The notes beneath the pieces are model-generated. The model saw only the letters and a list, made by a program, of their open reading frames with translations. It searched no databases and was not told where the DNA came from. A program made the translations under genes and the position numbers. Source: Patescibacteria group bacterium (GTDB lineage: Bacteria; Patescibacteriota; Gracilibacteria; Peribacterales; Peribacteraceae). From it: a stretch of DNA of 43,738 bases. The stretch covers positions 1 to 43,738 of the forward strand of contig JBDRFD010000029.1 in NCBI GenBank assembly GCA_043819035.1, written 5' to 3'. How positions within the stretch are numbered: position 1 is the stretch's first letter; every line of letters begins with the position of its first letter. This document shows, piece by piece, positions 1-43,738 of this stretch.

Positions 1-641
1 TGCGTTTCCCAGCTGCGGGTTTGAACGCGTCCGGAAACGAATAGGCGCTGTCCTTTGTGGACAGTTTTGCTGATTTCCTCGGCAAGCTCGCCCCAAATAA
101 CAACATTGTGAAATTCGGCGCGCTCTTTGGTTTCACCGGAAGACTTATCCTTCCAGCGCTCATTGGTAGCAACGCCAATCGATAGAACTTGCTTGCCACT
201 TGTAGTTGTGCGAAGTTCCGGATCACGTGTGATGTGCCCGATTATATCTGCACGATTAACAGCGCTTAAAATCGCAGAAGCGCCCTGTGGCGCAGGAATC
301 TGTCCGTCTTTTGGATCAAGAAGAATCATATCGAGTGCAACAATTTTTGTTTTGCTGCGTTTCTCGCCGCTCTTCTCATCTTCCCAGCTGTCCGTTTGCA
401 GACGGCCGGCAAGTGAAAGTTGTGAACCGGGACGAACGTATTGCCCGGCAATGTCTGCCATAGGACCCCACAAGGTAACCGTGTGGAATCCTTTTCCTGT
501 AAGTGTTTCGTCGCTATCGGATTTGAACTGATAGGGAACGACGATATTGAGGTCCGTAACACTCGATCCACCGGGTGTTTGGCGAACTTCAACTGGTTGT
601 GTCTGATAGCCGATGATGTGTACGCGATTGAGAGAAAACAT
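1..641 (-). CDS. ssb: Single-stranded DNA-binding protein with two tandem OB folds; the C-terminal end lies beyond the window edge
   Basis: Manual minus-strand translation from ATG (641..639) is open to position 3. It reads MFSLNRVHIIGYQTQPVEVRQTPGGSSVTDLNIVV...GFHTVTLWGPMADIAGQYVRPGSQLSLAGRLQTDSWEDEKSGEKRSKTKIVA (OB1). It continues NRADIIGHITRDPELRTTTSGKQVLSIGVATNERWKDKSSGETKERAEFHNVVIWGELAEEISKTVHKGQRLFVSGRVQTRSWET (OB2). It is absent from the ORF track because no stop falls inside the window. Confidence 0.85.
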   Translation of the reverse strand, partial: MFSLNRVHIIGYQTQPVEVRQTPGGSSVTDLNIVVPYQFKSDSDETLTGKGFHTVTLWGPMADIAGQYVRPGSQLSLAGRLQTDSWEDEKSGEKRSKTKIVALDMILLDPKDGQIPAPQGASAILSAVNRADIIGHITRDPELRTTTSGKQVLSIGVATNERWKDKSSGETKERAEFHNVVIWGELAEEISKTVHKGQRLFVSGRVQTRSWET

Positions 642-838
642 GTCTCTGAAGGGGTATGGAATTAGAGGAGGTCACTGTCTTGCGCGCGTATGTGACTGTA
701 CCTTTGTACACCCCCAATGTTTTTCTAGGCAACTACTTTATATTGCATGATTTATGAATTGGTGTTCTGGTTTTATTTTATTGCTCTCTTCTAACCCCCC
801 AGAGGATACCCCATCGGTTGGGTAGTAGATGAATCTGT

Positions 839-922
839 GGGCTAAAGCCCACTTGGTTTGGTAAGCGTTAACCCCGCGCTTAAGCGCGGGGTTAACGCTT
901 CGCCTGCGATGGGCTTTAGCCC
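839..922. repeat. Nested palindrome, family C: outer arms GGGCTAAAGCCC / GGGCTTTAGCCC, inner perfect 38-bp palindrome at 863..900
   Basis: AAGCGTTAACCCCGCGCTT|AAGCGCGGGGTTAACGCTT reads identically on both strands. The outer arms at 839..850 and 911..922 are reverse complements. A related copy lies at 29334..29469. Confidence 0.85.
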
Positions 923-1055
923 CATCTGGCTGCAAAGCTTAGTAAGCAGTCATACCTGGATGTGAAGTGAAGTAAGTGTAAGTGTAAACATTTATTTGCT
1001 CCCCAACCCATACCCCCATAAACCCCTTCCTCCACGGTTTACCTCCATCCCCCAA

Positions 1056-1151
1056 CCCCTTCCTCCACAGGAGGAAGGGGAGCTTCGCTATTGGAGTATT
1101 GAGATTTGCTCTCATCTTTAACAGAGTTCCCCTCCTCCCGTGGAGGAGGGG
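1056..1151. repeat. Twin-hairpin element, family B
   Basis: Hairpin 1 is CCCCTTCCTCC-ACA-GGAGGAAGGGG (1056..1080). It is followed by AGCT, a spacer containing AACAGAGTT, and hairpin 2 CCCCTCCTCC-CGT-GGAGGAGGGG (1129..1151). The same architecture recurs at 12120..12213. Confidence 0.8.
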
Positions 1152-1291
1152 CTAGGGGTGGAGGCAATTGCAGTAGGTCAGGGGTGGAGGAAATACAAAA
1201 GAAAATCCTTACTTACTTTTCATCAAAATTTCTGTTCACAGAAGAGTATCCTGTGGCATATCAACATCAATTCACGCTACTATAGATACCA

Positions 1292-4200
1292 ATGCGCGAC
1301 TGGTCTTCCGAAAAACCACCCTTCATGGGGAGGGCATTGGGCATAATGGGGATCGCCATAGTGGCCTCACTGCTTTTTGCAGAAACCGTCTCTGCCCTCA
1401 CAATCAATCTTTTTCCGGAAAGTTTTAAAACAATTGAAAAGGTATTGGGCATAGGAGACTCCTTTGGAGATGGAACAATCCCCAAAGATCTGGAAGAAGC
1501 GCAATGCGGCGGATTTGATTACGAAGTTACAGTTGCAGATAAGATTCCAAAGGTAAAAGGACTCCCGGGGAGAGACGGCGATTACTTCGGCAATATTACT
1601 TCCGGTATGGCGGTTCGCAATGATGATGGATTCATAGCTCCCGGAGATGTGGATGTTTGTGGTTACAGAACCGCCTGCCGCCCCGATGATCCTGAATTTA
1701 GAATGGACGATGAAAGCGATGATGATACCGGCGGTGGCTCCCCCGGTGATTCTCCTGGTGATTCTCCCGGTGATACCACTGACGATGCAGATGGTGACCG
1801 TTATTTCCCACCCTTCTTCGACACTTTCCCATGTCAGCGTCCGCTCGGCGATGCCACTCCGGAAAAACCCCCTGTTCCAACCGGACGTAACGGCGAGGAA
1901 TTCCCTTTCACCTGCGGTGGAGCCGAAATGCCTGCAGACGGACATGTGTGCAAAGCGGAATATGATTCCAACACAGCACTCAACGGTGGCCTATGCGGAT
2001 GGCTTAACAACCGGTGGCTCTATGGATACTATCAAAAAACGGTCCCCGTTGATTATGAGTGCAATGATAACCGAGACCCGGACGGTGATGGATCACAACT
2101 TATTGGAAAAACCCTCTGCATGGTCACACTTTATTCTGGGAGTACACAATGCCGCTTTGTTACAAAAGAGGATGCTGCGCTGGGCTTCAATGAGAGGGTG
2201 AGAAAAAGAGACGAGCTGAACAACTCACAACCTGATGATCCCGGATTGAACAACAGCCAATATAAATTAGACTGGGAAGCCGAACGGCAGTGCTGCACTT
2301 ACCAGAACACCAATGGTAGAATTTACGGGCCTGATGGGGCATACGACACATCCGGTGACGATTCTTCGACAATGGGCCTCATCAGAAACTGCATACCGTG
2401 CGAAGGGAGCGATTGCAGATATATACCGGGGGAATCTCCAAAGCCGCGATGGCAATACTATCCTCCGTGGGCCATTGAGGTTGATAGGAGAGGGCCGTGT
2501 TTCTACTGTGTAAATATAGAAGATTCTACGGAAGAAGTATCTTGCGATGCCGCCAATGCCAGCGAGCCAATTTACCCCTGCGAGAATTTGGTCAGTTACG
2601 AATCAGAAAGCGGACTGACTTATTCGGCAAGAGAGCGCGGACAAAAGAGATACCGCTCATACTTCCGCCACTACACAGGCTCCTACTCGCGCGCAAAAGT
2701 CCCTTTTACAGACTATGAAGGAAAAAAGCATCTTAACGAAGAACCCAAGAAGTACGTTACGGATGACAGTTCAAAATCCAAAATCCCCGTCTCCTGCTAC
2801 CGGATGTACAAGGAGGCGGACTACAGGACGCAGGTTGCGAAGCCCAATCAAAAAGCATGTGTGATTGCCGCGTACTACGGCGAGCCCGATCGCAACTTCT
2901 GGGAAATGGGCCGACGAGCCACTGTGAAGAGAGGCCCGAAACCGCTCAAAATACGAGGTACACAGGAGGGCAAGGGTGAGTACAACTGGGAGTTCCTGGA
3001 CATCCCGGCTCTTATCCGCGATACAACTTTTGATGAAGAAAAAGATCTTTGGTATTCGGGTATCGGCAATGCTTTTTCTCTGACGAATGGAAAAGTGATG
3101 GAAGAGAGATACAACAATGACCTCACAATGGTGCTGCTGCAGCCTTCGGATTCCGCGCATCTGGAAGCCGGCATTCAGCTCTATTACACCGAAGAAGATG
3201 AAGAGAACGAAGAGAAGCAAAAAGTGGCGCTCTCGTCCGGCGCGCTGATGCGGGCGTTTGATGATACCGTGCATGCGGAATATGTTTATGTCCCGGGTAT
3301 GGAATGGTATCCGGACCAAAGAACAATTGCAGAATGGTGGCAGCGGCAGGAAACGATGGCGAATCTGCTCTTTAAGCCTCCTGCCATTCATCTTTTACTC
3401 CCACCTGCCTGGTCTGTAGGCCTCGACCCGCTTGATCCCCTCTTCACCCCGGAGATTATTGAAAGTCAGAACCTTTCCAAAGACCCGCGCATGCAAGTGC
3501 TGGACGTGCAACTGGAAGCAAATGAAGATTTGATTGATGTGGTGAAAGCATTTTTGCAGAAGACGCTCACGCCGCAGTTGGAAGAAGAACTCATCCCTAT
3601 CCTTGTCCCGCTCGGATCACCCACGGAATTCCGTGCGCTGGCGGAAAAGTGGAATGCTTGGGCCATCGCGCAGAAGAAGCGCGGTGGGTCCGGAGCGGAT
3701 GAAGCTATCGAACTGGCTGCAAAGCTGGAACAGTACGCACGACATATCGAAGAGGTGCGCAAACTGCGCGGCGAGCTCGTGTGGTTCCATACAAAACTTC
3801 TGGAACACCAAACGGTAATTACCGAGACAATCGGCGCATGGCTGAATGAAGATGTTACCGCTAAGTATGACGAGTTTCGCGACCTTTACGCGCAGCTTGA
3901 GCCGCTCAGGGCAACCTGGCAACAAACGCAATCAACCTACAGAAAAATGCACGACCAATCTTCCATGCCCTGGTGCCACAATGAGCGGTTCACCGTGCCT
4001 ATTTATTCTCTGCTGGATGAATGGATGACAAGTCGCACCGAGGGCAGTGTTGACCTTACGGGTGGAAAGTGGAGAAAGGCGCAAAATTCTGTGGGAGATC
4101 TTGCATCCCTTGTCGTCCCGCGCATGATCGACGGCGTCTTTGACTTTACGGCGCTGCGAGCCGCATCCGGATCACTTGAGGTTCCGGTGCTTGATCCCAT

Positions 4201-5011
4201 TCAGGTTCGCCTCGCTATGGAAGTGATGGAGCCCCCGACAATTTACGAGGAAGGCGTAAAAGTGCCCGTCCTTCCGGATCTTCCTCCCATCCCTTCAGTC
4301 AGAAAACTCATTGGAAGCTCTACGACTCCCGGCAGTAATATTTATCCCAACATCAGCGTGGGAATACCTCCTCCTTCAATTGAATTTGAAATTTGGAGTG
4401 AGAGCGAAGTTAGCGCATTCCATGACATCCTCAATTCCATTAGCACGGTAATAACGGGAATGCAGGAGGAATACGAATTGTTCTGGAACAGCCAGAATAT
4501 GTTCAGTTACGATAATCCGCCCAAGGCGCTCACAGAACTCGATTGCTACGGCAGACACTCGGATACCTGTGTGCATACCGAATGGGATCTTCTGGAACGA
4601 CTGATGCGTTTTGGAACAAGGCCTGCGGTGCTGCTTTTGGAAGACTTCCTCTCCATCGGAAGATTCCGGGAAAATCCCGCTGATGTGGGGTACGGCATTG
4701 AATCGTGCCCCGACCGGGATTGGGCATGCCAGCTTTTGCATGGATCCGAAACACATTCCTATGAAGGATGGGATGTGAACTGGAAGGAAGGTGAGATGCC
4801 TGATCTTGGAAAATCTCTCTGCTTGGGGGCAAAGGGGACACTCGCCGATCAGCTGCGTTTCTGCATGTTCCAGGAAACACTCGTCAATATCGGTGGCGAG
4901 AATGCCTACCCTTACGCAGCCGAGCGTGAAAATATTATTCCCTCTTTCCATGTACCGGATGACACGTCCATTCTTCATGAAGTTGAACCTTCAGAGGAAG
5001 AGGAGCCTTAA
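1292..5011 (+). CDS. Very large (about 1239 aa) Cys-rich protein with an N-terminal hydrophobic signal/anchor; gene 1 of a five-gene operon; no recognised family
   Basis: A 3.7-kb ORF is far too long to be open by chance. The N-terminus reads MGRALGIMGIAIVASLLFAETVSA (alternative start 1325). It contains an acidic SPGDSPGDSPGD repeat, a DNRDPDGDG motif (Ca-binding-like) and many Cys pairs (CIPCEGSDC, CFYC). Confidence 0.8.
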   Translation: MRDWSSEKPPFMGRALGIMGIAIVASLLFAETVSALTINLFPESFKTIEKVLGIGDSFGDGTIPKDLEEAQCGGFDYEVTVADKIPKVKGLPGRDGDYFGNITSGMAVRNDDGFIAPGDVDVCGYRTACRPDDPEFRMDDESDDDTGGGSPGDSPGDSPGDTTDDADGDRYFPPFFDTFPCQRPLGDATPEKPPVPTGRNGEEFPFTCGGAEMPADGHVCKAEYDSNTALNGGLCGWLNNRWLYGYYQKTVPVDYECNDNRDPDGDGSQLIGKTLCMVTLYSGSTQCRFVTKEDAALGFNERVRKRDELNNSQPDDPGLNNSQYKLDWEAERQCCTYQNTNGRIYGPDGAYDTSGDDSSTMGLIRNCIPCEGSDCRYIPGESPKPRWQYYPPWAIEVDRRGPCFYCVNIEDSTEEVSCDAANASEPIYPCENLVSYESESGLTYSARERGQKRYRSYFRHYTGSYSRAKVPFTDYEGKKHLNEEPKKYVTDDSSKSKIPVSCYRMYKEADYRTQVAKPNQKACVIAAYYGEPDRNFWEMGRRATVKRGPKPLKIRGTQEGKGEYNWEFLDIPALIRDTTFDEEKDLWYSGIGNAFSLTNGKVMEERYNNDLTMVLLQPSDSAHLEAGIQLYYTEEDEENEEKQKVALSSGALMRAFDDTVHAEYVYVPGMEWYPDQRTIAEWWQRQETMANLLFKPPAIHLLLPPAWSVGLDPLDPLFTPEIIESQNLSKDPRMQVLDVQLEANEDLIDVVKAFLQKTLTPQLEEELIPILVPLGSPTEFRALAEKWNAWAIAQKKRGGSGADEAIELAAKLEQYARHIEEVRKLRGELVWFHTKLLEHQTVITETIGAWLNEDVTAKYDEFRDLYAQLEPLRATWQQTQSTYRKMHDQSSMPWCHNERFTVPIYSLLDEWMTSRTEGSVDLTGGKWRKAQNSVGDLASLVVPRMIDGVFDFTALRAASGSLEVPVLDPIQVRLAMEVMEPPTIYEEGVKVPVLPDLPPIPSVRKLIGSSTTPGSNIYPNISVGIPPPSIEFEIWSESEVSAFHDILNSISTVITGMQEEYELFWNSQNMFSYDNPPKALTELDCYGRHSDTCVHTEWDLLERLMRFGTRPAVLLLEDFLSIGRFRENPADVGYGIESCPDRDWACQLLHGSETHSYEGWDVNWKEGEMPDLGKSLCLGAKGTLADQLRFCMFQETLVNIGGENAYPYAAERENIIPSFHVPDDTSILHEVEPSEEEEP

Positions 5012-5018
5012 TCTACCC

Positions 5019-5972
5019 ATGCATTCCAAACTTATATCTTTCGGCATACTTATCACCCTCTTGCTCCTTCCCGCAGGCGGAAGGTCAGCGGATGATTCTC
5101 CTCTCCCATCAGCCGATCTTTGCCGCGCGGCAATCGATCAGGCTCTCGCCAAAGAGCAGCGTATTTATCGCACTGTTCTCTTCGGACGAAAAGAGGCAAA
5201 AGATGCCCCCGTAGGAGAAGTGCGTTTCGACAAACAGGGAAGGGCGTTTTACAAAAGAGACAAGTACATGTGGGTTCATGCAAGTAACGATGGGAATGTA
5301 TTCTATATCAATGCGATGATGGACAATGAGGCCGAGCTCGATAGCGTCCCTGTGGATCAGGGCGGAGCCGAATTGAGTAAAGATACATTGCCTCGCCGCG
5401 GCATTCTGGACACCAAACGCACAATGACTTCGGAGCTGATCCCCTATCTCGCACAGGCGTTCCGTGCATTTACCTGCAGAGTGGATATGGTGTGCGATCG
5501 TATCGAGAAATCGATGAATCAAGAGGGGAATTCTGAATCAGTAGAGATTCCTATTCGTGTAAATGGATGCATCCGTGTGGACAGTGAGGAATGGAATTCG
5601 ATTCCGGTGTGCCACTTTACAGGAGAGGGGGGCGCCGCCTATAAAGACATGGCGGATGTCACTCAGTATTGCCAGAAAGTGGGTGACGGACTCGTGCAGA
5701 GGGAAAATGAAATTCTCAAAATGTTGGTGGAGTACGACGCGGCGTACCGGTCACTCCTCCAATTCGCAGGCGTCTTCGATGAGTTTCTGCAGGAATTCAG
5801 GTGGACCATCACCGGGAGCATCCGCAAGGCGGCATCAATCATAGGATCACTCGGACGCATTCCGTGCTTTATCTCAAGCTGTGATGAACATCCCCCTCCA
5901 ACCACCGAACTCGATTATTTCATCGGGCAGCCGAGTCCAATCTATGTCCCGGACTATAGCCCGGGCGATTGA
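5019..5972 (+). CDS. Secreted/anchored hypothetical protein (317 aa), operon gene 2
   Basis: ATG at 5019 lies 7 nt after the gene 1 stop. The N-terminus MHSKLISFGILITLLLLPAGGRSADD is signal-peptide-like. The ORF-track start at 4791 overlaps gene 1 and is probably spurious. Confidence 0.7.
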   Translation: MHSKLISFGILITLLLLPAGGRSADDSPLPSADLCRAAIDQALAKEQRIYRTVLFGRKEAKDAPVGEVRFDKQGRAFYKRDKYMWVHASNDGNVFYINAMMDNEAELDSVPVDQGGAELSKDTLPRRGILDTKRTMTSELIPYLAQAFRAFTCRVDMVCDRIEKSMNQEGNSESVEIPIRVNGCIRVDSEEWNSIPVCHFTGEGGAAYKDMADVTQYCQKVGDGLVQRENEILKMLVEYDAAYRSLLQFAGVFDEFLQEFRWTITGSIRKAASIIGSLGRIPCFISSCDEHPPPTTELDYFIGQPSPIYVPDYSPGD

Positions 5973-5983
5973 TACGAAATCGA

Positions 5984-6949
5984 ATGGTAAAAAGATCTTC
6001 CGATACCCGGCCCCAAAAGAACCTCGACTCAAAGAGGGAGAATGGCACTATACCCATGTTTGTCCTCGCGCTTCTCCTGATTTTTATAGGAGCTCAAACA
6101 GCCCCGGCTGCATACGGAAACATTCCCAAGCGTTTTCCCGTACTCGCAGCATGCACGCGTTACGAATATAACATCTTTAAGGGTACCGACTTTAATAAAT
6201 ACAAATTTCCGGAAGTCACAACCGTGAGCGACGTCTCGCGTTGGACCAAGCAATATCATGAGACAGTCAGCGAAGTGGTGGATGAAGTCTTCAATGGCCC
6301 TCCGGGGCCTCCCATTTGCACCGCACCTTCGTATGAAGGACTCCTTCCTCTTTCCGCAAGCCCGAAGCTGGGCGAACTTGCATCCTCGCTTCCATCCTGG
6401 AATTCACTCACGTGGCAAGTGCCGCCTGCCGGCACGGATCCCGAAGATTTCGATGCGGATCCTGATCTTATGAACACAAATGCGGGGAAATTAAGCCAGC
6501 TGGATGTTGGAACCGTACTGCTCGAATACCTGCGCATGTACGAATGCGCGCTCGTGGAACGCAGCCTCTTCCTGATCAAAGACACCTATGACCAAGAGAA
6601 GGACCGCGATAAGAGAATGGAGAACCTCAAAACAGAAGTCTCGGGTGATGTCTTGGAATCGCTCCTGATATTTCTGAAGGGGAGACCTCTCAACTGGCCT
6701 ATGTACTTGAATTTTTTTGTTGGAGATCGCCAGATCATCTTGAGCGAACTGACACAAGCGCGGCGTTCGCTTAATCGAACTCTCGCATTCCTTGCCGGTT
6801 TCAATCGTATGAGACCGATAGACATAGAGCTTAAGTGTCTTCAGCAGGCATCGCTTGATGTTCGAAACGGCTTGGCGCTCGCTGCCGACGCAAGCTCCTG
6901 CCTGCCGCGCATTTGGAACATCAAAGATGTTCTGCGCGACTACAAGTAA
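5984..6949 (+). CDS. Membrane-anchored or secreted hypothetical protein, operon gene 3
   Basis: ATG at 5984 lies 11 nt after the gene 2 stop. The track start at 5969 is a TTG. The hydrophobic segment is MFVLALLLIFIGAQTAPAAYG, so 6056 is an alternative start. Confidence 0.65.
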   Translation: MVKRSSDTRPQKNLDSKRENGTIPMFVLALLLIFIGAQTAPAAYGNIPKRFPVLAACTRYEYNIFKGTDFNKYKFPEVTTVSDVSRWTKQYHETVSEVVDEVFNGPPGPPICTAPSYEGLLPLSASPKLGELASSLPSWNSLTWQVPPAGTDPEDFDADPDLMNTNAGKLSQLDVGTVLLEYLRMYECALVERSLFLIKDTYDQEKDRDKRMENLKTEVSGDVLESLLIFLKGRPLNWPMYLNFFVGDRQIILSELTQARRSLNRTLAFLAGFNRMRPIDIELKCLQQASLDVRNGLALAADASSCLPRIWNIKDVLRDYK

Positions 6950-6954
6950 TCCCC

Positions 6955-9549
6955 ATGAAGAAGTTCTTCCATCTCTCTCTCGGCATACTCGCTCTCTCTG
7001 CCCTCTTCATACCGGATGGAGCCTCCGCGGGCATCTACGGGTGGGCGCGCGCGCTAACCAATTTTGAGTATAAAGGAATTGACGGGCCGATCTCCGGTTT
7101 CATCACGCACAAGCAGGTGTTCAACCGGTCGGATACGGACCCGTTCTCCGGTGCGGATGTGAATGATGCCATGGAATACAGCACCGACAACATCTGCAGG
7201 AGGAGGCGGGATATTAAAGGGGCATTAAGTTGCGATGCAATCGCGCAACCTGTGCGTGATATCGCGCGACGTGAAGAGCTGGTGCGCACATTGGAGCGCG
7301 ATCTTCAGGCAATCGCACTGGGGTATGAGCTCCCCATCACCGATCACTCCATCGAGCCAATGTCGTTGGCGCCGCGAATGCCAAGCATTATCCGAATCTG
7401 GCAATCCAGCTCAGACTGGATCTACTCGCCTGTAACCGAACGACGTGTTCGCTCTCAGTCATTCCCGACCAAAGAAGAAGACCCCGTACTATATGACTTG
7501 GTTATGGGCAAAAAAGATGGGGATGGCAATATCATAAAACCCGGCATCAAGCAGCTCGCCGGTGAAGGCATGGCGCGGCGCTATAGGTGGGGACTCTTCA
7601 CGGTCAAAAGGGAGGACCCGCAGTTGGAAAATTGCAGCAAATGGTACGAATGCAAAGATTGGCTGAGTTGCTGGGAAAAACAGGACAACGATACGGAGCT
7701 TAAGCCGCTTTTTGTTCGCGGGTGCAGTACGATCCCGGAGGCAAGCCTGGAAGACATGCTTCAAAAAGTTCTAGACCATTTGCATGCGACGATCGTTTTC
7801 GACCCGCCGCTCCAAAATGGAGAAATTGTGATTTTTCCGCCATGGGAATTAAATGAAGATACCTTCATGTGGGTGCACATGAACTATGCGAGGAAAAGGG
7901 ACGATATCGGTCTGGGGGACAAGCTCCCTCTGGAACCGATGATGCTTAAGCTTGATTGCGACTGGGAGAATGATGAGTATGGAACTCCCGCATGTGTCCC
8001 GGGGATTGTCGGAGACACCTGTTTAAGCGGAGGCGACCCTGACACGTGTAAAAAGGGAATAATTCTGGGCGGCATGTACTTGGATCCGCCACGGGAACCT
8101 CCGATGACAGAAAAGGTATGCACCATGCCATTCTCTTCACACGGATACCTCTGCAAAGAAATTGATCAGATGCGTTGCCCTCCGCAGGAGCCGGAGGAAG
8201 GCGAAAAGGCTCCTTCGGATGAAGGAATTGTTCTCACTCGTTGCGATCCCGATAATCTCACCGGTGTCACATGGCAGATGGAGTCCGGACCCGATGCCTG
8301 CCGCATTGGAGGATGGCGATTCAATCCCGTCGGGTACAAAAATGATGAAGGTATCATTGAACCGGTTAAGGACACTCCTAAGAGGGATAAAGAAATTAAT
8401 CGCCCCTTCAACTGCAGCAACTGCGCTGTGGATCTGTTCTGCAGCGGACAGGGTGGCACATGTGTAGGAGGAGCATATACACTCTCGAAAAATGATAATG
8501 ACGTATTTGGGATTTGTCTCCCGGAAACTACCCCCATCAATTCGTACTTCCTTTTGCATGAGTTGGTACATGCACAACAATTCTGCAATCTACCACCGGA
8601 AGCAATGAGGGAAATGACAAGTACTCCGGAGCGGTGCTGCGCGGTGGAACAACCGGCATACTTCACCCAATGTGCAGCTGTGGCAGAAGATGGCCACTTT
8701 GAAGACACAGATCTCACTGTAGAAGTATGCACAAGTGCTTTTGCCAATCTCTCATGCCTTAAATCAATGTCACCGGGAAGTGGAGGGCTCCCTTGTACGG
8801 GAAATTATTACACTATCGATGAATTGATCGACATCACTAAAAGGGTTAATAAGGCAGCCGATAAGAATTTAGCTGGTCTTCCAGAAACGTGCGAAGACGT
8901 CATAAATTATATGGATCCGCGCGCAAAAATGTTTATAAACTCGCTCCCGCTTGTATGCTCAGCGGAATGCCAATCCGAATATCAGAACACAATCGGAAAT
9001 AACGCCTGTTATATCGCACAGTGCACCGAAGAATCACTGGAAACGCAGAGGTTGTACCCTGGGCGTATGAACTTTGTAACGCAGGATGAAGCTTTCCCGT
9101 GGGAATCGGATATCAAACCCGATCCTCTGATCGGTTCTGTGATGCCGATTCCCCCATTACCCCTCACACGATTCCCCTCCTATCGCCCCGAACTCTTTGT
9201 GAAGGATCTGGATCTGGCGCTCTGCCAATTGGCCGGACTTCCTATCAGTCAGCCTCCGCATCGCTGCGCCTTCCATGCGCTTCGGCAGTTGGCGTTACTC
9301 CCTTCAAATCCGTCTTTGCTTGGTTATGGCTTTGTAACCCAGACATCAGAGGGGCAGGAAGAAGCGTGGGGTTTGCAATCTTTGGCACCCAGCATCGGCG
9401 TGCGATTGGGAACAGACCTCTACATTCAGTATTTCCGGCGTGCGGGAAAAGCATTCTGGGAGCTGGTGCGCGGCGCGAACGAACTCATCGGCGGAATCGC
9501 CACACTGGAATTCCCCGCGGACTCCTGCCCCCGATACAACCCTCAGTAG
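6955..9549 (+). CDS. Large secreted Cys-rich protein (864 aa) with a single HExxH motif, operon gene 4
   Basis: ATG at 6955 lies 5 nt after the gene 3 stop. The signal peptide is MKKFFHLSLGILALSALFIPDGASA. HELVH is encoded at 8557..8571. Cys clusters include CSNCAVDLFCSGQGGTC. Confidence 0.8.
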   Translation: MKKFFHLSLGILALSALFIPDGASAGIYGWARALTNFEYKGIDGPISGFITHKQVFNRSDTDPFSGADVNDAMEYSTDNICRRRRDIKGALSCDAIAQPVRDIARREELVRTLERDLQAIALGYELPITDHSIEPMSLAPRMPSIIRIWQSSSDWIYSPVTERRVRSQSFPTKEEDPVLYDLVMGKKDGDGNIIKPGIKQLAGEGMARRYRWGLFTVKREDPQLENCSKWYECKDWLSCWEKQDNDTELKPLFVRGCSTIPEASLEDMLQKVLDHLHATIVFDPPLQNGEIVIFPPWELNEDTFMWVHMNYARKRDDIGLGDKLPLEPMMLKLDCDWENDEYGTPACVPGIVGDTCLSGGDPDTCKKGIILGGMYLDPPREPPMTEKVCTMPFSSHGYLCKEIDQMRCPPQEPEEGEKAPSDEGIVLTRCDPDNLTGVTWQMESGPDACRIGGWRFNPVGYKNDEGIIEPVKDTPKRDKEINRPFNCSNCAVDLFCSGQGGTCVGGAYTLSKNDNDVFGICLPETTPINSYFLLHELVHAQQFCNLPPEAMREMTSTPERCCAVEQPAYFTQCAAVAEDGHFEDTDLTVEVCTSAFANLSCLKSMSPGSGGLPCTGNYYTIDELIDITKRVNKAADKNLAGLPETCEDVINYMDPRAKMFINSLPLVCSAECQSEYQNTIGNNACYIAQCTEESLETQRLYPGRMNFVTQDEAFPWESDIKPDPLIGSVMPIPPLPLTRFPSYRPELFVKDLDLALCQLAGLPISQPPHRCAFHALRQLALLPSNPSLLGYGFVTQTSEGQEEAWGLQSLAPSIGVRLGTDLYIQYFRRAGKAFWELVRGANELIGGIATLEFPADSCPRYNPQ

Positions 9550-9550
9550 C

Positions 9551-11239
9551 ATGATGGCATCTCTTCCTTCGCAGGCAGCCCGAACAATGCGATGCGTCAT
9601 ACGGATGACACTTGTTATCGTACTGTTCGCACTGTCAATTTCCGCTTTCGCTGATGATACTGCCGTTGATAGCTTATGTAAGGGCGGAGAAGATGAGGCT
9701 GTGGAGGCGATCCTGAATTCCGTAACTCCCGTTTCCGCACACTTTACACAGAAAGTGCTCGACCGGGCGGAAAAGGGAATCGAGGAGGCATTCAGCCATA
9801 CTCAGACTTTCAATGACAAAGATTTTATGTCATGGGCAGAGCATACATTCCAGGCCTTCTCCGCAATTATCGATACCAAGTTGCGCCTGATCTATCAGGA
9901 ACGAGACTTAAGAGAAAATACAAGCTGCCTGCATATCGATCTTCTGCTGATCGAGACGATGATGGAAAAAGTTCGTTGCAAGATTCAGTTCGCGTTCGAA
10001 AAGAAGCAGCATGTCACCATCCTCCAACTCAAAGACATCATCATCTTCCTGAATGAATCGTATAACGATCTTTCGGAGGGTGCGCGGCACAACGCGTATG
10101 TGGCTTCGGGTTACCCGCAGAGCCGATCATTTGATGCCGATCCGGCCTGGTGCTGCCGTGACGGAAAGATGTGTGAATTATTCTACGAGCCGGGAGAGTG
10201 CGGCGGGAACAAAGAGGAAACCGTGTACTCATGCATGATTGAGACTGATTGCGGCTCCATGAAGCTTTGCCCTTTTCATTCGGACTATCTTCCCCCGTCT
10301 TCTTTCGGAAGCGGAGGGACTGTATTTGGGTACGGGTGTGATCTTGGAATCATCAGCCGCTACAGTTCCATCAGCGCTCCGGACTCTAAAATCGGAGATG
10401 CAATAAACGCGGAGGTAAAAGCCATGCGGGAATTAATCAATGAACGTGACAAATTTATTACGGACTCCATGCACCTAAAAGAAGACGCAACTAATCTTGA
10501 TCTCTGGATGGGAAGGGCTCCTTCTCCGAGACTTGAGTATTTTGGTATGACAGTCGACTCCCAACGTGAGCACTACACTGTCTTCGGATGCAGCGAAAGC
10601 CCATATGCATGGTCAGCTCCAATCTCGGACGAAGAAGAGGAAGAAGGAACCGACAGAACTCCGGACAGCCTCTGGCCGCCCATCTGGCCCGCCGGCGCAA
10701 TCCGGTGGCCGACATATGGAGCGTTCTCTTTTAATCGAAATGAGCTGCAGCTAATGAAGGAATATAGAAAGCTTCGCGAGGAATGGGGGAAGAGGAGGCC
10801 GCTCGCTTATGAGCTTCCTGATCAGTTTGGCTTCTACTTTTTCCTCCAGCTCTACTTCAGAGGGCAATTCAAGCTTTGGGACATATATCAAGAGCGCCTC
10901 ACAAGCACTATCGTCGCGCACGCAACCGATGTTCCCCGCCGCATAATCGCCGAGCTTACTCCACTGCGAGAAGCAGTAGGTGAATTCTCAACGTATGCAT
11001 CTGTTCTGCCGGCTGCCGATAGCGGGGCAGAAGCAAAAGGAGGCATCCGAGGTTTTGCCCGCGGGCTAGCATATTTCCTAAGACGCTCATGTATCACACG
11101 CCCGTGCAACGAGCGTCTCGAGCGCATCCTCAGGGTCGTCCTGCAGGACAAATGTTTCCCGTACACCGGCGGTAACTACAGCGGAAAGGTGTGGGAAGAT
11201 TGCAAGAAGGCAGCTGAGCTCGATGAATTTGCTCCTTGA
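9551..11239 (+). CDS. Secreted/anchored Cys-rich hypothetical protein (562 aa), operon gene 5
   Basis: ATG at 9551 lies 1 nt after the gene 4 stop. The hydrophobic N-terminus is MRCVIRMTLVIVLFALSISAFADD. A Cys cluster reads CCRDGKMCELFYEPGECGG. Confidence 0.75.
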   Translation: MMASLPSQAARTMRCVIRMTLVIVLFALSISAFADDTAVDSLCKGGEDEAVEAILNSVTPVSAHFTQKVLDRAEKGIEEAFSHTQTFNDKDFMSWAEHTFQAFSAIIDTKLRLIYQERDLRENTSCLHIDLLLIETMMEKVRCKIQFAFEKKQHVTILQLKDIIIFLNESYNDLSEGARHNAYVASGYPQSRSFDADPAWCCRDGKMCELFYEPGECGGNKEETVYSCMIETDCGSMKLCPFHSDYLPPSSFGSGGTVFGYGCDLGIISRYSSISAPDSKIGDAINAEVKAMRELINERDKFITDSMHLKEDATNLDLWMGRAPSPRLEYFGMTVDSQREHYTVFGCSESPYAWSAPISDEEEEEGTDRTPDSLWPPIWPAGAIRWPTYGAFSFNRNELQLMKEYRKLREEWGKRRPLAYELPDQFGFYFFLQLYFRGQFKLWDIYQERLTSTIVAHATDVPRRIIAELTPLREAVGEFSTYASVLPAADSGAEAKGGIRGFARGLAYFLRRSCITRPCNERLERILRVVLQDKCFPYTGGNYSGKVWEDCKKAAELDEFAP

Positions 11240-11320
11240 GGAGCCGGAGATTAGGGGTTAGGCCGGAGGCCAGTCGCACATTACTCATCCTCCTAGACCA
11301 AACCCCTAATCTCTGGCTCC
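11240..11320. repeat. Inverted repeat with 20-bp arms (19/20 match) directly after the operon stop
   Basis: GGAGCCGGAGATTAGGGGTT (11240..11259) pairs with AACCCCTAATCTCTGGCTCC (11301..11320). This is a possible operon terminator hairpin. Confidence 0.85.
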
Positions 11321-11360
11321 ACAGAATATCTGGTAGGGGTTTGGCTTAAGAACGACAGTA

Positions 11361-11490
11361 AGGTTATAGGTGTTAGGTTAAATAGGTTTGGGGGATAGGT
11401 GTTTGGGTTGAAAGGTTATTATTAGCAACCTATTCCCTCATTACCTTTTCCCCAAACCCATCACCTATAACCTATAACCCTATCGTAAAT
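11361..11490. repeat. Imperfect long palindrome built from GGTTATAGG / GGTTTGGGG units
   Basis: The left arm reads AGGTTATAGGTGTTAGGT...GGTTTGGGGGATAGGTG. The right arm reads CCCCAAACCCATCACCTATAACCTATAACC. Confidence 0.6.
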
Positions 11491-11564
11491 AGTACTTCAT
11501 ATTTCCCTATAAGCTACCAGCCACAACCTAGTCTGCTAAACTATCACCAACTCCCCTCCTCACT

Positions 11565-12014
11565 ATGAACCTCAAACAGCGCAACTCCTTCACCCGACTC
11601 CGCACACTCCGCCGAGGTTTCACCCTCCTCGAACTAATGATCGTGCTAGGAATATTCGGTATCCTCGCCCTCATCGTTCTGGTTGCAATAAATCCAACCA
11701 AACAACTAAGCGAAGCACGCGGCGCGAACCGTCATGCGTCCGTGAGGGAAATAGAGAACGCTGTCATCCAGTACATCATTGATGGAAATGCGCTCGCAGG
11801 TATCCCCGCGGGAAAAATAAACTCACAGGATATCTGCAGAACAGGAATCTCGGGTGCGTGTTACGAACTCGATGTCCTTTCTCCGACGTATTTAGTCTCA
11901 CTTCCCATCGACCCGGACGAAACGGACCCGGATCTCACGGGTTATCGAATTTACATGCTTGGCAGCTTCATCAAGGTCTGCTCGCCGAGGGTGGACACCG
12001 ATTGTGGGACGTAA
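11565..12014 (+). CDS. Type IV pilin-like / pseudopilin protein with a prepilin N-terminal cleavage-methylation motif
   Basis: RRGFTLLELMIVLGIFGILALIVLVAINP matches the class III signal (G|FTLxE followed by a hydrophobic helix). The C-terminal region contains a Cys pair. Confidence 0.85.
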   Translation: MNLKQRNSFTRLRTLRRGFTLLELMIVLGIFGILALIVLVAINPTKQLSEARGANRHASVREIENAVIQYIIDGNALAGIPAGKINSQDICRTGISGACYELDVLSPTYLVSLPIDPDETDPDLTGYRIYMLGSFIKVCSPRVDTDCGT

Positions 12015-12045
12015 AGAAAGGGTAAAGTGTAAGGGGTAAGGGGAA

Positions 12046-12430
12046 AGGGGAAAGGGAAAATGTCTGAACCGTAGATTACGAACAATGTCTGAATCACGGA
12101 TATTACCTCTCCCCTCGATCCCCTCTCCACAGGAGAGGGGAAGCTCTGTTATTGCAGAAAACAGAGTTTTTACTTGTTAAACGAAGCTCCCCTTCCTCCC
12201 GTGGAGGAAGGGGCCGGGGGATGGAGGTAAAATCCGTGATTCAGACAACGTAAGAAGTTATGACAGAGATAAGTCTGAAACTAGGATTTGAAAGATTATC
12301 GACCTTCGCCTCTTGGCTACTAGGGACAAACTATGCTACGACCGATAAGAAAGGATTAAAGGATTAGCATGATTAATCTAGTTAATCCTTTAATCATGTG
12401 AATCATGGTCCCAGACAATTTGCTATCAGT
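12046..12430. repeat. Non-coding composite of nested palindromes, bounded by a ~70-bp direct duplication of the pilin gene 3' end
   Basis: It contains a family A inverted repeat (12086..12247), family B twin hairpins (12120..12213) and ATTAAAGGATTA...TAATCCTTTAAT (about 12354..12392). It is flanked by 11974..12045 and 12431..12500. Confidence 0.7.
12086..12247. repeat. Family A inverted-repeat element (TGTCTGAATCACGGAT arms)
   Basis: TGTCTGAATCACGGAT (12086..12101) and ATCCGTGATTCAGACA (12232..12247) are a perfect 16-bp inverted repeat, extendable to about 25 bp. Relatives lie at 20704..20820 and 35953..36054. Confidence 0.85.
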
Positions 12431-12599
12431 TCGCCGAGGGTGGACACCGATTGCGGAACGTAAAAAAGAGTAAAGTGTAAGGGGTAAGGGAAAAAGGGTA
12501 AGGGGAAAACGAATTTAATCAAGTTTTCCACTTTCCCTTTTCACTTTTCAGTTTCTTTCCGTTTCCCTTTACCCTTTTCCCCTTTAGAATCAACTCTCT

Positions 12600-15500
12600 A
12601 TGCAGCCCTCCGATTTCGTCCACTTACATTGCCACTCGACATATTCCTTGCTCGAAGCCCTACCAAGCCCTGCAGAGATTGTCGAACGTGCAAAAGAGCT
12701 CAAACAAACGGCCGTGGGAATCGCGGATAAGGGCTACACCTACGGGCTCGTGGAATTCTATAAGGTCGCGAAGGAGCAGGACATCAAGCCGATTTTGGGA
12801 ATGACAACATATGTTGCGGCACGATCGCGCCACGACCGCGAACGCGGGGTGGACTCGAAGCGTTACCCGCTTGTTCTCCTCGCAGAGACACAGGAAGGTT
12901 ACTCCAACCTATTAAAGCTTGCGACATTCGCCGCACTCGAAGGCATGTACTACAAGCCGCGTGTCGACAAAGAGCTTCTCAAAAAATATGGGAAAGGATT
13001 GATCGCACTAAGCGGACCAATCAGCGGTGCAATCCCAAGGGCGGCACTCGCAGAAGATGGAGAAGCACTCACGAAGCTGGCTGAGGAGTATTGGTCATTC
13101 TTCGGCAAAGAGAATCTCTATTTTGAATTGATGGATTTGCCGGAAGTTGCAGGGCAAGCGGAGGTGAATCAACAACTCATTAAATGGGGAAATGAACTCG
13201 ATGTGCCGCTGGTCGCAACATGCAACAGCCACTACTGCCGTCCGGGGGATAGTGAAGCGCACGATGTGCTGCTGTGTATTCAGAAGAACGCGAATGTAAC
13301 TGACCCGAGCCGCTTTTCCATGCGAGACACGGACTTCTCCATGCGCCCGTTTGAAGAGTTGGAGAAAGCTTTCGAGCATGCACCACAGGCTCTGGAAAAT
13401 ACACGTGTGATTGCAGACCGTTGTGACGTCACATTGGAATTTGGAAAGTACCATATCCCCCGCTTCCCTCTCCCAAAAGGGACAACAGAGGAACAAGAGC
13501 TGAAACGGCTCGCCGAAGAAGGCCTGAAGAAACGCTACAGAAAACCCACCAAAGAGCATCGAGAACGTTTGGATTATGAATTGAAAATCATCGAACAAGT
13601 TGGCTTTGCCGGGTACTTCCTGATCGTCTCGGACTTTGTAAACGAAGCAAAGAGCAGAGGGATTACCGTAGGACCGGGGCGAGGATCTGCTGCAGGTTCG
13701 ATCATTGCTTATTGTTTAGGAATAACCGGACTTGATCCGCTCGAACACGGACTTTTCTTCGAACGTTTCCTGAATCCTGAGCGTATCTCGATGCCCGACT
13801 TTGATATCGACTTCGCCGACACGCGCAGAGATGAAGTACTCGAGTACGTTCGCGGGAAATATGGAGAAGATCATGTTGTGCAAATCTGCACCTTTGGAAC
13901 ATTGGCAGCCAGAGCCGCTGTAAAAGACGTCGGTCGTGCGTACGGCGTTCCATTCTTGGAGATGAATACGCTTGTAAAATTCATTCCGGAGCGCCCGGGC
14001 ACCACACTCGCGGAGGCACTGGAAACGAGCGAACTCAAGGCCGCCTACGATAGCAACAAGACGTATAAGCAGATCATTGATACGGCGCTCAAACTTGAAG
14101 GAAAAGCTCGACACGTTTCAGTCCATGCATGCGGCGTGATCATTACCGAAGAGCCGGCAGTGCATAACACCGCCCTTCAGCGCGCGCCAAAAGATGACCT
14201 GACGATAATCACACAAACCGCTGCCAAACCATTGGAAGCGTTGGGCTTGCTGAAAATGGACTTCCTGGGGCTGATGAACCTCACAGTAATCCAGACAACA
14301 CTTAAAATTATCGAACGAATCGATAAGAAAAAACTTGATATTTCTTCCATCCCCCTCGACGACAAAAAAACCTACGCGCTTTTGCAGCGCGGCGATACAA
14401 CCGGCGTCTTCCAGTTGGAATCCGGAGGAATGCGCCGGTACTTAAAGCAACTCAAACCAACGGAGTTCGAGGATATCACCGCGATGATCTCACTCTTCCG
14501 CCCGGGCCCCATGGAATGGATACCCAGCTTCATCAAACGCAAGCACGGCAAAGAGGAAGTGAAGTACATACACAAAGATCTGGAGCCGATCCTCAAGCCC
14601 ACACATGGTATCGGAGTTTATCAGGAGCAAATTCTGCAGATGGCACAGACCTTTGCGGGGTTTAGCCTGGGTGAGGCGGACCTCCTGCGTCGTGCCATCG
14701 GGAAAAAGATAAAAAAGGAGCTCGACGCACAGCGTGAAAAGTTTATTGAGGGTTCCAAAAAACAGGGATATGACGAAAATCTTGCTATCAAGATCTTTGA
14801 CGACGTAGTAATGCCCTTTGCGGGATACGGGTTTAATAAATCACATGCCGCGGGTTATGCGCGCATCTCTTACGAGACCGCTTACCTAAAAGCAAACTAC
14901 CCTGCGGAGTTTATGGCGGCGCTCCTGAGTAGTGACGCGCAGAGAACTGATCGTGTGATGATCGAAATCGAGGAATGCCGCACGATGGGAATGGAGGTGC
15001 TGCCTCCTGACATTAATGAGTCGCTCAGGCACTTTACTGTGGTCCCAGGAACTGACAATCTGACCAAATCAGAAATCAGAAATCAGAAATCACAAAACAT
15101 TCGCTTTGGGCTGACCGCTATTAAAGGTATTGGGGACAGTACCGTTCAACAGGTGATCGCCATCCGTGATGAAGGCGGCAAGTTTGAAAGTATTGAGGAT
15201 TTCGCCAAACGCATTCCCGCAAAGATTCTAAACAAGAAGCTCTTGGAATCGCTCGCGAAGTCAGGTGCGCTCGACTGTTTTGGAGAGCGTCATGTGCTTG
15301 TAGAACACTACGACAGTATCGTGAACTTTGCGAAAGCTTTTGGTGATGTGAGCAGCTCTCAGACCAATCTCTTCGCAGGGATGGACGAAGCGATGACCGC
15401 GCCTACACTTGAATTCCCTGAAACAAAGGAGGCCTCGCTGCAACAGAAACTACAATGGGAAAAGGAAACGCTTGGTCTGTATGTTTCCAGCCACCCGCTC

Positions 15501-16406
15501 GCAGGCCTAAAGAAGTACATAGGCAAGAAGGCGCAGTTGGTCGCCAACCTCACAACGAAAGAAGTCGGTAAGAAGGTGACACTCGCCGGCATTGTGGAAG
15601 GGGTAAAGAAAATTACTACGAAGAAGGGGGAAACAATGGCAATCGTGTTCCTGGAAGATCCGACCGGAAAAATAGAAATCACGCTTTTTCCGCGAACATA
15701 TGCAGAAGCGGCTGAGTTTTTGGAAGAGCCTGATGTTGTCCTTGTCGCAGCCGGAATGCTCGACTACCGCGCAGGCCAGCTCCAGATGCGTGCCAACGCG
15801 GTGAAGAAGGCATCACTTTCCACAATGATTTCTCACGCCAAAGAGCAGGGATTCTTCGATGAGGAAGAGGCCAAAAAAGGAATCTCCTTCGTCAAACCTA
15901 TTCTGGACGAAGAGGAGCAGGTGGAGGTTCTGGATGAGGAAGGCAATGTGGTCGCAGGAGAAACTGTCACAATCAGTGAAGGAAAGGAGGAAGAGGAATA
16001 TTTGGGGCCGTTGGGTTCGTGGATCATCGGAGGAATGGATACTACTGATGTTTTGAAAGTTATTGGATTATATAAAGTCCCGGAATCAGGAATCAGGAAT
16101 CAGGAATCTGAAAATTCCAAGAAACAATCCCCGAATTCCAAATCCCTGATTCCTGATTCCACCCCAAAAACGGAAGAAATAACATCTCCCACCCACATTT
16201 CTATCCACACGATTGAACTCCCCGAGCGCGCACCGAAGAAAATGCTCCTGGATCTTAAAAAGGTTCTCGAAACATTTCCCGGAAAAGAGAAGGTGCAGCT
16301 TAAGATTGGCAAGCAACTCATTCCCCTTCCCATGACCGTTAGTTATTCAACCATTCTGCTCAAGAAGGTCGATGAAGTGATTGAAAAGTATTCCGCTGTT
16401 GCATGA
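12600..16406 (+). CDS. dnaE: DNA polymerase III alpha subunit
   Basis: The PHP-domain start is MQPSDFVHLHCHSTYSLLEA. Other motifs are MPDFDIDF, GLLKMDFLGL, an OB fold (VTLAGIVEGVKKITTKKGETMAIVFLEDPTG) and a C-terminal extension. Confidence 0.97.
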   Translation: MQPSDFVHLHCHSTYSLLEALPSPAEIVERAKELKQTAVGIADKGYTYGLVEFYKVAKEQDIKPILGMTTYVAARSRHDRERGVDSKRYPLVLLAETQEGYSNLLKLATFAALEGMYYKPRVDKELLKKYGKGLIALSGPISGAIPRAALAEDGEALTKLAEEYWSFFGKENLYFELMDLPEVAGQAEVNQQLIKWGNELDVPLVATCNSHYCRPGDSEAHDVLLCIQKNANVTDPSRFSMRDTDFSMRPFEELEKAFEHAPQALENTRVIADRCDVTLEFGKYHIPRFPLPKGTTEEQELKRLAEEGLKKRYRKPTKEHRERLDYELKIIEQVGFAGYFLIVSDFVNEAKSRGITVGPGRGSAAGSIIAYCLGITGLDPLEHGLFFERFLNPERISMPDFDIDFADTRRDEVLEYVRGKYGEDHVVQICTFGTLAARAAVKDVGRAYGVPFLEMNTLVKFIPERPGTTLAEALETSELKAAYDSNKTYKQIIDTALKLEGKARHVSVHACGVIITEEPAVHNTALQRAPKDDLTIITQTAAKPLEALGLLKMDFLGLMNLTVIQTTLKIIERIDKKKLDISSIPLDDKKTYALLQRGDTTGVFQLESGGMRRYLKQLKPTEFEDITAMISLFRPGPMEWIPSFIKRKHGKEEVKYIHKDLEPILKPTHGIGVYQEQILQMAQTFAGFSLGEADLLRRAIGKKIKKELDAQREKFIEGSKKQGYDENLAIKIFDDVVMPFAGYGFNKSHAAGYARISYETAYLKANYPAEFMAALLSSDAQRTDRVMIEIEECRTMGMEVLPPDINESLRHFTVVPGTDNLTKSEIRNQKSQNIRFGLTAIKGIGDSTVQQVIAIRDEGGKFESIEDFAKRIPAKILNKKLLESLAKSGALDCFGERHVLVEHYDSIVNFAKAFGDVSSSQTNLFAGMDEAMTAPTLEFPETKEASLQQKLQWEKETLGLYVSSHPLAGLKKYIGKKAQLVANLTTKEVGKKVTLAGIVEGVKKITTKKGETMAIVFLEDPTGKIEITLFPRTYAEAAEFLEEPDVVLVAAGMLDYRAGQLQMRANAVKKASLSTMISHAKEQGFFDEEEAKKGISFVKPILDEEEQVEVLDEEGNVVAGETVTISEGKEEEEYLGPLGSWIIGGMDTTDVLKVIGLYKVPESGIRNQESENSKKQSPNSKSLIPDSTPKTEEITSPTHISIHTIELPERAPKKMLLDLKKVLETFPGKEKVQLKIGKQLIPLPMTVSYSTILLKKVDEVIEKYSAVA

Positions 16407-16508
16407 TATATACTATCTATGAAATGGTTGGACGGTTCTAAAGTGGCAACAAGCCTGAGAATCGCTTGCGAGCCATCCAGCCATCCAACTATCCAGCCAT
16501 CCAACCAC

Positions 16509-17096
16509 ATGCAGATCCTCACTCCATCAGAAGCGGCCATAAACGTTGCCCTCCAAACCCTCGAAGATGGCGGAATAGTCGCACACGCGACAGAAACCTG
16601 CTACGGCCTTGCCTGTGATATGACAAATCCGGAAGCAGTCGAAAAGCTCTTTCTCATTAAAGAGCGAAATCCAAACCAGCCCATAAGCGCACTCTTCCCC
16701 ACTGTCGAAGCAACCGAAGGGTGGGTGGAGTGGAACGATGAAGCACGTGAGCTTGCAGCCAAGGAACTCCCCGGCCCTCTCACCATTGTTCTACCATGTA
16801 TTAAAGAAGAAATCTTCCCCACATCACCACTCCATTATTCCACCACGCTCGGCATCCGTGTTTCCTCTCATCCAATTGCTAAAGAACTTTCTGAAAAGTT
16901 TGGTAAGCCCATCAGTACCACTTCAGCCAATGTTTCCGGAGAACCATGTTCTTACAGTGCAGAAAATATTATCGGACAGTTCAAAGACAAAGAGCATAAA
17001 CCAGACCTTATTTTGGATAGCGGGCAGCTGGAAGAGAGATCTCCTTCGAAGGTTGTGTCGTTTATAAAAGATGAACCGCAGGTGTTGCGGTATTGA
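16509..17096 (+). CDS. tsaC: L-threonylcarbamoyladenylate synthase (Sua5/YrdC/TsaC family)
   Basis: YrdC-type motifs are VAHATETCYGLACD, GPLTIVLP and SANVSGEP. I moved the start to ATG 16509 because the 30 upstream codons of the track ORF are encoded by an 8-mer tandem repeat. Confidence 0.85.
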   Translation: MQILTPSEAAINVALQTLEDGGIVAHATETCYGLACDMTNPEAVEKLFLIKERNPNQPISALFPTVEATEGWVEWNDEARELAAKELPGPLTIVLPCIKEEIFPTSPLHYSTTLGIRVSSHPIAKELSEKFGKPISTTSANVSGEPCSYSAENIIGQFKDKEHKPDLILDSGQLEERSPSKVVSFIKDEPQVLRY

Positions 17097-17135
17097 GAAA
17101 TAGTAGTAAACTGATCGTCCTATTCTCCATTCATT

Positions 17136-17447
17136 ATGACTAGAATTGATACTAGCTCCATGGTCTCACATTGGTTGGATACCACAAATCGAACTGGAGC
17201 AACTGTTTTGGCTTCAATGAACGGATTACCGCCTGAAACTCAACTCCTAATGATGCAAAAACTTGCCGAGATGCGAGCAGGAACCCATTTGTTGGCCTCA
17301 AAAGCTTTCAGTATGGATGCCTTCCTGCACGAAATGGATCAGGAACTTCTCAGAAGAACGAGAGAACATTATCATCCAAATCCACTTCCTAAAGAAATTG
17401 AAGAAATCTTTCGTAGAAAAGGAGATCCAGACTCAGGCGAAAATTAA
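17136..17447 (+). CDS. Hypothetical protein (103 aa)
   Basis: ORF only, with no recognisable motif. Its composition is plausible for coding sequence. Confidence 0.45.
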   Translation: MTRIDTSSMVSHWLDTTNRTGATVLASMNGLPPETQLLMMQKLAEMRAGTHLLASKAFSMDAFLHEMDQELLRRTREHYHPNPLPKEIEEIFRRKGDPDSGEN

Positions 17448-17458
17448 ACATATAATAA

Positions 17459-17489
17459 ACGCAGCTGCGACGCGGCGTCGCAGCTGCGT
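17459..17489 (+). terminator. GC-rich near-perfect palindrome with 15-bp arms; possible terminator or a mobile-element end relic
   Basis: ACGCAGCTGCGACGC-G-GCGTCGCAGCTGCGT lies 12 nt after the stop at 17447. No T-run follows it. Confidence 0.4.
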
Positions 17490-17655
17490 ACTGGAACCGG
17501 AGAAATTCAATTCCATTCTCATGGACTGGCTGGTCTGGTACAACTGTGAAAGGCCACATTATGCTCATAAACTGGAAACCCCACTCCAATTTCTGTTATC
17601 CTTCTCCAAGACCCAGCAGGAGTGCAATTACAGGTGGACCGATACATACACTTGA
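17488..17655 (+). pseudogene. C-terminal remnant (about 55 codons) of a DDE integrase-type (rve) transposase
   Basis: The translation ...FNSILMDWLVWYNCERPHYAHKLETPLQFL... matches the conserved W-YN-x-RPH-x-L-x-TP tail of IS3/IS481-type transposases. No catalytic core lies upstream. Confidence 0.6.
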
Positions 17656-17680
17656 CTTACAAGTAGGTGTAGTATACGTT

Positions 17681-17962
17681 ATGCTCATGAGTAACCCATT
17701 TGAAGCAGAAAGTTTAACAGAAAAGGCAGCAAGGCAACAGGCACTAAATCATTCCTGCGGAGAGCTTGGCCACCGCATTTCACCATCAGAAGGAATGCAA
17801 CAAGCAGATGGCTCGTGGTTATTTGGTCTTGCTATTGTCGGTTGTGAGCCTGATGAAATGGCGTTAAAACAAATTCCTGGTGCGTCATTGACTGTCCGCC
17901 CGGACGGCCGAATTGATGGGACCACACACGAAGAATTAGTGAAGCTTATTGGAGGCAAATAG
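17681..17962 (+). CDS. Hypothetical protein (93 aa)
   Basis: ORF from ATG 17681 (MLMSNPFEAESLTEKAARQQ...). No recognisable motif. Confidence 0.4.
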   Translation: MLMSNPFEAESLTEKAARQQALNHSCGELGHRISPSEGMQQADGSWLFGLAIVGCEPDEMALKQIPGASLTVRPDGRIDGTTHEELVKLIGGK

Positions 17963-18186
17963 TCTCCCCAATTCATCTTTGAACTCTCTAAAAAGTACTC
18001 GCCTATTCGTGCGAATAGTTCTTTATGAGAATATTGAAACGCATGTGTGAACATTTATACATTCCATACGAAAGGCCCTCTAACAAAATCAACAGGCCAG
18101 TCTATTTCGAGAGACTTCTCCATTCCTCGCCATCATATACTCAGCGCGCTCTGGAACGGGTGCTCCTGAGTGTTAATTGTTAACTG

Positions 18187-18241
18187 CTTGCCGGCCGTAG
18201 CCTTGCTTGCCGGCCATAGCCTTCTTGTCGACCGTAGCTTT
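18187..18241. repeat. Three tandem ~19-bp units, flanked by TGTTAA hexamer runs
   Basis: The units are CTTGCCGGCCGTAGCCTTG, CTTGCCGGCCATAGCCTT and CTTGTCGACCGTAGCTTT. GTTAATTGTTAAC lies to the left and GTTAACTGTTAAATGTTAA to the right. Confidence 0.7.
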
Positions 18242-18303
18242 AGCGGAGGTTGAAGCGACGGCTGGGCGGAGGCTGGTTAACTGTTAAATGTTAATTTATT
18301 CAC

Positions 18304-18750
18304 TCAAACAAACAACTTCCCCAGCTCCTCCTTAAATTCTTCCACGTCCTTAAACTCCCGGTGCACAGACGCAAAACGGATGTACGCAACTTTGTCGATC
18401 TTCTTAAGCGCGCGCATCACATCCATACCGATAGTGGAACTGGCAACTTCTTTTTTGTTCGCTCCCCACTTCTCTTCGAGCTTCGAAAGAAGATTATCGA
18501 TCTTCTCTTTGGAAATCGGTCGCTTGGTGCACGCCACCCAAATCCCACGCTCAAGTTTAGACCTACTGTAAGGTTCCCGCGTTCCATCGCGCTTCACAAC
18601 GATCAATGAGCTCAACTCTTGCCGCTCGTAAGTTGTGAACCGGTGCGAGCACTTGGTGCACTCGCGGCGCCTCCTCACAGCCCTCCCATCCTCCGCGATG
18701 CGGGTATCAACGACCGAGGTATCCGAGGATCGGCAATGGGGGCAATGCAT
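18304..18750 (-). CDS. nrdR: Transcriptional repressor NrdR (zinc ribbon plus ATP-cone)
   Basis: MHCPHCRSSDTSVVDTR...RRRECTKCSHRFTTYE is the canonical NrdR zinc ribbon. The ATP-cone follows. Confidence 0.95.
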   Translation of the reverse strand: MHCPHCRSSDTSVVDTRIAEDGRAVRRRRECTKCSHRFTTYERQELSSLIVVKRDGTREPYSRSKLERGIWVACTKRPISKEKIDNLLSKLEEKWGANKKEVASSTIGMDVMRALKKIDKVAYIRFASVHREFKDVEEFKEELGKLFV

Positions 18751-18925
18751 ACGGCTACAGTAACACGTAGGTTGATATTTCTACACAATCGACTAAGAGA
18801 AAAGGGCAAAAAGAGAGAAAAGGGCAAAAAGGGACGGTAACGTTTCACAAAGCACCAAGTTTGTGCAATTCCTTTTTTTCCCTTTTTACCTTTTTTGCCC
18901 TTTTTTCCCATATACAATAGCCACC

Positions 18926-20686
18926 ATGCTCAGATCTCACACCTGCGGCGAACTCACCCAAAAGAACCTCAAAGAGGAAGTGACTCTCTGTGGCTGGGTC
19001 CACAGGCGTCGTGACCACGGAGGGCTGATTTTCATCGACCTGCGGGATCGCTACGGGTTTACCCAGATTGTAATCGACCCTGATAACAAAGGAATCTTCT
19101 CGGCCGCCGAGAAAGTCCGTTCTGAGTGGGTGCTGAAGATTACGGGCAGCGTTCGCAAAAGGCTGGAAGGCGCTGAGCGTGAAGATAATCCTACAGGGGA
19201 AATTGAAGTACTGGTTAAAGAGATTGAAGTATTAAACGAATCAAAGACTCCTCCATTCGAAATTGATCAGGAGAAAGAAATTAACGAAGAGTTGCGGCTG
19301 CAATACAGATACTTGGATATGCGTCGCGAGCGCATGCAAAAGAATTTGAGCCTTAGATCAAAAGTATTTCAGGTGATTAGAAAATACTTTATAGATCAAG
19401 GATGTTTGGAAGTTGATACACCCTGTCTTATTAAAGGAACTCCGGAGGGAGCGCGTGAGTATCTGGTTCCTTCCCGTATGTACCCCGGCACTTTCTTTGT
19501 ACTGCCCCAAAGCCCGCAACAACTTAAACAGCTCTGCATGGTTGGCGGTATGGATCGCTACTTCCAGTTGGCACGATGTTTTCGGGATGAAGATCTGCGC
19601 GGAGACAGGCAGCCGGAATTCATGCAACTGGACTTCGAAATGAGTTTTTGCGAACAGCAAGACGTTATGGGTATCATCCAGGGCTCTTTGGAATCAATTC
19701 TGAAAGAATGTGGCAAAAAGCCTCTCAAGGGCAAAAAAGTAGAAAGGTACACATGGCAGGAAGTTATGGACAAGTACGGATCGGATAAGCCTGATCTTCG
19801 TTACGACCTACCTATAACAGATGTTTCTGATATAAGTGATGGATGCGGATTCCAGGTATTCGAAGACTCGCTAAAAAACAACGGTACGGTCCGCGCACTT
19901 TGTGTTCCCGGAGGAGCAGAATTATCCCGAAGTGAAATTGATAAATGGACAGATCTTGTAAAAGAACAAAAGGCCAGGGGCCTTGCGTACATTCTCTTCA
20001 AAGAAGACGGCCCTCAGTCGCCGCTTATTAAATTCTTCGCAGATGGATACCTGGAAAAACTGCAAAAGGCCACAGGTGCAAAGGCTGGAGATGCTCTCTT
20101 CTTTGGCGCAGACAAATTCAAAGTCGTATGCGCGGCTCTCGGAAAAATAAGACAGGAGGTAGCTGTTCGTTTTTCTTTGATTGATGAGTCTGTCCACTCC
20201 ATGCTCTGGGTAACGGACTTCCCTCTCTGTGAAGAAGGTGAAGATGGTGGAATTACATTCTCACATCATCCTTTCACGCATCCTTGTTTGGATGAGTGGG
20301 AAAAACGGGATACTGATCCGCTTGGCATTCACGCGATTTGTTATGACCTGATTTTGGATGGCTATGAACTTGGCTCCGGATCCATCAGGATTCATGACCG
20401 CAAACTGCAATCCGAAGTTTTCGATCTGCTTGGCATATCAAAAGAAGATCAGCTAAAGCGCTTCGGACATATGCTAAAGGCCTTCGAATACGGCGCCCCT
20501 CCGCACGGAGGATTCGCGTACGGAATAGACCGTGTTGTGATGATTTTGGCAGGAGAACCAAACATCCGCGAGGTAACTCCGTTCCCCAAGGACCAGAAGG
20601 CTAAGGACTTGATGCTGAGCGCACCATCTGTCGTTCCTAAAAAACAACTCGATGAGCTGGGGATAAAAGTGGTGGAGGGGGAGTAG
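18926..20686 (+). CDS. aspS: Aspartate--tRNA ligase (bacterial type)
   Basis: MLRSHTCGELTQKNLKEEVTLCGWVHRRRDHGGLIFIDLRDRYG, plus class II motifs (FFVLPQSPQQLKQL, FRDEDLRGDRQPEF, GSGSIRIHD). I moved the start to 18926 because the upstream track codons fall in a palindromic repeat. Confidence 0.95.
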   Translation: MLRSHTCGELTQKNLKEEVTLCGWVHRRRDHGGLIFIDLRDRYGFTQIVIDPDNKGIFSAAEKVRSEWVLKITGSVRKRLEGAEREDNPTGEIEVLVKEIEVLNESKTPPFEIDQEKEINEELRLQYRYLDMRRERMQKNLSLRSKVFQVIRKYFIDQGCLEVDTPCLIKGTPEGAREYLVPSRMYPGTFFVLPQSPQQLKQLCMVGGMDRYFQLARCFRDEDLRGDRQPEFMQLDFEMSFCEQQDVMGIIQGSLESILKECGKKPLKGKKVERYTWQEVMDKYGSDKPDLRYDLPITDVSDISDGCGFQVFEDSLKNNGTVRALCVPGGAELSRSEIDKWTDLVKEQKARGLAYILFKEDGPQSPLIKFFADGYLEKLQKATGAKAGDALFFGADKFKVVCAALGKIRQEVAVRFSLIDESVHSMLWVTDFPLCEEGEDGGITFSHHPFTHPCLDEWEKRDTDPLGIHAICYDLILDGYELGSGSIRIHDRKLQSEVFDLLGISKEDQLKRFGHMLKAFEYGAPPHGGFAYGIDRVVMILAGEPNIREVTPFPKDQKAKDLMLSAPSVVPKKQLDELGIKVVEGE

Positions 20687-20703
20687 GCGTCCGAGCCACC
20701 ATT

Positions 20704-20820
20704 TGTCAGAATCACGGATTACACTGATTCAACGGATTTCACAGATATTCGTTAAAGTGTGGCATGCAATTTTTATAATCCGTGTAATCCGCTTAATCCA
20801 TTAAATCCGTGATTCTGACA
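20704..20820. repeat. Family A inverted-repeat element; probably also the aspS terminator
   Basis: TGTCAGAATCACGGATT (20704..20720) and AATCCGTGATTCTGACA (20804..20820) are a perfect 17-bp inverted repeat followed by TTTTT. TAATCCG-type units are tandemly repeated in the interior. Confidence 0.85.
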
Positions 20821-20894
20821 TTTTTCCCGCTAACTGCTAATCCCCCATATTTGGGACACTAGTGGCTATTCTGGCCTATTTGTGCTAGAATAGG

Positions 20895-21926
20895 ATGATG
20901 CCCAAAAAGAAACCCAAAAAGAAACCGGGCCGAAAAAATCTGAGCCCAAAAGCCGCCCGTAAAGCTTTTTTACAGAAGCAATTTATGCAGGCCCAGCAAC
21001 TTGTCTTCAAAGAAAAAGCTCGCCAGGAAGCTACTAAAGGGGAACACAAAGAGGAAAGGGCAGCTGGGGAAGAGCTCGCACAGGAGCAGCTCAGTGAGAG
21101 ACAGCTTGAGGAAGAAAAGCAAAAGAAGGGGCGTGAGGAATGGAAGAAGAAAGAAGAAAAGGAAAAGGAGCTCCTCGCAGAAATGAAACGCAAACAAGAA
21201 GAAGAGAAGAAAAACCGCCGGAAATTCAAAGAACATCTGCAGGAGGAAGAGAAAAAGAATAAGCAACTGATGGAAGATCTCGCCGCTTCGAATGCCATCC
21301 GAGATAAAATGGAACGCAGAAAGATGGAAGGAGCTAAACTGGAAAGAGATACCAGGGCAGAGGCGAAAAGTACCGAAAACCGCAAACAGAATGAAGCTGA
21401 GATGAACGCAAAGAGTAAGAAGAAACAACTGGAATTGGCTAACAGAAAGGTGCAGGGGAAAATAGATGAAGAAGAACGGAGCAAAACGTATGTACTGGAG
21501 GATGAAGCACGAAGGCAAAAGGCAAAGCTTGACAACCAAGAACGCAAAAAGAAATCTGATCTTAAGTTCGCCTATGAACGCAAGCGAGCTGAAACACAAC
21601 GATTCACGAATCCGTATCAACAAAAAAGCGAAGTTATGAAGATTGACCGTGGGGAGCAAAGTGAACTGAAAAAGATAGAGGCAGAAACGCGCAGGCAGCA
21701 ATCGGAAATTGATGCGAAAACCAAGAAGGCGATCTTCGATGTTCAAAAGGAAGCAAGCCACAAGCGCGGTCAGGCCGCCTCGGATGAGCGCGGGCAAATA
21801 ACGCAGATCGACCTGGAGAAGCGTGAGGCCAAACGCCTGGCAGAACTGGAGGCCTCGCAGAAAAAGGCCGGCATCCGCCGCAGGCAGATCAAGATTTTGC
21901 ACGGAGAAGAGGAAACGGATTCCTAA
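20895..21926 (+). CDS. Highly charged Lys/Glu/Arg-rich low-complexity protein (343 aa)
   Basis: The plus frame gives a coiled-coil-like K/E/R sequence. The antisense ORFs are F/L/S-rich shadows. The 3' end has a diverged second copy at 22659..22715 with mostly synonymous differences, which supports this reading frame. Confidence 0.6.
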   Translation: MMPKKKPKKKPGRKNLSPKAARKAFLQKQFMQAQQLVFKEKARQEATKGEHKEERAAGEELAQEQLSERQLEEEKQKKGREEWKKKEEKEKELLAEMKRKQEEEKKNRRKFKEHLQEEEKKNKQLMEDLAASNAIRDKMERRKMEGAKLERDTRAEAKSTENRKQNEAEMNAKSKKKQLELANRKVQGKIDEEERSKTYVLEDEARRQKAKLDNQERKKKSDLKFAYERKRAETQRFTNPYQQKSEVMKIDRGEQSELKKIEAETRRQQSEIDAKTKKAIFDVQKEASHKRGQAASDERGQITQIDLEKREAKRLAELEASQKKAGIRRRQIKILHGEEETDS

Positions 21927-21962
21927 TGCACCGAACCAGGATTGAGGAGCTCCACTTCGTCT

Positions 21963-22319
21963 TCAAGAGTCACCATCCATATCGTTAAGCATTATGGTGA
22001 TTACTTTTTTGAGAACAGGCAGGTCTTTTTTAACAGTATCCCATACTCTCTGAACATTTGTCGCAGAGTATTCGTGAATGAGAATGTTGCGCATACTAAT
22101 AGCTTCCTTCCAGGATATCTGCTTGTACTTCTTTCTTAAAAGAACCGGCAGTTTACTGGCGGCTTCTCCGATAATCGATATCTGACGAATGACAGCATCC
22201 TGAGTTTTATCATCTCTACAAAACAATCTCTTCCCTTCGGTTGTGTATTCCTCAATATGAACAATGGCATTCAGGATATCATCCAAATATACCCGAACAT
22301 CTTTCTGTTGCTTGGTCAT
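21963..22319 (-). CDS. hepT: HEPN-domain (DUF86) toxin of a HepT/MntA-type module
   Basis: The R-x4-H motif is MRNILIHEY. The size and the 4-bp overlap with the upstream nucleotidyltransferase gene fit. Confidence 0.85.
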   Translation of the reverse strand: MTKQQKDVRVYLDDILNAIVHIEEYTTEGKRLFCRDDKTQDAVIRQISIIGEAASKLPVLLRKKYKQISWKEAISMRNILIHEYSATNVQRVWDTVKKDLPVLKKVITIMLNDMDGDS

Positions 22320-22627
22320 AATGCTCGAGCATCGGAAAGAATGCGCCTGCGTAGCGCAGGCTTGATGCTATCATCCGGAATAACATCTATTTTCCTTTGC
22401 AGAGTTTCTTCCAAATCAATTTTTAGTCCTGCAAGATCAAATAGCGTACTCCCCTTTGGCATCTTCACCAGAAGATCCAGATCGCTGCCCTTGGTCTGTT
22501 CCCCGCGGGAAAAAGAGCCGAAGACACGTACATTGCGCACTCCATGTTTGCGCGCAATACGCAACACCGGTGCACGCAGTCGTGCCATATTAAATCTCGC
22601 CTTGTGCAATTTCTTCTGATTGCTCAT
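22316..22627 (-). CDS. mntA: Minimal nucleotidyltransferase (MNT) antitoxin
   Basis: VFGSFSRGEQTKGSDLDLLV contains the GS-x-RGE...DxD nucleotidyltransferase motif. Confidence 0.85.
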   Translation of the reverse strand: MSNQKKLHKARFNMARLRAPVLRIARKHGVRNVRVFGSFSRGEQTKGSDLDLLVKMPKGSTLFDLAGLKIDLEETLQRKIDVIPDDSIKPALRRRILSDARAL

Positions 22628-22729
22628 AGCCTTATTATATCAAAGAACTATAAGACATAGAAAAAGGCCGGTATCCGCCGCAGGCAGATCAGAATCTTGC
22701 ATGGAGAAGAGGAAGAGTAATACGGCTTC

Positions 22730-22758
22730 GCGGAAAATATGCCATAAGCGTTTTCCGC
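22730..22758 (+). terminator. Hairpin after the relic copy of the K/E-gene 3' end
   Basis: GCGGAAAA, a 13-nt loop, then TTTTCCGC, followed by TAATTATT. Confidence 0.4.
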
Positions 22759-22894
22759 TAATTATTGAACATATGTACGATTCCGCTATGCCGCTATTAC
22801 TGCATATTTCTAGAAGTAATTAGCGTTAATTTCTTAACGATCTATCAGCAGAATGCTAGGCACAATCCCTAAAGAGAATTAGACTAAACACTGT

Positions 22895-22981
22895 GCCCAG
22901 GTGGCGGAATTGGTAGACGCGCTAGCCTTAGGAGCTAGTGGGATTAATCCCGTGGAGGTTCGATTCCTCTCCTGGGCACCA
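22895..22981 (+). tRNA. tRNA-Leu (anticodon UAG), class II with a long variable arm, CCA encoded
   Basis: Hand-folded cloverleaf. Acceptor GCCCAGG/CCTGGGC. Anticodon stem CTAGC/GCTAG with loop CTTAGGA. Variable arm GGGAT-TA-ATCCC. T arm GGAGG-TTCGATT-CCTCT. Discriminator A followed by CCA. Confidence 0.93.
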
Positions 22982-23116
22982 GAATTGAATCACATCAAAT
23001 AGCCTATTAGAATTTGTCATCTCCGAAAGGAGCCGTCCGTAGCTCCAATTTGTCCTACATAACTTTGGCAACGGAGGAAGGAGCGAGGGAGGCTCCTGGG
23101 CACCAGAAGATATTTA

Positions 23117-25444
23117 TTAAGCAATGTTTAAGTCGTCTGGACTAATAGTATCCGTCATGCCAACACTAGGATCGAGGGGCTCTGCAGCAAAATTATCATC
23201 TGGATTAACTTTAAACCCATCCATGAATTCTTGTTCCGCAACCTTCGCAAAGTAACCATTGGAATCTTTCTCGGGATTAGAATGTATGTGTTTCTTCCCT
23301 ACGTCTACAGAGATGGCTGACTCGTCTATATATTCTGCATTCATCCCTCGAGCTTGAGCATGACCGATTAGTGTAACAAGCTCTTGTGGGTCTGCGCTTA
23401 ATCTAAGTTTCATTTCAATTCTCCCATTAACTGCTTTTACATCAACATTGTATTTCATTGCGTCTGTATTTTTTTGAACAGTTTCAGCACATTCATTAAT
23501 ATCAAATTCTTCTGCTGTTTCTGGTACTTTGTCTGTTTTTTCGGCTGGTGCTGCAGCCACTTCTGTCGATTCTTTCGTTGATTTTGGTTCTGGTGTAGGA
23601 ATTTCGACTGTTGGGCTTTTGTCTGATTCTGTTGCTGTTTCTTCGGGTGCTTCTGCCGTAGCCTCATTTGGTTTTTTGACCGGCTCTTTTTCCGGAGCCT
23701 CTGCAGCTGGTTCATCAATTATCTTCGCACCTTTTTCGTCCATTAATGTATGACTCCATGAGGTACCTTCGTATCCTGATCCTTTATTAGGCCCATATCC
23801 TTCCTGTGTCTTCCAGAAACCGTCTTCGCCTTTCTGCCAACGATACCCATCTGAATCTTCGCGCACTTGTCCTTCTGGTGCATCTTTTGCCGGATCAAGT
23901 GCAGTTGGCTCTTCTTCCGGAGCCTTTTCTATTTTGCCTTTCTTTCCCTTTTTCTTCTCTTCCTTTTTTGTTCTATTAGCCTCTAGTTTTTCCACAACAG
24001 ACTTAAGAGTCTGCATGAATACTTCTGGAGGATTGCTCACAACATTTTTTCCATTCACTTTTACTGCTTCATCTACGCCAAGTTCGGCTGCCAAATCGTT
24101 TAGAGCTTGTACTGCCTCACCAGAATTGAACTTGATCTTCACCCTCATCTTTCCCTCTTGGAATTCAACCTTACTTATTCCGTTTATCGCCTGACCCAGC
24201 CTTGGGTCAAGTTCATTTGCTCTACTCTTTAGCGTGTTAATAACTTGATTTAGCCCATCTGCTGTAGTTTTTAAAGCTTCTACTTCGCTCTTAAATTCTT
24301 CTACATCTTTTTTAATCTTTGCACTTCTATTCTCAAGCTTATCAATTTGTTTTTGATTGGTATTAATCTTGTCATCAATCTTATTAAGCTTTTTCTCCAG
24401 TCTTGCCTTAGTCCTCTCAAGTTTCTTTACCCTTTTTGGATCGTTGGCTGCCTCTGCAATCTCCTCTCCTATTACACTAATCTCCTCTGTAAGTTCTGTC
24501 TTCTTTGTACCTAGCTTTTCGTTCTTACGAGTAAGCTTCTTAACTTCTTTATCATTCTTCGCAATCTTTTTCTCCTTCATCTCTACAAATTCGTCTGGTG
24601 TCTTTGCTCCCAATTCTTCATATTCACTCTTTGGTTTCTTATTGCCCTTTTCGGCCCCCTCTTTGTCTTCACTCTCTTTACCATCCTTTGGATCCTCATC
24701 TGGCTTTTCGTCATTTTTATCAGCCGTGTATTGTGCTGCTTCTGGACTGTTGCCACTCATTTTATTAGCTAGCTCCATTATCTTTTCTATAAGGACGCCT
24801 AGAACTGCTATGGCACCTTCGATCCCTTTCGAAAAAGCCTCTGCTGGTGTGTTCTTAGGATCATTGGCTTCACTCATCTTTTCTATAGCAGTTTGCAATT
24901 CGCTCTTTATCTTTGGCACTTCCGCGCTCGCCTCCGGCGATGCATCATCCAATTCCCCTTTCGCCTTGTCTGCTGTTTCAAGCCCAGCATCTAATTTCTT
25001 TCGTGCTTGAGCAACGGTATCCACATTACTGTCCTTTAAATTATTTGCTTTTTCTGGTTCATTACCAATATCCATTTTTGGAGCTTCAACAGGGGGAATT
25101 GGTTTCAAATCTACACTTGGAATATCGGCGGGCACTGCGTCTGGCTCATCGACCCCTGTTAGTACTGGACTTGCATCTGGAAGGCCATCTTCCGCAGATG
25201 CATCTGGTACCGATTCTGCTCTGGCCATCGATGCAGCAAGCTCCGTTCCTATTTTTGTTTTTGCTTTTTTCTCTACGGCCTGTTCCATTTTGTCTTCATT
25301 TATTAAATCGCTAAGTTCCTCTGGATTGATATTTTCAGGTAACACATTCTCCGGCTTTTCTTTTGGCGTTAAAGATAACCTAATAAGACGATGCTCACGA
25401 GCATCCGCGCCAGAACCTGTTTGTATATGTTTATGCGTAAACAT
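23117..25444 (-). CDS. Large acidic coiled-coil protein (775 aa), no signal peptide, unknown function
   Basis: A 2.3-kb ORF. It has central K/E-rich heptad-like segments and Pro/Glu/Ala-rich linkers. The C-terminal ~130 aa look globular. Confidence 0.7.
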   Translation of the reverse strand: MFTHKHIQTGSGADAREHRLIRLSLTPKEKPENVLPENINPEELSDLINEDKMEQAVEKKAKTKIGTELAASMARAESVPDASAEDGLPDASPVLTGVDEPDAVPADIPSVDLKPIPPVEAPKMDIGNEPEKANNLKDSNVDTVAQARKKLDAGLETADKAKGELDDASPEASAEVPKIKSELQTAIEKMSEANDPKNTPAEAFSKGIEGAIAVLGVLIEKIMELANKMSGNSPEAAQYTADKNDEKPDEDPKDGKESEDKEGAEKGNKKPKSEYEELGAKTPDEFVEMKEKKIAKNDKEVKKLTRKNEKLGTKKTELTEEISVIGEEIAEAANDPKRVKKLERTKARLEKKLNKIDDKINTNQKQIDKLENRSAKIKKDVEEFKSEVEALKTTADGLNQVINTLKSRANELDPRLGQAINGISKVEFQEGKMRVKIKFNSGEAVQALNDLAAELGVDEAVKVNGKNVVSNPPEVFMQTLKSVVEKLEANRTKKEEKKKGKKGKIEKAPEEEPTALDPAKDAPEGQVREDSDGYRWQKGEDGFWKTQEGYGPNKGSGYEGTSWSHTLMDEKGAKIIDEPAAEAPEKEPVKKPNEATAEAPEETATESDKSPTVEIPTPEPKSTKESTEVAAAPAEKTDKVPETAEEFDINECAETVQKNTDAMKYNVDVKAVNGRIEMKLRLSADPQELVTLIGHAQARGMNAEYIDESAISVDVGKKHIHSNPEKDSNGYFAKVAEQEFMDGFKVNPDDNFAAEPLDPSVGMTDTISPDDLNIA

Positions 25445-25446
25445 GA

Positions 25447-25776
25447 TTAAAGGGAGGAAATTGTATTTTCTAGATTTGCTAGCTGTTGCCGTTCCTTCGC
25501 CTTGTTATTTATCTCCGCAGACACAAACGCTTCCTTGCGGTATGCACCAATTTTTTGGTTTAGATCGATCATATATAACCCAAAAGATTTCATAAAAGCT
25601 TTATAAGCATTCTTATATCTTTCCGCACGTTCTTTGCGCTGCTCGGGCGTCTCCCCCTTATACTTCTCTTCTAAAAGTGGAACCTGAGACGAAACAAGCT
25701 CAGGTTCTATTCTCTCCATTAAGGAGTCGTAGAGCTCGTTCGTGCTTGGCACAATAGGAGGAGTGGGGTTTGTCAT
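25447..25776 (-). CDS. Small helical hypothetical protein (109 aa), apparently translationally coupled to the 775-aa gene
   Basis: Its stop lies 2 nt before the downstream ATG at 25444. Confidence 0.55.
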   Translation of the reverse strand: MTNPTPPIVPSTNELYDSLMERIEPELVSSQVPLLEEKYKGETPEQRKERAERYKNAYKAFMKSFGLYMIDLNQKIGAYRKEAFVSAEINNKAKERQQLANLENTISSL

Positions 25777-25865
25777 ATAGATGTTTATTTCCTCTATATT
25801 CTACCATATTTCACTCGATTCTTCAATCGGCGATTGTACGCTTCTATAAGCCCCTGGCTGGCGAA

Positions 25866-25918
25866 GGATAAACAGAAAAAAGAAGAAAAACAGGATTTGT
25901 CATGCTTAATCCTGTTTT
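25866..25918 (-). terminator. Rho-independent terminator of mfd; the stop codon sits inside the hairpin
   Basis: On the minus strand, AAAACAGGATT, a loop, then AATCCTGTTTT, followed by CTTCTTTTTTCTGTTT. The mfd TAA (25906..25908) lies at the loop/arm junction. Confidence 0.6.
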
Positions 25919-28900
25919 TCCTGTTTTTCCTGTTTTTCCTTTTTCTTCTTCACCATGGATTCCACCTCATTAGTTAGCTCCTTTAACCACTTATTAGCCT
26001 TCTCTCCACTCTTACGAACAATGGCGCCATGCTCAATCCTCAGTGTATTCCCGCTCACCCTCCACTGCGGATTTACTTTAAGCAGCTCCATAATTTCCTT
26101 GGCAGTTACCCTCGGACTCAGGGTCAGCACAATTTCTACGGAGTCTTTCTTGTTGCCAGACTCTTCTTTAACCCGCACAACTCCTGCGTGACGACATGCC
26201 ATTTTTAACCGCAGTACCGCGAAGAGATTCTCAACCTGCTCTGATAACTTGCCGTACTCCTCTTCCAGATCATCTTCGAACTCTTTCAGGATTTCTTCAT
26301 CCTCACTCCCCGCAAGCTTCTGGTACACGGATATTTTCTCCTGCGGGTCGGTGATGTAGAAAGAAGGAATCATCGCTTCCACGGGAAGAAGAATCTCCAC
26401 ATTAATTTCTTCCTCAGCTTCGCCTTTTCGTCCCGCTTTAATTTCCTCAACCGCAGCCTTGAGCATCCTGAGGTAATGGCTAACTCCAACCGTCTGCATC
26501 GTTCCCGACTGGTGCGCTCCGAGGATTTCACCGGCACCTCTGATCTCCAAATCTTTCATGGCTACCTGGAAACCGCTACCAAGTTCACACGCTTCCACAA
26601 TCGCACGGAGCCTCTTTCGCGCATCGTCCTTAAGTTTGGCGCCATGGTAAAGGAAATATGCGAAGGCCTGTCGCTTGCTGCGTCCGACTCGTCCACGCAG
26701 CTGATAGAGCTGCGCGAGGCCGAAGTTTTCCGCCCCGTTCACAATCAACGTATTCGCGCGTGGAAGGTCGATTCCGTTCTCGACGATGGTCGAACTCACC
26801 AGCACTTGGCACTCGCCTTTTTTAAAGGCCATGATTCGTTTCTCTAGATCATCGGGCCTAAGTTGCCCGTGTCCGACGATGAACGTCGCCTCGGGGATAA
26901 GTTCGCGCAGTTTGTCGGTAAATGCATCGATCGTTTCCACACGGTTATGCAACATGAAGACCTGCCCTTCACGCTTGATCTCTTCCAGAATCGCCTGGCG
27001 AACCAGCGAGTCTGAATATTTTCGCACTTCGGTGATAATGGGGAGGCGCCCCGGAGGAGGAGTGGTGATCGTCGTGATGTCACGCAACTTATGCAGTCCC
27101 AGGTTCAGTGTCCGGGGAATCGGTGTGGCGGTCAGCGTGAGGATGTCGACCGACGCGCGCATCTCCTTAAACTTTTCTTTCTGCTTCACACCAAAGCGTT
27201 GCTCCTCGTCTACTATTACAAGCCCCAAATTTAAAAACTGAACGTCAGGCTGGAGGAGGCGATGCGTTCCTATGATAATATCGATGTCCCCCTTCCTGAG
27301 TCTCTGAATAATTTCCTTCTGCTGCTTGGGACTTCTAAAGCGTGAGAGCATTTCGATGCGCACGGGAAAATCTGACATGCGTTCTTTGAAAGTATGGAAG
27401 TGCTGGTCGGCGAGAATGGTGATGGGCGCAACGAGCGCAACCTGTTTCCCGTCCTGCACTGCTTTGAATGCCGCGCGCATTGCCACTTCCGTTTTCCCGA
27501 ATCCCACATCTCCGCAGATCAGGCGGTCCATCGGGTAGTCATTCTCCATATCTTTTTTGAAATCTTCGATCGCTTTTAGCTGCCCCGGGGTTTCCTGGTA
27601 CGGGAATCCTTTTTCGAACTTTGCCTGGTCATTGTTATCATCCTTATAAGCAAACCCCTTGGCCTTCGCACGCTTCGCGTAGAGGTCTAGCAGGTCTTTG
27701 GCAATTTTCCTGGTCTCCACCCTCATCTTTTCGGATACTTTCTTCCATTCCATTGTCCCAAGCCTTGTCAGATTAGGTTCGTTCCCCTCTTCGTACACGA
27801 ACTTGCTGAGCTTGTCCGCCTGATCGACGGGGATAAAGAGTTTGTCGTTTTCCGCGTACGTCAATTCCAGATACTCGTGCATAGTGTTATCCACCTCCTT
27901 CTGTGTCATACCCTCAAATAGCCCAATCCCATGCTCCATGTGGACCACGTAGTCACCGGGGACGAGAGATGTGATAAAGTCGAGCGCGAGTTTGGCAATA
28001 CTCCTCTGCTTCCCGGCCTTCTTCAGAGAAAATATTTCGCGATCTGTGAGGAGCGCAAACTTGAGGTCCGGATTTTGGAGCGAGTGCGGGAGCAAATCAT
28101 CTTCTTCCGCGCCAATGAGAGTCACCACCCCCTTCTTGCTCTCCTTTTTTGTCGTATGTGCAATCCTCTCCTCACGCAAAATACCTTCCAGTTCTCCTAA
28201 ACGCTTTGTCACTACAAAGAGTGACCAGTCTTGGGTCAATTTATCGCGAATATCATTCAAGAAGTCGCCTAACGTATAGAACTTGAGAACCGAGAGATAG
28301 CGCACGTGCGCGTGATGTTCCTCGCCTGCCGGAAAAGGCGTAAACCTTAGCGCCGAATTCTGCAGAGGAAACTCGATATCATCCTGGTCATCCAGAACAA
28401 GGAGCGAATCCGCGGGCAGCTGCCTCGCAAGAGCGTTCGTCTGCTCATACACAATGGGGAAGACGGTGAGAGGTCCCTTGTACTCAGTCGTCTTGGAAAG
28501 ATCATCCCGATCAACCGCGAAGATCTTTTCGACCGTGTCAAACTCGAGCGCTACCCGAAAAGGTTGACTTTCCTGAATGGGATAAATGTCGAACACATCT
28601 CCGCTGCGTCTGTATTCCCCCGGCTGTAAGTACAGGTCTTCACCGTGGCTGTACCCTAAAGCCACTAATGACTCGACCACTTCTGTGAAATCAATCTCCT
28701 TTCCTTTCTTGAGAACGATTTTCTCTTCCTCCAGTTTTACAAATGATGGGAACATCGTGTCCCACGTTTTCCTTGAACAAAGATACACACCTACCCCCCT
28801 GCCACCGTCGCTCATGAGCGACGTGACTTGCATAAAGAGAAGGAACGGTTGCAGTGCCTGCGGGACTATCTCTCCCTCTCCATTTTCAATGGGGCTCAAG

Positions 28901-29130
28901 ACTTTTGTTTCCTGACCGAAGAATGCAAGCCAGTGCCGCCATGCCTCGCACTGCGCATCGTTCTCCGTGACGATGATGGTTGGTTGTTGGTTAAATGAGA
29001 GGAGATGACTGAGGAGCAACGCCTTTGCCGTCTCATTCGAGGCACCGGAAAGAATCAGCCGTCTTTTGGCCTTCAGAAGTTCTGCGAGTTCCCTGTGAGT
29101 TGCGCTCCCTAAAAGGAGAGAGGATTTCAT
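25906..29130 (-). CDS. mfd: Transcription-repair coupling factor
   Basis: Motifs are CGDVGFGKTEVA (Walker A), VIVDEEQRFGV (DEEQ box), LTLTATPIPRTL, QLYQLRGRVGRS, and a TRG-like C-terminal region. Confidence 0.95.
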   Translation of the reverse strand: MKSSLLLGSATHRELAELLKAKRRLILSGASNETAKALLLSHLLSFNQQPTIIVTENDAQCEAWRHWLAFFGQETKVLSPIENGEGEIVPQALQPFLLFMQVTSLMSDGGRGVGVYLCSRKTWDTMFPSFVKLEEEKIVLKKGKEIDFTEVVESLVALGYSHGEDLYLQPGEYRRSGDVFDIYPIQESQPFRVALEFDTVEKIFAVDRDDLSKTTEYKGPLTVFPIVYEQTNALARQLPADSLLVLDDQDDIEFPLQNSALRFTPFPAGEEHHAHVRYLSVLKFYTLGDFLNDIRDKLTQDWSLFVVTKRLGELEGILREERIAHTTKKESKKGVVTLIGAEEDDLLPHSLQNPDLKFALLTDREIFSLKKAGKQRSIAKLALDFITSLVPGDYVVHMEHGIGLFEGMTQKEVDNTMHEYLELTYAENDKLFIPVDQADKLSKFVYEEGNEPNLTRLGTMEWKKVSEKMRVETRKIAKDLLDLYAKRAKAKGFAYKDDNNDQAKFEKGFPYQETPGQLKAIEDFKKDMENDYPMDRLICGDVGFGKTEVAMRAAFKAVQDGKQVALVAPITILADQHFHTFKERMSDFPVRIEMLSRFRSPKQQKEIIQRLRKGDIDIIIGTHRLLQPDVQFLNLGLVIVDEEQRFGVKQKEKFKEMRASVDILTLTATPIPRTLNLGLHKLRDITTITTPPPGRLPIITEVRKYSDSLVRQAILEEIKREGQVFMLHNRVETIDAFTDKLRELIPEATFIVGHGQLRPDDLEKRIMAFKKGECQVLVSSTIVENGIDLPRANTLIVNGAENFGLAQLYQLRGRVGRSKRQAFAYFLYHGAKLKDDARKRLRAIVEACELGSGFQVAMKDLEIRGAGEILGAHQSGTMQTVGVSHYLRMLKAAVEEIKAGRKGEAEEEINVEILLPVEAMIPSFYITDPQEKISVYQKLAGSEDEEILKEFEDDLEEEYGKLSEQVENLFAVLRLKMACRHAGVVRVKEESGNKKDSVEIVLTLSPRVTAKEIMELLKVNPQWRVSGNTLRIEHGAIVRKSGEKANKWLKELTNEVESMVKKKKEKQEKQEKQD

Positions 29131-29333
29131 TAGATTTTCAAAATATTACTACTTTAGAAATGATGTATTCCGCTATAAGTCCCGCGATCCAAATAGATCG
29201 AGGAGACTGAGGTATTCACTGTGACTATGGATACTATAGCAATATTTTGGAGGGTTCTCAAGGATGATTTATATGTTTTTCTCTCCCAACAACCCAGATG
29301 TACTTCCATCACTACAGCTGGTGAAAGCTCTAA

Positions 29334-29469
29334 GGGCTAAAGCCCATTAAGTCTTTTGTTAACCCCGCATTCTCGCCTTCGCATAGCCGGATCGATAGTT
29401 CGAATGTCAATAAAATGTAGATGTCTCGTAAGAACGCTACGGCGGAGCAAGGTAAATGCGGGGTTAACA
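29334..29469. repeat. Second family C element, with an 85-nt interior
   Basis: GGGCTAAAGCCC (29334..29345). TGTTAACCCCGCAT (29357..29370) and ATGCGGGGTTAACA (29456..29469) are a perfect 14-bp inverted repeat. Confidence 0.75.
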
Positions 29470-29525
29470 AACGCATATTTTTAGTTGCACTTGCATGATT
29501 AGTAAGCATTCACGGTATTAAAGAG

Positions 29526-29562
29526 CTTACTCCTCCTGCAACCTAAGAGGCATTATCAGGTG
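29526..29562. repeat. Exact 37-bp copy of the dnaN 3' end (last 11 codons, stop, plus 1 nt)
   Basis: CTTACTCCTCCTGCAACCTAAGAGGCATTATCAGGTG is identical to 33040..33076. Confidence 0.9.
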
Positions 29563-29683
29563 GGGCGTACTCGCCGCTTATATCCCTGAGTGTTCCCCGA
29601 GATTTCATTATCGTTATTTAAAATTAATGTTCTATTATCAAAATAGATGTATAAAATACATATGATTTCCCCCCATCTTAATA

Positions 29684-31174
29684 ATGCTGAATATTGGCCT
29701 CGTACATCTTGTGCTCGTTGCTAGCTTATTAACAAACATCGTCTTGATGACTATCAATACACAAGGCCCTTCTCAGCTTGGGCAAATCATGGGAGACCCC
29801 TTTGTGGATGAATTTTATGAAGAGCCACAGGATATACTAGATCTTTTTGATTTTACGTCCGACCCCTCACCTGAACATGGTACATTTTACTCAGACTATG
29901 AAGATAGGGATGACGATGATGAGGAGCATGAGCCCTTTACTTCTGAAGCGCCTCTTGATCCTCCCGGTGAGCATGTCCCCGCTCTTACGCTTGCACATGA
30001 CACAGAGATCTCCTCATTACATAGCACTTTTGCCTCCGCTGCTGGACATGAGCCTGCTGAATCCGCAAGTGAATCTATTCACCATCCGGAAGATTCTTCC
30101 TACCATGACCCGGCTCTATCTACAGCTGGACATGACCCTGTGGTATCAACTGGCGATCATGAATCAACTCTTTCCCCGAGGCACGATGAAACACTCTCTA
30201 CTATGGGGCACTACCCTGTAGATAGTAGTACACATACAGCTTATGATTCTTTGAGCCATACCCCATCATTATCGACGAGCGGGCATTACCCCAGGCTCTC
30301 TGCAGACGGTAAACATGATCCCTCGGATTCTGGTTCTAAACATGATTCCTTTGCTTCTGCTACTCACGACATTACCGAATCATACATTGGGCATTGGCCA
30401 AGTGTGTCTGCTACGCATTCTGCTCTTGATTCATCCAGCCATGAAAGCGAGCTTTCTGTTGTTGGACACCACCCATCAATTTCCATACTACATACCATTG
30501 GTTACTCAGAAGCTCACAGCACCGAGGACTCTAAAGCTGGTCATGACCCCTTTGTGTCGACTGATGCTGAACATTCACCATCTGACTCATATGCTCATGA
30601 TCCTGTTGTAAGTGGAGCAGCCCCTCATGACCCTACTATGAGCACTGGTGGTCATTCTTTGAGTGACTCCTTAGGTGGTCATCCTGGTATGCATACGGTT
30701 TCATTAAGTGAAGAGGGGGCTCGTGCTCTTATGGAGGCTCATGCTATTGTTGGGAGTGAGCCTCATGACGCTGAATATTCCAGCTCTGATCATGATACTG
30801 CTGCTTCCGACGGTGAGCATAATCCTTTTTTATCACATGATCTAGCAACATCACTTGGTGATCATTTATCGAGTGCTTCCTCAATGCATACAGTACCTAA
30901 AAGCGAAGAAGGGGCTCATGATATTGTTGGGAGTGAGCCTCATGACGCTGAATATTCCGGTATTGGCCATACCACTAGTGACTCCTCAGGCATTCACGAT
31001 CCCGTTGTAAGTGAAGAAACCTATCATGATTCTGCTATGTCAACCGGTGACCATCCTGAGCCTCATGACCCGGCCTTCTCTGTTTTAGAACAACATTATG
31101 CCTCCGACTCAGGTCATGGGGAGGGTCACGATCCAATGGATTCATACGACGAAGATGGTGGTTACGGTGAGTAG
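29684..31174 (+). CDS. Membrane-anchored His/Asp/Ser/Pro-rich repeat protein (degenerate x-H-D-P-x-x-S units)
   Basis: The N-terminal TM segment is LVHLVLVASLLTNIVLMTI. It carries many GHDPVVS/HDPxxS-like units. The same repeat continues in frame after the TAG up to 31288. Confidence 0.7.
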   Translation: MLNIGLVHLVLVASLLTNIVLMTINTQGPSQLGQIMGDPFVDEFYEEPQDILDLFDFTSDPSPEHGTFYSDYEDRDDDDEEHEPFTSEAPLDPPGEHVPALTLAHDTEISSLHSTFASAAGHEPAESASESIHHPEDSSYHDPALSTAGHDPVVSTGDHESTLSPRHDETLSTMGHYPVDSSTHTAYDSLSHTPSLSTSGHYPRLSADGKHDPSDSGSKHDSFASATHDITESYIGHWPSVSATHSALDSSSHESELSVVGHHPSISILHTIGYSEAHSTEDSKAGHDPFVSTDAEHSPSDSYAHDPVVSGAAPHDPTMSTGGHSLSDSLGGHPGMHTVSLSEEGARALMEAHAIVGSEPHDAEYSSSDHDTAASDGEHNPFLSHDLATSLGDHLSSASSMHTVPKSEEGAHDIVGSEPHDAEYSGIGHTTSDSSGIHDPVVSEETYHDSAMSTGDHPEPHDPAFSVLEQHYASDSGHGEGHDPMDSYDEDGGYGE

Positions 31175-31294
31175 AACCATGATCCCTTTACTTCTGGGGC
31201 ACCGCATGATCCTGCTTTGAGCGAAGAAGCCAGTCATGATCCCTATGTGTCTGAACCTCATGATCCCTATATGTCAGAGTCAATGTAGTCTTTC

Positions 31295-32392
31295 TTAGTC
31301 GTTTTTTGGATCCTTTGTAATACAGCCTGTTAGCTCTTGTTGATCTTTAAACTTCTTTTGGCATGCAGCTACATGCCCCCAGATATCTACCATTTGTGAG
31401 TATGTTATGTATGGAGAGATAAGAACCCGGCTTGGCTTTCGATTGCCAGATTCATCCAGAAAATCTCCTCTTCCGCGTACTTTACCTTCTAAAGTTGGAT
31501 ATACCCTTATAATGTACTGCTCGAATTCTTCCGGATCCACAAAGTTATCTGCAAGCTGATCGAAGGGCCCATCATAATAATTATTCTGTCGCACATTCAT
31601 TTTATCTACTCCAAACAGAATTTTCCTTCCCATCCCAGGCTCATCATAAAATGCAAATCCTGAGCGCCTTCCTACGTAAATATCTTTCCCATACGGTTGA
31701 AGAAGATCGGGCAATGGTGCGGATTCATCTAGAACAAATCTGAATCTGGATTGCGTTTCATCAAAAAGAAGGACTAATTGAAATCCGGATTCATCAAATG
31801 TGCGCACAACAAATATTTCCCCCTCGTGCATTCTCATATCTACAGGCTCAGTTTGTGAAACATTGTGCAGAAGGAATGTTACAGTCTTATCTTTATATGT
31901 AACCGTGTATTCCAAATCATCAATTTTCTTCAGGATGACACCATCTTCATCGGAGAGATTTTTGTGCCATGATTCCCTATACTCAAAGTATGGTTCGCGC
32001 CGGTTTGTCACCCGAAAGTATGCGAAGCTAATGATCCCTTCTTCACGATCAATACTATCCAACCGAATATTCCCCCATATGTCCCCGCCATTTGCATAGA
32101 AATGGAAGTAGTAATAGTTCTCAGTTGGATACACATTCACAGTGTCTTTGAGCGAGCCAAACACGTATGAAAACATCGATTCAATGTCATCAAGATCCAG
32201 GGATTCTGATCTTACTTCGTCTATAAACTCTTCATTTGTATAGAGTTTGGGCATATTCCCTTTTAATGCTTCTGGGTCATTTCCTGTACCAACAGTTGAG
32301 CTCTGATTGGCACACCCCGTTAGAACCACACTAATTATGAGTGTTGCTATAGCGCCGATGGATTTCAAATAATTTATTTTCATCTTGTTCAC
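31295..32392 (-). CDS. Hypothetical lipoprotein (365 aa)
   Basis: The lipobox is ...IISVVLTGCANQSS, preceded by a basic N-terminus (MNKMKINYLK). Confidence 0.75.
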   Translation of the reverse strand: MNKMKINYLKSIGAIATLIISVVLTGCANQSSTVGTGNDPEALKGNMPKLYTNEEFIDEVRSESLDLDDIESMFSYVFGSLKDTVNVYPTENYYYFHFYANGGDIWGNIRLDSIDREEGIISFAYFRVTNRREPYFEYRESWHKNLSDEDGVILKKIDDLEYTVTYKDKTVTFLLHNVSQTEPVDMRMHEGEIFVVRTFDESGFQLVLLFDETQSRFRFVLDESAPLPDLLQPYGKDIYVGRRSGFAFYDEPGMGRKILFGVDKMNVRQNNYYDGPFDQLADNFVDPEEFEQYIIRVYPTLEGKVRGRGDFLDESGNRKPSRVLISPYITYSQMVDIWGHVAACQKKFKDQQELTGCITKDPKND

Positions 32393-32439
32393 TCTAACAT
32401 ATATTGCCTTATTTGCTCACATATCTTTAGCTGAGCAAC

Positions 32440-33010
32440 TGAGCAACTGAACACCCCTCGCCTTAAAGGCGAGGGGTTCGCGCTGCACTGAAGTGCCCTC
32501 GTTATTGGATATCCACAGTTCCGTGCTGCAATTCTTCTCCTTCTTGATTATCGATGTATTCCTTAATCATCTCATCTGTGATCGCACCACTTGATACTGC
32601 AAGGTATCCTCTTGCCCAGAAATGACGCCCCCAGAAGGTTTTGCGGACAGATGGAAAGAGAGAAAACAGTTTGTAAGGGCTTTCCCCTTTGATCTTTTGC
32701 ATAAGTTTTGAAATTGAAAGATGTGGTGGGTAGGATGCGAAGAGATGGACATGATCAATGGCAACTTTCCCTGAGATGATCTCTACATCTTCTTCCTGAC
32801 ATATTTGACGGATGAGATCTCGTACTTTCTCTCCAACTTGCCCATACAGTATTTTTTTGCGGTATTTTGGAACCCAGACTAGATGAACTTTAAGATCGTA
32901 TTTGCTGTGAGAAGTGGTGCGATAGTGCCTCATAAAAAGGCCACGTAGGGTACCACAAGTTGAGTAAGTGTCGAACTGAAGTCTCCGCCTAAAGGCGGGG
33001 GGTTTCACCC
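32440..33010 (-). mobile_element. IS200-type insertion sequence (IS200/IS605 family, tnpA only); boundaries approximate
   Basis: tnpA is flanked by subterminal hairpins CCCCTCGCC-TTAAA-GGCGAGGGG (32454..32476) and CTCCGCC-TAAA-GGCGGGG (32983..33000). Confidence 0.8.
32502..32933 (-). CDS. tnpA: IS200/IS605-family Y1 (HUH) transposase TnpA
   Basis: Motifs are MRHYRTTSHSKYDLKVHLVWVPKYRKK, the HUH motif HVHLF, and a C-terminal Tyr region (YIDNQ). I moved the start to 32933 so that the upstream hairpin is non-coding. Confidence 0.9.
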   Translation of the reverse strand: MRHYRTTSHSKYDLKVHLVWVPKYRKKILYGQVGEKVRDLIRQICQEEDVEIISGKVAIDHVHLFASYPPHLSISKLMQKIKGESPYKLFSLFPSVRKTFWGRHFWARGYLAVSSGAITDEMIKEYIDNQEGEELQHGTVDIQ

Positions 33011-33040
33011 ATTCCCCGAACTAGATACTAAGGACCACAC

Positions 33041-34201
33041 TTACTCCTCCTGCAACCTAAGAGGCATTATCAGGTGCAGCGACTGCTTTGCAGATGGAAT
33101 GTGGAATACCGCGGGGTGCATACTATCTGTGATGTGTACTTCCACCTCTTGATCGTCCACATGAGTTAAAAAGTCGAGGAGGTACGAGGAGCTTAGGGCA
33201 ATCTTGTTCGCGCTTCCGTCGACCGACACATCAAGCGTGGCTTCGTCTGTTCCGATCTGCGTCTGTGGAGTTTTGATGTGAAGGGATCCCTTTTTGAAAC
33301 TGAATGTGAGATTGTTATTAATCTCTTTCGCGAAGTAGTGCATACGTTTTACAACCGTAAGGAGTTCCTTTGTAGGAATCTTCACCTTGGTATTCGAGTC
33401 TTTTGGAATAATCTGCTGATAGTCCGGGAACTTTCCTTCGATCAGGCGCGAAAGGAGTTGTGTCTGCCCCACTGCCAATTCAATTTGTTGGCTACTCAAA
33501 GAGATCTCAACCTTTGGAGCTGCCTTTTTCTTTTTGTCCTCTTCTTCTCCACCCTTTTCTGTTTTCCCATCCTCCTTTTTGGAACCCAGTACACTCTTAA
33601 GTTCTTCCAAGACCTTTGCAGGAATGATGCAGGAGATATCGGATCCTCCGCTCATCGGAATACTATATTCAGAGAGTCTGTAGCTGTCTGTGGCCACAAA
33701 TACCAATTTCCCCTTCTCCGCGCGCAAATATACTCCGGAGAGTACCGGTCTTAGTGTTGATTTCGCTGATGCGAATGTCACCATATGAAGCGCATCCAGA
33801 AGCGGACCGGTATCCAAAGAGAATGACACTTCTTTTTCTATGGATGTGATTGTGGGATATTCAGATGCTGCTTCACCTGCAATTATTGTCTTTGCGTGTT
33901 TAGAGGTACATTTAAGTTGGGTCCCCTCACTGGTCTCCAAGAGAACCTCGTCATCAGAATTATATTGCGCAAAGTTTAATATTGCTTTTGATGGCACCGT
34001 AATCGCCCCCTCGTTTTCTATACTCGCTTCAAAGCTTGTCACAATACTCAGTTCCAAATCGGTTGCACTTACGGTGCACCTCTTTCCTTCGGCCACAATT
34101 AAAATATTTCCAAGAATCGGAAGTGCCTGCTGCCCGCTTATCGCACGACTCACAAGATGAATTGATTGGAGAAGTTGTGATGTTTGGCAGGAAAATTTCA
34201 T
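33041..34201 (-). CDS. dnaN: DNA polymerase III beta sliding clamp
   Basis: The N-terminus is MKFSCQTSQLLQSIHLVSRAISGQQALPILGNILIVAEG. The three-domain length fits, and the C-terminus is LIMPLRL. A K/E-rich insertion (KKEDGKTEKGGEEEDKKKKAAP) is present. Confidence 0.95.
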   Translation of the reverse strand: MKFSCQTSQLLQSIHLVSRAISGQQALPILGNILIVAEGKRCTVSATDLELSIVTSFEASIENEGAITVPSKAILNFAQYNSDDEVLLETSEGTQLKCTSKHAKTIIAGEAASEYPTITSIEKEVSFSLDTGPLLDALHMVTFASAKSTLRPVLSGVYLRAEKGKLVFVATDSYRLSEYSIPMSGGSDISCIIPAKVLEELKSVLGSKKEDGKTEKGGEEEDKKKKAAPKVEISLSSQQIELAVGQTQLLSRLIEGKFPDYQQIIPKDSNTKVKIPTKELLTVVKRMHYFAKEINNNLTFSFKKGSLHIKTPQTQIGTDEATLDVSVDGSANKIALSSSYLLDFLTHVDDQEVEVHITDSMHPAVFHIPSAKQSLHLIMPLRLQEE

Positions 34202-34566
34202 GTCTCTATAGTAATAAAGAAATATAATATTATAAATAGAAATAGAAGTAATAGTGTACTCTTCCCATAAAATAAATAATCAGTGTCTCATCTGTGGATG
34301 ATATGGGGACAAAAAAGAAACACAAGCATATTCTCAATTTAAAGCCACACAGCGTTGTGGAAGTTCAAAATTTGTATGTGTGGGGGGTGTGGAAAACTTG
34401 TGGATAACCATATTGACGGAACACCTGTAGCAACAATCTGTACTTTTAGTTTAACGCAAGCCAAAAGAGTTGGGTGGGTGTGGAAAAGTAGCAAAACATG
34501 TGGAGGTGGAGGAGCGAGGTCTTTCCACAGACGTTGTGGATAACTTTTGTGTCCAAAAGAGAGGAG
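34202..34566. promoter_or_regulatory. oriC-like region: AT-rich stretch plus a cluster of DnaA boxes upstream of dnaN
   Basis: There are perfect TTATCCACA complements at 34399..34407 and 34535..34543. One-mismatch boxes lie at 34293..34301, 34388..34396 and 34479..34487. Weaker boxes lie at 34356..34364 and 34521..34529. The stretch 34205..34290 is AT-rich. Confidence 0.65.
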
Positions 34567-35874
34567 CTAACGAGATATTTTGTTGCGGAAGGCGTTTCTC
34601 TCTTCAGGAAGAGGGACTTTGGAACGGTTGGGTTTTACACACATCTCCCCCTTTTTCATTGTGACAAAACTTGAGTCGGGAATATCTTCTCCTACGAGCA
34701 CATGGCTGCCAATAAATGCCCCGCTTCCTATTTTTTTGCCGGGATTGATTCCGCAGTGGATACCAAGGCGGCAATGACTTCCGATAGCAGTTCCAAATTT
34801 AATGAGTCCGGTTTTTATTTCTTCTCCTTGTACATTTGAATCAATTTCTCCTTCATCCAATCGCAGATTTCCCGTCACACTTCCTGCGCCAAAGGAAACA
34901 TTCGACCCGATCACACTGTCTCCGATATACGAGGAGTGCGTCCACACATGGTTGCAGAGAATGCCGGATTTTATCTCACTTGCGAAGCCGACGACGCAAT
35001 CATCTCCAATACTTGAGCCGCGCACCAGCGCGTTATTTGCGACTATACTCCTTTTTCCGATTGTGCAGGGGCCTTTGATCGTCGCAAAAGGGAATACTTT
35101 CACTCCTTCTTCTATGATGACGGGGCCATTGATCACTGCGCTGGGGTGAATGTCTGCGGATGGATGAATGTGCTGGGAAGTGACGTCTTCTAAGAGTATT
35201 GGCAACAGCTCGAGGATGTGCCAGGGGTACTTCACCGCCTGCCACACACCCTCATACGGAACCGCGTTGTAGGTATGCTTTTTAAAGAGCGCATCAAGCG
35301 CCTGTTCATATCCATCATCTGTCCCATCCTTTACTTTCGTAAGTTCTTCCAACAAAAGTGCCGCATCATTGTGCACATGTGCCACAATATTGACGAGGTC
35401 ACTGGGCTCACTCCCCTTCTTCGGCTTCTCGATAACAGAAGCGATTCGTCCGTCTTCCAGCTGGAGGTATCCTCCGGGGAAGTAACTCTTAACCCGTTGA
35501 GCAAGAAGTGCGCCCTGTGTCCCCGATTGCTTTGAAGATGCGATGAGATGTTTGTAAGCACCCGATTCAATCACGTCGTTTACACACACAATCAGTACAG
35601 CCTCCGATCCGCATTGCGGGAGGGCATCAAGTAACGCACCGCGCATACCAAGTTCCAGATCTTTCTGTTCGATGGCAGGGAACTGAGGGTATAGGTCGCC
35701 GACTTCTTCCAGGTTATGTGATCCTCCGATCAAGATGATGTCATGAAGCCCCGCCTCCTTCAGTCGGCCGGTCGTAATCTCCAAAAGGTTCGTTCCACAA
35801 ATTGGGAAGAGCGTCTTCTCACTCAATGGCCAGAAGCGCTTGGAACGGCCGGCAATAAGAAGGAGAACCCTCAT
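34567..35874 (-). CDS. Bifunctional-type sugar-phosphate nucleotidyltransferase with a C-terminal left-handed beta-helix (GlmU-like)
   Basis: The N-terminus is MRVLLLIAGRSKRFWPLSEKTLFPICG (nucleotidyltransferase G-x-G-x-R loop type). The C-terminal half has hexapeptide repeats (IGDDCVVG, IGSNVSFG, IGSHCRLG). I moved the start to 35874. Confidence 0.8.
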   Translation of the reverse strand: MRVLLLIAGRSKRFWPLSEKTLFPICGTNLLEITTGRLKEAGLHDIILIGGSHNLEEVGDLYPQFPAIEQKDLELGMRGALLDALPQCGSEAVLIVCVNDVIESGAYKHLIASSKQSGTQGALLAQRVKSYFPGGYLQLEDGRIASVIEKPKKGSEPSDLVNIVAHVHNDAALLLEELTKVKDGTDDGYEQALDALFKKHTYNAVPYEGVWQAVKYPWHILELLPILLEDVTSQHIHPSADIHPSAVINGPVIIEEGVKVFPFATIKGPCTIGKRSIVANNALVRGSSIGDDCVVGFASEIKSGILCNHVWTHSSYIGDSVIGSNVSFGAGSVTGNLRLDEGEIDSNVQGEEIKTGLIKFGTAIGSHCRLGIHCGINPGKKIGSGAFIGSHVLVGEDIPDSSFVTMKKGEMCVKPNRSKVPLPEERNAFRNKISR

Positions 35875-35952
35875 AGCAAGCGAGGGGAGTATAGGCGTGA
35901 ATCTTAAGGGGATCACGTGTTTTGAGGGGATTTTTGGGGTTACCTGTTCCCT

Positions 35953-36054
35953 TGTCTGAACCACAGATTACGCAGATTTCAACATAAGACCCTGTTGCTC
36001 CTTAAACTTGTATCAGTGAAATCTGCGTAATCTGCGTAATCTGTGGTTCAGACA
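35953..36054. repeat. Family A-related inverted repeat with a 9-nt unit expansion in one arm
   Basis: TGTCTGAACCACAGATTACGCAGATTT (35953..35979) pairs with AAATCTGCGTAATCTGCGTAATCTGTGGTTCAGACA (36019..36054). Confidence 0.85.
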
Positions 36055-36063
36055 GTGTTCATC

Positions 36064-36891
36064 TCAAAACTCCATCGACACCGTCCCCTCCTTCCGTGTT
36101 TCATGTGTTGGAATGCCAAGCGAGGAGTATCGCTCAAGTGTCCAGGGATCAGGATGGCCGAAACTATTTTCTTCTCCAACCGAGATGATTGCCTGATTAG
36201 GATTCACCACCAGGAGGAACTGCTGCGATGAAGATGTCCGTGATCCATGGTGTGCAACCTTAAGAACTTTTGATCGAATATCTGCTCCAGTATCGAGGAG
36301 TGCATACTCAGCCTCATTTTCAATATCACCCGTGAGGAGAATAGATTGATCTGCAAAGAGCGCACGTATTACTACAGATGAGTTGTTAAGGTTTTTGTCA
36401 TTGCGAAAACTTTTTTCAGGCCAGACCACATCAAGCACCACACCATCACCAAGGTCGATGTCTTCTGTAGGGTCAGCAATGCTCACGGGGATATGCTGGT
36501 TTTTCACTTCATGAAGAAGTGCCAGGTATCGGCTCACTTCTGCCTCTGTGCCGGCAAGAAGGATATGTTTGACCTCATAACGCTTCGCCACTTCGGGAAA
36601 AGATGCCAGGTGATCGGTATGTGGATGTGTAAGAACTAGCAGGTCAATGCTCCGGTCAAAGAAGGGCATGTACTTTCCGAGGTGTTCAAGTGTGGACATA
36701 TCCGGCCCCCCATCCACTAATACTTGCTTGCCGGATGGAGTAATAAGAAAAGTAGAATCACCCTGCCCTACATCCAGAAAGTGCACGTGGAGCTTCCCGT
36801 CCGGTAGGAGGATAAGCTCATGAAGCGCAAGCAGAACCGCAATAGCCGTGAAAGCTATAAGTAAACGCCGGAGGGAATAGGATGCACTCAT
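36064..36891 (-). CDS. Metallo-beta-lactamase fold protein, ComEC/Rec2 C-terminal-domain-like, with an N-terminal TM anchor
   Basis: Motifs are HFLDVGQGDSTFLITPSGKQVLVDGG, THPHTDH (the HxHxDH motif) and VAHHGS. Confidence 0.8.
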   Translation of the reverse strand: MSASYSLRRLLIAFTAIAVLLALHELILLPDGKLHVHFLDVGQGDSTFLITPSGKQVLVDGGPDMSTLEHLGKYMPFFDRSIDLLVLTHPHTDHLASFPEVAKRYEVKHILLAGTEAEVSRYLALLHEVKNQHIPVSIADPTEDIDLGDGVVLDVVWPEKSFRNDKNLNNSSVVIRALFADQSILLTGDIENEAEYALLDTGADIRSKVLKVAHHGSRTSSSQQFLLVVNPNQAIISVGEENSFGHPDPWTLERYSSLGIPTHETRKEGTVSMEF

Positions 36892-37058
36892 AAAAGTCCA
36901 CTACTCTACGGATGTGTACATGGAAATCAATAATAAAGAGGCCTAATGGTCAGTTGATATGTGAAGGAGTCGACAGGCGTGTTTATGTAGTGTACTGCCA
37001 ATGAGTTAAATGAGGGGGCGCCGACAAGCACAACAAATCTAAACAAAACAATTTGTCA

Positions 37059-37469
37059 TTAGGCTTCCTTCTTTAGTCCTTCTGCTACCGAAGATAGCCA
37101 CTGCTCTAAATGTTCCTCATTTGCAGGAGTCCCGTCTGGCTTTGGAAGGCATTGAATACCTGTTCCCTCTAATCTTCTCTTTATATGACGATTGCCCGCT
37201 ATTCCTGAGTAAAGGGCGACATTAGGTACTCCAGCCTCTCTTGCTTGAAGTGTTAGATTCTGACCGTCCTCTGTCCGATCCTGATGTAATCTACATCCAG
37301 ATACAAGCATAAATATCGTTTCAGCTTCTTGCTCTAGAACTGTCATAATTTTAACTACTACTCCTTCTTGTATCACTTCTAAATCCGGAAATGCTTTGCT
37401 TATAGCGGCAGCAACTTCTTCCATAGTGTCTTTCTTTCCGTCTACGACTAATGCTTTTGTTCTTTCCAT
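37059..37469 (-). CDS. Hypothetical protein (136 aa); possibly a receiver-like (flavodoxin-like) fold lacking the phospho-acceptor Asp
   Basis: ALVVDGKKD..., IFMLVSGC, ALYSG and LPKP loosely resemble CheY beta-strand ends. This is weak evidence. Confidence 0.45.
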   Translation of the reverse strand: MERTKALVVDGKKDTMEEVAAAISKAFPDLEVIQEGVVVKIMTVLEQEAETIFMLVSGCRLHQDRTEDGQNLTLQAREAGVPNVALYSGIAGNRHIKRRLEGTGIQCLPKPDGTPANEEHLEQWLSSVAEGLKKEA

Positions 37470-37574
37470 AATTGTATAATTAAAAAGAAATAAGGATTAA
37501 TTTAATCAATAAAACAGTCTTAAGTCAAGGTTGATCCCCGGAAATTCAACAAGGATTAGAATATGTGACACAAC

Positions 37575-37700
37575 GTTTCGGAATATGGGGCTTGTCCCCC
37601 GCCCGTCTCGGCGCGTCCGAGCCGCGACGGAAAGCCCCGTCCCGCTTAAGTGGCAGGACGAAGGCGGAAACCGTATATGTCGTGTAAGGCGACGTATGGT
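37575..37700. other. GC-rich, strongly self-complementary non-coding segment within an AT-rich spacer (candidate structured RNA or element relic)
   Basis: GGGGCTT (37584..37590) pairs with AAGCCCC, enclosing CGTC-TCGG-CGCGT-CCGA-GCCGC-GACG. A further stem is ATATGTCG-TGTAAGG-CGACGTAT. I found no match by eye to tmRNA, RNase P or SRP core motifs. Confidence 0.3.
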
Positions 37701-37989
37701 GCAGGCGATTTGTAATATACAGAAGAGACAGGAAAAGGATTTTTATTCCGTAATACTCCGCACTTAGAGTGCGGGGTAGTTCATTAAACAAAATACACAA
37801 GGAAATGTTGCACTGTTTCTATTGAGAAAGATTTAAGCAATCTTGTGTTTGGTTGCATAACAATTAAATCTCAGACTGATATGATGTTCACTTATGTTCG
37901 AGTAAGAATTCATTTTGATTTTTGTTATGGCGCAGGTAAATATTCTTGATATTTGAAACCACTGAATATTGTACGAATAGATTCACAAC

Positions 37990-38421
37990 TTATCCGGGCA
38001 TGACACGTGGATTATCGCTGAAGTCATTTTCTGCACATGCGTTGTAATACTCAATTAGCTCTTCAATCTGTGCTTCTACCAATCGCTCTTTAATGTGTTG
38101 TCGTTCGAGTGCAATTTTTAACAAACGAGGTGAGAGATACTTAATGTTATCCACCTCTTTTGCACTTGCATGCCCCTCTATTGCAACCATTGCTGCCTCT
38201 CCAACATCATCATCGTCTCGCAAAGCAAGAGGTAAGTCTCTTAGCAATAGAGGCTCTCTCGACACACCAAAGATTGCAACCCTCTTCATTGATTTAATGT
38301 GATGAGGAGCATCTTGATAGCTTCTGAAAAGATTCTTGCCCATGGCAGCAAGTACTGCTGATACTTCAATATCAGGATCAGCACCATCTTCTTGCCCGCG
38401 CATATCGTCAGGTGATGTCAT
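37990..38421 (-). CDS. Hypothetical acidic protein (143 aa)
   Basis: ORF from ATG 38421 (MTSPDDMRGQEDG...). No recognisable motif. Confidence 0.45.
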   Translation of the reverse strand: MTSPDDMRGQEDGADPDIEVSAVLAAMGKNLFRSYQDAPHHIKSMKRVAIFGVSREPLLLRDLPLALRDDDDVGEAAMVAIEGHASAKEVDNIKYLSPRLLKIALERQHIKERLVEAQIEELIEYYNACAENDFSDNPRVMPG

Positions 38422-38534
38422 AATTATATAATAACATAAAATGTTATAGATATCAATTGTGCTGTGCGGTGGACAACCTTTAAATACTGTTTTTTGTATG
38501 TTTTTCCCCTTCCCAAGCAAAAAATTCTTCGCGC

Positions 38535-38693
38535 AACACGGCTTATGTGGCTCGTCGGCGGCACTTTATGAGATTTCTACAATATTGACTGTGCCACCTC
38601 CTCGACCCAAATGCTTCGGCTGTAGCCCTGCGGGACATTATACAGCCTCGCACTTCACATAAGCCGAAACGTTGGCCAAAATAGATTTTTTCC
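38535..38693 (+). repeat. Structured ~155-nt element, left copy (inverted partner at 39721..39876)
   Basis: It is closed by GGCTTATGTG (38540..38549) pairing with CACATAAGCC (38656..38665). The inner stem is GGCTGT...ACAGCC around a CCC-TGC-GGG hairpin. The termini are AAC...GTT. Confidence 0.85.
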
Positions 38694-38899
38694 CTCCTTC
38701 CTGCCACCGTCGCACATGTGCGACGTGGCCTGCGGTTGCCCTCCGCTTTTCTTTTCGTTAACCGAACAAATACATTCAAACTACGATAATCGGTAGTTGA
38801 TTGATTGCTTGACTCTTGTATTGTTTCTGAGTTCCTGCAAGGGACGATAAGAGTAGGAACAGGTCCTGCTCATTCACAACTTTTTTCGGAGGAACGATC

Positions 38900-39619
38900 A
38901 TGTTTGGAAGAATTCAAGAATTCTGTGTACGTAGAGCGGATAGGTGTCGGATGAAAAAAGTGGCAGTAATCATCCGAAATGTCGATTGGCATTGGAATCA
39001 ATATCGACAAGAGCACTATCTGAACTATTTCTGGATTCCGGCTGGGCGTTCACGCGTCCTTGCTCGCAGATTGATACTCAAGAATCTGCGCAGCGCTGCC
39101 TATTACACCCTCGACGACGTCAGCAAATGGCTGATGATACTTCATCTCCTGGATAAAGGAATCCAAAGCACAGAAAGGTCCGGACAGGCTATCATCGATT
39201 GCCTCAGAGAAAGTGCCACGGAGTGCCAGATCGATATTATCGGCACTGTCTTTGAGTGCAATATTCCTGAAGCTATCGTCCGGAAGATATGCGATTCGGA
39301 AGAGAATGTCATATCCCTTCGCCGGAAGGGGCACGCAGTTCCTGCCGACATCCTTGATCCTCTCGTGGAACACGCTGCTGAAAGTGGCGAACTCGAGAAG
39401 CTCAGAATCCTATACGGAACTGAGCCCCCGGAACAATTTCTGCATGTATGCATGGAAGCTGCACGTACACGGAACATACCGGTGGCGGTTGAGTGTGCGC
39501 AGGTTCTCAGAGACTATCGGGCACTTGCCGAGATACTCTCTGTTGCAGGCACGCCCCACGAGATGCTCACAGCCAAGTTGTATCTTGAGGGACGAGTACC
39601 AGAAAGCGAACTCTCATGA
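38900..39619 (+). CDS. Hypothetical protein (239 aa) bracketed by the inverted structured repeats
   Basis: A strong Shine-Dalgarno GGAGGA lies 7 nt upstream of the ATG, which is unusual in this window. No recognisable motif. Confidence 0.6.
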   Translation: MFGRIQEFCVRRADRCRMKKVAVIIRNVDWHWNQYRQEHYLNYFWIPAGRSRVLARRLILKNLRSAAYYTLDDVSKWLMILHLLDKGIQSTERSGQAIIDCLRESATECQIDIIGTVFECNIPEAIVRKICDSEENVISLRRKGHAVPADILDPLVEHAAESGELEKLRILYGTEPPEQFLHVCMEAARTRNIPVAVECAQVLRDYRALAEILSVAGTPHEMLTAKLYLEGRVPESELS

Positions 39620-39720
39620 CCCGTCCAATTAAGAGCAGGACCACGCAAGCCCTGTACCACCAAGGTATGGGGCTTCTTAAACACGTACGAAAAGAAAAGC
39701 TGCGGGTACCTTGGAATTCG

Positions 39721-39876
39721 GGAAAAAATCTACATCGGCCAACGTTCCGGCTTATGTGAAGTACGAGGCTGTATAATATCCCGAAGGGGCACAGCCGAAG
39801 AATTTGGGTCGAGGAGCGCCGACCTCCTTAATTTAAAAATCAAAAAAGAGGCGCGACGAGCCACATAAGCCGTGTT
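39721..39876 (-). repeat. Structured ~155-nt element, right copy (reverse complement of 38535..38693)
   Basis: The reverse complement aligns with the left copy over a 23-nt 5' block and a ~95-nt 3' block at roughly 85-90% identity by eye. A non-homologous central hairpin sits between the blocks. Confidence 0.85.
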
Positions 39877-40018
39877 ATATGATGTACGTACTTTTCCTTT
39901 TACTCGCCAGAGCGAGACTGCTCTTAATATAATCCGATTTTGTTTCCACCTTTTTAGCGACGGGTAGAGGGGAATTAAAGGGGTGAATGCCCGGAGCACA
40001 AAGAAAACAACAAACAAT

Positions 40019-41527
40019 TTACAATTTTTCCAATGCATCCTTCAGAACCATCGTTGCCTTGCAATCATCTTCGTTGTATTCGAGAATTCTATCCATTATG
40101 GATTCATCTTTTGTTTCGAGATACTTATTGAACCATTGTATAGACAGCGCACCTGATGGTGTTTCGTCTCTCCATTTGAATTTAAGATATGTTGCTAGTG
40201 CTTTTAGTGAATAACTGCCAACAGGCCAGTCCGTATGCTTTTGTACAACACTGTATAGGTCAATAACATTTGGATTATCGTAAAAATCTTCAACCTCTTT
40301 CAATGTTATTACATCAGGATATCGTTTTTGTAGTCTCTTGTAGGTCGTTTTCTCATGATGTGAGTAGTAATAAACAGCAAAATCATTCGGTGGTAGTGAG
40401 TTAATGTAACCCCAAAAGTCCTGCCAGATTTTTTTCTCTGCATCATCGGAAATCTCATTGGCAGTAAAATGAACAAAGTGTTCACCGTTACTATTGCGCT
40501 CATAAACACCATGAAGGTAGACAAAATCTTGAGTTGGATCGTCTTCTATATCAAAAAAGAGCTCGTGGCTTACCTTCGGGAAATCTAAAGTGCCATACAA
40601 AACAGGCTTCTTTGTTCGATGTAGGATATTTGCTCTGCAAACAGCTTTTGCCAGACTATCTTTTCCAATTCGATACAAAAAATCCTTGTTTCCAGACTTC
40701 TTCTCACTCTCTTTTTGCTTCATTACTTCCTCAATATCCAAATCAACAAATTCGTCTAAGCTCTCGATGAGGAGATCTTCGTTGATTTTGTCACGGTTGT
40801 TCCTTCCTACGTAGAACACAGTTGTGAGATCCTGCGCTGCTTCACACCACTTTTTACAGGAATTGTACCATGGGCAAAGTGTGCAGACAGCAGACATAGC
40901 CGGTTTGTTTTTGTCCTGATTACTCATGAGAATTGCTACATTGTTTTTGACTTGTTCGTAGTACTCCCACCACGTCATCTTTGATCGTGGTCCCATAAGA
41001 GCGGATAAGTCGTACTTCACCTGCTCACCATGTATATCAATGACGATACCGTTATCATGAGAGCAGAATCCGATAGCCTTGAGGAGTTCGTTGTAGAGGC
41101 AAAGTTGCACAGCGTAATGCTTCTTTGGCTTTCCTTCGTCTCCCGTTTTTTCATCGGCTCCTTCTTTGCCCGTACCTGATTTAATGTCGATGGGCATGTA
41201 GGTATCATCTGGCAACTTTTTGAGGAGATCGGGTATGCCGAGCATGTTTTCATGAATAAGTACACCTTGGTAGATCAGCGGAGATTTGTTCTTCATTGCT
41301 TCAATAGTTTTCGTAAAACGCTCAGAGTGATTGCCTTCACTGAGATCCAGATATTCACCAATTTGAGAGACAATCTTTTCTTCATGCTTCACACCCTTTT
41401 TCCACAGGAGCTCAACGAAAGGGTTTGTTTCTTCAATTTTCTCTTCCTGTGGACCGTAAATGTCACGCCAGACGCGGTGAGGACATTGAATATAGTCGTA
41501 GAGCTTTGAGGCTGTAATATATGTCAT
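40019..41527 (-). CDS. TM0106-family RecB-like (PD-(D/E)xK, Cas4-like Cys cluster) nuclease fused to a C-terminal RNase H-like exonuclease-type domain
   Basis: The N-terminus is MTYITASKLYDYIQCPHRVWRD. Motifs are IPDLL...MPIDIKSG, the Cys cluster CTLCPWYNSCKKWC, and the C-terminal FFDIEDDP...YYYSHHEKT...DCKAT. I moved the start to ATG 41527. Confidence 0.85.
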   Translation of the reverse strand: MTYITASKLYDYIQCPHRVWRDIYGPQEEKIEETNPFVELLWKKGVKHEEKIVSQIGEYLDLSEGNHSERFTKTIEAMKNKSPLIYQGVLIHENMLGIPDLLKKLPDDTYMPIDIKSGTGKEGADEKTGDEGKPKKHYAVQLCLYNELLKAIGFCSHDNGIVIDIHGEQVKYDLSALMGPRSKMTWWEYYEQVKNNVAILMSNQDKNKPAMSAVCTLCPWYNSCKKWCEAAQDLTTVFYVGRNNRDKINEDLLIESLDEFVDLDIEEVMKQKESEKKSGNKDFLYRIGKDSLAKAVCRANILHRTKKPVLYGTLDFPKVSHELFFDIEDDPTQDFVYLHGVYERNSNGEHFVHFTANEISDDAEKKIWQDFWGYINSLPPNDFAVYYYSHHEKTTYKRLQKRYPDVITLKEVEDFYDNPNVIDLYSVVQKHTDWPVGSYSLKALATYLKFKWRDETPSGALSIQWFNKYLETKDESIMDRILEYNEDDCKATMVLKDALEKL

Positions 41528-41614
41528 ATTGAGTGCATGGTACGCTCTCAGTATGCTTGCGGAAAGGATCAATAGAGGGAACACACACTCTTGTATATTG
41601 CGGTTGTGTGATGG

Positions 41615-43207
41615 CTACACATCAGCGACAATTCCTAAATATTTTTTGAAGTAATTTCTCAGTCCATCATCAACAATGTAGATATATGTTCCGTGTATTC
41701 CCCGTGTGAGCAGTGTCTTATAAATGTTAATTATATAGCGTTTCAATTCTGCTGGGTCTTGTATGCCTGCATGGCCTTTTGTATCAAAGTACAACTCTTT
41801 ATTAACGACAAACGTTTTATTTTCAGAATCATACGATAGCTCTGGTCCAATGATGACACCAACGTAGTTCAGGTCATACCCCTGTATGGTGTGAATGCAC
41901 CCCACTTCGTTGATTGCATTTGGAGAATTCACCCAGTCGTGCGACGTGCTATTCCATACCAATTTGATGCCATCGATCTCAATGTCATAATCTTGCGCTT
42001 GCTCATCCTTTCCCTTCTTCGTGTTCCAAGGCCAAGCATATCCAGCCACGACGCGACAGAGTCCGTGTTCTATTTCTCGTTGCTTGATGTCGTTAAGGAA
42101 TGGGCGAATATCCTCATACAATCGAAATTCGTATTCACCGAATTTACGTGTGGTTGGCACCTGTCGATTGAACAGATGCTCGATGAAATCGATGTACTCT
42201 GTTCCGCCCTTCACTCTCACCTGTGTGGAAAGTTCAAAGTAGTCGGTATGGATAGCATCAAAGTCTTCTGCGCGTACATCGGAAGGCTTAATCGATTGAT
42301 TCTGATCGTAGAAAAGAACGTGGGCGCGAGACGACTGTAGAATCCAGTTCAGTTCAGTAGCATCTTCCGGTAAGTTTAATTGCTTGTTTATGGCATCAAA
42401 GGCGGCGTAATTCGTGATATTCTTACGTCGGCGCAGTCGGTGCGCCTCATCAACGATTAAGAGGTCGTATCCGCCTCTGGTTGCATCTGCTGGGCCAATG
42501 ACCATAGAACTCTTCAGCCCTTTTACGTGCCTGAAGACCTTTTGGACCGTTTTGCGCAGAGACATCATTGGCACCACCAGTCCCACATTCAGATGTTGCG
42601 TTTTCTCGTTTTCCTGCAGATATTTGAAGAGGTAGATGGCCAAGATTGTCTTGCCTGTGCCAGGCTTGCCGTTGACGATATAGGTGTGACTTTTTTGTTG
42701 TTCTAGATCTTCCACAATAGAGTGGGCGACAGACATTTGATCTTCCGTGAGTGATTTGTAAGGGGAATACTTAAAAAGATCGCCATTCTTGATTTCAGCC
42801 ATGGTATGGGTGGCCAGCTCCATCTCACGCAACTTTTCCCATGCAAGCTCGAACTTAGTCTTGTATCGTTCTTTGTCGTAGTAATTGTGATCCTTCATGC
42901 CTCCGTTTCCATTCTGTAGAATAAAACGTCCATCGCCGGACATGTACTGGATCAGCCACGATTCTATGTCCAGCGTTGCAGAGACGTTGAATTCCTCATC
43001 AGAAATGACATGCATGGTGGAAAGCTTCCGCTTCTCTACATTTTCGTAATGTTGTTTGCAACGAGAGAGAAGATGGACAGTTTGGCCGATGTAGACCTCT
43101 TTACCGTTTTCCGATACGTAAACGACAGGCCAATTGGTACCAAAGTAGTATTCTCTCCATCTCTGAAACGATTCGGGCTTGAACGGGAGGGAGTAGATTT
43201 TGGCCAT
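41615..43207 (-). CDS. GIY-YIG-like N-terminal domain fused to a DUF2075 (Schlafen group III helicase-like) P-loop ATPase
   Basis: The GIY-YIG-like segment is VVYVSENGKEVYIGQTVHLLSRCKQH. Walker A is NGKPGTGKT and Walker B is LLIVDEAHRL. The C-terminal segment is IHTIQGYDLNYVGVIIG. Confidence 0.85.
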   Translation of the reverse strand: MAKIYSLPFKPESFQRWREYYFGTNWPVVYVSENGKEVYIGQTVHLLSRCKQHYENVEKRKLSTMHVISDEEFNVSATLDIESWLIQYMSGDGRFILQNGNGGMKDHNYYDKERYKTKFELAWEKLREMELATHTMAEIKNGDLFKYSPYKSLTEDQMSVAHSIVEDLEQQKSHTYIVNGKPGTGKTILAIYLFKYLQENEKTQHLNVGLVVPMMSLRKTVQKVFRHVKGLKSSMVIGPADATRGGYDLLIVDEAHRLRRRKNITNYAAFDAINKQLNLPEDATELNWILQSSRAHVLFYDQNQSIKPSDVRAEDFDAIHTDYFELSTQVRVKGGTEYIDFIEHLFNRQVPTTRKFGEYEFRLYEDIRPFLNDIKQREIEHGLCRVVAGYAWPWNTKKGKDEQAQDYDIEIDGIKLVWNSTSHDWVNSPNAINEVGCIHTIQGYDLNYVGVIIGPELSYDSENKTFVVNKELYFDTKGHAGIQDPAELKRYIINIYKTLLTRGIHGTYIYIVDDGLRNYFKKYLGIVADV

Positions 43208-43209
43208 AT

Positions 43210-43560
43210 TTATAGCTGGTTATATTTGTGGTGCTTGCCTTTGGATTTGCTGACAGGATACTTATTGGCATTCTTCTGCAGTTTTTCCTCCATAGCCTGC
43301 AGCAAATCAATTCCCAAGTTATCCGAGAATTCAAAGAGATAAATGGCCACATCTGCTATCTCTTCTCCTATCTCATCTTGGTGTGTTTTTACGTACTCTT
43401 CTACTTCTTCCTTGTCTTTCCATTGGAAATGTTCCAGCAGTTCAGCAGCTTCAATTGTGATTGAGGCTGCCATACTCTTCGGATCGTGAAACTGCATCCA
43501 GTCACGTTCGTCGCGAAATGCTCTGATCTGTCTCAAAATTGTATTAAAATCTATCATCAT
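43210..43560 (-). CDS. MazG-like nucleotide pyrophosphohydrolase (small all-alpha NTP-PPase)
   Basis: FRDERDWMQFHDPKSMAASITIEAAELLEHFQW...EEIADVAIYL carries the E-x-x-E...E-x-x-D metal-binding pattern. Its stop lies 2 nt before the DUF2075 start. Confidence 0.85.
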   Translation of the reverse strand: MMIDFNTILRQIRAFRDERDWMQFHDPKSMAASITIEAAELLEHFQWKDKEEVEEYVKTHQDEIGEEIADVAIYLFEFSDNLGIDLLQAMEEKLQKNANKYPVSKSKGKHHKYNQL

Positions 43561-43738
43561 AGGTAAAGAATAGCAGAATGCAATAATCGTGATAAATTAT
43601 CAGAACTGTCCAAAGAAACTTTAGAACAAACTTGGTTGCGGACCAGCTCTGATGCGCAGCCGATTGAGTGTATTTGGCCTCAATGAGGCTAATTCGACGA
43701 ATTGAACTCTATGGAGAATGACGGTGGCAATCATTCGT

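Follow-up and report, generated by a model that had tools for sequence, protein, structure and literature searches.

Introduction

Proteins that join a nuclease to a DUF2075 helicase are known from phage defence: both Nhi (S. epidermidis SERP2475; Bari et al., bioRxiv 10.1101/776245) and Nhi-like (B. cereus FSL H8-0482; Millman et al., bioRxiv 10.1101/2022.05.11.491447) protect against phages. A MazG-like domain has been proposed as the NTP-targeting effector of a defence family (10.64898/2026.01.15.699771), and DCTPP1 favours dCTP and 5-modified dCTP and serves as a nucleotide-pool sanitiser that averts a mutator phenotype (PMC7162842). We found no paper in the literature that brings DUF2075 and MazG together.

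Here we analyse a 43,738-nt stretch of DNA from a Patescibacteria group bacterium (contig JBDRFD010000029.1; hereafter, the whole stretch is 'the window'), in which a sequence-only reading had assigned three closely packed minus-strand genes to a single candidate anti-phage module. We find that two of these genes, encoding a MazG-like protein and a GIY-YIG/DUF2075 protein, are a conserved, undescribed two-gene unit present across many bacteria, and that the third, encoding a TM0106-type nuclease, is a mobile stand-alone gene independent of the pair. On balance, we read the string as a small defence-island-type patch of two independent modules.

Results

Three genes and their products

ORF calling and profile searches confirm that the three minus-strand genes are real and define their domains. 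The features discussed below are as follows.

43561..43738, minus strand: region upstream of the pair, ending at the window edge
43210..43560, minus strand: MazG-like gene, 116 aa, first gene of the conserved pair
41615..43207, minus strand: GIY-YIG/DUF2075 gene, 530 aa, second gene of the pair
42893..43135, minus strand: GIY-YIG nuclease domain, approximately residues 25-105 of the 530-aa protein
41528..41614, minus strand: 87-nt spacer from DUF2075 stop to TM0106 start, at the junction of the two modules
40019-41584, minus strand: TM0106 ORF in its longest reading, with the start placed further in
40019..41527, minus strand: TM0106 gene, 502 aa, with ATG at 41527

The TM0106 start is placed at the ATG at 41527 because homologues are 502 aa long and have the same initial residues; with the start so corrected, the ORF coordinates reproduce the gaps previously given, 2 nt between the MazG-like and DUF2075 genes and 87 nt between the DUF2075 and TM0106 genes.

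The MazG-like protein matches PF12643 (2e-20; 73.2 bits vs. a cut-off of 27) and, among PDB sequences, the pyrophosphatase 4qgp (7e-23) and DCTPP1 (6sqw; 8e-17). The metal ligands E37, E40, E67, and D70 (EXXE...EXXD), together with aromatic-pocket residues W21, H25, and W47, are present in at least 90% of 74 orthologues. With all four acidic ligands kept, the protein is predicted to be an all-alpha NTP pyrophosphohydrolase of the DCTPP1/RS21-C6 type, as the initial assignment to small MazG-type enzymes had held. Judged from sequence, its substrate would most plausibly be dCTP or 5-modified or other non-canonical dNTPs.

The 530-aa protein joins a GIY-YIG nuclease to an SF1B helicase of the DUF2075/Schlafen-group-III type, the fusion that had been proposed. 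It matches SLFN-g3_helicase/DUF2075 (PF09848; 1e-67; 229 bits vs. a cut-off of 24), its AlphaFold model (pLDDT 81) has RecD2, SLFN11, RecD, Dda, and Upf1 as top Foldseek matches, with SLFN14 also among them, and Walker A (G180-T187) and DEAH (D253-H256) motifs are invariant in orthologues. The match of the whole protein to GIY-YIG (PF01541) is weak (20.3 bits), whereas the isolated N-terminal domain scores 23.0 bits vs. a cut-off of 22.6, and 26 of 28 orthologous N-termini match the profile. Residues Y30, Y39, G41, R49, H53, E82, and N99 are invariant (24-28 sequences), and a PDB profile search with the N-terminal domain finds T4 endonuclease II, the UvrC N-terminal domain, and I-TevI. A C-terminal, UmuD-like Peptidase_S24 domain is present in 38 of 80 DUF2075 homologues, where its Cys-Gly site, GDSM serine, and lysine are all kept; of 10 long forms belonging to remoter clusters of the family, 8 likewise have these residues intact. 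The window's copy is a short form, lacking the S24 domain.

The TM0106 protein comprises an N-terminal Cas4-like PD-(D/E)xK nuclease with a four-cysteine cluster and a C-terminal DEDDy (DnaQ/RNase H-like) exonuclease, an architecture that agrees with the sequence-only reading. It matches TIGR03491 (6.9e-73; 246.2 bits vs. a cut-off of 97.45) over residues 23-516, corresponding to positions 1-460 of the 462-position profile, and matches RNase_H_2 (PF13482; 3.6e-28). Invariant residues in homologues include four cysteines (C15, C215, C218, and C224) and D100, D114, K116, Q141, Y145, D326, E328, Y484, and D488, and Foldseek relates the model (pLDDT 87.6) to Cas4 (4r5q and 4ic1) and to DnaQ and family-B polymerase exonuclease domains. 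Plausibly, the protein is a nuclease that degrades DNA ends. Assignment to Cas4 itself (TIGR00372) was rejected, the score being 23.2 bits vs. an equivalog cut-off of 65; no CRISPR-like repeats or array were found in the window, and the window proteins that were scanned gave no Cas-family match.

Two genes are linked across phyla and the third moves independently

To compare gene neighbourhoods, we used 80 genome loci from many phyla having a GIY-YIG/DUF2075 protein of 45-62% identity, and 80 metagenome loci having a TM0106 protein, 52 of which include at least 2.5 kb of upstream sequence. The results indicate that a MazG-like gene directly adjoins the DUF2075 gene in 79 of the 80 loci, the 80th ending at a contig end, and that the gap between the two is 1-5 nt in most loci. 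The adjacency is kept despite divergent orientation (L067, L069, and L076) and swapped gene order (L161 and L162), and no MazG-DUF2075 fusion protein occurs among approximately 270 homologues. The pair is present in CPR bacteria, Firmicutes, Bacteroidetes, Proteobacteria, and one archaeon, is highly conserved (approximately 60% identity across CPR lineages, including very small genomes), and recurs on megaplasmids of the Bacillus cereus group (32% identity for DUF2075 and 53% for MazG-like). Among plasmids, the family is found almost entirely in the Bacillus cereus group (95 records, 69 from Bacillus); in phage collections it is very rare, with 4 phage records and 2 contigs out of 2.9 million in IMG/VR. 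The pair has no other conserved neighbour, the commonest being found in 7 of 80 loci.

The linkage of all three genes, which the sequence-only reading had presupposed, does not recur. No TM0106 nuclease lies within 10 kb of the DUF2075 gene in any of the 80 genomes, and no DUF2075 protein occurs anywhere in the 80 metagenome loci. TM0106 has no conserved neighbour in its 80 loci. In the closest TM0106 locus (L081), 84% nucleotide homology ends at 41533, six bases before the ATG, so that the two loci are homologous only as far as the start codon, and restriction-modification genes stand upstream instead; in a syntenic Peribacteria relative (L087), TM0106 is located elsewhere and in the opposite orientation, and the pair is missing from the approximately 13.5 kb compared. 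The best homologue of the window's TM0106 protein is 84% identical and that of its DUF2075 protein 64% identical, which argues that the two have different histories. Taking together the absence of the trio in both directions and the near-universal pair, we conclude that the string consists of two juxtaposed modules.

These comparisons make it most improbable that the three genes are one dedicated three-component defence system. Such a system would account for the co-directional, tightly packed arrangement and for the complementarity of NTP hydrolysis, helicase-nuclease, and exonuclease activities, and no terminator-like site is predicted in the 87-nt spacer between the second and third genes, so that TM0106 is possibly co-transcribed with the pair by read-through; but it is at odds with the two counts of 0/80, with the end of homology at the TM0106 start codon, and with the unequal best-match identities.

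Restriction-modification genes or helicases are found within four genes on either side of TM0106 in 30 of 80 loci, and the flanking genes include N6_Mtase (8), Eco57I (6), ResIII, HsdR, C5 methylase, Mrr, Shedu SduA_C, and SIR2. This context bears on another reading, namely that TM0106 would be a promiscuous accessory exonuclease positioned behind any ATP-dependent nuclease or translocase (a restriction-modification system of type I, IIG, or III, a large SF1 helicase, or, in the case of the window, the DUF2075 pair) and degrading the DNA ends that its partner makes, the adjacency in the window thus being functional though not conserved. Consistent with this, in approximately 10 of the 30 loci TM0106 directly follows, in the same orientation, an Eco57I-like, HsdM, HsdR, or ResIII gene or a gene for a 1527-aa SF1 helicase; the window's TM0106 likewise follows a helicase-nuclease; and the protein joins a 5'-end (Cas4-like) to a 3'-end (DEDDy) nuclease. 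However, by the clustering used, approximately 50 of 80 loci have no such partner, several loci are divergently oriented, and plain co-residence in defence islands would give the same pattern. We therefore regard the accessory role as unlikely, and retain the reading of two independent modules.

Genomic setting and known defence systems

The three genes have a GC content of 0.41-0.45, compared with a window value of 0.472 and a housekeeping-gene range of 0.45-0.51. The genes had been described as lying in low-GC acquired DNA; the low GC is real, but the deficit is mild and by itself is no proof of acquisition. The 'odd repeats' noted nearby correspond to an inverted repeat of approximately 160 nt (38535-38694 vs. 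39720-39876). Upstream of the pair, a weak sigma-70-like site (43583-43612) has 9 of 12 matches, and the number of such sites does not exceed the shuffled expectation. None of 80 related loci has a conserved gene upstream of the MazG-like gene, so that nothing essential is likely to be missing beyond the window edge.

The flanks of the pair include NYN, Fic/SoFic, MrcB_N-PDDEXK, DpnI, Mrr, and methyltransferases, as well as PADLOC candidates PDC-S02/S04/S05/S11/S23; the defence-type share of its immediate flanks is modest, roughly 15%, as a raw share without a matched background. Together with the flanks of TM0106, these genes support the defence-type context initially ascribed to the locus. 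The initial failure to recognise a named system also holds in PADLOC-DB v2.0.0, in which no named system has all components matched and no model describes the pair: the DUF2075 protein gives only partial or weak matches to Nhi/AbiO, TM0106 gives such matches to Cas4, and the MazG-like protein gives none.

Discussion

How the modules might work

We propose that module A (43560-41615) is a conserved two-gene operon in which the MazG-like product would hydrolyse (deoxy)nucleoside triphosphates and the helicase would translocate on DNA with ATP while the GIY-YIG domain cuts. In the long forms, self-cleavage of the S24 domain should tie activity to RecA-ssDNA filaments; the window copy, having no S24 domain, would therefore be controlled by some other means. 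Module B (41527-40019) is the stand-alone TM0106 nuclease, a Cas4-like Fe-S PD-(D/E)xK nuclease combined with a DEDDy 3'-5' exonuclease, moving independently. The two proteins of module A may act together physically, and either module may restrict phages or plasmids.

What module A does for its host can be read in more than one way. It could be a housekeeping genome-maintenance pair and not a defence system, with the DCTPP1-like enzyme sanitising the dNTP pool, the GIY-YIG helicase processing damaged DNA or stalled forks, and S24 making the long forms SOS-like, RecA-activated repair factors. The role of DCTPP1 in preventing a mutator phenotype (PMC7162842), the UvrC/Slx1 repair fold of the GIY-YIG domain, the intact S24 domains in homologues and distant long forms, the high conservation of the pair even in reduced CPR genomes, and its near absence from phage collections are all consistent with maintenance. 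Against this, the pair has no conserved synteny and has restriction enzymes, Fic, and NYN among its flanks; its spread across phyla, including an archaeon and megaplasmids, points to horizontal transfer; it is absent from approximately 13.5 kb of the syntenic Peribacteria relative; no Cheo-type LexA box is present upstream in 85 loci; and Nhi, whose architecture is the nearest among characterised proteins, acts in defence. Maintenance deserves serious consideration, although we do not think it probable.

Alternatively, module A could be a toxin/antidote (abortive-infection) pair, in which the MazG-like enzyme would hold a toxic nuclease-helicase in check (for instance, by breaking down a nucleotide that activates it) up to the point at which infection upsets the nucleotide pool. 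A small upstream gene tightly coupled to a large nuclease gene, an adjacency maintained through rearrangements, and a MazG-like protein more conserved than its partner in the Bacillus plasmid copies fit this arrangement. The reading is purely inferential, however, and we consider it quite unlikely: the MazG-like protein keeps the catalytic residues of true NTP pyrophosphatases and carries no additional domain for interaction, and neither profile searches nor the structure model reveal a nucleotide-sensing domain in the helicase protein.

A bolder version of the defence reading, which we offer as speculation and think rather doubtful, makes the pair an anti-phage system that is widespread but as yet undescribed. 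In this version, precursors of the dCTP type that the invader needs, whether modified or canonical, would be destroyed by the DCTPP1-like enzyme, and foreign DNA would be cut to pieces by the nuclease-helicase as it replicates. The ancestral long form would sense infection or damage through self-cleavage of its UmuD-like domain, set off by RecA filaments, as a prokaryotic counterpart of the SLFN11 replication-stress response; the window would then hold a sensor-less variant beside an independent, end-degrading TM0106 nuclease.

If the pair is a defence system, it would extend the defence repertoire by a design that combines a nucleotide-pool enzyme with a nuclease-helicase; it would also join a short list of candidate systems that are common in CPR/Patescibacteria, a group about whose immunity little is known, and its S24 forms would connect RecA sensing to a Schlafen-type helicase in a way that can be tested. 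If it is a repair system, it would be an unrecognised SOS-type factor in minimal-genome organisms. In either case, the unit of study is corrected from three genes to two plus one, and TM0106 nucleases emerge as habitual neighbours of restriction-modification systems.

Comparison with known systems

Nhi and Nhi-like resemble the 530-aa protein in having an N-terminal nuclease and a DUF2075-type SF1B helicase, and as nuclease-NTPases that act on nucleic acids. However, the PADLOC Nhi model (PDLC02372; 3.8e-16) matches only residues 145-353, corresponding to profile positions 176-349 of 470, and the BLASTP alignment with Nhi-like, for which approximately 400 of its 611 residues (from the paper's supplement) were compared, is confined to the Walker A region (27% over 92 aa). 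The Nhi-like nuclease is a PD-(D/E)xK enzyme (RPD...IECK motif), whereas the window protein begins with GIY-YIG, and the nuclease regions do not align; Nhi and Nhi-like are single genes, whereas the window family has a near-obligate MazG-like partner and often S24. Identity with Nhi or Nhi-like was rejected, since the protein has no PD-(D/E)xK N-terminus and no full-length model match.

Schlafen group III proteins (SLFN11, SLFN5, and SLFN14) share helicase family PF09848 with the window protein and likewise combine a nuclease with an SF1B ATPase, and a connection with DNA damage, as in SLFN11, is suggested by the homologues that bear S24; but the window nuclease is GIY-YIG, unrelated to the Schlafen core RNase, and the protein is prokaryotic, is operonic with MazG, and shows no sign of tRNA cleavage. 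The S24 domain of the homologues resembles UmuD/LexA in its Cys-Gly motif (PLVGSAPCG.P), GDSM serine, and conserved lysine, and differs in being C-terminal on a nuclease-helicase and not on a DNA-binding or polymerase-accessory domain.

The MazG-like protein has in common with human and mouse DCTPP1 (RS21-C6, XTP3-TPA) and archaeal 4qgp the fold, the EXXE/EXXD ligands, the aromatic pocket residues, and a C-terminal KYP...KY motif, and unlike them is bacterial, 116 aa long, and operonic with a nuclease-helicase. Finally, TM0106 shares C-Xn-C-X2-C-X5-C, D...D-x-K, and QxxxY motifs and the structural match to Cas4 with the Cas4/AddB/Exo5-type Fe-S nucleases, and shares DEDDy motifs and the structural match to DnaQ domains with the YprB/DnaQ-like DEDD exonucleases; unlike either group, it fuses both nucleases in one 502-aa TIGR03491 protein.

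A conserved gene pair and an independent nuclease

ORF calling in the window identifies three ORFs, all on the minus strand, that fill positions 40019-43560:

Genes of the 40019-43560 string
43210-43560, minus strand: gene 1, MazG-like, 116 aa (PF12643, 2e-20)
41615-43207, minus strand: gene 2, SLFN-g3_helicase/DUF2075, 530 aa (PF09848, 1e-67)
40019-41527, minus strand: gene 3, TM0106 RecB-like nuclease (TIGR03491, 246 bits vs. a cut-off of 97.45; RNase_H_2, PF13482)

The proteins homologous to gene 3 have 502 aa, with MTYITAS as first residues, and we therefore place its start at ATG 41527, not at GTG 41584. With this start, the intergenic gaps are 2 nt (genes 1 and 2) and 87 nt (genes 2 and 3), and the ORFs together with the homologue-based start bear out the packing of three minus-strand genes described in the sequence-only reading. 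The edge of the window is 178 nt upstream of gene 1.

The sequence-only reading took the three genes for one candidate anti-phage module. We surveyed 80 loci with DUF2075 homologues (one genome per species; orthologues 45-62% identical), from Patescibacteria, Clostridium, Holdemania, Bacteroidetes, Gammaproteobacteria, Bdellovibrionales and a Woesearchaeote, and 80 metagenome loci with TM0106 homologues (59-84% identical). TM0106 and DUF2075 do not co-occur in these loci: a TM0106 homologue is present within 10 kb in 0/80 DUF2075 loci, and a DUF2075 homologue in 0/80 TM0106 loci (52 of which extend 2.5 kb or more upstream); a single TM0106 locus has a MazG-like gene, 5 kb off. The three genes are thus not linked in the loci surveyed, which does not support the three-gene interpretation. 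A MazG-like gene is directly upstream of the DUF2075 gene in 79/80 DUF2075 loci, the 80th of which ends at a contig edge, and in most of these loci the distance from MazG stop to DUF2075 start is 1-5 nt.

Comparisons with individual loci place the boundary between genes 2 and 3. With the nearest TM0106 locus, L081, nucleotide identity is 84% over 39848-41533 and similarity ends at the start codon, upstream of which L081 has a small GIY-YIG ORF, a methyltransferase and an Eco57I-like gene. In L087, a syntenic relative that has Mfd, DnaN, GlmU and an MBL-fold gene in common with the window, TM0106 is elsewhere, in opposite orientation, and the pair of genes 1 and 2 is absent from the ~13.5 kb compared. 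The best non-self identity is 84% for TM0106 vs. 64% for DUF2075; for AspRS it is 83%, which puts the organism with the Peregrinibacteria/Peribacteria-like CPR. An exact-sequence look-up with the DUF2075 protein returned no second contig. The evidence as a whole establishes that the locus is two-plus-one: the MazG-like/GIY-YIG-SF1B pair is conserved and horizontally mobile, and the TM0106 nuclease is independent of it.

Setting of the locus

The window is chromosomal, with DnaE, Sua5, AspRS, tRNA-Leu, Mfd, DnaN, a GlmU-like gene and an MBL-fold gene, and has an IS200 transposase and several orphan ORFs near the three-gene string. The GC content of the three genes is 0.41-0.45, vs. 0.472 for the window, a slight deficit that lends no more than weak support to their description as low-GC acquired DNA. 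Rfam identifies no RNA family within or close to the locus, and the window contains no CRISPR-like array.

The right arm of an inverted repeat (38535-38694 vs. 39720-39876; arms ~160 nt, 82.5% identical, with a perfect 23-nt core) abuts the TM0106 3' end. Between the arms is an orphan ORF of 239 aa with no Pfam match (38900-39619, plus strand). Parts of the repeat, which has no Rfam match over 38535-39876, recur in L081 (85-188 and 5524-5631). Candidate explanations for the repeat are a TIR-bounded element, an invertible segment and a lineage-specific repeat. Beside dnaN is an IS200-like Y1 transposase (32502-33008, minus strand; PF01797, 2.4e-40); Mfd and DnaN, adjacent in L087, are parted in the window by this transposase and by orphan ORFs at 29684-31174 (plus strand) and 31295-32392 (minus strand). 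Elsewhere, 1292-11239 (plus strand) holds five large co-directional ORFs (1239, 393, 326, 878 and 599 aa) with no Pfam match at E <= 1e-5, and 20885-21926 is strongly strand-biased (AT skew 0.51 and GC skew 0.20 over 21001-22000), with overlapping long ORFs on both strands, none with a Pfam match.

Catalytic domains and S24-bearing long forms

All three proteins retain catalytic residues. A PDB sequence search shows the MazG-like protein to be a homologue of DCTPP1/RS21-C6 (8e-17) and of a pyrophosphatase from an archaeon (7e-23), and its metal ligands E37, E40, E67 and D70 are conserved among orthologues. The same search with the DUF2075 and TM0106 proteins gave no match for either. The GIY-YIG match of gene 2 is weak when the whole protein is scanned; its isolated N-terminal 130 aa match PF01541 with 23.0 bits (cut-off 22.6). 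Of 28 orthologous N-termini, 26 match this family, and a profile of these N-termini retrieves T4 endonuclease II, the UvrC N-terminal domain and I-TevI from the PDB. Y30, Y39-G41, R49, H53, E82 and N99 of this domain are invariant in the orthologue alignment, as are the Walker A motif and DEAH box of the helicase, which we assign to SF1B because the AlphaFold model (pLDDT 81) matches RecD2, SLFN11, RecD, Dda and Upf1. In the TM0106 protein, C15, C215, C218 and C224, the PD-(D/E)xK and QxxxY residues and the DEDDy set are invariant; the N-terminal half of the model (pLDDT 87.6) resembles Cas4, and the C-terminal half DnaQ and family-B polymerase exonuclease domains.

A C-terminal Peptidase_S24 domain is present in 38/80 DUF2075 orthologues, which are ~675 aa long (e.g. 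L001, 10001-12030), and the GIY-YIG-DUF2075-S24 architecture recurs in 8/10 long forms from more distant clusters. The UmuD-like Cys-Gly site (PLVGSAPCG.P), the GDSM serine and the conserved lysine are intact. The window protein is a short form without S24, and the 87 nt from its stop to the TM0106 start leave no space for a remnant. In the long forms, the S24 domain would potentially allow the nuclease-helicase to be switched on or off by RecA filaments. Such a tie to RecA is part of the main rival to a defence role, that the pair serves nucleotide sanitation and repair, which we regard as unlikely. A scan of 85 loci for the Cheo box, the Gram-positive LexA motif, found none ahead of the MazG-like gene, a weak negative because the CPR LexA motif may differ.

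Conservation and neighbourhoods of the two modules

The pair is kept despite divergent orientation in three loci (L067, L069, L076) and despite a swapped order in IMG/VR contigs L161 (3188-5031) and L162 (3520-5363), where the MazG-like gene is downstream; an unverified 'Bacteriophage sp.' contig (L165) has it too. No MazG-DUF2075 fusion occurs among ~270 homologues. The correlation between the pairwise identities of the two proteins is only moderate (r = 0.36) and, with MazG so short, uninformative on co-evolution. A profile search of the full library for the DUF2075 family gives 772 clusters (50% identity, E <= 1e-30). Bacillus cereus-group megaplasmids also have the pair, with a DUF2075 protein only 32% identical and a neighbour annotated 'nucleotide pyrophosphohydrolase'. 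Six extra DUF2075-family genes without a MazG neighbour of their own are within five genes of the pair (86 members in 80 loci). We rejected a phage-borne module, since relatives turned up on no more than 2 contigs of IMG/VR and in 4 phage records.

Neighbours other than the MazG-like gene are not conserved, the commonest occurring in 7/80 loci. The genes directly flanking the pair (144 proteins, 114 Pfam families) are heterogeneous, with recurrent NYN, Fic, MrcB_N with NucS_C/YhcG_C PDDEXK, DpnI, Mrr, methyltransferases, RhuM and YgjP, and recurrent PADLOC matches to PDC-S02, NYN, PDC-S11, SoFic, PDC-S04/S05/S23, MTase_II and mREase_II. On a Paenibacillus amylolyticus plasmid (pY5S7-1; L164, 3522-6581), where the DUF2075 homologue is 33% identical, the MazG position is taken by a gene for DUF3578 (McrB-N-like), a modified-DNA-binding domain. 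Taken with the neighbours DpnI, Mrr and MrcB_N at other loci, this replacement points tentatively to a connection with modified DNA.

TM0106 flanks (126 proteins) are richer in defence-type genes, with N6_Mtase (8), Eco57I (6), N6_N4_Mtase, ResIII, the HsdR C-terminal domain, C5 methylase and Mrr, and also Shedu SduA_C, SIR2, HNH, and PIF1 or large SF1 helicases. R-M/helicase-type genes are within four genes of TM0106 in 30/80 loci, often directly upstream and co-oriented (e.g. in L111, L112, L130, L132, L133, L146 and L160); these upstream genes are Eco57I-like, HsdM, HsdR or ResIII genes, or encode an SF1 helicase of 1527 aa that has a Top1 zinc ribbon. The variety of these upstream ATP-dependent restriction/helicase genes suggests that TM0106 may be a promiscuous accessory nuclease. 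TM0106 commonly follows R-M translocases in other loci; in the window it might cooperate opportunistically with the upstream helicase-nuclease, a reading that we consider quite improbable. N6_N4 DNA methyltransferases of one family are within four genes of TM0106 in 14/80 loci; in the one that was scanned (L118, 3664-5124, minus strand), a LexA DNA-binding domain at the N-terminus and an S24 peptidase are fused to the methyltransferase, an unusual and, from its domains, predicted SOS-cleavable architecture. The other family members are 198-848 aa long.

The defence-island flavour that was attributed to the locus is borne out in part. Given the R-M-rich, variable neighbourhoods, a distribution across phyla and Nhi as a precedent, we lean towards both modules acting against foreign DNA.

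Comparison with known systems

The sequence-only reading did not recognise the trio as a named system, and neither does PADLOC-DB v2. None of its models covers the pair: the MazG-like protein has no match, the DUF2075 protein has partial matches only, to Nhi (residues 145-353) and AbiO, and the TM0106 protein has weak Cas4 matches. Membership of the DUF2075 protein in Nhi-like was rejected, since direct BLASTP against the verified Nhi-like sequence (~400 of its 611 residues) aligned the Walker A region only. Our literature search found no paper that joins MazG with DUF2075 or with a relevant Schlafen context, and found TM0106 mentioned in corrosion papers only. DUF2075 has been described in some genomes as fused to GIY-YIG or PD-(D/E)xK, beside a modification-dependent restriction enzyme (PMC6765204), and rare variants of a dNTP-depleting defence family have been proposed to use a MazG-like domain as their NTP-targeting effector (10.64898/2026.01.15.699771). 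Nhi (10.1101/776245) and Nhi-like (10.1101/2022.05.11.491447) are single-gene defences that combine PD-(D/E)xK with DUF2075, whereas the window protein, which shares DUF2075 with them, has a GIY-YIG nuclease and is paired with a MazG-like protein. We conclude that the pair is an undescribed two-gene unit of the nuclease plus DUF2075-helicase kind.
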